This document shows, one piece after another, positions 1-64,000 of a stretch of DNA of 64,000 nucleotides (positions are counted from its first letter, which is position 1; every line of letters starts with the position of its first letter). The notes beneath the pieces were generated by a model, which saw nothing but the letters and a program-made list of their open reading frames with translations, was not told the origin of the DNA and made no database searches. Origin of the DNA: Fimbriosthenelais zetlandica (taxonomy: Eukaryota); contig OZ365113.1 of NCBI GenBank assembly GCA_977030845.1, positions 12,958,001-13,022,000 of the forward strand, read 5' to 3'. The position numbers were made by a program, and so were the translations under genes.

Positions 1-191
1 GGAACGTATCTACTCCCCATGGGCCTCACTGCCAACAAAGACAGCATCAAACGTCACTGGAAACTAGTTCTATGGACAGAAACTGTAAAAAGTTAAAAGA
101 ATATTGAGGGCAACAACATGATTTTGATGGTGTCAAAGACAAAACAAAGAATTCATACAATGTGATTGCAGGTATTGAATTCCGAGAATGA

Positions 192-229
192 GGGGGTGGG
201 GGGTGAAAGGGGGAGGAGGGGGGGGGGGG
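192..229 (+). repeat. G-rich tract, potential G-quadruplex
   Basis: GGGGGT GGGGGGT GAAA GGGGG AGGA followed by a G12 run; four or more G-runs. Confidence 0.7.
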
Positions 230-3200
230 TGATGTGCTCTACATCTATCTACTAATCTCTCCATTAATCATTTGCACTTCACATTCTTGTGTTCCATTAT
301 AGATTGCAGTTCCTTTTTATAACAAAAGCTTTCAATGACCCTTACAAGGTTAACTTGATTAAATGGATCATTGTGACATCTTAAGATTAATGGTATTGAT
401 TACTTCCATTAATTTAATTAAGTGTGGCTCCATGCCTAAAAAGCTTTGAAGTGAACGATCATTCACTTTTAATTACGTAAGAAATTGAAGAATTATGAAA
501 GCATGTGAATATTCTTAATATCATAGAGATATATATGGACACGTATCTAGATGAACAAATGTAGGTGGCCATGGATGGGTAAAGCACCAGGCTTATCTTG
601 GTCTGTTTGAGAATAGGCAGTCTATGGGAGAAATCTCATTTCCTCATGATAATGTATGTGTAATTATGACAACAAGAAAACAATACATCAACCTGGAAAG
701 GCCATCCACATCAAGATCGACCCCCTGCTGATTTCCATCCATTACAATTAGTAGAGGGTCAGCAATGGCAGCAATTGAAGGGAGGGACGGGGTGCAAGAA
801 AATTTAAATTTAAAGGCAAAAAGTGGCAATAGTCTCTTCTTGGCCTGCTTGTCTTACAATGAAAACCCTTCCCAAAAAGAGCAATTGAAGTTGGAATGAA
901 GAGACCAATTCATTCAAAGCATCACTTTACAGGCAATGTGGGAACAAGGGATCAGACAGACACGACGCATCGCCTTGTGCATTCTCCACCCTATGTGGTA
1001 GAATCGTATAGCGAGTAGCCGGTCTTTCATCAGGACTTTTCCATTTGCTGTGTGATTAGAAAGAGGGTATGTTTGACGGACGCAAAATAAAGACTGCCTT
1101 CATTTCACTGGGGCTAATATTAGCCCAATACAATTGGCTGTTCCTGCGACTTTAGCATAACTGCAATGTACGAGCGCCATTACGCCGGCTTCCTACCTCA
1201 CTTAGACCAATTCCGTAGAGACTATTTGTTCTCGTATCCTTGGAAACGCACAGTGTTTATGGCTTCCGCTGACCTCAAGTCCCCTCTAGTGAGCTCTCTG
1301 GGAACTAATATTCAGTTGCATTTTTACCTTATCTCTTGTTATTGCAAAAGCAACGTGAATTATTGCACCTTGCTTTTTCTTGGTTTTAGTGTAAACCCCT
1401 CTTTGTGATTAATACCATCTCTTCTATTATTCACAGCTATTGATTAACTCTAACGAAATTAGCATTTAAGGATTAGTCCCATCGCTCTCCGGGAAAGGGA
1501 GTTAATTATTTATTCCAATTTTCATATCTTAACGGATGAATACAATTGGAGTGACATCATGGAGACAAAATATACACATTTGTCATTGCTAAAGCTCTTT
1601 TCATTCAGACAGTGGCAATTCAACATTGCCGGGACAATCAATATACCATTTATCACCCCACAATTGTCATATCACTGTGTCTGCTAAAAATGGAGACACG
1701 GTTGCCATGGAAACCAAGGGGTCGTCAGTGGGAAAAGAAAAGCTCATATAACAACGTTAGTGCTTTTATCCGCCACCGAATATAAGAAAACCGAAATGGA
1801 TTCATTCTTCTGATGGAAAATTCTTTTAATATAAAAAGTGTTCCTTTGGTAAGTGGATTTAATCCCTCTTTTATCACATTACTTGAATTGGAACGCAGAG
1901 AGAAAAGGATTATTCAGCATGGATTAAGAATGTGTTTATATAGATAATGTAAAAGTCCAGCAATATACAGTCAGAAAATGATATAATTAATATTGATTTG
2001 ATTTTATAGAAATACGAAAAGCAATTACGATTTTTGTGGGCTGCAGTATTTGAAAAGAAAATTATTAATTCAGAATACAAATGGATCTGCATCTTTTCAT
2101 CTGTGTACATTTTTGTTATGCTGATCATGAATGAAATAGGAAGTTCATGAATTTGTTATAATACAGAAGTGAGTCAATGTGGGAATGAAAAGTCATTGAC
2201 CTGATGATTTCTACAGTTCGTCAAGAAAACCCCATATCATCTTAATATTTTACTACATGCGTCTATAAAATAAGGTCCGTATAAGCCTTTTCCAGAATAT
2301 TCTTTTCATTTCCCATGCTTTCCAGAAAATTCTTTCAGTATTTAAACGGTTAAAACTTGAGTAGTAATAAATGGGGTCTGTGATAGTCAACAACCTAAAC
2401 ATACATGAGAAAGTAGAGACAGTGGACGGCGTGTAATTTAGCCACTCATTTTCAACTTTGTGATTATGAAGCTTTAACGATCCTGTAATTATGAATCAAC
2501 ATTTAAGTCCCTCCAACATTTAGGGTGATTTACTATAATGGCACGGACGCATTGAAAACTCTGTGGGCCACACTTAATATGATTAACCAGCCTACACGAG
2601 CTCATTTAATAATACCGATTTCCAACTCCATTTTCGAACTTGTATGCACCAGCTTGAAATACCACTAATTAAACCATTTAGCAGTGCAATTAGTATTGAT
2701 GAGTGATAATCAACGAGGACAGCAGTTCAACGGAGGAGAAGGGAAATGCAGTAGAGTAAGAAGGATTGACATGGGCGCGAGAAGGCGGATGAGATATGAG
2801 GCATGGAGGGGAAGAGACAGGTATATGTCAGCCATTCTAAAAGAGATAGTCCACATGTCTGATAGTCAAGCCAGGGATAATGTCTAATCTACATCCATCA
2901 TAATACTCCTGCTTAATCTGCCAGGATAATATCAGTCCTCAAACTCCAATCACTTTCAACACGAAGCATGAGACCATTACAAATGACAAAATGTGATGAG
3001 GAAATGCACATAGAGAAGGGAATGGGTAATCATCCTTCTAACCTTCAACCTGTCTCTTCACGTCAAAAATATAGCCTTAAAGACAGTCACTTCATATCAA
3101 CAATTCAGCCTAGATAAACAACCCAAAAGGTTTTAAGTATTTTTCCTCGACCATAAGCCCATGAATGACAATCTCCACTTTGCTCGGCATCCCCCGAATC

Positions 3201-6200
3201 TGGGCAGTGCCACCTAACGTGAATCAACCTTTCATTATAAAAGAAGCAGCAAGGAAGAATCAAATTTGCATAACAAAACTGAAATATCAATACATTTATT
3301 TGGAGGGTTCCCCCCGAGGAGATTCGGTTACAGATATTCTATCCTCACCAAATTCCAAGCACAGTTCTTGCCACAATTTCCCTCCAGTATTGTATCAACA
3401 GAGAAGACATTGAGATCTAATTGATGCATGCCAGTGAGTGAAAAAATAACATCAAGAGAGGAAAAAGGGCCTGGATCCGACTGCAACTCGGCTCTATCTC
3501 GTTGATTAATTTTTCTCATCTCAGACCTATTTCCTTTAGTTTTGGAAACAATTAATCAGGAATTTCAAGCGGGGTTAATGAACTGTTGTGCTTTGCTTCT
3601 GTAATGACATTCAGATATGGCGACACTGAGGAATCTTTTACTTGAATATGGCAGTTAATGGGGCAAAACTGTGCAGTATGAAGCATCCATTACGACGGCA
3701 ATATACTTATTAAACTGAAAGCTGAGCGCATTAATATGGCACGAGTGGCATCCAAAACAGCTCTGTTTACAAAGCCAAAGAGTCGTTACATGGGGCCGAC
3801 TGGCGAGGTAATAGGTCACATTAATCTTCATCACATGTCTATGTATATGTGCGCTATGAAAAGTGACTTTTATAGTCAGTTTGATGATTTAAATATCTCA
3901 ACATAATGCCGGCAGGGAACTATAAATGGGCCAGTTCAATCAACCAAATGTATTGGTCAGCGTATGAATGTTTTTTTCCTGAGTGCATACATGTATTAGT
4001 GCTCAGCCATATAGGTTTTATAACAAATCATTAAATTCGGTGAAAGTAGGCACGGGCTGCAACAATGAGAGGCAGGACATCAACAGTGGTAGCATATAAA
4101 AGCTGCTAAAATGGTGGGTATGTGGGGACAATTAAAGTATGATAATTGTAAATTTTAAGCTATTCAATAAATGTTTGGAAGGTTCCAGCATCCACCCCTG
4201 TCAACAAAGTGTACAGATTGTGTGTTTGCTTTCGCCCCTCCCTCTAGGGTCCTTTCTACAACATGTGCATGTCATTCCTGTCCTATGAGAAGACCCAGTC
4301 CCCAGTCACCGTACTCCAACGACTACGAGAGATATCTCTAAGAGTTGCATGGACTGATCTCCAAAAGGGGAAGGGGCTGAATCTCATTAATACAAACCAT
4401 TATCTTTACTCAAAGCTTCAATATTAGGTTCATACATAAAATATAATTAGCTAGCACAGGCCCATAAACTATTATATTGAAGGCTTTCTTTTCTTCATTT
4501 CATTAATGCTTGGTCTAAAAACTCCCTGCCTTCAGGATGAGGAATAGGAGAAGTTTAATTTCCAGTAAGATTAAATTGAAACTAACGATGAGTTTCAATT
4601 AGAGGATAAGGTTACATGATTGCAATCAATTCTGCCACTTCCCAAATCTTCTTCCTTTTAACCAATTAATAAAATGTCAATGTCAAAATGTGATTGGTTT
4701 CTCCACGGTCCTTATGGTTCAGAGAAGTAGTAACATTGTGAAACTACACCGTCAGATGGGAGCATTTCAGACGTGCATCTCTTAGACGGGAATCATTTTG
4801 GTTTAGTGTACGTGTACACTCTAATACAAGGCCTAGCATCGTTTGGTATCACACTCAATAATGAGCGCTAGCGGCCAACAGTACCCAACTAATGGACTCC
4901 AGTCTCAAATATCACCCAAAAGCTTGAATTACAGTGCAGACAATTACATGGCTCGAACCTTTTTAAATAATAGGGTGTCCCTCCGAATTATAGAGCTGTC
5001 GCTACAGCTTCTGAAGAACAATATCCCATTTTGAAAAGTCAAATATATTATATTTTTCCCTCTATTAAGTTAGCTCAAAAATCCTAATCTGATACGGAAA
5101 TTGAGTATGTGATTCATAACCAAAAATCATGTCTCACTGCATGTAAAAAGAAACAAATTTAAAACCCAAACTGATAACAGGAATCCGAATGCATGCATGG
5201 TGCCTGAGAACTGAGCCATGATTTCTATATTAGAATGTTCTTTCAATGCCATCTCAGGATAAGGGTAGTGAGGCCCTAGTCAATGCCGACTGACAGATGC
5301 CGTGATGGCATCATCGGCTCCTGATGACCCTCTGACGGTAACTGTCACTACTCATCTGCTCCTCAACTGCTCTGGACGTGTGCCGAGTGACTCGTCTACA
5401 GGCAAACTGTGAAATTGAATGGCTGTTAGCTTGAGGACAACTTTCAGGATTAAATCCTCATTGCATCCTTCCCCCATATCCACTCACTCCAAAAGGTGGA
5501 GTTACGGATCGAGGAGGAAGTTAACATTCCTGGCTCAGGAATAAAAAAAAGATAAAGTTTCTTAACATAACTCTACGTAAACAATTATATGAAGCACCAA
5601 AAGGCAGGCGTAATAAAGGCATGTATATATTCACATGTGACACATAAGTGATGTCATAAAATATTATGCCAGAAGATTATTATGACCAGGTATATCATGG
5701 AACCGCTTCAACAATAAGATAGAAATCATGTGCGTGCTTAAACCTTTTTTCCGACCGAAAAGAAACTAATGAATATTCATCACTTGGCTGCTGTAGAGGG
5801 CCACTATACGAGCCAAACATTAGGCATATATATACACCACCTCCTCATAGGACTGTATGGAGGAGTTGGTCCCCTCCAGGCTGCCTCCCATGGCCAACCA
5901 TTGTGCCTTCTGGCGATAATACTATCATTAGGAGGCACACAACACACTTGTGCTCGTTTAGATGGTTCTTCCATGATGAATCAGCGGACTAAGGGTGCTC
6001 GGGGGTCCTATAAAATCCAACATAAACCCTCACAGCAAGCCCAATAATAAGCATGGACCCTCTCCGATGACCCCCGGCTTTCTCTAATGTTACTCCCACA
6101 GCCTGATCAAGGATAACTGTTTGGCTGTACATCATCCTGTTGCTCCTGTATGCCAGTGTCACCAAGGTCCGCATTCCTCCGCGGGCTGCCATCAACAATT

Positions 6201-9200
6201 GTAGGTGTTTCTTTATCACTCCGCCTTTGTCAAGGTGTGCTCAGCCGAGAGTTGTGACTTGGTGGTTTGGGACAACATCGGACATGCAATTATCAATAAG
6301 ACGGGGCCTCGGGGGCCAGGGGGAAGCCAGGATTAGCATGTACCTCCCAGCACAAGGGGGATGATAATGGTTCCATTGAGTGGACAATTGTTGTCTTGCT
6401 TGTGTGTTAATACTCATTTTCGGCCGTCCTATAGCCTGACTATTGGTGTTAAGTGTGGGCAAATTTACTGTGCAGATTAATAATCTTCCTCTTCATTACT
6501 GGGAGTTAATAGGGATGTGAGTGGTAATGCTTGTATAACATCGCTCATAGAATAGTGTTTAATACACCATTTCCCGCAAAGTATTCAGCAATTTGTTTCT
6601 CATTAAAGACTAACTGAGTATGGAGGAAGAATGAAAGATCCTCCTCCTACAGGTGGCCAATACGGAATATTTAACACTGGCATCCAGACCAACTATAATC
6701 CTTTAATGTCAACCGCCTATCAGTCAACGACACCCCGACATATAAGATTCATGGGGCTCTCTCACTGCGTTAAAACCTTGACAATATTGAATGTTTTTTG
6801 AGCAAATTCACCCAGAAAAACATTTCCTTCTCCGGCTTTCACATTCTCTCTAGGTCAGCTGAATATAAGGACGAAAAGGAACCCGGTCGCCAGTCGATTT
6901 CTTGCAATATACAATAGAGTGAATCAATGACAATATTACAGTGGAAACCAGCGGAGAGAAGGTACTTGAGTAGTATATGGGGAGTGTCCACAGAGCCTGG
7001 CAATATTGAGAGTAGTTTATGAAAATGGGGCAAATGTGACGGCACATAAAAGACCCTTTGGCCAGGCGTTCTCGCAATGTGCCTGTATATGATTACACTT
7101 TCCAATTCCACAAATACCCTCCGACAGCAATCCCGGTGGTGTACTTAAGCCTTGATGAATGAGTTATAAAGATATACTTAAATGACCTATGTTAACTATA
7201 AGACTATGCAGGGCAGTAAATAAACTGACAGAAGCAAATGAAACCACAATGCATAATTCATGACCAGAAATGAAAGTTCATCGATTCAAAAACCAAAATA
7301 ATAAATTTTCTTTTCCGGAACAACACAACTGAATAGTATCACGCACGTATCTTAAATAGGAAGCAATCTACCAAAAGTAATGTAATGAGGTAGTTCACCG
7401 TGGATATGTGATAGAAGCAGGTCCAGGCCTACTAAAATCCCATACAATACCGGAAAGAGCTCAACACTTTAAGTACCGTACTGCTCATGCAAGTCTACAG
7501 TTAACGACAATGAATCCAGTGGACTCTCAGAATAGATACAAGTTAGAAGAGAATCCTTGAAGGAACACAGTTCAATGCCAAAAAGATAGCGATAAAACAA
7601 AAATACTAACCAGTGTTCAGCATATATAATGAACGATCGACGATGAGCCTAACACAGATTTTTAAAAGTTAAACTCATTTTTAACTCTTTAAAATGACTG
7701 GTACAATCTGGCGTGATTTCTAAATTCAAAAGCATGCTTTATGGGGAAGCAATGTGGAGGAAAGGCATTCTTGTACTGAGGACAGGCCGATTAGCTCCAA
7801 CACTGACCCACACAAAAGATGGCTAGTGTCCATTAGGTATGTAGCGGTCAGTCCAGCTTACTTGGACTCGGCTGATTTTATGTGTGTCCGGCCTGGGAAG
7901 TGTCCACTAGATTAGGCCTGTAATGGTGAATCCATCCATCTATCACGAGCCCACGGCCCATAACGACAGAGAGCCAGGACTTAGCTTTTAGTCGAACGTT
8001 GACTTGTAGCTTCACTTGAGCTTATATCATGCGAAGAATCACAACTCATGCTTGTATGGCTGTATACTAAGAGGCAATGCCATTTACTGACAGACATGTG
8101 ATCATGGGAATGGGTGGAAAGAGAGAAACATGAGACATGTCATGCACTACACCAAGTGTTGCCCTATAGAGGTACTGATTGAACATTGAAAATCGAAACT
8201 TAAAAATGACCAGATCACAAACCCAACTCCGTAAAAACCTCATCTCTTGCGTACATCAGATCACATTCTGAAGCTTTTTTTCATCAGATGTAAATGATTT
8301 TTACATAAGTTTCAGTCCTGAATGTTTAGAATATATATCATGAAAAAATAAGAGAAACAGTTGTTTTGCGCACTAGAATTGCATACTATTTCGCGGAAAA
8401 AAAACAAAATCAGCACCAATTTGTGCAGATGATTAATAGAACATCGGAACACTAGAGGAGTTGTGGGGAGAGTAGGAGAGGACTTCATGCTGAGGATGAT
8501 GTACAATGGTTTGGATGCAATAAAGACTCATTTAAAGAGTGTGTATGTACAGCCTTGTCAGCACACGAGGATAATATAACAAAAGATAGAGAACTAGAAG
8601 GCAGCATAAATCAAGGAACATAGACCATCCCCTTCTTCACACTAATGTACTCTCAGAGGTCAGTACAATGTCTTGTGGTAGTGCTGCGATGAGCGGAATT
8701 CCAAATATGAAATATCAAAGGACTTCAAAAGATGGCATTAACTCTAAGGGCTCCAAGCCTGACACAGTTAAGCAAATTAAAAAGTTTTGGCTTTTCGTTA
8801 AAATCCATTCAGATGCATGTTTATGGAAAAGTTTTGGTGTTTTATTCATTCAGCCATGCACTCCCAAAGAAGTATTCGAATCATTTCTAAGAAACTTTTA
8901 TCAAGTTTCCAGCTTAGTGGGAATTAGGAGATGTTTGGAATCATGGTGGGGTAATTTTAATGGAGGATAGCTCTGAATAAATTTTCAATGCCCCATGTTT
9001 AATAATGGGAGGTTGATCAGCTGGGATGTTTTACTTTGGACTGAAATGAATATTGTGAAACCATGTTTTCTTAATGAAGCAAATCTAATTGGACAGTTTG
9101 GAGAAAAGCAGGAGCGAAGGCAGCCCATTTAGAGATTATCTTGGCCAGTGCAATCAAATCAAATTAAAAGTTTTTTAATCCCTTCAACCTTTTCTCATCA

Positions 9201-9404
9201 CGATGTAGCCTTGTTTACAGTGGAATCGCTCTATGGTGTTTGGAACCTAGTTTAATTTTATGTTCATTGTCTGCAGATGTAGCCCACTTTTCCTGCCTTA
9301 CAGGAAAGAGAAGGAATAATGAAGCAATTGGAAAGTTGGACTCTTTCCTCAAACCTCAGCAGCCATATGGAAATCTATTCACAAAACTACACAATTTTGG
9401 AGAG

Positions 9405-9444
9405 CATTCATTCATTCATTCATTCATTCTTTCATTCATTCATT
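9405..9444. repeat. (CATT)n microsatellite; (UGAA)n on the minus-strand transcript
   Basis: cattcattcattcattcattcattctttcattcattcatt, about 10 units with one interruption. Confidence 0.9.
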
Positions 9445-9557
9445 TCATATATTCACACAAGGAAAAGCACTAAAAAGACTATTGATAAGCATCAAGCATT
9501 ATTCACATAATATATGGGAGAAGCTTTCAAAATGAATTAGATTTTGGTAAATCCTAC

Positions 9558-9624
9558 CTTGATTTCCCAAGTGAAAAGCAAAGATTCCAGAAAGGCAGAT
9601 ATACATACCTGAAAGGAGAAGAAA
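9558..9624 (-). other. Candidate recursive splice site with 51-nt cryptic RS-exon
   Basis: Minus strand: atatttcttctcctttcag|GTATGT (junction 9609/9608); second donor AAG|GTAGGA after 9558. Confidence 0.55.
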
Positions 9625-10850
9625 TATTGGTTACTACTACAACATAAAATTGCGTTTCAAGTAATCCTACAGACCTAAATTCTGAACTCTAGTGCTGGAA
9701 CAAATATTTGACAGAAGGCGGCATTATATTGGTATACACCAAAGATTTTAACCAACAATTAAGGTATGAAAGCGTCAATGTAAAATGTGAATGTGAAGCT
9801 GTTAACATGCACATTAACCAAGTTAAGCTAAAGGACATGACATTTAAATATGTGTTTTTAAAAAGATCCATGCCTAGGGTTCTATTCAGCCTAAAAATAA
9901 GTCATATTGGAAACAATATTTCAATTACAAAGCAAATGCAAGCATTCATTTAGAAAAGGGGAATATGTCTTCCATAAGCTTTTGAAAGGGGAATATCAAT
10001 GAAGGGGGGAGTGAGCATTTGTTTCATTTGAAACTAATAGAAAAGACATTTTCTTTGCCACAGAAGGCCGTCAGCTATAGTTCTCTCTGTTATGAATAGA
10101 TTTCAAAAGGCAATTGTATCTCGCTGACATGCAATCAGTATAAAGGAACAATGTGAAATTAGATTGCTTCAGACGGATCAAAAAGGAGAGAGGCTCTACT
10201 TATTCTTCAGACGATGGCGATAGATATGCTTCTCTGGCAAAAGAGAACATAAACATTTCTAAAGGCACTGGCCTCAATCTGCCCAAGCTCCAGCTGCGCT
10301 TAAAAACGCGCTTCCAATTTGATCAGCCGGGAATATTTCATTCCCTCTCCGGCCTCTTCAGATGCCTAATCCAATGCTGATGCAACGGCTTTTTAACACC
10401 CCGCGTACTTTTAAAGGAAAACATTTTAGAATTATTCCATTACAAATATTGAGGACAAAGTAGGCAGGTTTTAGCTGGAGGCATATTTCAAAGGGATGCT
10501 TTTTGCTGCCCTGCTTAAAGCTATATAGAAGCTAGCTGTACGTCATTCACCGTGCCATTATAAAACAAAAGCCAAGCCGCATCTCCCTAAGTAAAATATT
10601 GGTTTTTGAAGAGATACAAAAAGCATGATAATTGAATGATACTTCGTGCATCGTAAAATCTAAAGGATCGCACTCAGGGAAGGAAACGATTCTTGAGGAT
10701 CGAATGGGATCTAATGGGTGGATACTCTTAGAGACACCTGGTGGGGTTGTTCTGACATATATGATGACAACTGTTAGTCATCCAGTCATCCAGCATGTCA
10801 CCCGGCTCCATATCATCATACTCATCATCTCTATATGCACACTGAGGCGC

Positions 10851-10878
10851 GGGAGGGGGTGGGGGTGGGGGTGGGGGG
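10851..10878 (+). repeat. (GGGGGT)n-like G-tract, potential G-quadruplex
   Basis: gggagggggtgggggtgggggtgggggg. Confidence 0.75.
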
Positions 10879-13800
10879 TAACAACTCCCTCCCACCTCCC
10901 CTATACTTCCCACCCCCAGAATATAGCTACATCAAAGTCATAGCATTTCTCTCTTTACCATCACCCAGATGTCGCCTTTGTATCTCCCCCGTGAAGAGTT
11001 CCACATTACCTACATGAAAGGTGCCCTTGTTCCTCAATGCTTGAAGGTTGGCTGAATTAGGAGGAAGAGAGATCCCCTCGTCTTTATCTGTAAAAGACGG
11101 CCCCGGTCCTCACAAAGGGGTTATTAATACAGAATATTAACACACATAAAGACAGCCCAGATCACAAGCCCCCCCCCTTTGGTATTTTGAAATACAGAAA
11201 AAGGAGCATATTCAATTACTGCAAAGAAATGAATAAGAAATGTTGTGAGTGCTTATGTATTGATTGTAAGAACTAAAAGCCTTCTGTTCTCCCCGAGAGA
11301 AGGAAAAGTGTATCGGTTATGTGAAGTAAAATACCAGCTAGCTTCTCCATAGGTTATCCTAGAATATGTCCTGAATGTAGGTAACATGATGTGCACCTTA
11401 TTATTTGTCATTTGTCATTTGTCATTTTCTATAAGTCTAGTGTTTCTGTGTCGTATTTCAAACTTTGTAATGGGAACAGTTAGGGGATCTCGCTCTATTA
11501 AATTTGAGATAAATAATTCGCTGGTTTTATCTTACAGAGCTCTTCATAATAAGAATACAGTATGTTTTGTCCCATGAAGGGAATGGACTTTTACAAAGTT
11601 GGTTCAAGGATAAGCAGGTAGACATAGCCCCCAGAGGAAATAACCTCGAGTTGTGAAGCTCTAGTTGTTGCGAAAAGGTAGTCTAGAACAATCAGATTCT
11701 CCAGTTCAAGAAATAAGATGTTTCCTGACGTTTCAGAAGGATACGAAACAAATAATTTAAAGTAATCTACTTCAAATGACATATATTAGGGAAAGGGAAG
11801 ACATCCATTACAATTCCATCAGAACCCTGAAAATGCTTAAAATACAACCCATCAGCTCTGCTCCCCTCCCCTCATGCGCACTCCCATCGTTTTCAAAAAG
11901 GATATTTCACCATGAGCATGATGACAATGTCCACCAATGCATCATTAAGCTGGCCTGTATACAGATGTGAGTATCTCATGCTCTACCCCTCACCTCTTCT
12001 ACCCTGGAGGTCTGGTGGAGGAGGTATAGGCAGGGTGGAGGGTTGGGACTGATGGTAACCTCCAGTCTTTACTGGGCTCGTCTACTGATTACTACTGTCA
12101 ACCACACCTACACACCAACAGCTGGCGTCTCCTTTGAAGCCAACGCTCAAAATCTCACAGGCATATATGTCATAAAGGTATACTAGGAATTTCTATGAAC
12201 TTTTCTGCAGGTTTTTAATTATTAAAATATTACTAAAATCAACAGGTTTTCGATGGAATATTGAATTCTAACGCTTTGACATAGTACATGCTTTAGACAT
12301 AAAAGGGAAATTCTGGGTAAATTGGAAATGCTCCATGCCAATTATCTTAATTATTGGAGCGTTGGCAACCAGATTTGAACAAATAGAATTAGCACTTCCA
12401 TTACATTTTGCATGTATATGTGCGTAATGCCAAGTTGCCAAGTCCTCTTCAAATAGGATACATACAAGGATGCATGTATTAGAATGTTAATCAGTTAAGA
12501 ATGCATCTTTAGATCTATTCATGAAAGATAATTGAACTAAAGAATCCTTGTCTTTCATAAAAGGATTGCATGACGTCCTCTATTGATTTGTCAGAATGTC
12601 TGGAACATGTATACATATATTATAAGGTGAATTGCATATCCACTGTTAACCTAACGTTTACATTAATTTAAGACTGACTAAATATGTTATAATACAATGC
12701 TAAAGGCTCAATAATAAAGTGGAGAGGTCAGATTGGCTCCATCACCCACAAACACTTTAGAGCACGCAGATATTACAAAGGTTTTAAACTCACGGATAAC
12801 AGATGCAAGTGAGGAAGGCTGAATATAAAGAAGCCAACATCTGACAATTTAACAAGACCCTACAGGTTTTATGAGGGAAGAACCTTCAGTGAAACATTAA
12901 AATCCAGTGCCTTCAAAAAAGGGGAAAAGGTCAAATTAAATCGGACAAATAGATCCATTTCTTTCATCATTAAGAAAACTGAATCCAAAATAAATCAAAC
13001 AAAAGAAACTTGATTAGCCTATTCAGATTCTGAAGGGAAGAACCATGTGGAAATGATTCGGAATAAAACTGAAATGCTGTATCAAACCAAAACCCATTAA
13101 CAATGAAACAAGGAGTTTCATTTGGAGATAAAAGGCACTGTAATGTAATAACAGGAAAATGTTATCAATTTCCGAAAAAGATTAATGGCACGACTTTTGT
13201 GAAGAATTGGCCAGCCCAACAATACATTAAACCTTAATGAGATGTGTTTTTAACCGATCCTGTACAATGGGAAATACCAAAACCTAATTTTGAGGGGAAA
13301 GTTAATTCCTCAGAGCTTCTGAGGGTCACTGCAAACCAATTGAAGAAAACATGCACACTTAAAGTAATAAAAGAATGACAATACAATACAACAAACAAGC
13401 TTTGTCAACATGAAGTCTCTAACAAGGCATTTCTACCAGGAAACTATCCTTTAAAGATTCACGTTACCATAAAACGTATTAATATGAGGCGTCTGTTATA
13501 GGATCAATCATCAGTTATTATTCTGTACATATCATCTTTAGTTCTATAACGGCTCAGAGCTCATATCCATGTCTTTGAATCTCAGTGGGAAGCATTATGT
13601 ATATATATAAGAGAACCATATAAGAAAATGTCTTGTATTTAGCAAGACAACAGGTATGATACAATTCACACAATCTGCTTGATAAGCATTTCTTTCCTTT
13701 TAGGCTTTCTAACCATAGCGAAAAGCAATAACGTGGAAGCGGATTGTCAAAAGGCATTATTACTGTCAGATATAAACCTAGAATAGACTAAAAGATGAGA

Positions 13801-26026: not shown

Positions 26027-29000
26027 TGGGAGGCTGGTTGTGTCTATTAATATCCATTAATTACAGAGGCAGTTGGTTGGAATCGACCCATCAATGGAGA
26101 GATGTCAGCAGAGAAGAAATATCTGAAGATCATTAGTGTGATGAGAAGTTAATTACTGATAACGGAGAGAGGGAAGTTGTCTCAGCATACTACGTAATTA
26201 GAGAGTATGCTACATAGGGAAGAAAAGCTGATGAAAGGTTTGAGGGTTTCGCTCCCATTGATCCCTTCAAAAGATCCATGTTTTGTCTCCAAAAAGAGGG
26301 ACAGCTTTTCAGACGCTGATCACATTGATGGGTGGACTTTTACAGAGGCTCTATTATAAAGACAGGGGCTTGCTGATTAATGTAAAATACAGAGTCATGC
26401 AATGAGCCGTTTCCAACCAATATATTGATGGTAAAGGCTTTGATGAAAGCATTACGTGACTGACAAGAATGATTGAGCGGATGGGCTACCATACCATTAA
26501 TAAGAACTGTACTGATAAAAGACAAAAAGGGGCATTCATGTATACATGCATCTAGTATATAATTTACATGAAAAATGCGGGGGGGATTGTTGACATACAT
26601 GATAATGAAGTGTCATAGCGATCAAATGTAAATTTGCTGTGCATCAACATTACCGACAATTCTCAGCAAATTTGATTCATTTATACCATTTACGACGATA
26701 ATTAATAGGAAAAAGTATTTTTCGGACAAAAGGTCTATAAAAGTATGGCTGAACCGTGAATGTTTAATGCATTTGCTGAATGAAGCAAGTACCAAAAACG
26801 GGACTAATAATGCAGCCAATGTACAAACAGTAATGGAGGACATTTCGGGGTTCTATTCCTGACACGTAGCTCAAATTTCTTATCCCATCATGGCGTTAAG
26901 CTACATCACTTTACGGTTTTGCTGACAAAAATGTCTTCCTAATTAGGTTACATCCAATGCCTCTCCTTGTTATCACAAATGAGTACATGCCCGTCAGGCA
27001 GAGAAAGCAAGTTCAAAACTAACTTGCATTATCATCTTTCATATCCATATATTCAACAACATCCCAACAAGTATACAACTGGGCTTCAATTAGCCCAATT
27101 ACATTTGGTCAAAATTTAACGAGTTAACTAACAGCTGAATAAAAAAAACCCAATAACAATCGTTTGAGTTTTGAGGCAAGATTTCTACGCATTTTCAACG
27201 ATAATATGAAGATATATATAAGATAAATCTATTTGAGTTGGTTTGATCTCTCCCTACATGAACCTAACTGTCCTCACCACACCCAGGAACCATTTTACCT
27301 CTTATCCCTCTCCACCCCTTATCCCCTACCTCTATACCCCCGCCACCCGGCCATTTACCAAACAACCTCCCCCCAACATAAGAGCCAATCCCAAGTAAGG
27401 CCAATGAAATACCGTTGATAAAATCGGCGAAATTGACCATCTATAACCCAAGTTTCTCTGGCTCTGTGACATGATGGCTCTGCAAGATGAATATCTCCCA
27501 ATGAAATTGGGAACGTGGGGTCGGATAGACGCATAAACAATCCCCCTATAGATATACACCATACACCGATCAATAGAGGCCCCAGCCTCTGCTCCCGTCA
27601 GATTGGTTTTTTGTATATGAATATACAGAACCAGTCATTTCTAATCCATTCACATACATGGTGCACTTCCATATTATGCAGGTTCATGGACACCATTGGA
27701 AGAGAGTGAAAATATCCAAGACATGGAATTTTCAACACGGTGAAATGGGTGTACGCTTGGTAAGCCAGGGGTGTACATAATGCAAAATCAATGGGCACAC
27801 TCCAATGGGATTGACATGGGGCGCATGAAGATATTTCGTTACAACAAGCACCAATTCCACTTCAAAAGTGCTCGGCCTTTCTTAGGGATGAAGACAGAAA
27901 ATATGCCTGTGGGTTGCCATGGAAACAGGAGATGATCGATGGGTGCTGATGCACCGGTCATTTTGAAAGACACAAATATCAAAGTGGGACTGATTGGCTC
28001 CCACAAATCGGACACGATGCAATTCAAGAAAGCGATCTTGTCATTATGAATGACGTACTTAATTCCTCGTTACTCCTGTAGAGGGCAGACGGGCTCGATA
28101 TATGGGCTCTGCAGGGGGAAAAATGGAATTAGCCGCGGGATTGTTTGCTCTGAAAAAGAGCATGGGGTTTTCCATGGGAGCACTTGTCTACTCAAATAAC
28201 GTTCACTGACTATGAATGTCGGTAATCAGATGAACGCTTCACATGACGTAGCTGATCGAGACATGGTCTCCTTAGTCAGACGGAGGGCATTGTCAAAAAC
28301 AATAAATACTTAGATCTCAAGAAGCAGAAGAAGAGATATATATACAAGAGTATATGATTCCAGATGCCATGTGAAATGGTTAAATATTAATGACTCAAAC
28401 TAAATAATAAGTTATGAGAATGGCGAGGGAGAAACGACTTATAGGAGGTTGACCTTGGTAAAGTGATGACAGCATCAGTGAAATAAAACCTCGTAAAAAG
28501 GGACTGGATCCCAATAGGAGAAAGTAAATCCGAGATGAAATAAATAGGGACGTCGTTGACTTGTTCCACAGAACTTCATTGTCAGCTTTCCTTACAGAAG
28601 AGAAGGAAACCTCTCTCAGGAGGAGCTGTTCACAAAAGCAGATCTAGACTGACTGGAATTTTATGTAGATTATGGGACGCACACACGGGTCAATACACAA
28701 TGAATGATGAAGGCTGTATTTCCTCTAGTTCCTGGCAGAACATGATGGGGATGTAAAGGATGATCAAAGTAGAGGGGCCTTCTAGAAGCCGGCACGATAC
28801 ATTAGGGTGGTTCAGAGGAAACGTCCGGGCCCAAGCTTTTACCGCCTCAGGCCAGCGCACAAGAGCCTAAATCCAAGGCAATATACAGAGGCAGGGAATA
28901 CATAATACCTAATGGCGACATCCCCTTCTATATTGGAATATGCTTGAGCTTTTATCATGAGAATCGGAGAGCGAAGTGTCTCTTGTGTTTCTCCGTCAAT

Positions 29001-30669
29001 CAGATGCTAAGATTCACCTATAAAGTAGTATAGGGAAATTGGTCTAAAAGCATGGTTGCTCATTACGGGGCAGAACACCAATTATTCTGTTTACCTCGAA
29101 ATCATATTTTTAAGAATTTTGTTTGTGCTCGGTCTTTAATCTAATTCAAACTGAACGCTGCAACTGGTGAGAGAGGATGGGTGTTAATCTGGAGTGGCCC
29201 TGTCCGCTGGTTTCAGCAGGAAGATGAGATGGTGGCAATATGAGATACATCATTGCAGGTAGTCTGGGGGCTTTGAAGATGAGAACTTATATGTCCAGAA
29301 AGTATACACTTCTGACCTTTCAATATCTCATCCAACTTCCACCTGGTCTGCATAGACGAAATCTGAGAAAGACTAGAGAAAATGGACCAGTATCGGTTAA
29401 GTTGAACAAACCCCCTCACGGCCCGCGGCATCATTCGCGACCTTCATTTATCAAGGTAAAATTTTATAGCAAAAATGTCAACTCAGCGTTTCTATATATA
29501 GTTGTATATAGTTTCGAAGATAGATATACTAATTCCACAACAAAATGATGGCTATTTTCATCAGGGGATTTAGACAGACATTCATATAAATAGGCTGGAA
29601 GCCCTTGCTTTTGATGGCAGAAAACGATTTCCAATATAGAACAAGAAAGGAAGTTAATGAAATCAATTTCCGTTTCACAAAAGTCATCTAATAATGTAAC
29701 AGGCAGGTCCTTTGAAGTGGCCATCTTCATCCATTCGTAACCACTCAATGCGACTGGACGCAATGTCATATTACGCGACAGAAGGAACATCAAAACTGAG
29801 AATATCGATAAGGAAATAAATCAAGGTCTATCCGAGAGTGCCGCTGGCATCAGTTGTCTCGTCCTTTTCTTTGAGATGGATCGTGATGGATACATTTCAT
29901 GACGCAAGGATCAAGGAGCGCTCCGCTCCACTGACTATGTTCAGAAGCACCAGATACCATTCACTCCACAAAGATGATATAGTTCTAGTATTGCGCCAGT
30001 CCTATTCATCTCAACTATATTCCTGATTTCAAGTCTATACTTTACTATTGATTTCTCGAGGTAGAAAGCATTTCCGTCCAACTGCTTTTTACCACTTTAT
30101 TGTTGTGGAACCCATGAATTTTCCTCTCCCTTTGAAAAGAGGGTAGAGTGCAATTCGATTCCTATCAATGGAAGGCAATCTATTTTATCAAAGAAAGGGG
30201 GCTGTAAAAAGGAATATTGGGGCAGACATTTTGCGGCAAGTCAATTTCCTCCATTCACTTAATGGCAAAAGCACTGCTTTGAGGGTGGACGTCAGCTTGT
30301 ATTGTATACTGCACATTTATCCTCTCAAAAGAGAGCCTATTCATAAACATGGCGAGTAAAAGATACCAGTAAAGGATGGTCATTATTAAATTGACAAATA
30401 TAGTCAGCAATATGATGTGTTCAAAACTTCTGTAAAGGAATGAAATATGAGACCTATTGTGTGGCCATGCACATCTATTTTATAACAGAAAAATTGGAAT
30501 ATTATATATCCGATACCATCAATGTTAGATAGAGAGGTGAAACATTCGAGAAAACTGAATTATAATTAGATGTTGCAAAATGATGCAGCCATCCACTTAT
30601 AAGAAACTTATAATATAAAATGAGTGCATCTGTGACCACGACTAAGTCTATAATCCATATAATTATGTG

Positions 30670-30737
30670 ACTCACCTTCAATGACATTTTTGGACAGGCA
30701 ATAATTGACACTTACCTGGAAAAAACAAGACAAAGAG
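30670..30737 (-). other. Candidate recursive splice site with 40-nt cryptic RS-exon
   Basis: Minus strand: ctctttgtcttgttttttccag|GTAAGT (junction 30716/30715); second consensus donor GAAG|GTGAGT after 30676. Confidence 0.65.
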
Positions 30738-33700
30738 ATGTTAAATATATATACCAAACACCAACTATAGGATTGCTAAATTAGTTATAGATTATACATG
30801 CGTGTATATACATATAACACAGACATATTGTATTATGTCAGAGTACTGTGATTCCAAGAAAAAATATATATAGACTCTGCATGATGAGAGTATTCTACGA
30901 GCGCCTATTTGTTTTCCATATAAATCATTCATTTTGAGTTCTACATTTCTTCATGTACATACGATAAGCATTTGGATTTGTAAATCAATTGATTAACCAA
31001 TATAGATGAAGCTTAATTACTATTGCCAACAGACCATTCAATATTTAACTGTTTCGGAGGGATTGCAAGTCAGTTGTATTGGAATTCAAATTCATTTACC
31101 TTGGTAAAATAGCAAGTATTATGAATGGTCAGAACCGCTTGTATATTAAAAGCACCGGTGCTATACATGTTCTTTTGTTTTGATATTTCAGATATTTCAC
31201 CAATGAGTTCATTGCATGTTCCCTACATCCCTCAACATCCACTGAGAAGGTGCTACAAATGCTTCAAGACGGGATGAATGTGCAAATCTCGTGTCCCATT
31301 TATTTCAATCGAGCAAAAGATGACTTCAAAGGCCTCTGATGACGGGCTTTCTTACGGAGGCCATTGAGAGATTAGTTGCATTTTAGAAGTGATGAACTAA
31401 GGAGGGAACGAGGCACAATTAGAGGGATCATGGAATTAGGGAATGCATCACTCAGAGAGTGGCTCATGTTGATGTGATATACTGGCATTTCCACCCCTTG
31501 ACAAGTAATTAAAACCAACGGAAAGCGAGATAGAGGGTAGCTGCCATATACTGTGTCTTCTCGGAGATTGATTATCTAGTGGCAATAGAAGGCTTGGTCT
31601 TTAGGGGCTATGATAGATGAGAGAATTGACAGTAAAACAAGCCCAAAATTACTTTTGGAACCTGAATAATGATATGGTTGATTAGAGCTGTGCATGTGTA
31701 TAAGGTATTCACATCAAGTATATCAGTGGGCTGATTTTCCTCAGCTGTCACTTCTAAAATTAAAGTAATCAGCGGGAATGGATTGACCTAGGATCAGTAG
31801 CAATTAAAAAGACATATATCTGAAGGAATGGTTTTGATCGTTATCGAGGCTGATAATTAATTGGATTCATTTTGACACATTCGTGATTAAAATATCTATT
31901 CGAAGATAGGAAAATGTTATCATTTGTTCGATTTGAAGCCATCATCTTCAAAACAGCTAGATCATGATCAAGATTCCCAAAAGCTTGGAAATTATTTATT
32001 ACTGAGGATTCATAAGGATATGCAAGGTAAATAATGGCTCCACATAAATAGCTGCAGCCTCTATTCAAACACTTAGTTGAAAATAGTTTCAAAATTTATA
32101 TGTCTAATTCTTCAGTAAATTGAGAACATAATATTCCACTCGGGCTGAGATTAGAGTACATTAAGTGCTTCATAAGCGAGACGATCAACAGTAATTTGAG
32201 CAGAGAATGGAAGCTTTAGATGTACTTAATTCAAACTTCAATTTGTACTGCACTCTTCCACTGCCTGTCTACATAAAGTTCCATCTGAATGTCTTGTCTG
32301 CACGAATCAAATTTCCTGACCACGATGGCTATCTCAGCGAGTCAATAGATCCAGGCCCAGCTAGGATCCCAGCGACTTCCATCAGGACGTATAATTGATT
32401 TACATCGGAAAGAATATTCATTCCTTCTTAAGTAGCAGAATGCATGCTCTAAATCAATCAGGAATCAAAGGAAATGGGATAGCCTGAAATGGGTTAATTC
32501 AATTATGTTTCACCCATTTTTTGGATGGGAGTTTCTATCAAGTAAAATTTAATATCATAATGGGACTTGAGATGTCGCACTTTGGCATTTTCTTGCAAAT
32601 ATTCTTGAATGGAGAATTTAGCATAATTCATTTGGTCTAAAAACGAAATGGGCCTGATATGGAGGTAATGGAAAGTACGATTGTCGAAATTCGTATCCTG
32701 CTTATTCGGGAATTTTTAAAGTCATAATCTTTACATGGAGGGATCAGAAATGATCTTTCGTATTCCTTGTCTTGGTGGTATGGGAGAAGAATGAGCACAG
32801 AGTTAAATAATTGTCACTCATATAAATGGCAAGGAATCTTACATGTATACATATGGAATTGTCTAGAGAACCGAGGACAGATTTTTAAGTACCGAAGGAT
32901 CTAAATACCTACATAAAACCACTGTTAGCGACCAACATTATTTAAACATCCAAATAAAGCCATTAACCATAATGGAGAAACCCCTACACACATGCACTTG
33001 GCATATGGATCAATATATTGTGAGATACATTATATAAAACAGCATATCGCTATCTATTTTATCTTTTTAGAATAAAACATGCCAGGCATATAGCCGACAT
33101 CGTCTTGTTGTATATATCCATATCGTTCTATATAAGGCTTGCTTTATCCATTTATCCATTCCTGATTACCCGAGGCAGAGTTGCTGGGAAAAAGAGAAGG
33201 TATTTTTTCTATTTCATGGCAGAGAGTGTGTTTGATGGGCCATCTATAAAGGTGGGATCTGTCTATACATCAATCACGCTGGGAATATGAATATATTCAG
33301 AAGGGAGGGATTAAATCCATCATGCTTGCTGACAGTGGCAACCAGCCAGAAGGGGGACCAGTAGTCTATTACCCTTGACCCATCTTGTCATATATCCATA
33401 AGTAATTTCTGAAAGAGGATCAATGTCCTTCCAGATCGGTGGAATAGCCAAGAGGCGTGGTTGTAATATTCGATCGAATTTATACAAAGAAATGTACATT
33501 AAAATTCTTGGAAGAATAAGGAACTTCTGAAAAAAAGTCATTGCTTCTGTTCAGACTGATGGATGCGATCTACAGTCACACAATTTCACTGATAAGAGGG
33601 TTCTCCACAGGAAAGAATAAAGTAATAGATTAAGAAAGATTAGGAAAGAATAAACATCAATTTTGCTCTAGCTTTCATGAATATTTGTGAAAATAGAAAG

Positions 33701-35679
33701 GAAAGCAAACTGCATGTTTCAAATTTCCTCTGATGACTTAATAATTTAAACAAGGGAAATTACATTTCAGGGGGGATGGAACACCATCACATATGGCTTT
33801 ATCTGCCAAGATAAAGGCCAGTCTCCAGACAAGCTTATAATGTTAACCACGTAGCTTTATCAAGGAGGGTCCACTTCATTTACAAGACGGCAGGTCAATA
33901 CAGCCCTTAAACTGAAGATTTTCAAGTTTCAACGATTAAAACGCTTCATGTTCATATTCCTCACCAACAATCAAAGGCAAGAGGAAAATTCTAGATCCTT
34001 CTACCCCATAACTGAGAATGGGATCGATGCCGAAGCACTTTAGACAATATCAATTTTGCCATTAGTTGCGGGGTGTGTGTTAAGTGAATGGGCTGGTTCG
34101 GAGGGCCTCAGATGACACACCTCTCTCACCTGGCTTTGATATATCACCTGCCCATCATTAGCACCTTTACTGACAACACTTAAGCGTTGCCCTTTTTCCC
34201 TTTCTCTCCTGTCCCCACTTCAGTCTCTAGTGCTTCTCTTGCAGATTTTAGTAAGTGATAGTCTGATAGATTCCAGTGCAAGAACATCCTCCTCTCTCAC
34301 AAGAGTTAGGTAAATGCCAACATTGTATTGTTTTTTTTTCTATTATAAAATGAAATTATGGGTATGAACCATAGTCTAAAGGAAAGGCATGGTATATCAC
34401 AATTAGGAAAAATCGTATTGTGTTGTGCCATTGAGAAAGACTCCTCAGGCATCATAATGTGCTGAACACACCACTGAGCAATCTGCATGGAATGACACAA
34501 GGTTGAAGAAAGCTAAATCAGAAATTGGACTTCATCTGCTATTTTCCTAATCATCCCCGAACAATAGCCCAGCTATCTCCAATCAGCCCATCTACCTCAT
34601 TCTTTTTGACAACGTCACGTTCCTCTATACGAGCGATTTCCTCTCGTGATTAGAAATTTTCAATTTCAGCTTCGATAATTCAACAAGGCTAAAATACATT
34701 CATCATTTTTTGTTAAATAGTCCACCAGGCATACACAGTAATAGTCATATGACTGAACATGCACCAATACGGACCTGCATAGAACTGCACAGCAGAGAGA
34801 CAGCCATTTTGTTCGGATTATTCATTTCCACTTGAATCGCGACTATACATAGTGGTTGCTTGATAGAATGTTAAGTCACGCGGCAATTCATATTACAAGC
34901 CTAGAAAGATAGAACTCTATATGATAGGACAAACATGGTGAGGCCTGCCTGACCTAGTTCTACAAGGAGCTGCTCCGCCCTTTCTCTGAGTCAATTATTT
35001 CCACAGCGTGCCTGATCCCAAAAACCAACAGAAGAAGGGAGGTGTACAATCGGCTCAATTCCGGTTACATCTATCTTTTGAATGGATTTTAATTTTCTGG
35101 GTAAGAAACTGTTAGAATCTGTTGTGGGGTGCCTCATTTGGAATGCATTGGATATAGGTGGTTAGAATTGCAAATAGAAGCAGGCCAATTATTCACGGCG
35201 ATTGCATAAAAATAATGAGAGGATATTGAGGAATAAGGTAAAATGTCAAATCGAAGTGATACCTTCTCTAACATTGTACTGATGCAAGAGGAATAACACA
35301 AACAAAAGTAGGCCTTATTATAAACATAATTAATTTCTTAAATACAAGAAATTAATTTTCATAAAAGGGATCAACAAGTTATACCAAATTTAGTAAATAC
35401 AACTGAGGCAGACTCAGATAAGAAATAGATTAGCAAAAAGGCAATTGTTGACATGTATTATGTTATTGGGAAAGCAAAGGTAAAAAATAGAACAAAATAG
35501 AGAGTGACTCGTCACCGGAGTGAGGGGTACTGTGCAGTAGGCAAGTTTCAAGGGAAGGCCAAGCATTCTCATATACACCGGACCCTTTATACTTCGAAGG
35601 CAACCTTCTGGCTGCGATAGGGTCAAAGCACTGTAAGCACTGACGCTATAGGGCTTTTTGAGATTAAGCATTTTATGTC

Positions 35680-35711
35680 AGGTCATGTCCAGGTCACATT
35701 TTTATTGACCT
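35680..35711 (+). promoter_or_regulatory. Perfect DR5 nuclear-receptor element plus a third half-site
   Basis: AGGTCA-tgtcc-AGGTCA (35680-35696), then TGACCT at 35706-35711. Confidence 0.4.
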
Positions 35712-37999
35712 TTCAAGGACGTACATGTTTTATATCATTTCAGTGTGAGGATATACGATACACTTCCCATTCCATTCAGAATCGCATAAATGATCTCCTC
35801 AGTTTAAACGTTCCTACCATAGTCCATACTTATGTCACTCTTACAGCCGAATCTACATTGAGCATATCTGATGCATATATAGGCTTAATATTAATGCGGC
35901 TGCATCCCCAAAGTATTAAATTCACATGGGCCTCGGATACTAGGTTAAAGTTTCTTACAAATTGAACAAAAGAGCGTAAGGTGATCTGCTCTGGTATTTA
36001 TGCAAACAATAAAAATGCATCGATTTCTCCATGGCAACGTCAAACATAAATATCAGAGAAGACGAGGCATTGAGTCACGGTTCCAGTAGTTCTCTAATTG
36101 CTTAATGCAATTGATATGACAAAAGAGCAAATCGACCAGATCCAACACTGGTCTTAGAACAAAAGTAGCTATACCCTGATGATTTAGGTGTTGCTGTTTT
36201 CTGATGCTCTACGGCCTATTAATATAGTGATCAGGTTTATTGTTACATTTGCGAGTGGCTCAACTTACATATGTATTTGTCTTGTGTAGTAAATAAAATC
36301 GAGGCTTGATGACTATATGACTATTATGTCTATAACATTGGTTTTATAAAGGAGCTGATTAGACCTGGGTTTCGATTCCAAGTACAACACTAGAGAGACT
36401 AAGAGAATAGTGAATACTTAAGTCTCCATCTCTTGATAAAAAGGGCTCTCAGTGAGCGATTGCGTCTTGGGCCATTCATCCATCAAGTGATGTCTATTTA
36501 CTTTACATACTAAACATCTGCAGGCTAAATGCAGAGCAGGACCTCAACTCCTTGCTGAGCAAATCGCGTCTTGCCTGGAGCCTCGTGGGGTTGCTCGGCA
36601 TGCGTGTTCCTGTCCGGACTAGCCACAACACAAACACTTCATCATTTTACAGCATGTCGTTCCAGCACGACAGAAAATCCCCGTGAAACTTCACTGTCTA
36701 TGATTTACTGTCCATTCCCATCTATACACACCCCAAGTGACATGTCCACTCCTGGGTCTACTTTGTGGGCATTGGTCTTAAAACCAGACCAATGCCCACA
36801 AAAGATTATTATATTCATATATTCCATATATCCTTTCAGGTGGAAAAATTCCTCTCTGAATGGCTCCCATATTGGCATGGTATTTTAGAGGAAGGAGAAG
36901 GGGGGGAATGAGTGGGGTATTGATTGTTTGATGTGACCCGGCCTTGTTTGCCTGATCCCAAAGCAATATGAAATTTGTAGGAGAGGAATATTTTCTTCTT
37001 CTATTTCTATTCTTTGTGGTAGTAATTCGGCAGTGTCAAGCAGACATGCAGACTGGTTCTGCTGGTGAGTATATTTGTGTGGGGGTGGGTGTGTAGTGTC
37101 TAGCTAAGCTATTATGAAGCTGTCACTTTCAATGAGAATCAACGTCAAGTACTATGAAGCAAGTAATGACTTTTAAAGTGACATTCACATCCAGAAAGCC
37201 TGCATCTCACCCTCAGATAAAACACAAAATATTCTTCAATATTTTCCCTTTCACTGTGCAATTTATCTTAATATGTTCAAATTTTAATATTCAATTAATA
37301 TTTTGGTTCCTCCCTATAACAGTGAGATGGGCCAATTCTCTGAAACGATGTTTTTGAAACCCAGAAGAAATAAAGGATTTGAAAATATATATTGAAGATG
37401 ATAGTTCGTACATAAGTTTCACCATCAGCTAGCCATATTCTCCAATGGGAGTACTAAGAAAATTAAATGCTGGAGATTAATTAACACCATTTTTCATAGT
37501 AGAACAAGAATGGGGAACGGCAATAATTTCGCAACAATCTACAGACATTCACAGAGGGGTACTCTGTTTCATTTCTATTATCTACAGACAATCGCAGCAA
37601 GGGAATTCAGCAGTGCCGAGGTAACTATTGCCGAAAGCGAAATCCATGAAATTACACTCTCAGAGAACTATTTTTCTCCCAAGTTATTCAAAGGATTTTC
37701 TAGACACTCAACAGATCTTTTCTTGGGTACTGAGTACTAACACCTTTCATGGTTCTATCAACATTGTAAGCAGAATACAAAATCGGCTGAGAACAAATGT
37801 GTAGCAATGGTAATGAAATAGTATGCAGTGCATTTACGTACATTTGTACTTCCATAATTTGTTTAAAACCATTTCCTAATGAGCACAAAACATATGTTCG
37901 CAAAGGACAAAAGCATGTATACATATAATGTCATTGAATCATTGTCATCAATTGGCTTCCCGCATTCTTCCGTCGGACAATTCCTTGAGAGGAACTTAC

Positions 38000-38584
38000 C
38001 CATTTTTGGAAGTGGTTGTTGTAGACCGGGGGAGGATACATGACATGGGGGCTATTCATTGTCCCTGCGGCAGCCGCTGCTCTCTGCTGTTGCTGCTCTT
38101 GGTGTCTCTGTTGTTGCAGAAGCTGTTGCCTGTGGTCAATCTGTGCCTGATTTGTCACCTCCTGTGTTTCTCGCTGTTGGGGTAAGATGGCTGCCACTAA
38201 TCCCCCTCCACCATCGCCCGCCCCGACGGCTGGGGGTGGCTGAGGGCCGGCTGTAGCCTCCACCACTACTGTTGTTGAGATACAAAAGGTCCCAAGCACT
38301 CCCGTACTACTTCCTCCTCCACCACCACCACCTTCACCTCCTACAGTTCCCTGGTTGGAGTCTTGCTGGAGATTATGATGGGGATATGTCTGAGGGTGTT
38401 GTTGCCCTTGCTGTTGGGAATAGTCCTGCACTGAGAAGGCTTTCTGGGGTGGAGGGTGAGTGACAGAGGTAGCACAGGTGGGCTGCGTGTAAGGTAAGAG
38501 TTGCTGATCGGGATACTGGCCAGGTGAGGAGAGGGGGTTAGCCACACCGCCTCCCACTCGGCCGAGGCGCGCTACTTGATTCAT
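38000..38584 (-). CDS. First coding exon (195 codons, phase-0 end) of a large minus-strand gene; Q/G/P-rich low-complexity N-terminus ending MNSPHVMYPPPVYNNHFQKW; product unidentified
   Basis: GC-rich 230-codon ORF with polyQ/polyG/polyA; consensus donor TGG|GTAAGT at 38000/37999; acceptor ctgactctttgtatccgcattatctgttag| before 38635; first in-frame ATG at 38584. Confidence 0.75.
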
Positions 38585-41500
38585 GCATTGATTCTGATCA
38601 ACTCGTGAGAAGTAAGAAATCAATGAACGGGCCAGCTAACAGATAATGCGGATACAAAGAGTCAGATCCTTGTGAGAGTTAGGGAGTCATGGATGACAAT
38701 GGATGGTTCAAATAAGTTCTTTTCCAAAGTACCTCGACACCTAAGTTCTGCTATCTATCAATTCAAAGACCTTGCGTTTATAGTATAGCAACACAATGCT
38801 TTAAAGTCATATTCAGTACATTCAATTAATTGAATCGAGAAATGAATTCAGTGTCCAGTCAAGCACGTGTACTTAAGTTTTCACTTAATAAATTTAAAAT
38901 TAAAATTAATCCAATGAGCCTAGGTCGATAGAAAGAGTATCTCTTCACAATAGTAAATCCAGGTCCAATTCCTGCGATCAAAACGTATTATTTTTTTTAT
39001 CAGGATTCAAAGTATTAAGATTTTTAAACTTCAGAGCGACAAGAAATTATCAGCATTCGCAAATTGGTGGTTTTACCAAACATTTGAACCTTGTCGAAAA
39101 CAGGTACTCAAACAAGATCGCAGAAGTTTTTAACAATGTATTCAGCAATAAAGGTCCATCTTCAAGATGATGTAAATATTCAACAGAACCTTAGACTGCC
39201 TTAAATCGAAGTGACAGAAAAGGTTGAAAGGACCATAATCCGCATCTGTAACTAATGTTCAAGAGTACTCATGCCACAGTTGCTCTCCCAAACCTGTCCC
39301 TTACTGGAAGTGTCCCTTACTAGGACCATGTCACTTTTAAAAGCGATATGCTCCTACAAATCTTCCAACTAATGTAAGTAGAACTACTTAGGTAGATTCG
39401 ACATGGATAATATGAAATTATTTCAGAAGCCGTTGGACAATCCATCAAGTTCCAAGTGTAGTGGTGCGGTGCAGGAATTCAAGAACCATTTGTATGTTCC
39501 AGCTGAGTTTATAAAAATCTAAGTTAAGTGTTCAGTGACAACTTAAATGGGTGAAAGTTCCACAAGGTAATTAGTCCGAGATGGCACTCAACCTGGAGAG
39601 GTATTGCCTTCAAGGGCATCCACCACCTGGAGTGGCTTCTCTGGGGATTTCCTTGGTCGGCCCAAAGGAGCACGTGTTAGTGGCATAAAGGCCGTGTTAT
39701 GTCACTCACCATTCATCCACCCTGCTATATAGTTCCATAGCCTCGGCACTGCTGCCCTTCCTCCAGTACCAGAGAGGGGGCTTTACAGGGAATCACGCTT
39801 AATACAATATTTGTATGACACAGGTCGAAGAATCTCATGAAGTATGTTGTGATGTGTATGTAACTTGTAGTGAGGAATGCCTTATGAGGGGGTGACTGGA
39901 GGCAGTGTATAGGCCTACACACCTACATACAGGAGTAACCCTGGAGTGAGAAGGCTGGGCCGGCAGCTGTCACGTGGATACCATGATACACATGTGCCCG
40001 TACGCTGGCGGAAGGTGGAGAAAGCAGGAATAGGTGGTGGTAGAAGTGCCGGAGAAGCAGAAAACTATAACCTCTCTGTCTCCCGCCTTTCCTTCAACAG
40101 TGCAGCCCCCTGCTGCAAGAACACGAAACTAATGGCGAGACCACAAGAGGAAATGGCTTGTGTATAAAGGTAGGTAGGTTTAAGGAAGCATTGCTTCACT
40201 ACATTGCTTCAATCATCTCAGCTGGAGTTGTAGTGATTATACTACCATATGCTCCACCACGATTAACACAATTTAGAAGCTGATTATAATAAGATGCTGC
40301 AACTTAGCCTTTTCAATGAAACTCAATAAAGCCGATACCGTAAGACAAAATCGGAGAAAGAGTAAGAGACATCACAGACTAGACAGTTGTGGACGAATCT
40401 GTAGAAATGCTGTTAAATACTTCAGTTATTCAAGACTAAAAAAGACACTTGTACATATGGAAATCTACCCGGGATTTTAATTCACCAAGGTTGCGATTCC
40501 GATGATGACTATTGTGAACGTAGACAATAAGTCAAATGTATTGTATGGCAGAAACTGTGCCCATCCACTAAAACCTGATGCCTGGAAAGCTTCCGTTGTT
40601 TGACAATACATTACTTAGGAAAATGTCCAATAACTTAATGAACTGTTCTCCCTCCGCCAAACATTTGCAGCAAATAGCCTAGAGCCATGCCAAACACGCC
40701 TGTTTCTTGGGCAAAATACCAGTGTTCAATAAATTGGCAATTTGGATATTAAGTCCATTTTGGCTATAATGGAAATGATTATTCTGGATATGCTTTTCCA
40801 ATTCACCTTTTTGTCATTTTAGTCTCTGTTCCTTTGTTTTTTAAGCCAGGTAGGCTGAGTGCAATTTTCCAACTAAACAATCCATAAGCATGCGCAAAAC
40901 AAACAAAAAGCCATCGGCGTCAGACTGTTTTATTTGAAACGATAGAAGCCCATCGATCTCAATGTTTCAGAATAGAAATAAATCAATAGGAACATGGCAG
41001 CGGGTATTGCCTTTATAAATGGCCCGTGGAAAAAGACAGTTTTTTTGTTTCTGGCGAGTGAACACCTAATTTACACTATCAGATTACTGTGATGGAAAGG
41101 GAAGGCACGGCATATCACTCTCCTCAAATATTTCACCCACTTCCATTACGTAAGAGAAGTCTTTTTAATTCAGGAATGATTTGGACATGCATTTCAACTG
41201 GGTATAGAATTGAAGGTGGCTTTGTATTTGAGTCGTTGAATCAGATATTTAAGTATACATCAAGTCTGTACCAATACTGAAATAATTAAGAAAATAATAA
41301 GGAATCATTAAGTAAATGATTCATTTGAAAACGGTACCCAAACTTCATCCTGAGACTTCCACAAGTGGAATTTGACACAGGCCGCTGTATAGAACAGGTA
41401 CACTTCAAAGTTATATGTTTGTACCACCATTTTAATATAGTGGAATGGTACATTTGACATCATGCATTAAAATCGTTCAATATCTTTTAAATAAATAACA

Positions 41501-44500
41501 TCCATTAAAAGGAAAAGTAGGACGATTTACAAATAGATGCATCAAGTAATTGTACACATCAAAGCATTTAAAAGTGGGTTACTGAGGTGGTTATACTGTA
41601 CTGTGCCACAACTCTTTCATTTACGACTTTGAGAGATTTTAGGAGTACTGTGGGGATGGCTACAACGGAGGTATACAATGGAATCTTGGATTAATGTAGT
41701 CATTTGAATTGCGCAAAATGCACTAGCGGAAACAAATTTAGATGAGGATATATCCCGATCAAATTAAGTAGATGCATAAAAGGCAAGTGCATGATTTGAG
41801 TGGAACTTTTTCAAACAGAGCAGAGTGCCTTAATTAAATCATTCATTGGACGTTTTGTTCCATATCAGAACATCAGACTCAAAGAACACGAAAAGTCAAT
41901 ACCGTTTTCGGCCATGACTTATAGACTAGAGGGGGTTGGGGAGAGGCATATTTTTCCCCATGACTTTGCGGTACAAGTCTTATCAAAAAGCCTCGACCCT
42001 GGGAATTATGTACCTTACATGGCCTAGATCCTCGTGAACCCTAACCCCCAACCCCACGCACATTCCAGGCATTAGCTTTCAGGCAGATCCACCCCCAGGC
42101 TCAACCCTGGAAACGAGGGTTGTATGCTATATGGTCGGCACCCTCTATTTTAACAAGCAGTCTCAAAGAATGACAGATGTCATCAAGTACGGACAACAGG
42201 TTTTAAGTCTTACATCGATCACGACTTGTCTGGTATTTTGCCTTTAGATGGTAAGATTTCTTCCCCAATAAAAATCAAGATTACAAATATTGTACTGATA
42301 CAAAAATTGTTCCATCATCCGAAACAATAAGCATGTATGGCTTTGTATAATATACGAGTACAATTCATCAGGAATTTTCACACTTCACGTTACACTGAAG
42401 TTCCCCAATCACAAATGACAGGGCATTAAGACGGGAATTCACAGTGATGAGAAAAGATAAATACAGTGTCATTAATGTTTATCACTGCATTATACCTAAA
42501 CAGAGAACCATAAATGACCAGAAAAAGCAAATAGAAGTAGTGAAACTGATCAGATATCTTAGGTATGTGCCTTCATCTACATGATTCAGGAGGCCGTAAT
42601 CTCCTGTCAGACGCCATAAAGATTGCCATAAAGATATAATTTGATTGGCTTTTTCCCTACGTTGAGTTGGTGGATTAATCTTGGACAGATATGGAAGCTT
42701 ACATTTTAAAATGTCTGGCGCAATAGATAGAGAAGTCATTTATCAAGCAATAATTGGACGGGTGATTGATACTGCTGCCAAGCACTGGCCAGCCTGAGTA
42801 GACATTTACAGGATAAACTGACGTGCAGATAAGAGATACCTTCTCCCTTTTTACCAGCAAATCTATTGTTATATATAAACTGGTGATCCAGTCCCGTGTA
42901 TTTAAGGGGGCGACTCAGATACTAATCTAGTAATCAATGAGGTTTTAACCCGTATGACGAATTATGATTTTATTATTTAATATCATATAACATCATCTCG
43001 TCAAGTTCTTTTAGAGACATCCTCCGTTCCATTTTCATGGGTTATTTTATAGTTAAAATGCCTTATTTTAAGCTGTAAATATAGATTTTTGTTAACAAAA
43101 GAATAGTGTATAGCCATGATTGTAGGACGTTTCTTAAGTACTTGTCGATCATAATAAATGGAACAAATAATGCACATATCCTAACATGGCTTTTCACTCT
43201 CCTTGGGCAATTTGTCAGTTTTATCCATGATCTGATGGGATAGGGACATGACACCGATCAATTTATACAAGGATGAGACGCTGTCGTAACTTTAAAAACG
43301 AGATAGAATCAGGGTTATGATCCTTCCAGCTAAATAAATAGAAATCCTTCAACTGCCATACATTTCTCCCACAAATCGCAAGAAGATACATGTGTTAGAT
43401 ATAAAACAAGTTCACCTTTGGGTGTGAACGACTCAATTTATATTATGCTTTAAGTTTTTATGAAGCAAAACTTCTCTCGGTCAGGTTCATTCATCGCGGA
43501 AATCTCCATAATATGCTGAATGCACATAAAAACCACCATAGAACCTGCTATTTTTTGTTATGGAGAAAATGACATATTCTTTCATTGAAAGTTCATTTCA
43601 AACTGCAATTGAGGAGATTTATTATAGGCGGGAATCGACGGTCTGTGTACTCATTTGTAATAATCAAAAAGTGCAATCACTGGAGGGAAATGCTAGAAAT
43701 TTACAATAGAAGAATTAATAAGGACTAAAGTCTCAAGATATCCACGAAGCTCCCTTGTTACACGCTTTACAAAGCGAGGAAAAGAATCATCTGAGAAGGT
43801 TTTAATTGAGATCCTCCCCGCGAGAGAGTAAGGCGTTTTGTGAAAGGAAAAACTTCAAAGAACCTAAGTATGGCATATAGAATGAAAGTCATTACTTTAT
43901 GCATCCCCAGCCCTTTTGATGTTCCAACAGAGCCATCCCTAATGAGCGGTAACATATTATGTTCGATTTTTTAAATGTTTTTTTTATCAGCAGATGTTAA
44001 GAGGAATGAAAGGAACTTATGCTGAACTTTTCCACATAACTTCACATGGAACAAAGCACTTTGGGTTAAAAAAATTCAAATAGTTTCAATGCACTTCTCA
44101 GCCACTAAAATGGGAACAAATGCGATCTTCCAAGAAAGGCAGAAACTTGTCTCCAGCCAGTGTCAGGGTATACTTTTCATATACTACTTGCGAATGACAA
44201 TTTCTATACAAGGAGGGAACTTTCAAGTGGGATGACCAAAACGCCATGGGCAATTTCGTAAATATGACAACACAAATTCATAGCTCTGTTAAATACAATC
44301 GCATCATTAGATTCTGTGCCTGTTATTACTGAATTTTTAAATATCGGCCTACTGATAAAGATACATGAACCAGCTGAAGGGTATGCCTAAAGGGTCACCA
44401 GATAAACAATAATTTACAAATTCTACAATCTGTAAAAATTCCAATACCAATCCCCAGGTATTTCTGCCTGGAAGAATAGGTAATAAAAGCCTAGGAAACC

Positions 44501-44734
44501 ATTAGATCGTCTATACCAGCCAGCAATGTATTATCAAAGCCGACACTGCCAGCTGTAAAAAGCATGCGTTCCCATGGCAACCGGAAAAATTCTATTAATC
44601 TTAGGGTGGAGAGGAGATGGATCTTCGTTCTCCATAATTTATCAGATCTGGTGTTGACAGGTTCGCCGCGACCCTCACCAGGTAATGCAAGTTGACATTG
44701 AGTGATGGTAGTGGTAAGCGCGAACATACACTCG

Positions 44735-44754
44735 CCCCCCCCCCCCCCCCCCCC
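44735..44754. repeat. C20 homopolymer
   Basis: Run of 20 C. Confidence 0.85.
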
Positions 44755-45465
44755 TCCCGCGAAACCCACTCACCCACAAACGCACGCCCACACACCATAA
44801 AGGATTGATGATGGCTACTGGAGCCGTCACAAACACCTAGTAAATGTAACAAAATTTACAATCATGAATAATAATAGATTTTAAATTATTTTCTCACAAA
44901 TTTAATTTTGGTGGAATGAGCAAATGACCCATGTTGTTTCAATGAAGAAGTCATTTTTGTTGACAGTTGTGCGTGATGAGAAAGTTTGTAAACTTTGAAA
45001 GTCAGAGAAACATATTTAGTGCGTTCTCATGACTAGTGATTATAGAGTCGGAGGGTAGGAATGAATCCAGGGTTCAGGTAAAATGTTCAGGACCGAGGAC
45101 AACTAATTAACTGTTTTAGATTATTCGAAAGTGAATGTGACGTAGTACGAGGGGTTGTTTTCATGCCTTCTCTGATTAAATGGTATCGACTAACAACAAC
45201 TTAATTCAGATAAAACGGCGAAAATGTGTAGCCTAACCAAAATGTCAGCACAAAGGAGACCAGAAAAAGAAAAATCTCGGTTATCAGAGATTAAACATCG
45301 GGATTTCCCTGTAGACTTAGAACCAATATTCGTCCCATTGATCATGTACGCCTTTAGCTTTATGTATTATTCCAACCATAGGTAACTAAATAAATTACAT
45401 GTACAAGCAAGGTAAAACCCAAGACATGGAAACTGAGGAAAGATTAGATTATAAGACGTACTTAC

Positions 45466-45583
45466 CTCATTTTCACGTTGGGTAGGCTAAACGTGCTGCT
45501 GGTCCTATGTGTTGCTCATATCGATGGACGGCAGACGATGGCTATGGCTATGGCTATGGCTACAATAAGGATCGTGGAGATAT
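45466..45583 (-). other. Probable non-coding 5' leader exon (118 nt) of the minus-strand gene, containing (ATAGCC)n
   Basis: Acceptor ttttattttcag| and donor GAG|GTAAGT; GC-richer than flanks; no long ORF. Confidence 0.65.
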
Positions 45584-46629
45584 CTGAAAATAAAATTTAA
45601 AAAAAATCGTTATAGATGTGTGCCGATAGAGCAAAACCAATGTATGGCTACCGGTAAAATCATTTATAAATCTATCACAAGGTAGACTTATCACTAATTT
45701 ACAATACCGGTATGGGATAGACCTAGGCCTACTTGAAACACGTTACCGGTAGACTACCGGTAATTTTTTTTCGTTTTCATTTTTACAGTAGCCTAGGCCT
45801 ATTACCCAGACAGTAGGCTACCAGGTAGGCCTACTTAGCTTAGCCTAGGCTACTGTAGGCCTACTTTATAAAATTCAACATAGCAATGCCTAACCACAGG
45901 TTTTTAAAACATTAGTGGCGACCTCTCTTTGTTCAGACATGAACTAGATTTATAAGCCGTTCACGAAATCTGCCTGTCTTTGAATTCCATCTAACGGTAG
46001 AAAATATAACCTATTAGCATTTACTATCCTTGCTATTAAGGCCTAGTATACCCCCTAAAATTACTTTAAAAAATTAAACGAATATAATTTTCAATAGCAA
46101 TAGACTCTTTAAGGAGATATAAATTAATATCGGTATATTGAACCTAAAATTAGGCTAAATACAAATTTTAAATCAAGCCTACAGTCTTAACATAAACTGA
46201 TAAACGAGTAGAACTATAATGGTTACGTACTCTGCATTCAAAATATACAGCAGGCATTAAAATAATACAGATAGATCTATAAGGCTCATCCTCAGGCTCA
46301 GGACTCAAGACTCAACTTCAATTTGACATGCCAAATTCAATGTCAGAGGTAAAGTTGATATTCTTGGACAAATGTAGATCCTTCATGCCAAATCATTAAA
46401 GGTGTTGACAATATACTGACAAGTACTTGTATCTACTTTAAACAGGTCTAATAATATGCTAACTGTTACTTCAATGTACGGTAACGTTTAGAGTTGGACT
46501 TGGAGGGAACTCACCAATAAACATAAAACAACACTGCATCACCCCGGCGGCCCCATGAACAGCGATACATATTGGTCATTGCTCGTTACATCTGGCGTAA
46601 ATGAATTAAAATATGCGGTCTATACTCAC

Positions 46630-46800
46630 ATCTGTCATTCAGCGACAATGTTCACAATGTTTAGTGCGATAATAATCCAGCTATGCCACTTATTATTACA
46701 CGCAAACCGGGTACACTCGTGAAGGGTTTCCCCAACGGAAGTGCCATTAGGCTCCGGGCATTGTGGGTAATAAAAAGAGTAGGATCGTCTGCATGGAAAT
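46630..46800 (-). other. Possible first (leader) exon of the minus-strand gene; 5' boundary approximate
   Basis: Donor GAT|GTGAGT at 46630/46629; CpG-containing sequence upstream; no good acceptor seen. Confidence 0.4.
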
Positions 46801-47307
46801 TCTAGGCTTTGTTTCAAAGTGTTACGCTATTTATCATCACTTTTGAATAGAAAATAAACAAAATATACGACCACTGGTTGTCCCTAAAAGCGTTCGAACA
46901 TATCTGACATTTCTTTTTGGTATAGAAACATAGTAATTGCCTATAACCCCTATTATCGCTCACAACACTTTTAGTTTCAGATTTACTTGCAAGGTGGCAT
47001 AAGCTACCGGTACCGTAACTTACTTTCCCGCCGGGCTTTCCTAGAGACATGATTGTATGCATATACAAAATAACATGTTTCACTTTTTTCCAAGAAAGAT
47101 CAAACAAAAATAGGCCAGATCTATGCATATAGACCTGTTAGACGGTAGGCCAAGGCCTAGGGAGGGGTCATTATTTTACGGCCGGGGTTGAAGTGTGTGT
47201 TGCATAGGCCTACCTGGATGATTCGTTGAGGACAGTCAAGATTCCCGGAATTAGGCTACATTTATCGCTCTCTAAAATGGAGAGCGCCCTGCATCTCCAG
47301 TGTAAGA

Positions 47308-47380
47308 CAGGGCCGTAGCCAGGGGGGGGGGGGGGGGGGGGGCTAAAGGGGCTGCAGCCCCCCCCCCCCCCCCCCCTTAC
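47308..47380. repeat. G21 / ggggctgcagcccc / C19 fold-back, likely part of a dispersed non-autonomous repeat (with the ggggcttcgccccctgggcccc segment near 47896-47917)
   Basis: G-run 47322-47342 complementary to C-run 47358-47376 around a palindromic core. Confidence 0.55.
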
Positions 47381-47404
47381 CAAAATCAAGTAAAGTTTTT
47401 TTAA

Positions 47405-47585
47405 TGTCCCTCGCTTGACACTCAGCAAAAACAGGACAGTAGGCTACTAGGATTGGTCAACTCAGTGTCAGTATATATGACTGTGTGAGGTCCATGTCAT
47501 GTGCCTGTGATGTGATATGCCTACCCCAGTGAAGGATACCTCAGTGAGACATCACTATAGAGCATTGGGCTCACTGTCACAACTA
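47405..47585 (+). mobile_element. Degraded SINE-like fragment (central domain); shorter antisense pieces at about 48437-48490 and 48690-48735
   Basis: cactcagca...ctaggattggtcaactcagtgtcagtata...cagtgagacatcactatagagcattgggctcactg resembles, from memory, the conserved core of widespread invertebrate tRNA-SINEs; the segment gcattgggctcact recurs in reverse complement twice downstream. Needs a Dfam/Repbase check. Confidence 0.4.
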
Positions 47586-48258
47586 GGTAGGCCTAGGCCT
47601 ATATTACCGCCTAGATCGAGATGTTCTAACTCTATCCACTCCCTGCGCTCCCTCCTGTTTCATTTCTTTCCTATAGACCTAATCCACACCCTTACCGTGC
47701 CCCTATATAAGGCCTACCCTCCATTCCATGTCATTCCCTTCCCCGGCAATGCTCCTCCCCTCCCCCTTGATTTTCTGCCCCTCTCTGGGTTACCACATGT
47801 ATACGTCAGAAAAAAAAATTTCATAGGGGTTGACAGAGAAAAGTGTCCAGAAATGCTCTTAAAAATCCCTCAAGATTCTGAAGCCATGAGCTTCCGGGGG
47901 CTTCGCCCCCTGGGCCCCCACAAGGGACACTGTCACTGGCCCCCAGTAGGCCTATGCCTATATAGGCTCCTAAGGCGGCACCCCAGGCGATTCTAATTCC
48001 TGCAGGAGGTTTAATTTTCTTGTGGTAAACAATAAATAATCATAATTCTAAGTTTAGGCCTACTGACATAGTGCGTTACTCTAATCTATTTTGAAATATC
48101 AAAAATAGGCCTATAGAACATAGATTGATTGGAGAAAACAATTTTATTAAGGGCAACCAAGTGTTGGTAAGGGCGACCATTGATTTATAGTAGCCTAGGT
48201 CGCCCTGCTGGCGACCAGGGTAGCCTATTTTACTAAATTTAGGGAGCCTGGACCCCTG

Positions 48259-48735
48259 CAATAGGCCTACCTAGGGCTAGGCCTACTATTTTCAGTCATT
48301 TCAATTTATGCCCTTTATGTTCAAATACCTAGTAAACCCCCGCTAGGCTAGTTCACAGGCATCAGTAATTTTCTATCCCAGGTGCTGGGAAATCACATCT
48401 CCGGGCTTCTAGATTTCAAAATTTTTCAGTTATCATGTTAGTGAGCCCAATGCTATTCTATACTGCTGTCTCATTCAGGTAGGCCTATCATGCCACCAAT
48501 AGGCCTACCTAGGGCTAGGTCAACTATTTTCGGTCATTTCAATTTATGTCTCTATGTTCAAATACCTAGTAAACCCCCGCTAGTCGAGTTCACAGGCATC
48601 AGTCATTTTCTGTCCCAGGTGCTGGGAAATCACATCTCCGGGCTTCTAGATTTCAAATTTTTTCAGTTATCATGACGGTGCCTATTTGTGTTAGTGAGCC
48701 CAATGCTATTCTATACTGCTGTCTCATTGAGGTAG
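48259..48735. repeat. Tandem duplication, 238-bp unit, about 94% identical plus a 16-bp insertion in copy 2
   Basis: Copy 1 48259-48496 and copy 2 48497-48735 align directly by eye. Confidence 0.92.
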
Positions 48736-48886
48736 ATAATCATTCAGTCAGACGTCAGTCCGAAAGATTTCTGGATGATTTTGGTGCTTTCCTATAATGT
48801 AAAAATAAAATGCTGAGCGATGCCCCAGGACTAGTCTGGTCAGGGATGGTCGATTTTCCTTGGTCTGGCTATGATAGGCCTACAGT

Positions 48887-48972
48887 GCAGCCACCTAGTG
48901 TTTACCTTGTGCATCGAGAGTGAACTGAGCTCCGCCGCGCCTTTACTTCAGCGGTAAACCACCAGGTGCCAG
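48887..48972. promoter_or_regulatory. Divergent pair of CTCF-like motifs
   Basis: Minus strand ACACTAGGTGGCTGC (48901-48887) and plus strand CCACCAGGTGCCAG (48959-48972), compared with the core CCACYAGGTGGCAG. Confidence 0.35.
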
Positions 48973-50300
48973 CACTGTTTCTAGTCGCTGAGTGCCCAGG
49001 GCCAAGCCGGTTAATGCCGGCGTCGCTAGGAATTTTCAGACGGCGTTTGTAGATCTATTAAAGCACCTAAATCAGACAGAATTGAAATCAGTTGGTAAAT
49101 GTACATGGAAAATCTATTGCATCCAAAAGAACAGAGCTACGCTGCCTGTAAACTTGTAAACGGCGAGAGAAATTATAAGTGAGCGATAATAGAGGTTTTG
49201 GCAGATCCCGCCCCAGAACGAGCATTGACCGTCCAGTGGCTCCCTCGCCACCTATACGGCAAATGAAGGAACTAAGATAAGAGAACTTTCTCCCCTATGC
49301 GACTACCCCACCACCGGCAAAAGCGGGAACTAATGCTCAATGCTAAGTGAATGGTAGCCATTGATAATTCATAATTATTTACAGGGCACCCGCCCAACCA
49401 AATTTGTCTAGGCCTACCGGTACTTCACGTTTTCATAATTTATAGGGTTTTAGCCAAGGCATTGTTTGTAATTTCAGCCCATGCATGTTACTGTACGAAA
49501 ATTTATTTTGGGCGGCAGGGTGCTCGCCATTCAGTTGTAAATTCTTTGGGGATGGATAAGCCTATGTTTTTAGAGGGTGCACTCTATCTTTCAGAGCGCC
49601 CGCCTTATAGGCCTATGATGGCATTGATAGGCTATTACACAAAATTACTTTGGGGGTGCTCTGAAAAAGTTTGCAGGGCGCTCGCCTGAATTTTGCCGGG
49701 TGGTGAAGATGAGATTCCGGATAGGCCTATCTTGACTATAATGGATTCGTCCGACAAGTGGCTTTCCATGTTGTTCTTAGCCTAACGGCTAACCTCCTCC
49801 TTTTCGGTGCCTGGTCAAGTGTGGTAGGGGCAGAGTTGCGCGATCTGGAAGAAAGGAGCGAAGATAATAATAACACAATCTACAAAATGACGAAGGAAAA
49901 GCAATCATGCTAGGAGGCCTAGGCCTAACATAGAAATGTGTTATCATAAGCCTAGGCCTATATTAAAAATTAGACTAGGCCTAATTATTTGTCTAGTAGG
50001 CCTAAGCCTACATAGGCCTAAAAGGAATTAGACTACGGTATCAGAAATGTTGTGTTTTCTATCACACAAGTTTCATCAGCTTAGGCCTAATTAATTATAA
50101 GCATAGGCCTAATCCTCAATTAAAATCTCATTGTTTTTATTTTGCGCCCTTTATATTAGAACATAGACATAATTCTATGTCTATGATTAGAACTGTAGTG
50201 TAACTGCATAGGGAGATTCTTTATGTTGGTAGTGCCTACCGGCAGGTGCCGCCACAGTGCTAGGCCTGTATGAGAGCGTTGTAACGGGTGTGCGCTTTGA

Positions 50301-50309
50301 ACCGGAAGT
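50301..50309 (+). promoter_or_regulatory. ETS consensus site, probable core promoter of the zinc-finger gene
   Basis: ACCGGAAGT exact match about 380 bp upstream of the inferred start codon. Confidence 0.45.
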
Positions 50310-50688
50310 CTATGATCCATGTTTACTTTCATCCCTCCACCCTGTGTAGGCCCAGATTACTTGACAATTTCTGGATTAACGTCACCTCTCACTTAGTGGG
50401 AAATGTTCTGTTAATACTTGATCATCTTCTTGTTCACTAATTCGGATCTGAATGTTTTATATTTTATAACGCCAAACTAGGAAGTAAGAGATAAGAATAA
50501 GATCCTGTTTTAACTAGGCTATGGCCTAACCCAGGCCTGGGCGAGAGTGAAAATTGGGCCATTGGCATTGACATGGTTTCTGATAGTTATGTAGTAGACC
50601 TTCTCATTAGACATTACCAAAGGTGACACCAATGTCTACCAATGGTTTGGAACTTTTGATATCGAAAGAGGAATAATTATTTCACAAC

Positions 50689-50722
50689 ATGACTGGAACA
50701 TCGATGTCCCAACCAGATACAG
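50689..50722 (+). CDS. Zinc-finger gene coding exon 1 (MTGTSMSQPDT, phase 1)
   Basis: ATG in acaacATG; donor CAG|GTAGGC; phase joins exon 2 in frame; acceptor ttctcattag at 50610. Confidence 0.6.
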
Positions 50723-51220
50723 GTAGGCATAAATCTAGTATTATTTAATTATAAAATGTCAAATTAAAACTTTATTTATAAATTATAATATTAGCTGATC
50801 GTAGTGCTGGGATAAAAGCTAAAGACAATAGGCTTAATGTGTTAGAATAGCTCCTGAATAGCTAGGCCTACCGGTATATTTCTGGACCTGTTTGGACTTT
50901 CAAGCATTATTGCTACGTAGCCTACGTAGCCTAGAACTACCAATCTAGACTTGTGATATTATTGGTAAAATCTTAAGCTGATCTAGGCCTAATATAAGCG
51001 GCTTAGCCATTATAGCAAGGCCTAATAATAATATGACAAGGCCTATAAATATAATCTGGGTCCAGAATATATATACGGTATAAAACTACAATCACAATGT
51101 AATGTCTAGGCTTAGGCTATAGACTACTGATACTAATAGTACGGTAGGCCTATGCCTACGGGTAGAAGTTTCTCACAGTGTGAATAACATACCACTCACG
51201 TTTTCTTTTCCTCTTGCCAG

Positions 51221-51322
51221 CTCGTGACACCATGGACCATGTTGTATGTGGTTCGTGTGGAGAAAATTTTGGCCTCGCCAATCTACCGGAATTCATCCAG
51301 CATAAACAGAACTTTTGCCAAG
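51221..51322 (+). CDS. Zinc-finger gene coding exon 2: CCHC finger of BCL11A ZnF0 type (CGSC-x14-H-x4-C)
   Basis: Strong acceptor ttttcttttcctcttgccag|; donor AAG|GTAATA; 102 nt, phase 1-1; DHVVCGSCGENFGLANLPEFIQHKQNFC has the spacing of BCL11A [28 protein letters not shown]. Confidence 0.9.
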
Positions 51323-51480
51323 GTAATAGACTCACTACTATATGTGATTCGATCACCTACTATACGAGTACACTAAAATAGTCTAATTCAATCACCTACT
51401 GGTAAATTTGACAGACAGATAATTCCTTTGTATTTTCTTTAATTACAAAGTATAATTTGTATTCCTTTTATTCTTCCCAG

Positions 51481-53610
51481 GGATAGGAGCAAAACAGCTG
51501 ATGTGCCAGTCATGTCTGCAGAAGTTCTCTTCTCCGTGGGGCCTCCTTCAGCACGCCCAGTCTTCCCATTCATTAAAAATTTTCTTTGGGCAAGGTACGA
51601 AGCCCTCTACCCTCCAATCAGATCCACAGAAATCCATGATTGTCTTAAACAAGTCTAAATTCAAAGTTCCTAATGGGGACCAAGCTGTGGAGGTGAGTAG
51701 TCAGACCTTCCCTACACCCACAACTACTGTCAACCAAGTGATTACTACATCTACAGTGGCAACAGTGACCCCTGGGAAAGCACCTGCACCAACCAACATC
51801 TCTGGTAAATCAAGTCAGGTCACTCAGACTGGGCCGCCTTCTTCCTCCTCTATCAAAGTCAACACTAATTCAGTTGTTACCAATTCACAGAGTGTAACAA
51901 CTAATGCCATGAAAGTTGTCCCTGTGGCGGAAAGGTCAAGAACAGAGACAACTGCAGTTTTTACCATGTTACCTCATATACCAGTCCTGCAGCCAATCAC
52001 ACTTCCTCAGGGAGCAATGTTAGGAGCCACCCTGGCCCCAGGAACCTTGACGCCCAGGATCATAGCTTATAATTCAACCCCAAGACGTCCTGATGTAGCA
52101 AGCCTGGAAAAGAATGTTAAGATAGCTCCTAAACCTACAGCAAAATTAAGCTTTGATTTGACGCCTGGGAAAGCACCTGCACAACCAGTCCACTTGCCCA
52201 CCACAAACTTGGCCTCTACGATTGACTCTCCTTCTAAGGTTCAGTTTGTTTCCAAAGAAATTACCCCTGTTGCTAGACCTCCGGAAAAGAATCCTACAAG
52301 CAATGAACACCCTGTAAGTGTACTTCTGAAAGAGAAGCAATTACCAATCGTGCCTTCGACTCCAACCCCAGCTGAAACAGTACCAAATGAAGATGTGCTT
52401 AAATCAAATAAAGACCTTCCTGTTGCGTCAGAATCAAAACTACCACATGCAATTGTCCTTGCACAGCCAAGACCAGTTCAAAGCCAACTTGTACCTAGGG
52501 TGAGCAAGACTAACTCATGTCAATGTTGTGCTAGTGCTGAAACCTCTGTTTGCCCATGTGGACCAATAAGCCCTCCACGCAAAGAATCAAAATCTTCTTC
52601 TAAACCAGCTAAGCTAGTAGGCAGTGATGAAAGTCAAAATAGTCTGAACTTGGATGGTGACATAGTAAGCACCTCTGATCTGTTTAATTCCACTATTGAA
52701 TCACATGAGACAGAAAACCCTAGTCCAGAAGGTGAGAGCCCAGAGAAGGAAGGAGAAAAGGAACTTTCAGAATCAGAAGATGGAGTACAGTGTTGTAACA
52801 ACCAGGACTGTGGAGTGACCATTATGCCAGGAACTCATGAACGTCTCAAGAAATGTTGTAATGCTGTTGTTCCAAAGAAGCGCAAGCGACATATGGAAAC
52901 CAAACACCGAATCAAAAAGCGTTCCGTAGAGGCCTCCTATACTCCAGAAGAGAACACTATTTATATTGACTTCCAGACTAATTCAGATGTTTCTTGTGTT
53001 TCTGGTTCTAACCCAGGTGTGACAGTGAGTGCTGATAACTCTAGCAGGACTATCACGGTGAACACCAGCACTGCCTTGATGGAGCCAGAGTCGATGATAA
53101 GAAACCAGAGTCCACAGTCTCTCACCCTGTCTATACCCTGTTACACCAGGAAGGCACCATGCTCCCTTCTTGGACGACAGAGACCCGTCAAGCTTCCACC
53201 GGACCAGGCTCAGGATCACATGCGGGGCTGTAGATGTGAATGTTGTCCTCTTGCACTACAACTTCTCAACTCAGTGCGGGACATTAAAACAAGGCGGCGG
53301 TCTGGTAGCAGTGAGGGGAAAAAGGATGCGGCTCATACAAAGGATCATACAAATGAGGAGTTAAGACAGATCATTGCTAATGTTAAAACGGAGGATCTAT
53401 TGTCAGAAGAGAGACCGACTGAGGAGAGTGGAAGGAGCAAATCAGGAATAAATAGACTAAAGGCCATGAAGAAGTCATCATTGATGAAGTCACAAGCTTC
53501 TATTAATAAAAAGAGAAGGTATCCCACATCCAAACCGTTTAAATGTGACCAGTGTGATCATGCATTTAATCAAAGAATTCACTTGAAGAAACACCAGAGT
53601 AAACACACCG
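51481..53610 (+). CDS. Zinc-finger gene coding exon 3: BCL11 ZnF1-like C2H2, long S/T/P-rich region, Cys clusters, basic NLS-like motifs, first C-terminal C2H2
   Basis: 714-codon ORF; CQSCLQKFSSPWGLLQHAQSSH resembles BCL11A [22 protein letters not shown]; acceptor ttcttcccag|; donor CCG|GTAAGA. Confidence 0.95.
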
Positions 53611-53718
53611 GTAAGAAATGTATTGTAGATACATGTTTTTGCTAATAGAGCTCTACATGTAATTATTTTCTTCAATTTGGTTCTACTCGCATTTCATGAA
53701 TATTTTATAACGTTTCAG

Positions 53719-53802
53719 GAATCAAACCTTACAAATGTGAACAATGTGATTATTCAACTGTTGAACGCAGCCATCTGAAGGTCCATATTCGTGTTCATAC
53801 TG
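53719..53802 (+). CDS. Zinc-finger gene coding exon 4: C2H2 finger (IKPYKCEQCDYSTVERSHLKVHIRVHT)
   Basis: 84 nt, phase 1-1, tttcag| and CTG|GTAAGA; completes TGIKP and TGEKP linkers. Confidence 0.95.
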
Positions 53803-53934
53803 GTAAGACTTACCTTCGTTGTCATTTATTAAAATTTATTCACATCTGAAAGAATCTGTATCTGTAGAAATGCTTGAAGAATTCCTCATTGTTTTTAAAG
53901 GCCCATTCTTATCTGACGAAACTAATTATTTTAA

Positions 53935-54264
<330 letters not shown>

Positions 54265-55689
54265 GTCCTATATGAAAGGTTCATTTTTACGTTTTGATGT
54301 TGACGCAGATTTAATTAATCAAGGTGCTTATTAGGGTTTCCTATCATATTAAATGTATCAGATCCCATATCTGACTGATGCTTCACCTCTGTCATACTTA
54401 CTTATGTACTCTCGTACTATGGGGATTTCTCTCAGGTGTGAAATTATCTGAAAATCCTTCTTTGTGTGAAAAGTGAAAATTGATTTATTCTGACATTCAC
54501 CAGACATAATCACCCTTGTTAACTAATGTGACAAATTGTTAACTAATGTAACAGACCTCCAATTACTACTGTAGTACTGTACATAGTCTGAATAATTGTG
54601 GAAATTTCCTCCTGAAGTGGCACTTATTTTACAAAGAATTGCAATGAATAATAATACAGTAAAGTATTGAGGTGTAAGTCCGATTTGGATCCTGCAAAAA
54701 ACTGTTCAAATAAGATTATGTAAGATTGTGTTCTATCTGTTCACTGTAGCGAGTAATGGTAAGAAACTTACACTCTCATTTTCATGTTCAAGTGTTTATT
54801 TACAATTTTAATTTTCTTCGTTAATCATTTGTAAGAATACCGTGGCTATCTCAGTCAAATTGCTTCTCGTTGTTTGCTTCAGTTATTTGCTCAAGACTTT
54901 TCTTTCGTGTATTTCTCTTGAAAAACTCCTGACGATAATGGACAACTATTTAATAACAATACAATCCAAGTCCACTAATAAGATTGGATATGTGAAGGAT
55001 GTGCCATCTTCTGTATAATGAATGTACATGTACCCACAAGGCATCTACGCCAGCTTTGCCAGTAAGCTTTCCCAGACTTGGCCTTGATAAGCCATCATCA
55101 TAATATAACTTACCCTCACTGTAGATTATCAGGGAATTAGGTTTAATATTTGATGGAGGAATTTTCTTCCAGACGTAATCTTAGAATAAGTCTGCAGGAT
55201 TATCCAAGTGTCTACTAATCTGTATCATCATTTTCTACTGAGCTGCAGAAGATGATTATTTGTCATTGGCACTTATGTGATATAATTGTTCTGGCTATTC
55301 CCTCCAAGGGAGCCATTTGTTGATGTAATTAGATTTGAGCTGATGAATGTGTATTTCGAGCGTTACATGAAAGAAGTGTGTATTTTGGTTAGAGAAACAT
55401 AATAGCTTTATCTTTTTGTGCATTTGAGAAAATAGGAGATTTTTTTTCAGCGCCTGGTTCTCAATTATCATTTAGGTTACTGGGTTTGTTAATGAAACCC
55501 GAATCTGTCACATACCTGTACTGTGGACATGTACAAAAAGCATAATGAATTTTTCAAAATCAAAAACTTTAATCCGGAATAAGTTACATGTAGAATATTC
55601 AATAATCCAGATTAATGTCATATCTCATACAATAGAGAAGATCAAGCTACTTGTGCACCGGTGCCATGAAATATCCTCGTTGAATTTTG

Positions 55690-55695
55690 AATAAA
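55690..55695 (+). terminator. Candidate polyadenylation signal of the zinc-finger gene
   Basis: First AATAAA seen after the stop codon; U-rich sequence downstream. Confidence 0.4.
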
Positions 55696-56464
55696 ACTAA
55701 AAATTATGTTCTCTATATATATGTATCTGTTATGTAGATTTGATGTTATGTCTAACCTATGACTCATTTAAGTGTGGATTTGATATGAGTGATGTGGTTT
55801 GGAAGGTATCTTTCTGATTTTAAAACGCTTTGACTTGAATCTGTCTGGAATCTTTCCTCCAAATGGCATTCGTTCACATGGCATGAATGGAAAAAGATCT
55901 TAGGTTTGATCAAGGTCCCAAAATATACTTTCTTGAGGATCTAAAATGTGCAAAAGAAGCAAGAGAATATAATTTCCTGTAGTTCTGGCAATCCACATCC
56001 AGCCATGGTCATGCTTGTGGATGACAGAGGGAGGAGTACACACTTACTTATTCATTTTTATCAGGAGAAGACAAATCAGAATAACAGAAGTAAGAATATG
56101 GCATGTCATAAAGGCTACATTCTTCATCTCGACCCTCCATCCAATCACTTTAAATTTATCTTTTGTATACACCCGGACACTTGTCACGATTAATAGTGGT
56201 TGGAGCAACCATAAAAAACACCAACAAATCTTCTTTAGGCCATGTGTAAAGACTTGGGTCAGGTGCAGCACTCGCTTGAAACAAATAACGGCTGTCCAGA
56301 TTGTGATTGATTCTCAGAAGACCGAGCGCTACCATCAACAAACTCAATGTATCACCCCTTACTGCAGGAATTCTTCTTGCTAGAACCGGTAAAAAAGTGG
56401 CCCATGCACTCCTATATAGAGCTATTCACCGGGGCTATTCTAAGCGGATTCTATGGTACAACAA

Positions 56465-56470
56465 TTTATT
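56465..56470 (-). terminator. Candidate polyadenylation signal of the GPCR gene
   Basis: First minus-strand AATAAA seen after the GPCR stop codon. Confidence 0.4.
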
Positions 56471-56921
56471 TCCAATCACATACTGGAACAATGTGGAGAA
56501 TATACAAATGCATTAATTTCACTTTTAGGGTGATATATAATTATGTCATACGCATCTGAAGATTTTATGATCACTTCACGGGGACACTGTTTTTAAAGTG
56601 AAGAGTCAAATACAGTGGCTAATCAGGGCATCTGTGTGTAGCCTGTTCCGCAGTCACCTAAATATGAAACAGTTGCAGTGTTCATGGTGTACTAAAGTAA
56701 ACATTACATTCCTCAAAGAAAGATTTCCTTCTAAGCACGATACATACAATAAAGTATAGCGCTAAGTTTTACCAAAAAAAACTGCAGCAAGTAAAGAAGA
56801 TGCATCATGACTGAGCTAACAGCTATCCCAGAACAATTTGTCTTCTACGTGTAAAGGTTTGGCGCTATACTCATAAAAGGTATTTTCAGTCGAGGAAAAG
56901 GCCTTTGTATGAGCATGGTGC

Positions 56922-58166
56922 CTAGGATGGTGGTGAGGTATGTAGGTTTGCTCTGGCAGAGGAGTGTTTCTTGTAAGATATGAGATATGTGGATGTACAG
57001 TCGACGCCGTCCACGTACGAAGTCCTGATGTCAAAGTATTTCCCATGTCTTGTCCGTGAATGAGAACTCCCTCTGGACGTCTCCCTCCATCGAGCATTCT
57101 GGCGTCTTTTTCTACAACAGACGCAAACTGTATCATATAAGACATCTCTGAACTGTCCGCCTACAGTATAATACAGGATGAAATTACAGGAGAAATTGAT
57201 GACCTGTAATAGATTGGCTACAGCTCGCACTACTAGAAAGTGTTCTATGTGTTTGTGATTGAGGCGGACGATGTCATGTAGGAAGTCCATGATCTGGCAG
57301 GGAAACACCAGAGTTATGAACATGACTACGATGAGTATTAAGGTTAAGGTGATTTTAGCACTGACTCCACTGTGTATTCCATGCACATGGCAGCGTCTCT
57401 GCGTTTGTTGTGAGTTCCTGAGGGCTTTGATCAATAAACAATTACAAACACTAAGAATAAAGGCTGGTATGATGACGCCCAAAACATTCCTCACCCAAAG
57501 ATAGCTGAGCCCCATGTCTGTGTTCAAGTCGAGAAATCCTATATCCATAATGGTATATGTAGCGTTATTCATAATGAACTTCCTGGCCGAATACTGACAA
57601 AAAGATGGTGCATTAAGGATGATACAGGACGCTATAGTGATGCCATAGATCACACGAGTTCGTGCCTTGGAAAGGATGAACCTGGCCTTCAAGGGGTGGC
57701 AGATACCTACATATCTAAATATGGACAATATAACAGTAATCCATGTACTAACAAGGATAAATGTGGTTACCACACCAGTACCATACATCTGGTAATAAAA
57801 GCTGAAACCTCGATAACGAAACAGAGATGTGGTGTCTGAAAGCATTACTGGAGCCCTTGGGAATATGGCAATACAGAAGAACATGTCAGACAATGCTAAT
57901 AAGATCATGCCCAGAAGTGCGATGCTTTCTGTCCCGTCTGCTTTCATTTTGGATCGTGTCCTTACTCGAACAAGAACGATCAAGCTGATGAGGTTGCCTA
58001 GACAACCAAAGACACTAACTGTAGGTGTGATTATGAGGTATAACATGTCCTGGATGAAAGTTTCAAGCATTCCATTTTCCTCAGACTGGAATGTCTTAGG
58101 ATCACTAAGGTTTGTGAACAGCTCCATTGTAGAATTGACCGTGGATGAATTGTCGCCGTCTGCCAT
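56922..58166 (-). CDS. Class A (rhodopsin-like) GPCR, FMRFamide/sex-peptide-receptor-like group, 414 aa, uninterrupted CDS
   Basis: Seven hydrophobic segments; TM1 GN, TM2 LALSD, TM3 FRYVGICHP, TM7 NFILY, helix-8 FR, C-terminal CVCC; N-terminal sequons NSS, NST, NLS. Confidence 0.95.
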   Translation of the reverse strand: MADGDNSSTVNSTMELFTNLSDPKTFQSEENGMLETFIQDMLYLIITPTVSVFGCLGNLISLIVLVRVRTRSKMKADGTESIALLGMILLALSDMFFCIAIFPRAPVMLSDTTSLFRYRGFSFYYQMYGTGVVTTFILVSTWITVILSIFRYVGICHPLKARFILSKARTRVIYGITIASCIILNAPSFCQYSARKFIMNNATYTIMDIGFLDLNTDMGLSYLWVRNVLGVIIPAFILSVCNCLLIKALRNSQQTQRRCHVHGIHSGVSAKITLTLILIVVMFITLVFPCQIMDFLHDIVRLNHKHIEHFLVVRAVANLLQVINFSCNFILYYTVGGQFRDVLYDTVCVCCRKRRQNARWRETSRGSSHSRTRHGKYFDIRTSYVDGVDCTSTYLISYKKHSSARANLHTSPPS

Positions 58167-58251
58167 CCTCCCGTATAGTTTCTTTTATGCTAACGTTTTT
58201 GGGCTCTGGCCTACTCGAAGATGCCAACCATTGAGCAACCGAGTCTTGAAC

Positions 58252-58270
58252 CTGAAGAAGGAAAAAGCTA
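58252..58270 (-). other. Splice acceptor of a 5'-UTR intron of the GPCR gene
   Basis: Minus strand agctttttccttcttcag| 85 nt upstream of the ATG. Confidence 0.65.
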
Positions 58271-61200
58271 AGCATCAACATTATAGTACATATTTATTGG
58301 ATATATTATGTAAACTTCATTGAGAAAACCTGCGAAACTAGTGACACATTGTAAATAATATTCATCCCAATATATGGACGACTGATCAATATTCATCTGG
58401 AAAACTGAAGCATTTTAAAAAGCACATCTATTTTGACTGCGTGTAATCATTTGTTCTTACACGACAGAAGAACCAATAATGAAAAAGCTACTTCCACAAA
58501 TGATGCCTACATACCAATAGAGAGATTGCCTTTCTACCATCACAGTACATTATGCAGTGAGGACAGTATATGTCTTTTGAAGCTTAGCAATTAAGATATT
58601 GATGAATTTCATCTATGTCTGTCACTGTGATTACACATCTGCTCAGAGACTTCAGACTCATTTTGCGAATAGTAGCAACACTGCAATTTTATTAGGCCTA
58701 GTATCATCCGACGTATAAAAGACAGATATTGGATTACCACCATGATGGAAGTTCTCTTTTCCATGGATTATATCTAGAACGATTGTTAATTATGAGTTGT
58801 CCATTCCCCCTTTTTGGTCTGACCAAGAGGATACAAATCAAAGCAGTAATGGTGATGTTACTCCTGAGGCAGAAACCGAAATATAACTCAATGACAGTTT
58901 ATAAAGCCAGGTCCAGTGGCTGGTTTAGAATGGATCAGCAGGCCCACTGAATGAAAGCAGGGAGCACGGATCTTCGCCATCAGAATCTTGGTACCTGACT
59001 CCTGCACACTATTATCCTTATCAATACCAGTTTTACAGAAGGGCAATTTCCCACCAAGATTCGACCAATTAAGCCTTGATGAATTCGTCTGGGCTGACCT
59101 GGCCTTGACAACTTTCTACCGCACGCTTGTATCAAAGGGCCAATTGGCCAAGAGCCGCCAAATCTCATGTTGTTGGCACCATGAATCAGGCGATTTAACC
59201 AGTACCACATGAAGAGGGTCCAGGCAAGGGGAGGCAGGTCAATAAATGTGGGTGGATATGTATTGACGAGGCAATAAGGTTAAGGATGCCAGTATGTCAG
59301 CTGTTTGGCAAAACTACTCGGGTAGACTACTTTTTCACGCCCCATTTAGTGGGTAAATTCCACCATATGGGACCTGGCTAGACATTGATTTGTTTAGTTT
59401 GCAGAAGTAACCAAAAGACTACAATGCATAAATGTATCATGTCTTGCATAAACTGATCTAAGTTTGCATCAGTCTGATCGATGCATTCACGAATGACCGA
59501 ATTGATCATGCAACACCTTGAGGTAATGATACGATACTTTTGGGGGGCAATATACAATATTTCCTGTCGGGAACAGGATACCGGATAGGGCATGCAGTGG
59601 CCAGTGCAACAATTTTGCTTAGAGGGTCATTCAAGCAAGAAGCATACAGTCTTGACAGAGTGTATGACAGGGTTTTTTTCTGAAGGATATTCTGACTGTT
59701 ATCTTGTATATGTGACAGGGCTTTCCAATCAGGAAATCTTCAGTGATGAGTTCTTTCTTCCTCCTCCTGACTTATTCCATTTATCCTTGAAGTTGAAGGT
59801 TTTAGAGGAGGTAATTAATGGAATTGCATTTCGATTATTTTAGCTTTTTAATACTTGGAACCTTCCCCTGTGATGTTTAATGAGCCCGGCGTTAATAAAA
59901 GTTCCCTGTCACTGGAAATGTCATTGGCCAGATTGAAAAAAACACGACCTCATTTCAAAATGATAAATTAATTTATTGGGTTTTGCAGAAATCTTACGAA
60001 CGACACTACCACCCGTATTGTTTTTTACCTGCTGATAACAGAAATATCTGTAACTAGATACAGTTGTCTCCCATAGAAAACAAGACCCATCATTATGATT
60101 CATGGAAAATGACAAAATGTTATTTTCACTGTTATCACAAAATGATAAAACGAGTCACCCCATATCAGCAGCTTGAGTGTCCATGATTCCCGCAATGTTT
60201 TGGCCTGTATCTGAGAAAGTCATTAAGTAGGCACCCCGTTTGACTACCGGTATTAGGCTAAATATTTGATCTTTTCAGATAATATAAGTTGCACGAATTA
60301 TAGTTAAATGGCCACTGGAACCTAGCCTTCCATGTAACTTTCCAGATCTCTAGACCTGTCAGTAGTTTATTTCATTGTATTGCTCTTATTCTCCACTATA
60401 TTTGTTCTTGTGGTCTCTGGGCGACCTGCTTCTGCTTGACTCGGAGTTAATGGGCATATCATGCCGGAAGGATTGTCTTTTTATTACCGCGTAAATAAGA
60501 CGCGGATGGGAGATTTCTTCCTTATATGTTGAAATTGAGCTTCAGGGTGTGTTGCAGAGGAGATGTACATAATGATGCGTAATTCCTGTTATGTGGCTGT
60601 GTTTTGTTTGTCTAAGGTCTATCCTTTCTTTCTGCATTAATCATGTTTATACCGCCTCACTGCTCTCTCTATAAGGCTCTTAATGTGATTGTAGGGAGAC
60701 CACATGTGAACGAAGTGTGTTGTAATGCACCTGTCGAATCTTATTCGTGATGGAATGAACAAAATTAATTCATTTAACTTTGTTCAATATCAGCATTATG
60801 GACCATTTTGAGCATTAATATTTAATATGCGGCTTGAAGGTGTTCATTTGAAAGGAGGAAACCGTTTAAGGACGAACTTCACCATTAAAGAGCAGACCTT
60901 CAGCTGCCCGGACATGACTTTTCCATTGAAAAGCTAAAATTGCCAACATGAATCCTGAGAGAGTGGAGAAGGTGATTTGAGCACAGTCCACTCAGGGCCT
61001 TACAGCTAACCATCAATAGGTGATAGTAATATGCGGGGTGGGGTCGTACTTCAATTACGATCAATATATATATTCATATATCAACATATTACATCCAATT
61101 CAGACCAATATGACATTTTTAATGCTGGCTTGGATAACACCTCCTTATATTAGTTTTAAAGCTATGCAACAGGTCTTATACACAAATTATTTGCTGACAC

Positions 61201-62419
61201 CTTATCTGAGCCGACACACATTAATTTGAAAGGGCATTGGGTTGGACATATATGAGAGTGTCGGGTAGAAATCCCCTTGGCTACGCCCCAGTATAATTAT
61301 TACGTTGAAAGGGAAATCAAAGCTGGAATACACCGCAGGTGAATGGATACACGTAAACACATTCTTTCTACTTGAATCTAGACTTGACAACAATATAGTG
61401 AAATGAAATGGAGAAAATGAAAAGATAAAAAAAACTCTGCGTGCAGCTCATATATATTTCCTGTATGAGAAAAGTGACTTTCAAAGTGAATTCTAATATC
61501 ATAAATCAAGTTAGGACTCACCTTAGACTGGCTGGATCCTGCAAAATATGCTGATATCAAGGAAAATTCCAAGTGGAGCTGGATTCACCTTTGTAGAAGC
61601 AAGGCTAGTAGTATAGCACACTGGTTCTGTCTTTCAGCGCACGAATACTGAAGGACCTGGTGAAAAGCTGATGAGACACCAAGCATTGCGTCACTGTCTG
61701 TCTGGCCAATAGGAAGCTCGCCAGTACTAAGGGGCTTAAAACCATGCAGTGCTTTATATATGATGGTCCTCAGGAGGCTTGCAGGTTTCTTCTATTAAAT
61801 TATAGAGAAAACTTTTTTATTCTTTTTCCTAATACCATTGGTAAAGTACTCGAGAAGGAATTTTTTTCAGAGGTCGTTTTTATTCTGGATCCCTGGGATA
61901 ATATACCCTGGTCGTATAACACTCTTCTATTAATTGTTCACGTTCCAATGACTGCAGTTTGATACAACTCATCTGACATTTGTTGCTTCTTAGCAATCTC
62001 AGTGGGAACGTCAATATCAAGCATATTATTCCGGCACCTTGTGTTCACTTAGGCCTGCTGGGTGAAATAAACATTTCCATCTTAGTCTTCCAGGAAGCCA
62101 TTGAAGATGACATTGGACAATTAAAGGTAATGGATTGGACATGTACAAGTGACGAAAATCCCAACTCGAGATTCATTGTGGTGGTATTTCTTCCACTTAA
62201 TCATCACACGTGGAGTCAAATGGTATACTTTAAAATACGTTTCAACTTCAGTCGTGTTCAATCAATTTGTTAACTTAACGGATGGACTGTGATTTAATAT
62301 GTATTGATAATTTCATCGCGGGGGAATGGCATCTCTTTTCCCATTATATAATGACAGTATCGTACCATATTCATATATGTTCAATAAGCAAGTTATGGGT
62401 GACAATTGACATAATTATA

Positions 62420-62784
62420 GGGCTCATCCACTAGGTCGCAAGGGGGAAGCGAGCAATGGCGATCAGTGATCACTAGCGATCAAATCGCTCAATATTTAGA
62501 ATGTTTAATATTTTGTGCGATTAATCGCATTTTTATGATCGCATGTAGCTTGCGATCCAATCGCTTATATGGATGAACACCGGCGATCTGATCGCTTGTA
62601 CTGGCGATCAGGGGCGATCTAATCGCTAGGTACAAGCGATCAGAGGCGATCAGGGGCGATCTAATCGCCAGATAAAAGCGATCAGATCGCTGCCACCTCA
62701 TCCACACCTATGTGATCGCTTCGGATCGTTAATAGCACTGATCGCAAGCAATCTCTTGCCCCTTGCGACCTAGTGGATGACCCC
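62420..62784. mobile_element. MITE / non-autonomous DNA transposon, 365 bp, 26-bp TIRs, TA (TATA) flanks
   Basis: Left GGGCTCATCCACTAGGTCGCAAGGGG versus right CCCCTTGCGACCTAGTGGATGACCCC (25/26 inverted match); no internal ORF; about 17 GATC-centred internal repeats. Confidence 0.88.
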
Positions 62785-64000
62785 TATAAATATCTGTCAC
62801 CACAATCGGATCAAAAGTATGAAGTATTGTCCTATAGGAGATTGTTGTGACGGGTCCAGTTAGTCATTCTACGAACTAATCTATCAGTATTACGAGCTAC
62901 ACACTCATTGTCACATGAAATCTGATTATCTACGTGTATATATAGGAAATGATAATATTATACGGACATTCGTGATTAGAATACATATGTCTGAATATAT
63001 ACCATATAATAGCCTATACACAATTGCCAAACTGACTGAATATGTGTTGAAGCATCGAACAGGGTGCAGATCCAGGCTTGACAGGCTATATGCTTGACAT
63101 GAATTAATACCGTGAGCAACTATAGTGATGTTTGTCAATGTGTATGGAGATTGCATATGTATTCTAAGAAGTTTCAGTGAAGTTCTTCCCCCAAGTTTCA
63201 GTGAAGTTATTCCCTTGAATATCGTTGGATAATATAAACTACATTCTTGGCCCACGACCATATACAGTGGTCAGCATCTGAACCTCGTCTTAAATAATTT
63301 ACCCCTGTCTTACCCGTGATTACCACATGTCTTCTTATCAACCTCCTCATCTTTCCCTGCACAGATTTCCCACCATAATCTCTGTGAAGATAATCTCTGA
63401 TTCACGATCATGGATGTGCCTTTCTCTGAATCTATATTCCAAGCACCATTCCCTGATTATTCAGCGTTTAAATGACCATAGACATAATGTTCTTGATCAT
63501 TTTCATAAAGGTACATGGCAATAGCTTCGATCTACTCCAAGGTCATAATAGGATTAACCTTTTCCTAGCACCATTACCGTTCTGCTTTCCTACCCCTACC
63601 TCCTCAATTTTCCCTGCCACTAAGTAATGAGGGCTCTCTTCTCCAAATTTACCACCTACTATATCCTACCTTTATCCTGTGTGTCTGATGGTTTGGGAAG
63701 GTCTTTCTCACCTCTCTTTCCCGTTTGATCATTGTACACTGCTTGTCTGTCTTCTCAGGTCCAAATTAATCTTGGCTGGGATGGGATGAGTGGAACTTGG
63801 GTAAAAAGTTCATGAGGCTACCACGAGGGCTTTTTCCTCACTCTTACTTCGCGTCTATTCTCTTCCTGCTTTAACCACTTCTACTTACGAACACCCATTT
63901 AAGTCCAAATGTCAACTCCGAAGTGCTCAAAAGTCAAACCAGAGAATTTATTGAAAAACAAATCCCTGAAGATAGCAAGCAACCAGCAAGGTTGGCAACA

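What the first reader, a model, noticed from the sequence alone, without database searches (positions are those of the whole stretch)
9558..38000. Ladder of candidate recursive-splicing sites in an intron longer than 38 kb
After the donor at 38000 I found no further coding exon in the window. The sense (minus) strand instead has strong polypyrimidine-YAG acceptors fused directly to 5' splice sites at 30716 (cag|GTAAGT), 26007 (tag|GTAAAG), 19804/19785 (tag|GTATGA, cag|GTAACC) and 9609 (cag|GTATGT). These cut the intron into 7.3, 4.7, 6.2 and 10.2 kb pieces (seen). Only one comparable site was seen on the other strand (40849). This is the ratchet-point / RS-exon architecture established in Drosophila (e.g. 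Ubx) and long vertebrate neuronal genes. I know of no description in lophotrochozoans, so this would extend the mechanism to another lineage (inference).
Basis: partly seen in the sequence, partly recalled or inferred. Interest (0 to 1): 0.85.

Follow-up and report, generated by a model that had tools for sequence, protein, structure and literature searches.

The report
Two predicted recursive splice sites
Inside a gene gap (intron) of more than 38,000 bases in an unidentified invertebrate, two of the six flagged spots are built like the known "ratchet points" that let a cell cut a very long intron out in steps; the other four look like chance, and no RNA data could be examined.

Summary
All six AG|GT junctions are at the stated coordinates on the minus strand. 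Only two hold up. Site A (30716, Y-tract-cag|GTAAGT) and site E (9609, cag|GTATGT) each join a strong acceptor to a strong donor. Each has TT at -6/-5 and a second strong donor 40 nt (AAG|GTGAGT) or 51 nt (AAG|GTAGGA) downstream. That is the short cryptic "RS-exon" layout described in Drosophila and vertebrates.

A literature-based criterion expects 0.002 such units per 38 kb (Markov simulations). Two were observed, and none in the other 90 kb of single-strand sequence in the window.

Site 26007 has a good acceptor but a weak donor and no second donor (about 0.11 expected by chance). Sites 19804 and 19785 are at chance level. The "ladder" of 7.3/4.7/6.2/10.2 kb therefore shrinks to steps of 7.3 kb, 21.1 kb and more than 9.6 kb.

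The host is a 195-codon Q/G-rich first coding exon (38000-38584, minus) with no detectable homologues. A T>A skew supports minus-strand transcription from about 48 kb to beyond position 1.

No sequencing run was listed and no close relative's DNA was reachable, so usage and conservation are untested.

This is a new member of a known kind. The scan has noted similar RNA-unverified sites in other windows of this genome.

The parts
38000..38584 (-). First coding exon of the host gene. It has 195 codons, is Q/G-rich, starts at an ATG at 38584 and ends in phase 0 at TGG|GTAAGT. The intron starts at 37999.
   Evidence: The open run of 234 codons was not reached in 2000 shuffles. Codon-usage LLR is 49.9 in this frame against <=10 in the other five, trained on the two other genes of the window. 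Donor PWM is 8.9. There is no Pfam family and no homologue.
30716..30740 (-). Ratchet point A, acceptor half: ...ctctttgtcttgttttttccag with AG at 30717-30716, TT at -6/-5, 14/16 pyrimidines and a TTAAC branch-like motif at -25.
   Evidence: It is the strongest acceptor on the sense strand of the interval, at 15.4.
30676..30715 (-). Predicted 40-nt cryptic RS-exon A. It begins with the regenerated donor GTAAGT (12.8) and is followed by a second donor AAG|GTGAGT (12.2; GT at 30675-30674). Its length is not a multiple of three.
   Evidence: These are the only two donors >=12 on the sense strand in 38 kb, and they lie 40 nt apart. A-class sites are expected 0.0011 times per 38 kb, and with a second donor >=12 occurred 0 times in 10,000 simulations.
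9609..9633 (-). Ratchet point E, acceptor half: ...ccaatatttcttctcctttcag with AG at 9610-9609, TT at -6/-5, 13/16 pyrimidines and TAGTAAC 23 nt upstream.
   Evidence: Acceptor 11.2.
9558..9608 (-). Predicted 51-nt RS-exon E. It begins with the regenerated donor GTATGT (10.0) and is followed by a second donor AAG|GTAGGA (8.5; GT at 9557-9556). It is open in all three frames.
   Evidence: The probability of a donor >=8 at 25-80 nt downstream of a random position is 0.023.
26007..26030 (-). Site B, tag|GTAAAG. It has a good acceptor (13.1), a weak donor (5.7), CC at -6/-5, and no donor >=6 in the next 15-120 nt. It is not supported as a ratchet point.
   Evidence: This class is expected 0.11 times per 38 kb.
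19785..19825 (-). Sites C and D, tag|GTATGA and cag|GTAACC, lie 19 nt apart. Both halves are weak, at chance level.
   Evidence: Scores are 3.9/6.1 and 6.5/7.9, with no TT at -6/-5.
1..37999 (-). The intron runs off the window and is longer than 38 kb. Predicted removal steps are 37999-30716 (7,284 nt), 30715-9609 (21,107 nt) and 9608 to beyond position 1 (more than 9.6 kb).
   Evidence: T>A skew of the minus strand is 0.062 (z 9.5) here and 0.068 over 38601-47500, but 0.001 over 48001-64000. No coding signal was found. There are no Rfam families and no tRNAs.

Best explanation
The minus-strand gene whose first coding exon ends at 38000 has an intron of more than 38 kb. I propose that this intron is removed stepwise at two recursive splice sites of the RS-exon type.

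Proposed steps (all inferred):
1. The exon is first joined to the acceptor at 30716. This acceptor is recognised by exon definition together with the donor 40 nt downstream.
2. The junction recreates CAAAAATGG|GTAAGT. This regenerated donor, competing with the GTGAGT donor at 30675, is then spliced to the acceptor at 9609.
3. The same happens there, with regenerated donor GTATGT and a competing donor 51 nt downstream.
4. A last step joins to an exon beyond the window.

If the downstream donor wins at A, a 40-nt frameshifting exon is included, which would be a likely poison isoform. If it wins at E, a 51-nt frame-preserving exon is included.

What is shown: the sequence anatomy and its improbability by chance. 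What is inferred: every splicing step. Sites 26007, 19804 and 19785 are taken as chance AG|GT occurrences.
For: - Both sites join a strong acceptor to a strong donor.
- Both have a second strong donor at +40 or +51. This matches the cryptic RS-exon described for Drosophila, which is short, about 50 nt and usually out of frame (PMC8605326).
- Both have TT at -6/-5, as do 99.5% of fly ratchet points (bioRxiv 10.1101/006163).
- They are the only two short exon-like units on the sense strand of the interval.
- The literature-based criterion expects 0.0022 per 38 kb. Two were observed, and none in 90 kb of control strands.
- Steps of 7.3 and 21.1 kb lie within the fly range of 2.6-63.6 kb.
- The upstream exon is coding by frame-specific codon usage.
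- The minus strand carries a T>A skew from about 48 kb to position 1.
- The sites lie in unique sequence within the window.
Against: - There is no RNA evidence of any kind, because no run was listed.
- There is no conservation test, because no relative's DNA was reachable.
- The downstream exon of the intron was not seen. The host exon has no homologues, and its frame reads on for 23 codons past the donor to a stop at 37931, so a single-exon gene is not excluded.
- Markov nulls underestimate real pyrimidine tracts. A site equal to E on AG|GT score stands on the + strand at 40849, and the 15-mer core with one mismatch is not enriched.
- The window was picked from many, so site E alone could be a scan-wide chance hit.
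Confidence: 0.6

Rival explanations
1. The units at 30715-30676 and 9608-9558 are ordinary alternative (cassette or poison) micro-exons of the same gene. They are spliced in or skipped conventionally. The GT at their first bases is never used as a donor.
For: Each unit has a strong acceptor and a strong downstream donor at micro-exon distance. The 51-nt unit is frame-preserving and open. At site A the downstream donor (12.2) is nearly as strong as the regenerated one (12.8).
Against: It is very unlikely that two independent micro-exons both begin with GTAAGT or GTATGT after CAG. The whole unit (AG|GT plus second donor) is expected only 0.002 times per 38 kb. In flies, a consensus donor at the start of an exon is re-spliced after joining (PMC8605326).
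Confidence: 0.17
2. All the sites are chance juxtapositions in a pyrimidine-rich sense strand and have no function.
For: - The minus strand is T-rich, which favours pyrimidine tracts.
- An equal AG|GT score occurs on the + strand at 40849.
- The short core pattern with one mismatch is at expectation.
- The perfect 16-mer core is expected 0.03 times per window, which is about 20 times in the 692 windows noted for this genome.
- Three or four of the six listed sites are indeed at chance level.
Against: A perfect site plus a second consensus donor 40 nt away was not produced once in 10,000 simulated introns. Two complete units were seen where 0.002 are expected, with none in the control strands. 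The two strongest donors and the strongest acceptor of the 38 kb coincide at one spot.
Confidence: 0.13
3. The sites are real splice signals but belong to another minus-strand transcript, such as a non-coding RNA or a downstream gene's alternative 5' exons. The 195-codon ORF would then be a single-exon gene ending at the stop at 37931.
For: The frame stays open 23 codons past the proposed donor, and AATAAA-type signals follow at 37288, 36241 and 35706. The ORF has no homologue that would fix its exon structure.
Against: The exon ends at a consensus GTAAGT in phase 0. AATAAA-type signals occur 1.3 times per kb here, so they carry no weight. The T>A skew is continuous from about 48 kb through the exon region to position 1.
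Confidence: 0.1

Closest known systems
Drosophila intronic ratchet points with cryptic RS-exons (Ubx, kuz, Bx, luna; Hatton 1998, Burnette 2005, Duff 2015, Joseph 2018; read here in PMC8605326 and bioRxiv 10.1101/006163)
   Same: The shared features are the (Y)nNCAG|GTAAGT core, TT at -6/-5, a prominent pyrimidine tract and a short downstream cryptic exon of about 50 nt with its own donor. Unit A is also out of frame. Both lie inside a very long intron, with steps of 7-21 kb that fall within the fly range.
   Different: The organism is not an insect. There are no junction reads, no lariats and no conservation data. Site E has GTATGT rather than GTAAGT. The host gene is unidentified.
Vertebrate RS-exons in long neuronal genes (Sibley 2015; Blazquez 2018, as cited in PMC8605326)
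   Same: Recognition works by exon definition of an RS-exon with two competing donors. Inclusion of the RS-exon can act as a poison or quality-control isoform.
   Different: Vertebrate cases are few, and many are annotated expressed exons. Here neither expression nor an EJC effect is known, and the intron is far shorter than typical vertebrate RS introns.
Ubx micro-exons mI/mII (expressed 51-nt recursive exons)
   Same: Unit E is 51 nt, frame-preserving and starts with a regenerated donor, so it could be an expressed RS-exon.
   Different: There is no evidence that it is ever included. Its sequence (VCISAFLESLLFTWEIK) has no known relative. The equal length is probably a coincidence.
Computationally predicted RP-site enrichment in long introns of insects and sea urchin (Shepard et al. 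2009, PMC2773006)
   Same: This is also a sequence-only prediction of ratchet-type sites on the sense strand of long introns in non-fly invertebrates.
   Different: That study was genome-wide and used sense/antisense ratios. This is a single intron, so no ratio with statistical power can be given. No lophotrochozoan was included there.

Membership tests
Recursive splice site (ratchet point) of the RS-exon type | A strong 3' splice site (pyrimidine tract-YAG) is fused directly to a strong 5' splice site (GTRAGT-like). | tested here: met
   Met for 30716 (15.4/12.8) and 9609 (11.2/10.0). Not met for 26007 (donor 5.7), 19804 or 19785.
Recursive splice site (ratchet point) of the RS-exon type | A second 5' splice site lies a short distance downstream and defines a cryptic RS-exon of about 50 nt. 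| tested here: met
   AAG|GTGAGT at +40 (12.2) and AAG|GTAGGA at +51 (8.5). There is none after 26007. After 19804, the only downstream donor is site 19785 itself.
Recursive splice site (ratchet point) of the RS-exon type | TT at positions -6/-5 of the acceptor (a fly feature, present in 99.5% of ratchet points). | tested here: met
   TT at 30716 and 9609. The others read CC, TG and TA, and the + strand site at 40849 reads AG.
Recursive splice site (ratchet point) of the RS-exon type | The site lies on the sense strand inside a very long intron. | tested here: inconclusive
   There is an upstream coding exon with a consensus donor and a T>A skew over 1-47.5 kb. No coding exon was found in 1-37999. 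However, the downstream exon is outside the window and no transcript evidence exists.
Recursive splice site (ratchet point) of the RS-exon type | The AG|GT core is conserved in related species. | not testable with these tools
   The exon has no homologue in either protein library. The genome is not in the contig collection. The nearest relative of the neighbouring GPCR is a 73%-identical protein on a 3-kb contig. The metagenome scans found nothing.
Recursive splice site (ratchet point) of the RS-exon type | Exon-to-ratchet-point junction reads, recursive lariats and saw-tooth nascent RNA coverage. | not testable with these tools
   No sequencing run was listed for either query, so read laying could not be used.

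The most novel reading that the evidence does not exclude
RS-exon-mediated recursive splicing operates in a lophotrochozoan (annelid-like) animal with the same signal grammar as in flies: TT at -6/-5, CAG|GTAAGT, and a cryptic exon of about 40-50 nt. Together with flies and vertebrates, this would place the mechanism at the base of Bilateria. Unit E would be a regulated 51-nt recursive micro-exon comparable to Ubx mI/mII.
Probability: 0.4. Interest if true: 0.55.

Novelty: new member of a known kind. Interest (0 to 1): 0.4.

Why it matters
If RNA data confirm it, this intron would be an example of recursive splicing outside insects and vertebrates. The searched literature holds no substantive report for annelids or molluscs. 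It would also show that the fly signal grammar, including the cryptic RS-exon, is shared across protostomes.

Practically, the two sites and their 40-nt and 51-nt units should be kept in mind when annotating this gene. The 40-nt unit would be a frameshifting poison exon if included. On its own, without RNA, this is one more good prediction of a known mechanism.

Tried and rejected
- RNA evidence: two run searches, one on the exon plus flanks (RNA) and one on the exon (any kind), listed nothing. Junction, lariat and saw-tooth tests were therefore impossible.
- Gene identity: Pfam, the feature atlas (only low-complexity look-alikes below 0.9), the word-indexed protein search and the exhaustive HMMER search all failed for the 195-aa exon.
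- Orthologous locus: the neighbouring GPCR's exact product is not on record. Its 50% relative lies on a contig with ORF-style gene calls and no useful synteny. Exact 22- and 23-mers of sites A and E are absent from metagenome contigs.
- Repeat origin of the sites: no second copy of any site region exists in the window. This cannot be tested genome-wide.
- Nested genes or ordinary exons: the codon-usage scan and phase-0 ORFs after every acceptor gave nothing above the antisense background. Ten open stretches had no credible Pfam family. There is no Rfam family and no tRNA.
- Rejected readings: a five-step ladder, because sites B-D fail the donor, TT and second-donor tests. Also a strong strand contrast as evidence, because it is only 4 against 4 window-wide at lenient thresholds.
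Full report
**What is in the sequence**

The window is 39% G+C with no N. On the minus strand, an ATG at 38584 opens a 195-codon Q/G-rich frame that ends in phase 0 at TGG|GTAAGT. The last exon base is 38000.

This frame is coding by two tests:
- The open run of 234 codons was not reached in 2000 shuffles.
- A codon-usage model trained only on the other two genes of the window scores 49.9 in this frame and at most 10 in the other five.

The exon has no Pfam family. It has no relative in the word-indexed search or in the exhaustive search of 1.8 billion representatives.

The minus strand carries a T>A skew of 0.062 (z 9.5) over 1-37999 and 0.068 over 38601-47500. The skew is 0.001 over 48001-64000. 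This fits one minus-strand transcription unit that starts near 48 kb and runs off the window at position 1.

**The six sites**

I scored every AGGT on both strands with generic metazoan acceptor and donor matrices.

| Site | Sequence | Acceptor | Donor |
|---|---|---|---|
| A, 30716 | ...ctctttgtcttgttttttccag\|GTAAGT | 15.4 | 12.8 |
| E, 9609 | ...tttcttctcctttcag\|GTATGT | 11.2 | 10.0 |
| B, 26007 | tag\|GTAAAG | 13.1 | 5.7 |
| D, 19785 | cag\|GTAACC | 6.5 | 7.9 |
| C, 19804 | tag\|GTATGA | 3.9 | 6.1 |
| 40849 (+ strand) | ccag\|GTAGGC | 11.1 | 10.0 |

On the AG|GT score alone, the + strand site equals E.

**What separates A and E from the rest**

- Each is followed by a second strong donor: AAG|GTGAGT 40 nt after A (12.2) and AAG|GTAGGA 51 nt after E (8.5). 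B has no donor >=6 in the next 15-120 nt, and the + strand site has none either.
- Each has TT at -6/-5. B, C, D and the + strand site do not.
- On the sense strand of the 38-kb interval there is one acceptor >=15 and there are two donors >=12, and all three sit at site A. The only two short exon-like units (acceptor >=9, donor >=8, under 100 nt) are 30715-30676 and 9608-9558.

These features match published descriptions of fly ratchet points:
- The core is (Y)nNCAG|GTAAGT (PMC2773006).
- TT at -6/-5 occurs in 196 of 197 ratchet points, and the steps removed range from 2.6 to 63.6 kb with a median of 16 kb (bioRxiv 10.1101/006163).
- The cryptic RS-exon is short (about 50 nt), poorly conserved and usually out of frame, and its donor competes with the regenerated one (PMC8605326).

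**Chance**

Simulated introns came from a third-order Markov chain trained on the sense strand, which keeps its pyrimidine bias. In 10,000 runs of 38 kb:
- A-class AG|GT sites occurred 0.0011 times per 38 kb.
- A-class sites with a second donor >=12 did not occur at all.
- B-class sites occurred 0.11 times per 38 kb.

I then fixed a criterion from the literature rather than from the observed scores: at least 12 of 16 pyrimidines, TT at -6/-5, YAG|GT, donor >=8, and a second donor >=8 at 25-80 nt. It expects 0.0022-0.0023 units per 38 kb for orders 3 and 5. Two were observed, A and E. None was found on the antisense strand of the interval or on either strand of the remaining 26 kb.

Caveats:
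- Markov nulls understate real pyrimidine tracts.
- The + strand site at 40849 shows that E-level AG|GT scores occur in control sequence.
- The tool's own shuffles give 0.03 expected for Y8AGGTRAGT in the window. They give 2.17 expected against 2 found for a 15-mer with one mismatch.
- The window was chosen from at least 692 windows in this genome.

Site A survives all of this, because the second consensus donor adds a factor of about 0.002-0.005. Site E survives mainly because it shares the intron with A and has the complete anatomy. B is a plausible chance event, and C and D are ordinary.

**Other content of the interval**

- No site region is repeated in the window.
- Phase-0 reading after every acceptor >=8, and a codon-usage scan of all open stretches, found nothing above the antisense background.
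- Ten open stretches gave no credible Pfam family.
- There are no Rfam families and no tRNAs.

I therefore see no ordinary exon or nested gene, although short exons would escape these tests.

**Mechanism proposed (inferred)**

1. The exon ending at 38000 is joined to 30715. The site is recognised through exon definition of the 40-nt unit.
2. The regenerated donor ...ATGG|GTAAGT is then used to splice to 9608.
3. The regenerated GTATGT then splices to an exon beyond the window.

The steps would be 7,284 nt, 21,107 nt and more than 9.6 kb. At A the two donors are nearly equal (12.8 against 12.2), so some inclusion of a frameshifting 40-nt exon is conceivable. At E the regenerated donor is the stronger (10.0 against 8.5), which predicts skipping. 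If the 51-nt unit were included, it would keep the frame.

**What could not be done**

- No sequencing run was listed, so there are no junctions, no lariats and no saw-tooth coverage.
- The genome's own proteins are not on record.
- The closest relative of the neighbouring GPCR is 73% identical on a 3-kb contig. The best named relative is Platynereis at 38%. This fits a lophotrochozoan origin but does not prove it.
- A 50% relative lies on a contig without useful synteny.
- Exact cores of A and E are absent from metagenome contigs.

Conservation is therefore untested.

**Comparison and novelty**

This is the known ratchet-point/RS-exon architecture. The library holds no substantive paper that links recursive splicing with annelids or molluscs. 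However, sense-strand enrichment of such sites was computed long ago for insects and a sea urchin, and the mechanism is regarded as unified across metazoans.

The scan has already noted several similar, RNA-unverified predictions in other windows of this same genome. A separate first-reader note on site A and its 40-nt unit agrees with what I found.

Verdict: two good predicted recursive splice sites, not a ladder of five. This is a new member of a known kind and of moderate interest.

Noticed in passing
window 51501-53645 (+): A 714-aa open frame with a C2H2 zinc finger near each end (Pfam weak, E 0.009). It is divergently oriented to the minus-strand gene and is probably one large exon of a zinc-finger protein.
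   Followed up: partly
window 56925-58166 (-): An intronless rhodopsin-family / Srw-like GPCR of 414 aa. Its best relative is 73% identical and known only from a Logan contig. Platynereis dumerilii orphan GPCR 2 is 38% identical.
   Followed up: partly
window 48259-48482 and 48497-48735: A tandem duplicate of about 230 nt at 88% identity, in the presumed promoter region between the divergent genes.
   Followed up: no
window 40849 (+): An AG|GT site ttgttttttaagccag|GTAGGC with acceptor/donor scores equal to site 9609. It has no TT at -6/-5 and no second donor, and it lies antisense to the gene's upstream intron. It was used here as an empirical control.
   Followed up: yes
window 23047-23091 (+): A run of about 45 G (a C run on the minus strand) inside the intron. 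It creates a spurious proline-rich ORF on the minus strand.
   Followed up: no
window 62411-62793: A 71-nt inverted repeat (82% identity) flanks tandem repeats with periods of 31-42 nt rich in GCGATC.
   Followed up: no
window 38435-38452 (-): An 'FSVQDY' stretch near the N-terminus of the 195-aa exon resembles an eh1/TN repression motif, and the exon ends in ...NNHFQKW. This was judged by eye only and gives no support for any family.
   Followed up: no

Follow-up and report, generated by a model that had tools for sequence, protein, structure and literature searches.

What process has filled the region upstream from a BCL11-like zinc-finger gene with two palindromic octamers, TAGGCCTA and TACCGGTA? 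The gene lies in a 64,000-nucleotide stretch of contig OZ365113.1 of Fimbriosthenelais zetlandica (positions 12,958,001 to 13,022,000), which was analyzed at its full length and is called the window here; all coordinates are those of the window. The original prediction had offered two readings of this island of palindromes: a promoter-linked mutational or insertional process, or a lineage-specific code for marking promoters that some protein would read. In our analysis, the palindromes are probably scars left at TA dinucleotides by departing cut-and-paste transposons, with traffic of these elements that is specific to the region. The octamers and their one-base-shorter variants are referred to below as scar words.

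Extent and density of the island

The island (Table 1) held 28 copies of TAGGCCTA, seven of TACCGGTA and 21 of the one-base-shorter variants, the latter divided between TAGGCTA/TAGCCTA (16) and TACGGTA/TACCGTA (five). Taken singly, the 7-mers occurred in the island and in the whole window, respectively, 9 and 11 times (TAGGCTA), 7 and 11 times (TAGCCTA), 4 and 4 times (TACGGTA), and 1 and 3 times (TACCGTA). Eleven scar words in all were found in the remaining 58.5 kb. The octamer counts on which the original prediction was built were thus reproduced, and they stand far above the means of dinucleotide shuffles (0.85 per 64 kb for TAGGCCTA, 0.27 for TACCGGTA). Its claim of one exact copy of each octamer outside the island was correct for TACCGGTA (eight in the window, with the single outsider at 60245) but not for TAGGCCTA, which occurred 30 times in the window and had two outsiders (39910 and 58693). 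Control palindromes of the same composition (TAGCGCTA and TACGCGTA) were absent from the island. In addition to the intact copies, about 22 one-mismatch derivatives of TAGGCCTA were present there.

The density of TAGGCCTA was 5.1/kb in the island versus a genome mean of 0.25/kb, i.e. about 20-fold higher (Poisson P ~1e-26); a uniform genome-wide density, one of two outcomes that the original prediction had named as fatal to it, was therefore not what was found. The window outside the island, having two copies per 58.5 kb, was about 7-fold below the genome mean (P ~5e-5).

Table 1. Coordinates of the island, its parts and the adjoining gene
Feature	Position	Strand	Remarks
Scar island	45649..51153	.	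56 exact scar words on 528 TA sites
Densest cluster	45649..45863	.	Four TACCGGTA and four TAGGCCTA; TAGCCTA/TAGGCTA chained via shared TA
Non-autonomous DNA transposon copy, 3'-truncated	47308..48735	+	Full unit ~1.4 kb; TIR CAGGGCCGTAGCC
Private 17-bp insertion	47586..47602	.	Two overlapping TAGGCCTA (TAGGCCTAGGCCTA); nothing there in 22 other copies
Scar-free block	48883..49408	.	534 bp between scar words vs. mean spacing of ~100 bp
Second dense cluster	49409..50111	.	11 TAGGCCTA and one TACCGGTA
Last scars of island	50863..51152	.	At 50863, 50869, 50984 and 51145
BCL11-like gene, first recognizable coding exon	51221..51325	+	ATG at 51232; BCL-11A-like CCHC finger
BCL11-like gene, large coding exon	51501..53645	+	714-aa open frame; scar words absent

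In the second dense cluster, many copies of TAGGCCTA were followed by an A (TAGGCCTAA). The longest word-free stretches in the island were 48875-49409 and 46477-47005. The former corresponds to the CTCF-like block that the motifs had been said to skip; its CpG observed/expected ratio was higher, and CCACC(A/T)AG-type words were present. The exons had been said to be skipped as well, as was borne out by the large exon of the BCL11-like gene. Across the island, the CpG ratio was raised only in patches (0.37-0.85), and a clean unmethylated-island signature was rejected on this ground.

The 3' edge of the island was located about 80 bp upstream of the BCL11-like start codon. The 5' side of a GPCR gene in the same window (58.2-60.3 kb) had almost no scar words. 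When the corresponding loci of two relatives were examined, TAGGCCTA was found zero times in 6.3 kb and once in 22 kb, and the scar field appears to be lineage-specific.

Filled and empty TA sites in a dispersed repeat

Twenty-eight copies of the ~1.4 kb dispersed repeat, one of them from the island, were aligned using MAFFT; the other copies of this repeat have 5-bp target duplications. At many independent columns of the alignment, TAGGCCTA in one copy stood opposite TA plus a 6-bp gap in the others. A single TA column read TACATGTA, TACCGGTA, TAGGCCTA or TAGGCTA, depending on the copy, and was plain TA in about 18 copies. The window's scars at 48480, 48191 and 48221 were plain TA in 19-21 other copies. 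A scar word is thus a plain TA with an insertion of 5-6 bp: TA is kept at both sides of the scar form, and the empty state is plain TA, in contexts such as GTAC, ATAC, GTAT and similar. T was rare (about 7%) at position -1 of TAGGCCTA. In the unselected insertion spectrum of the repeat, 22 distinct insertions of 6 bp and 17 of 5 bp were seen, of which 14 and 8, respectively, were scar forms; the dominant fillers were TAGGCC, TACCGG and TACATG (6 bp) and TAGGC, TAGCC and TACCG (5 bp).

Five of the window's TAGGCCTA copies (48055, 48106, 48262, 48278 and 48500) were inherited with its copy of the repeat. At least five other scars in that copy (47588, 47594, 48191, 48221 and 48480) were missing from the other copies and were therefore gained in place; the scar at 47947 was probably acquired likewise. 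The window's copy had the highest number of rare insertions (five, compared to a mean of about 1.5 per copy). Its private 17-bp insertion implies serial hits at one TA. Another copy of the repeat, 99.3% identical to its sister copies, carried a private multi-scar insertion, which suggests that the scar-producing activity is recent. Rfam matches on the G-run/C-run hairpin of the repeat (47305-47394) were sub-threshold and miRNA-like, and they were judged to be noise.

Word spectra and scar classes

In the whole genome, TAGGCCTA occurred 113,146 times, compared to 2,970 for the reversed control, and accounted for 63% of all TA-SSSS-TA words (113,146 of 179,491). The sequence sampled beyond the window was skewed to one repeat family; in a 185-kb sample, TAGGCCTA was the most over-represented 8-mer, and in a 263-kb k-mer spectrum the enrichments over expectation were 59-fold for TAGGCCTA, 17-fold for TACCGGTA and 7-fold for TACATGTA. 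Among the 64 TANNNTA words in the 263 kb, the top four were TAGCCTA, TAGGCTA, TACCGTA and TACGGTA, as a footprint model predicts. The double scar TAGGCCTAGGCCTA was found 2,800 times genome-wide.

The scars were divided into classes by their fillers. Inside and outside the island, respectively, the window contained 28 and two GG..CC scars (TAGGCCTA), seven and one CC..GG scars (TACCGGTA), and zero and ten CA..TG scars (TACATGTA). The first two classes had a common distribution in the window (P = 0.52), and they clustered together at several places on contig 1 as well. The distribution of the CA..TG class differed from that of GG..CC (Fisher P = 8e-8) and from that of CC..GG (Fisher P = 3e-4). 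Because the GG..CC and CC..GG scars co-cluster, whereas CA..TG scars were present only outside, the island is specific to one class of donor.

Search for donor elements

Profile searches of the genome returned 21 matches to DDE_3 and 47 to DDE_1, several with open frames, and transposases of the Tc1/mariner/pogo type are thus present. The mariner profile (PF01359) had no match in this genome or in any control genome. Ends were delimited for a Tc1 lineage (L031) and for pogo lineages (L051, L053/54 and L055/58); all read TA|CAGT. These resident elements are TA-flanked with CAGT..ACTG ends and match the CA..TG scars. A search of 295 kb plus 20 loci of Tc1/pogo-type transposases yielded no TA-duplicated element that ends in GG..CC or CC..GG, and TA|GG ends were not detected in the L032/33/36 family or at other DDE_1 loci. 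The most abundant intact transposases were of the PIF/Harbinger type (PHIS), with at least 150 matches, most having open reading frames, at loci longer than the 3.5 kb examined for each.

Four candidate donors were rejected. A MITE in the window (~62420-62784; TIRs of ~50 bp; ~235 copies) seemed to read TA|GGGC..GCCC|TA, but the 86 flanks listed read C-T-W-A|TAGGG, which indicates a TWA target and places the MITE with the PIF/Harbinger- or NuwaII-type elements (groups per PMC4482050). A 94-bp palindromic element beginning TA|GGGCAATC (L009) was single-copy. For an element beginning TA|GGGGAGACCGGGGC (L009), the second copy (L002) was without TA flanks. The arrangement TA|CCTCAGTGAGACA..TGTCTCATTGAGG|TA was seen only in the context of the 1.4 kb repeat and was not accepted as an independent element.

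Proposed origin of the scars

The following steps would account for the scars. By analogy to the Tc1/mariner mechanism, a TA-targeting cut-and-paste transposon would insert and duplicate the TA. At excision, its transposase would cleave the non-transferred strand within the element, a few bases from the end, and end-joining would seal the gap to yield TA, the terminal bases of both element ends, and TA. GG..CC ends would leave TAGGCCTA, or TAGGCTA/TAGCCTA upon the loss of one base; CC..GG ends would leave TACCGGTA, TACCGTA or TACGGTA; and CA..TG ends would leave TACATGTA. One scar would be left per jump while the copy number of the element stayed low, and scars could therefore far exceed donors. 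Donors with GG/CC ends would prefer regions like this 5' flank, probably as open germ-line chromatin, and local re-insertion may add to the island. The exons and the ~530-bp core block are probably scar-free through selection. We know of no strong promoter preference among Tc1/mariner elements. Of the promoter-linked insertional process in the original prediction, the insertion (5-6 bp at TA) was confirmed, and the link to a promoter held for one locus, that of the plus-strand BCL11-like gene. The Tc1/mariner mechanism and its canonical footprints of TA + 2-4 nt + TA are documented (PMC6943129).

Alternative explanations

The island might have been imported, without any local process, by repeats or small tandem arrays that have the motif in their consensus. 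The 1.4 kb family does average about 8 motifs per kb, five of the 28 copies of TAGGCCTA lie where most copies of the repeat share the motif, and TACCGGTA is found in minisatellites elsewhere in the genome. However, the other 23 are not at inherited positions, and 19 of them are wholly outside the repeat; a repeat search found a single local duplication in the island; the window's copy has private insertions; and the consensus motifs are themselves filled TA sites when compared to other subfamilies. This explanation is largely refuted and we regard it as very improbable. By the same evidence, the motifs are dispersed and are not a satellite, as had been claimed, and a single repeat family, the other outcome that had been named as fatal, does not account for them. 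Equally poor, and perhaps slightly more so, are the prospects of the palindromes as sites for a lineage-specific DNA-binding protein, selected near promoters and perhaps co-opted from scars, which would be the marking code of the original prediction. Palindromic 8-mers fit dimeric binders, and the density is highest beside a gene start; yet the same words arise genome-wide in copies of transposons, at TA sites of no particular kind, one-base-deleted and point-mutated forms are common (suggesting decay without purifying selection), the likely core promoter block is avoided by the words instead of being marked, the GPCR gene start is almost devoid of them, and they are nearly absent from the loci of the two relatives. 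The code has gained no support.

It is improbable, if less so, that a process other than transposition writes GGCC or CCGG at TA, e.g. a host or domesticated nuclease acting in open chromatin with templated or stereotyped fill-in. The strongly regional scars and the empty donor search speak for such a process. Against it, three palindromic fillers (GGCC, CCGG and CATG) were found at the same TA, CATG fits the ends of the resident Tc1/pogo elements, and a TA duplication with a 5-bp/6-bp pair is the outcome of staggered transposase cuts and end-joining (PMC6943129). To our knowledge, no polymerase or nuclease adds a fixed tetranucleotide. A further explanation retains the excision footprints but ascribes the island to one or several elements that happened to reside here and hopped locally, with no general promoter preference. 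Cut-and-paste elements often reinsert close to the donor site, double scars exist, and scar density is also often high around gene-poor-looking loci and very uneven in the flanks of repeat copies. The co-clustering of GG..CC and CC..GG scars, which implies at least two donor families, is more easily explained by a regional property, and the wide range of scar ages (28 intact vs. about 22 with one mismatch) implies that elements came back again and again during a long period; local hopping as the whole explanation is thus unlikely, though it deserves some weight.

Comparison with known transposons

Excision scars at TA with region-specific traffic, the reading we prefer, resemble the footprints of Tc1/mariner elements (Sleeping Beauty, TACAGTA/TACTGTA; Tc1, Tc3 and Mos1), in which the TA duplication is likewise kept on both sides. 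The filler of those footprints consists of the first and last 2-4 bases of the element (PMC6943129); here it takes the palindromic form TA-xy-y'x'-TA. Products one base apart (5 bp and 6 bp net) are shared too, and there they result from the end-joining of short 3' overhangs (PMC6943129). The fillers GGCC and CCGG, however, need GG..CC and CC..GG ends, while all resident Tc1/pogo elements whose ends could be read have CAGT. Such footprints are usually described at single experimental loci, whereas one type here amounts to 113,146 copies.

Insertions of the P-element, hAT and piggyBac families cluster in gene 5' regions and leave exons and core elements untouched, and an island beside a start codon fits such a promoter-proximal preference. 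P elements and hAT duplicate 8 bp of their target, and piggyBac, the excision of which is precise, duplicates TTAA; none of these is a TA duplication, and it would be unusual for a family that duplicates TA to show a regional bias of this kind. The TIRs of the PIF/Harbinger-ISL2EU-Spy (PHIS) group often begin with G or GG, and TA is not among the target duplications of the group, which are TWA, AT, ANT, CWG, C|TNA|G or none (PMC4482050). A related MITE is present in the window at ~62.4-62.8 kb, but the empty sites of the scars are plain TA in non-TWA contexts, unlike a PHIS footprint. The literature was searched for the motif and for genome-wide footprint landscapes, and nothing relevant was found.

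Implications

The novelty of these observations is their scale: one scar type is the top 8-mer sampled and is piled about 20-fold in particular gene-upstream regions. For annotation, the palindromes should not be taken for regulatory motifs, and scar indels of 5-6 bp disturb the alignment of repeats and paralogues. If the excision reading is true, cut-and-paste transposons shape promoter sequence here mainly via the residues that they leave behind, germ-line breaks in this lineage are closed by end-joining and not by copying from the homologue, and scar density is a historical record of the landing preference of a transposon family. More tentatively, and with the balance of our judgment against it, the spiralian lineage studied here may host, or may recently have hosted, undescribed TA-duplicating transposons with GG..CC and CC..GG ends that, in contrast to the classical Tc1/pogo elements of this genome, prefer 5' regions of genes and are excised very often, the element being rare and the scars numbering more than 100,000. 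Were this donor class real, the scar fields would be a fossil map of accessible chromatin in the germ line, and the scars would be a supply of new palindromic sites in promoters.

TA-flanked words in the island

By exact word count, 30 copies of TAGGCCTA (the GG..CC word) were found in the 64-kb window, 28 of them within the island, and dinucleotide shuffles gave an expectation of 0.85 per window. For TACCGGTA (the CC..GG word), seven of eight copies lay in the island (0.27 by dinucleotide shuffles). The counts in the original prediction were thus correct, and the island is confirmed. The words shorter by one base were found there in nine of 11 cases (TAGGCTA), seven of 11 (TAGCCTA), four of four (TACGGTA) and one of three (TACCGTA); the same-composition control palindromes TAGCGCTA and TACGCGTA had no copies in the island. 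Set against TA dinucleotides, the island had 56 exact words on 528 TA sites and the remaining window 11 on 4,356.

Features of the window and their coordinates
Feature	Position	Strand	Details
Possible splice donor	45460-45465	minus	GTAAGT, beside the microsatellite; may underlie the divergent gene presumed in the original prediction
Microsatellite	45541-45565		short (GGCTAT)n
Island	45649-51153
Scar-free stretch	46477-47005
Resident repeat	47308-48735		3'-truncated copy of ~1.4-kb non-autonomous DNA transposon; TIR CAGGGCCGTAGCC
Scar-free block	48875-49409
Final island scar	51145-51152
BCL-11A-like CCHC zinc finger exon	51221-51325	+	PF25491, 36.5 bits (cut-off 27)
GPCR gene	56922-58166	minus
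MITE	62409-62793

Filled and empty TA sites

The resident repeat belongs to a family of at least 40 scored copies (of 1,966 first-look candidates), represented here by the window copy and loci L002-L030. Other copies have 5-bp target duplications (AGCTA, AATTA, GGCTT), and the family mean is about 8 scar words per kb. A G-run/C-run hairpin lies near the 5' end, and the internal tandem units of about 237 bp vary in number.

The window copy was aligned with 27 others. In many independent columns, TAGGCCTA of some copies aligned to a plain TA and a 6-bp gap in others. At a single TA column, L009 carried TACATGTA (the CA..TG word), L010 TACCGGTA, L011 TAGGCCTA, and L027 and L028 TAGGCTA; about 18 copies had plain TA. 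Every minority insertion in the 28-copy alignment was then catalogued, with sites unselected. Scar forms made up 14 of 22 distinct 6-bp insertions and eight of 17 5-bp insertions, and 10 of 22 two-bp insertions were TA beside TA. In 263 kb of sampled sequence, TAGGCCTA, TACCGGTA and TACATGTA exceeded the order-2 Markov expectation by 59x, 17x and 7x, respectively, and the top four by enrichment among the 64 TANNNTA words were TAGCCTA, TAGGCTA, TACCGTA and TACGGTA.

The words therefore have the anatomy of a retained TA duplication flanking a palindromic filler of 3-4 bases. In Tc1/mariner-type excision, cleavage of the non-transferred strand takes place a few bases into the element, and after end-joining its terminal 2-4 bases remain between two TAs; the products of Sleeping Beauty are TACAGTA/TACTGTA (PMC6943129). 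The island words share this anatomy of TA, short filler and TA. The data support their identification as excision footprints (scars) at TA, a specific form of the insertional process in the original prediction.

Inherited and locally acquired copies of the words

Five TAGGCCTA of the resident repeat (48055, 48106, 48262, 48278 and 48500) are common to most copies, and therefore came in with the repeat. For the motifs at 47588, 47594, 48191, 48221 and 48480, 19-22 other copies have plain TA or lack the sequence altogether; these motifs were therefore acquired at this locus, as probably was that at 47947. Nineteen of the 28 TAGGCCTA of the island lie outside the resident repeat. The window copy has five rare insertions, the highest number among the 28 copies (mean ~1.5), which hints modestly at an effect of location on a given sequence.

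Derivatives of TAGGCCTA with a single mismatch numbered about 22 in the island vs. 10 in the ten-fold larger remainder of the window; the scars therefore built up over a long time. The mean divergence since scar formation is roughly estimated at ~0.09 per site. Recent activity is shown as well by one family copy, L018 (G000:C21:19554695-19559034), which has a private 19-bp multi-scar insertion at a divergence of only 0.6-0.7% from its sister copies. This insertion (alignment columns 214-232) reads TATGCATAGGCCTATAGGCC; it includes TATGCATA (TA-TGCA-TA), which would represent a fourth class of scar, with TG..CA ends.

Genome-wide distribution

The window is part of contig 19 (12,958,001-13,022,000) of a 447-Mb assembly, which contains 113,146 copies of TAGGCCTA (0.25 per kb) vs. 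2,970 of the reversed control. The sixteen TA-SSSS-TA words together occur 179,491 times, and TAGGCCTA accounts for 63% of this total. It is thus widespread across the genome, though with strong clumping: over the initial 835 kb of contig 1, 35 gaps were shorter than 500 bp vs. 5.8 expected. At 5.1 per kb, the island exceeds the genome mean about 20-fold and also the maximum in the contig 1 sample (7 per 5 kb). The remaining window, with 2 in 58.5 kb, is significantly under the genome mean, and control loci bearing transposases are near it (0.33 per kb). TACCGGTA also occurs in two minisatellite arrays with 40-bp and ~20-bp periods (G000:C1:152134-152661 and C1:268955-269482), so its raw genome counts overstate dispersed scars.

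Gene context

The source organism is a spiralian, and the best named relatives of the BCL11-like protein are from bivalves, Owenia and Lingula. Full-length homologues (Owenia, bivalves) start 2-16 residues ahead of the BCL-11A-like finger, and an ATG in good context is located at 51232; the start codon thus lies ~80 bp downstream of the last scar. The island forms the immediate 5' flank of this gene and possibly takes in a 5' UTR intron. The downstream coding exons have no scars. The longest scar-free stretches in the island, one of them the block singled out in the original prediction, are of a size unexpected at the mean scar spacing of ~100 bp, which would fit selection acting against insertions into putative functional cores. 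The block at 48883-49408 had no match in Rfam. It contains three words of the CCACC(A/T)AG(G/T) type, which resemble CTCF core motifs, and its CpG o/e is raised (0.77 in the 49-50 kb bin); across the island, CpG o/e is raised only patchily.

The original prediction had linked the insertional process to promoters. Almost no scars flank the GPCR gene on its 5' side, and gene starts are thus not invariably hot spots; the linkage, seen at one gene only, is plausible. The other reading offered, a promoter code read by a protein, was not supported. At the homologous loci of two relatives, TAGGCCTA was found 0 times in 6.3 kb and once in 22 kb (including 10 kb upstream). GG..CC scars thus seem confined to this lineage, and this speaks against an ancient promoter code at the BCL11-like gene. 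At one relative's locus, TACATGTA was the commonest TA-NNNN-TA word. In a related species, a P-element-like transposase with TNP-like RNaseH and GBD domains (contig L066:5125-7188) precedes the homologous zinc-finger gene by ~3 kb.

Donor candidates and regional specificity

The resident Tc1 (L031) and three pogo lineages (L051; L053/54; L055/58) are TA-flanked with CAGT..ACTG ends, and therefore account for CA..TG scars only. No mariner transposase match was found in the genome, nor did this family have a match in the control genomes. Transposases of the PIF/Harbinger-type DDE_Tnp_4 predominate by a wide margin (at least 150 scored matches of 478 candidates; loci L037-L048), with far fewer of Tc1-like DDE_3 (21) and pogo-like DDE_1 (47). 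Most of the DDE_Tnp_4 matches contain open frames, and many copies share 98-99.8% identity across 3.5 kb; these families were therefore recently active. However, target duplications in this superfamily are TWA, AT, ANT, CWG, C|TNA|G or none, never TA (PMC4482050), whereas the empty sites of island-type scars are plain TA in non-TWA contexts. The window MITE (approximately 62420-62784) was rejected as donor because its flanks are C-TWA in 86 listed ends. It has ~50-bp inverted ends (TAGGGCTCATCCACTAGGTCGCAAGGGG), many internal GCGATC repeats and ~470 matching ends genome-wide. Its C-T-W-A flanks fit the PIF/Harbinger or NuwaII type; in four of seven copies with both ends listed they read TAA...TTA, with the centre base inverted rather than duplicated. 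In 295 kb scanned for TA|GG..CC|TA or TA|CC..GG|TA elements with matching inverted ends, none was convincing. The scars of a frequently excising cut-and-paste element can greatly outnumber its copies; we therefore infer that a rare GG/CC-ended donor is plausible.

The distribution of GG..CC scars (28 within the island, 2 beyond it) could not be distinguished from that of CC..GG scars (7 and 1; P = 0.52). All 10 TACATGTA in the window lie outside the island, scattered from 3988 to 55585 (Fisher P = 8e-8 vs. GG..CC and 3e-4 vs. CC..GG). The island is therefore neither a general sink for TA-type scars nor just a stretch in which they meet with greater tolerance, but is specific to the putative GG/CC-ended donor class. 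Within TAGGCCTA clusters of contig 1, dispersed TACCGGTA is likewise present. The sharing of hot regions by two donor classes points to a property of the region, rather than the chance residence of one element.

Follow-up and report, generated by a model that had tools for sequence, protein, structure and literature searches.

An island of TA-bounded micro-insertions upstream of a zinc-finger gene, consistent with accumulated excision footprints of TA-duplicating transposons

The window, that is, the whole stretch of DNA analysed here, comprised 64,000 nt (C19:12958001-13022000) of a 447-Mb animal assembly. A large exon of a C2H2 zinc-finger protein was located at 51233-53645 (+), preceded by a short ATG exon that encodes a CxxC...HxxxxxC motif. 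A single-exon rhodopsin-family/Srw-like GPCR gene (Pfam 7tm_1, E 1.8e-16) was located at 56922-58166 (-), and an exact-protein look-up of it in other assemblies returned no record. Upstream of the zinc-finger gene, and ending about 80 bp before its ATG exon, lies an island of short motifs bounded by TA dinucleotides (Table 1). The ETS-like motifs ACCGGAAGT and ACGGAAGTG were found within the island at 50301-50309 and 46735-46743; judged by their sequence they could belong to the core promoters of two divergent genes. No CpG island underlies the motif island, where CpG observed/expected was 0.43-0.71, like the remaining window. At 47321-47377, within a repeat of which C21 holds an 86% copy, a block able to form a perfect hairpin was noted, consisting of about 20 consecutive G, a spacer of 11-17 nt and about 20 consecutive C.

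The window contains 30 copies of TAGGCCTA and 8 of TACCGGTA, nearly all of them inside the roughly 5.5 kb of the island (the 28 TAGGCCTA there span 45724-51152), while TA dinucleotides, unlike these clustered octamers, are spread evenly across the window. Markov-1 and Markov-3 simulations gave an expectation of 0.6-1.3 TAGGCCTA per window against the 30 observed. Chains of the form (TA[CG]2-4)n TA numbered 11, against 1.0-1.2 in Markov simulations of the window, with a simulated maximum of 5.

Table 1. Features of the island and of the repeat copy used for polarisation (positions in the window).
Feature	Position	Strand	Description
Micro-insertion island, TA-bounded	45649..51152	.	28 TAGGCCTA, 7 TACCGGTA, many TAGGCTA/TAGCCTA, 10 of the 11 window chains
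Chain TA-CCGG-TA-GAC-TA-CCGG-TA	45744..45762	.	Two TACCGGTA 11 bp apart
Chain TA-CAG-TA-GCC-TA-GGCC-TA	45784..45801	.	First 15 bp form the left arm of an inverted repeat
Chain TA-GCC-TA-GGC-TA-CTG-TA-GGCC-TA	45841..45863	.	45843-45857 form the right arm of the inverted repeat
High-copy interspersed repeat copy	48734..49743	+	At least 3200 first-look candidates, about 90% identity; used for polarising motifs
TAGGCCTA	48875..48882	.	6-bp insertion at consensus TA, ...CTATGA-TA-CAGTGC...
TAGGCCTA then TACCGGTA	49409..49422	.	Substitution from consensus TAGGCCCA; then 6-bp CCGGTA insertion at the terminal TA
TAGGCCTA	49608..49615	.	6-bp insertion at the second TA of consensus CCTTATATGATGG; hot site
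TAGGCTA	49628..49634	.	5-bp insertion at the TA of consensus GATATTACAC
TAGGCCTA	49722..49729	.	6-bp GGCCTA insertion at the TA of consensus CCGGA-TA-TCTTGAC
TACGTAGCC TACGTAGCC TA	50914..50933	.	9-bp tandem duplication, read directly

Motifs linked through shared TAs had been described in an earlier, sequence-only reading as resembling serial excision footprints. All the chains that it quoted (45744-45762, 45784-45801, 45841-45863, 47005, 49409, 50859, 50914 and 51140) were found as written, and the 15-bp inverted repeat that it placed at 45784-45798 / 45843-45857 is present and perfect. Some of them were read differently here. The TACCGGTA pair at 45744-45762 could be two events or an 11-bp duplication. 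The chain at 50914, taken before as linked scars, is more simply read as a 9-bp tandem duplication. TACAGTA and TACTGTA had been assigned to Sleeping Beauty-type scars, an assignment that was given up: they show neither enrichment in the window nor co-localisation with the other motifs, and they form the two outer tips of the 15-bp inverted repeat. Because of this position and the lack of enrichment, the CAG/CTG chain units are better taken as belonging to a block that was templated or duplicated. For the stretch 45600-47200 there is no paralog and 45744-45863 is single-copy, so the motifs at 45744-45863 would be explained by analogy with sites of the same island, 3-4 kb distant, that were polarised.

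Genome-wide, TAGGCCTA occurs 113,146 times against 2,970 for a reversed control, and TACCGGTA 18,503 times against 14,334 for a CpG-free reversed control. The excess of TACCGGTA is less clean because many of its sites among the matches listed fall in tandem arrays that repeat about every 21 and 40 bp. Arrays of about 40/21-bp period whose unit includes TACCGGTA, and which inflate its count, lie at G000:C1:152134-152661, 268955-269566, 308720-309371, 633117-633607 and 686155-686541. Octamer enrichment was measured in a sample of 217 kb, consisting of the window and fetched loci. Among the strongest non-microsatellite 8-mers of this sample were three TA-NNNN-TA palindromes, namely TA-GGCC-TA (57 observed, 2.8 expected, 20x), TA-CATG-TA (50 observed, 5.0 expected, 10x) and TA-CCGG-TA (14 observed, 1.3 expected, 11x). 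The remaining TA-palindrome-TA octamers occurred at or close to their expected counts, and none of the non-palindromic 4-nt cores was prominent in the sample. This limitation of strong enrichment to palindromic 4-nt cores is what inverted termini would lead one to expect. The 7-mers found with the palindromic 4-nt cores have exactly the cores GGC/GCC and CGG/CCG; TAGGCTA/TAGCCTA were the next most enriched among G/C-only cores (60 against 23), and in the same sample TAGGTA/TACCTA, TAGCTA and TAGGGTA/TACCCTA showed no enrichment.

Co-localisation was scored within 300 bp of TAGGCCTA. TAGSCTA (47%), TACCGGTA (57%) and TACSGTA (28%) stood above a background of 7-8%, and within the same distance no co-localisation was seen for TACATGTA (6%), TAGATCTA (8%) or TACAGTA/TACTGTA (11%). 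TACATGTA, which is about 10-fold over-represented in the 217-kb sample, is dispersed (for example at 3988, 14822, 18140, 45396 and 55025); it may stem from a CA...TG-ended family, as older scars, or have another origin. One-mismatch neighbours of TAGGCCTA showed an excess of about one third of the intact excess, corresponding to roughly 4% decay, which is compatible with scars younger than their approximately 10%-diverged host repeat.

The origin of the motifs was polarised with the repeat copy at 48734-49743. Gapped pattern searches were run genome-wide, and the states of the repeat copies were recorded at each motif of the window copy. The repeat is unclassified; its 5' 630 bp is much commoner than its 3' 380 bp, and a tRNA-like part was looked for in it and none was found. 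At the 48875 site, 96 of the 100 listed copies have a 4-base gap of TA length (mostly ATAC, with a few point changes), TAGGCCTA is present in 2 (the window copy and one other) and TAGGGCCTA in 1. The 49608 hot site has the consensus in 22 of 34 copies and a GGCCTA insertion in 7 of 34, at the second TA in the window copy and at the first TA in the six others. At the 49409 site, where the chain TA-GGCC-TA-CCGG-TA had been attributed to insertions throughout, the attribution holds for one half: the CCGGTA is a 6-bp insertion present only in the window copy, and TAGGCCTA arose by substitution from TAGGCCCA, as it did in 5 of 21 copies. Exact 5-6-bp insertions with a duplicated TA therefore account, in the island's repeat copy, for 3 of its 4 TAGGCCTA, for its TACCGGTA and for one TAGGCTA. 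The predicted 5-6-bp indels, TA versus TA-xxx(x)-TA, were thus seen between this copy and its genome-wide paralogs.

Other copies of the repeat carry chains that arose independently: TA-GCC-TA-GCT-TA-GGCC-TA, TA-GGCC-TA-GATC-TA and TA-GGCC-TA-TA-ATAT-TA. Further copies contain TA-GGC-TA, TA-GGCC-TA-GGCC-TA and TA-GGCC-TA-GGC-TA. Serial events that reuse the TAs of scars, also proposed before, are supported by these separately arisen chains and by independent hits at adjacent TAs. On the comparison of repeat copies, the motifs originate as insertions and the events are recurrent. Counting against a pure insertion origin are the substitution at 49409 and the substitutions between two tandem units. 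The latter form a tandem duplicate at 48259-48735, with units of about 238 bp (48259-48496 and 48497-48735) and a 16-bp indel between them. Paired substitutions between the units fall exactly on two motifs (TAGGCCTAC versus TAGGTCAAC and TAGGCTAG versus TAGTCGAG), placing 4 of about 13 differences on 14 of 240 bases.

Copies hit at the 49608 hot site were unaltered at their other checkable sites, and the window copy was hit at five sites. This combination points to a target preference that is both local (AT-rich TATA) and regional. As an unselected control, 28 copies of another MITE outside islands were inspected. Their insertions were mostly ordinary tandem duplications, and 1 (TA-CGG-TA) of about a dozen insertions of at least 4 bp was of the TA-core-TA type. 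The near lack of such insertions in the control MITE argues that the process is strongly regional or site-specific.

We consider the scars to be best explained as excision footprints of TA-duplicating cut-and-paste transposons of the Tc1/mariner-like kind, with a probability of roughly 0.7. Tc1/mariner transposases cleave the non-transferred strand a few nucleotides within the element, and non-homologous end joining keeps the terminal 2-4 nt between duplicated TAs (PMC6943129); the scars of Sleeping Beauty are TACAGTA/TACTGTA (PMC6943129), and Stowaway/mariner excisions leave a small duplication with bases of the element ends (PMC4561436). A TA duplicated around a short insert, relative to the empty site, is the mark of such a footprint, and was found in the island's repeat copy at five sites as well as in further copies. 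In the proposed mechanism an element would insert at a TA, which is duplicated. Excision by a staggered cut would leave 2-3 terminal element bases on each flank, and end joining would close TA + GG and CC + TA. An element of the form GG...CC that retains both 2-nt overhangs would give TAGGCCTA, loss of one base would give TAGGCTA or TAGCCTA, and retention of three bases of a GGG end would give TAGGGCCTA. Alternatively, an element of the form GGC...GCC with 3-nt overhangs could produce the same 8-mer by way of its GC microhomology, and a mismatched overlap of 3 nt would yield the 7-mers too. The 2-nt and 3-nt models are not separated by the data. The CCGG scars would need a CC...GG-ended family with the same regional preference.

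The building blocks of the chains are 5-6-bp micro-insertions that convert a TA into TA-GGCC-TA, TA-CCGG-TA, TA-GGC/GCC-TA or TA-CGG/CCG-TA. The 5.5-kb region would be a strongly preferred target, in which repeated insertion and excision, sometimes into TAs made by scars, accumulates adjacent scars. Small tandem duplications would further shape some chains, and the 15-bp inverted repeat was probably shaped by templated repair. A wider version of the proposal is that an active TA-duplicating transposon with an extreme preference for few-kb, possibly promoter-flanking regions logs its insertion-excision cycles there, the palindromes having been taken over as boundary or protein-binding elements, or else being the work of a domesticated transposase in place of selfish hopping. 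We regard this version as speculative and unlikely.

Candidate donors were sought among TIR elements. The sequence-only reading had predicted TA-targeting elements ending in GGC or CCG. A TIR family with a TA target-site duplication does exist in the genome, and it starts with GG and ends with CC; its ends are GGG...CCC, departing from the predicted GGC, and no CC(G)-ended counterpart was found among the candidates. This family, M3 (L015:2274-3095), measures about 833 bp, has a TIR of 24 bp (GGGTAGGGTGGGGCAAAACGCCCA) and contains GGGGCAAAACGCCCA about ten times internally. About 84 termini were counted genome-wide, corresponding to about 42 copies. TA directly precedes 34 of 36 exact-match termini, and the outer flanks are unrelated. 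The TIRs are near-identical between copies, which suggests that M3 is young and was recently active. The spacing of terminus pairs is mostly about 833 bp; one pair is 3.4 kb apart (C1:57949832/57953239) and may be an autonomous copy.

Several M3 termini adjoin footprint-like motifs (CCGGTA, ACCGTA, TTCCGGTA, GGCCGGTA, CTACCGTA and GGCCTATA), far above the expectation from base composition. Reinsertion into the TAs of scars, as proposed earlier, thus receives support from M3 copies that sit in the TA of such motifs. One M3 variant has TA-GCC-TA inserted at a TA within its own TIR, and one M3 copy lies less than 1 kb from the repeat copy bearing the longest independent chain. The expectation of full elements at scarred TAs was disappointed at the hottest site (49608), where a trap search returned more scars and no occupied copy; the states seen at scar sites were empty TA and scarred. 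No M3 remnant was found in the 64-kb window. The GGG...CCC ends fit GG + CC and the TAGGGCCTA variant, but the 3-nt forms that they predict, TAGGGTA/TACCCTA, are not enriched, which counts against M3. A search among the candidates for a CC...GG-ended family with a TA target duplication, as a source of TACCGGTA, found none. The number of copies, about 42 against 113,146 TAGGCCTA, counts against M3 as donor; plausibly, a resident family of this small size could produce scars far in excess of its copy number, because each end-joined hop leaves a scar. By its sequence M3 is a candidate donor to which no transposase has been tied, and this counts against the excision reading. Both the making of the scars by excision of M3-type elements and the reason why certain regions are preferred are inferences.

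Other structures were rejected as donors or as elements. A 365-bp MITE at 62420-62784 (TIR TAGGGCTCATCCACTAGGTCGC, beginning GGGCTCATCC) has at least 381 first-look candidates, with many full-length copies at 77-96% identity. It carries a 3-bp TWA duplication outside an invariant TA, its ends are TAGGG, and the direct repeats beyond the TA were TAA/TAA, TTA/TTA, GAA/GAA, ATA/ATA and TAC/TAC. It was classed as PIF/Harbinger-type because of the non-canonical repeats GAA/GAA, ATA/ATA and TAC/TAC, and was excluded as donor. The scars themselves were not identified as PIF/Harbinger footprints, their sites being TA without TWA (for example GA-TA-CA). M2 (L002:5002-5164), with the apparent structure TA-CCC...GGG-TA, was excluded since the flank TAAAGGTG is conserved in more than 2,400 matches and the true terminus lies further out. 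The loci L002:5002-5164 and L004:2985-3167 represent a very abundant short MITE whose ends include TAAAGGTGCCCACACACTAATCCGAT, with at least 2,468 end-motif matches. The TIR-like pair TA-GGCCTACCTGRATGA at 47205-48487 of the window has boundaries that conflict with a C21 paralog covering window positions 47308-48556. At L024, L037, L017:2295, L005 and L004:2985 the inverted repeat continues through the TA, and these were discarded as termini. A 4-kb CAGT-ended structure at L007 was discarded as an element for want of a transposase ORF; inverted blocks of tandem repeats of about 36 bp (CAGTAGCTCACATAAGTGAGTACACCCTTCACTATA) were noted there at 614-950 and 4600-4890, 4 kb apart.

Among the rival explanations, templated repair would require no transposon visit for each scar. 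A few seed motifs would be copied locally at TA breaks by polymerase-theta-type end joining or template switching from a nearby TAGGCCTA template. The perfect 15-bp inverted repeat inside the chains, the very tight clustering of the motifs, the recurrence of the same few units in the chains and the smallness of the donor family relative to the motif count all speak for it. We nevertheless think it an improbable account of the whole, as isolated repeat copies gain a single clean GGCCTA at a TA with other checked sites unchanged, a constant palindromic core with an exact TA duplication is the signature of element ends and not of copied flanks, and the seed motifs would still require an origin. 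Micro- or minisatellite dynamics, in which (TAGGCC)n, (GCCTA)n and the like spread by replication slippage and tandem duplication, could draw on the common TAGGCCTAGGCCTA doublets, the tandem duplication at 50914 and the arrayed TACCGGTA among the genome-wide matches listed. In most events, however, the first unit arises at a lone TA with no prior repeat for slippage. No three consecutive TAGGCCTA at 6-bp spacing were found among the 100 genomic matches listed or in the window, and differing cores (GGCC, CCGG, GGC) alternate inside chains. Slippage as the main source is accordingly quite improbable.

Marginally less probable again is the view that a dimeric DNA-binding protein recognises these sites as a homotypic cluster, which selection has kept or created around two promoters. 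The 8-mers are palindromic and the island lies 5' of a gene, as such a cluster would have it; yet selection leaves unexplained the origin of a stereotyped 6-bp insertion with TA duplication that is also found in scattered repeat copies, where binding-site clusters would be expected to turn over by point mutation, and the level of decay looks neutral. Scar motifs may have been co-opted as binding sites later. Chance or an assembly artefact we regard as highly implausible. The analysis is based on assembled sequence alone, which leaves some room for artefact, but the insertions are precise, site-specific and different between repeat copies. Against chance stand a 20-40-fold genome-wide excess and simulations that never came near the observed counts. 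Excision footprints of TA-duplicating elements remain the reading that we prefer.

A single stereotyped scar apparently occurs about once per 4 kb across a 447-Mb animal genome, and once per 200 bp in islands. If this is true, scars record the landing sites of cut-and-paste elements independently of surviving copies. They would then allow direct estimates of target preference (local sequence and region), of excision rate and of the germline repair outcome, and would supply, beside genes, a considerable and so far unrecognised number of small indels and new palindromes.

In C. elegans, polymerase-theta-mediated repair of transposon breaks yields templated insertions. Repair of this kind could account for the 15-bp inverted repeat and the repeated chain units seen here; alone it fails to explain a constant GGCC core with an exact TA duplication. 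Published footprints consist of locus-by-locus accounts and a species-pair survey in rice (PMC5023962). In the literature searched, no description was found of a genome with one scar as its leading octamer forming islands, and no paper paired TAGGCCTA and TACCGGTA in the sense of scars. The motifs resemble Tc1/mariner footprints (PMC6943129) in the duplicated TA, in the short insert between the two TAs, which is palindromic or one of a complementary pair as expected from inverted termini, and in the joint occurrence of 7-mer and 8-mer forms. They differ in their cores, GGCC/GGC/GCC and CCGG/CCG/CGG as opposed to the CAG/CTG of Sleeping Beauty, and in abundance, TAGGCCTA being the most over-represented non-microsatellite octamer genome-wide (113,146) and lying in dense islands and chains; the link to an element was here drawn by inference and not seen at a donor site. 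In grasses, DNA transposons of the Mariner/Stowaway and Harbinger groups favour gene ends, where excisions leave scars and the surrounding repair is mutagenic (PMC5023962, PMC4561436). In rice, 158 excisions were curated by species comparison and their scars were heterogeneous (PMC5023962, PMC4561436). The gene-end preference and the scars are alike in the two settings, whereas in the present genome a single stereotyped scar predominates and builds up serially at the same places.
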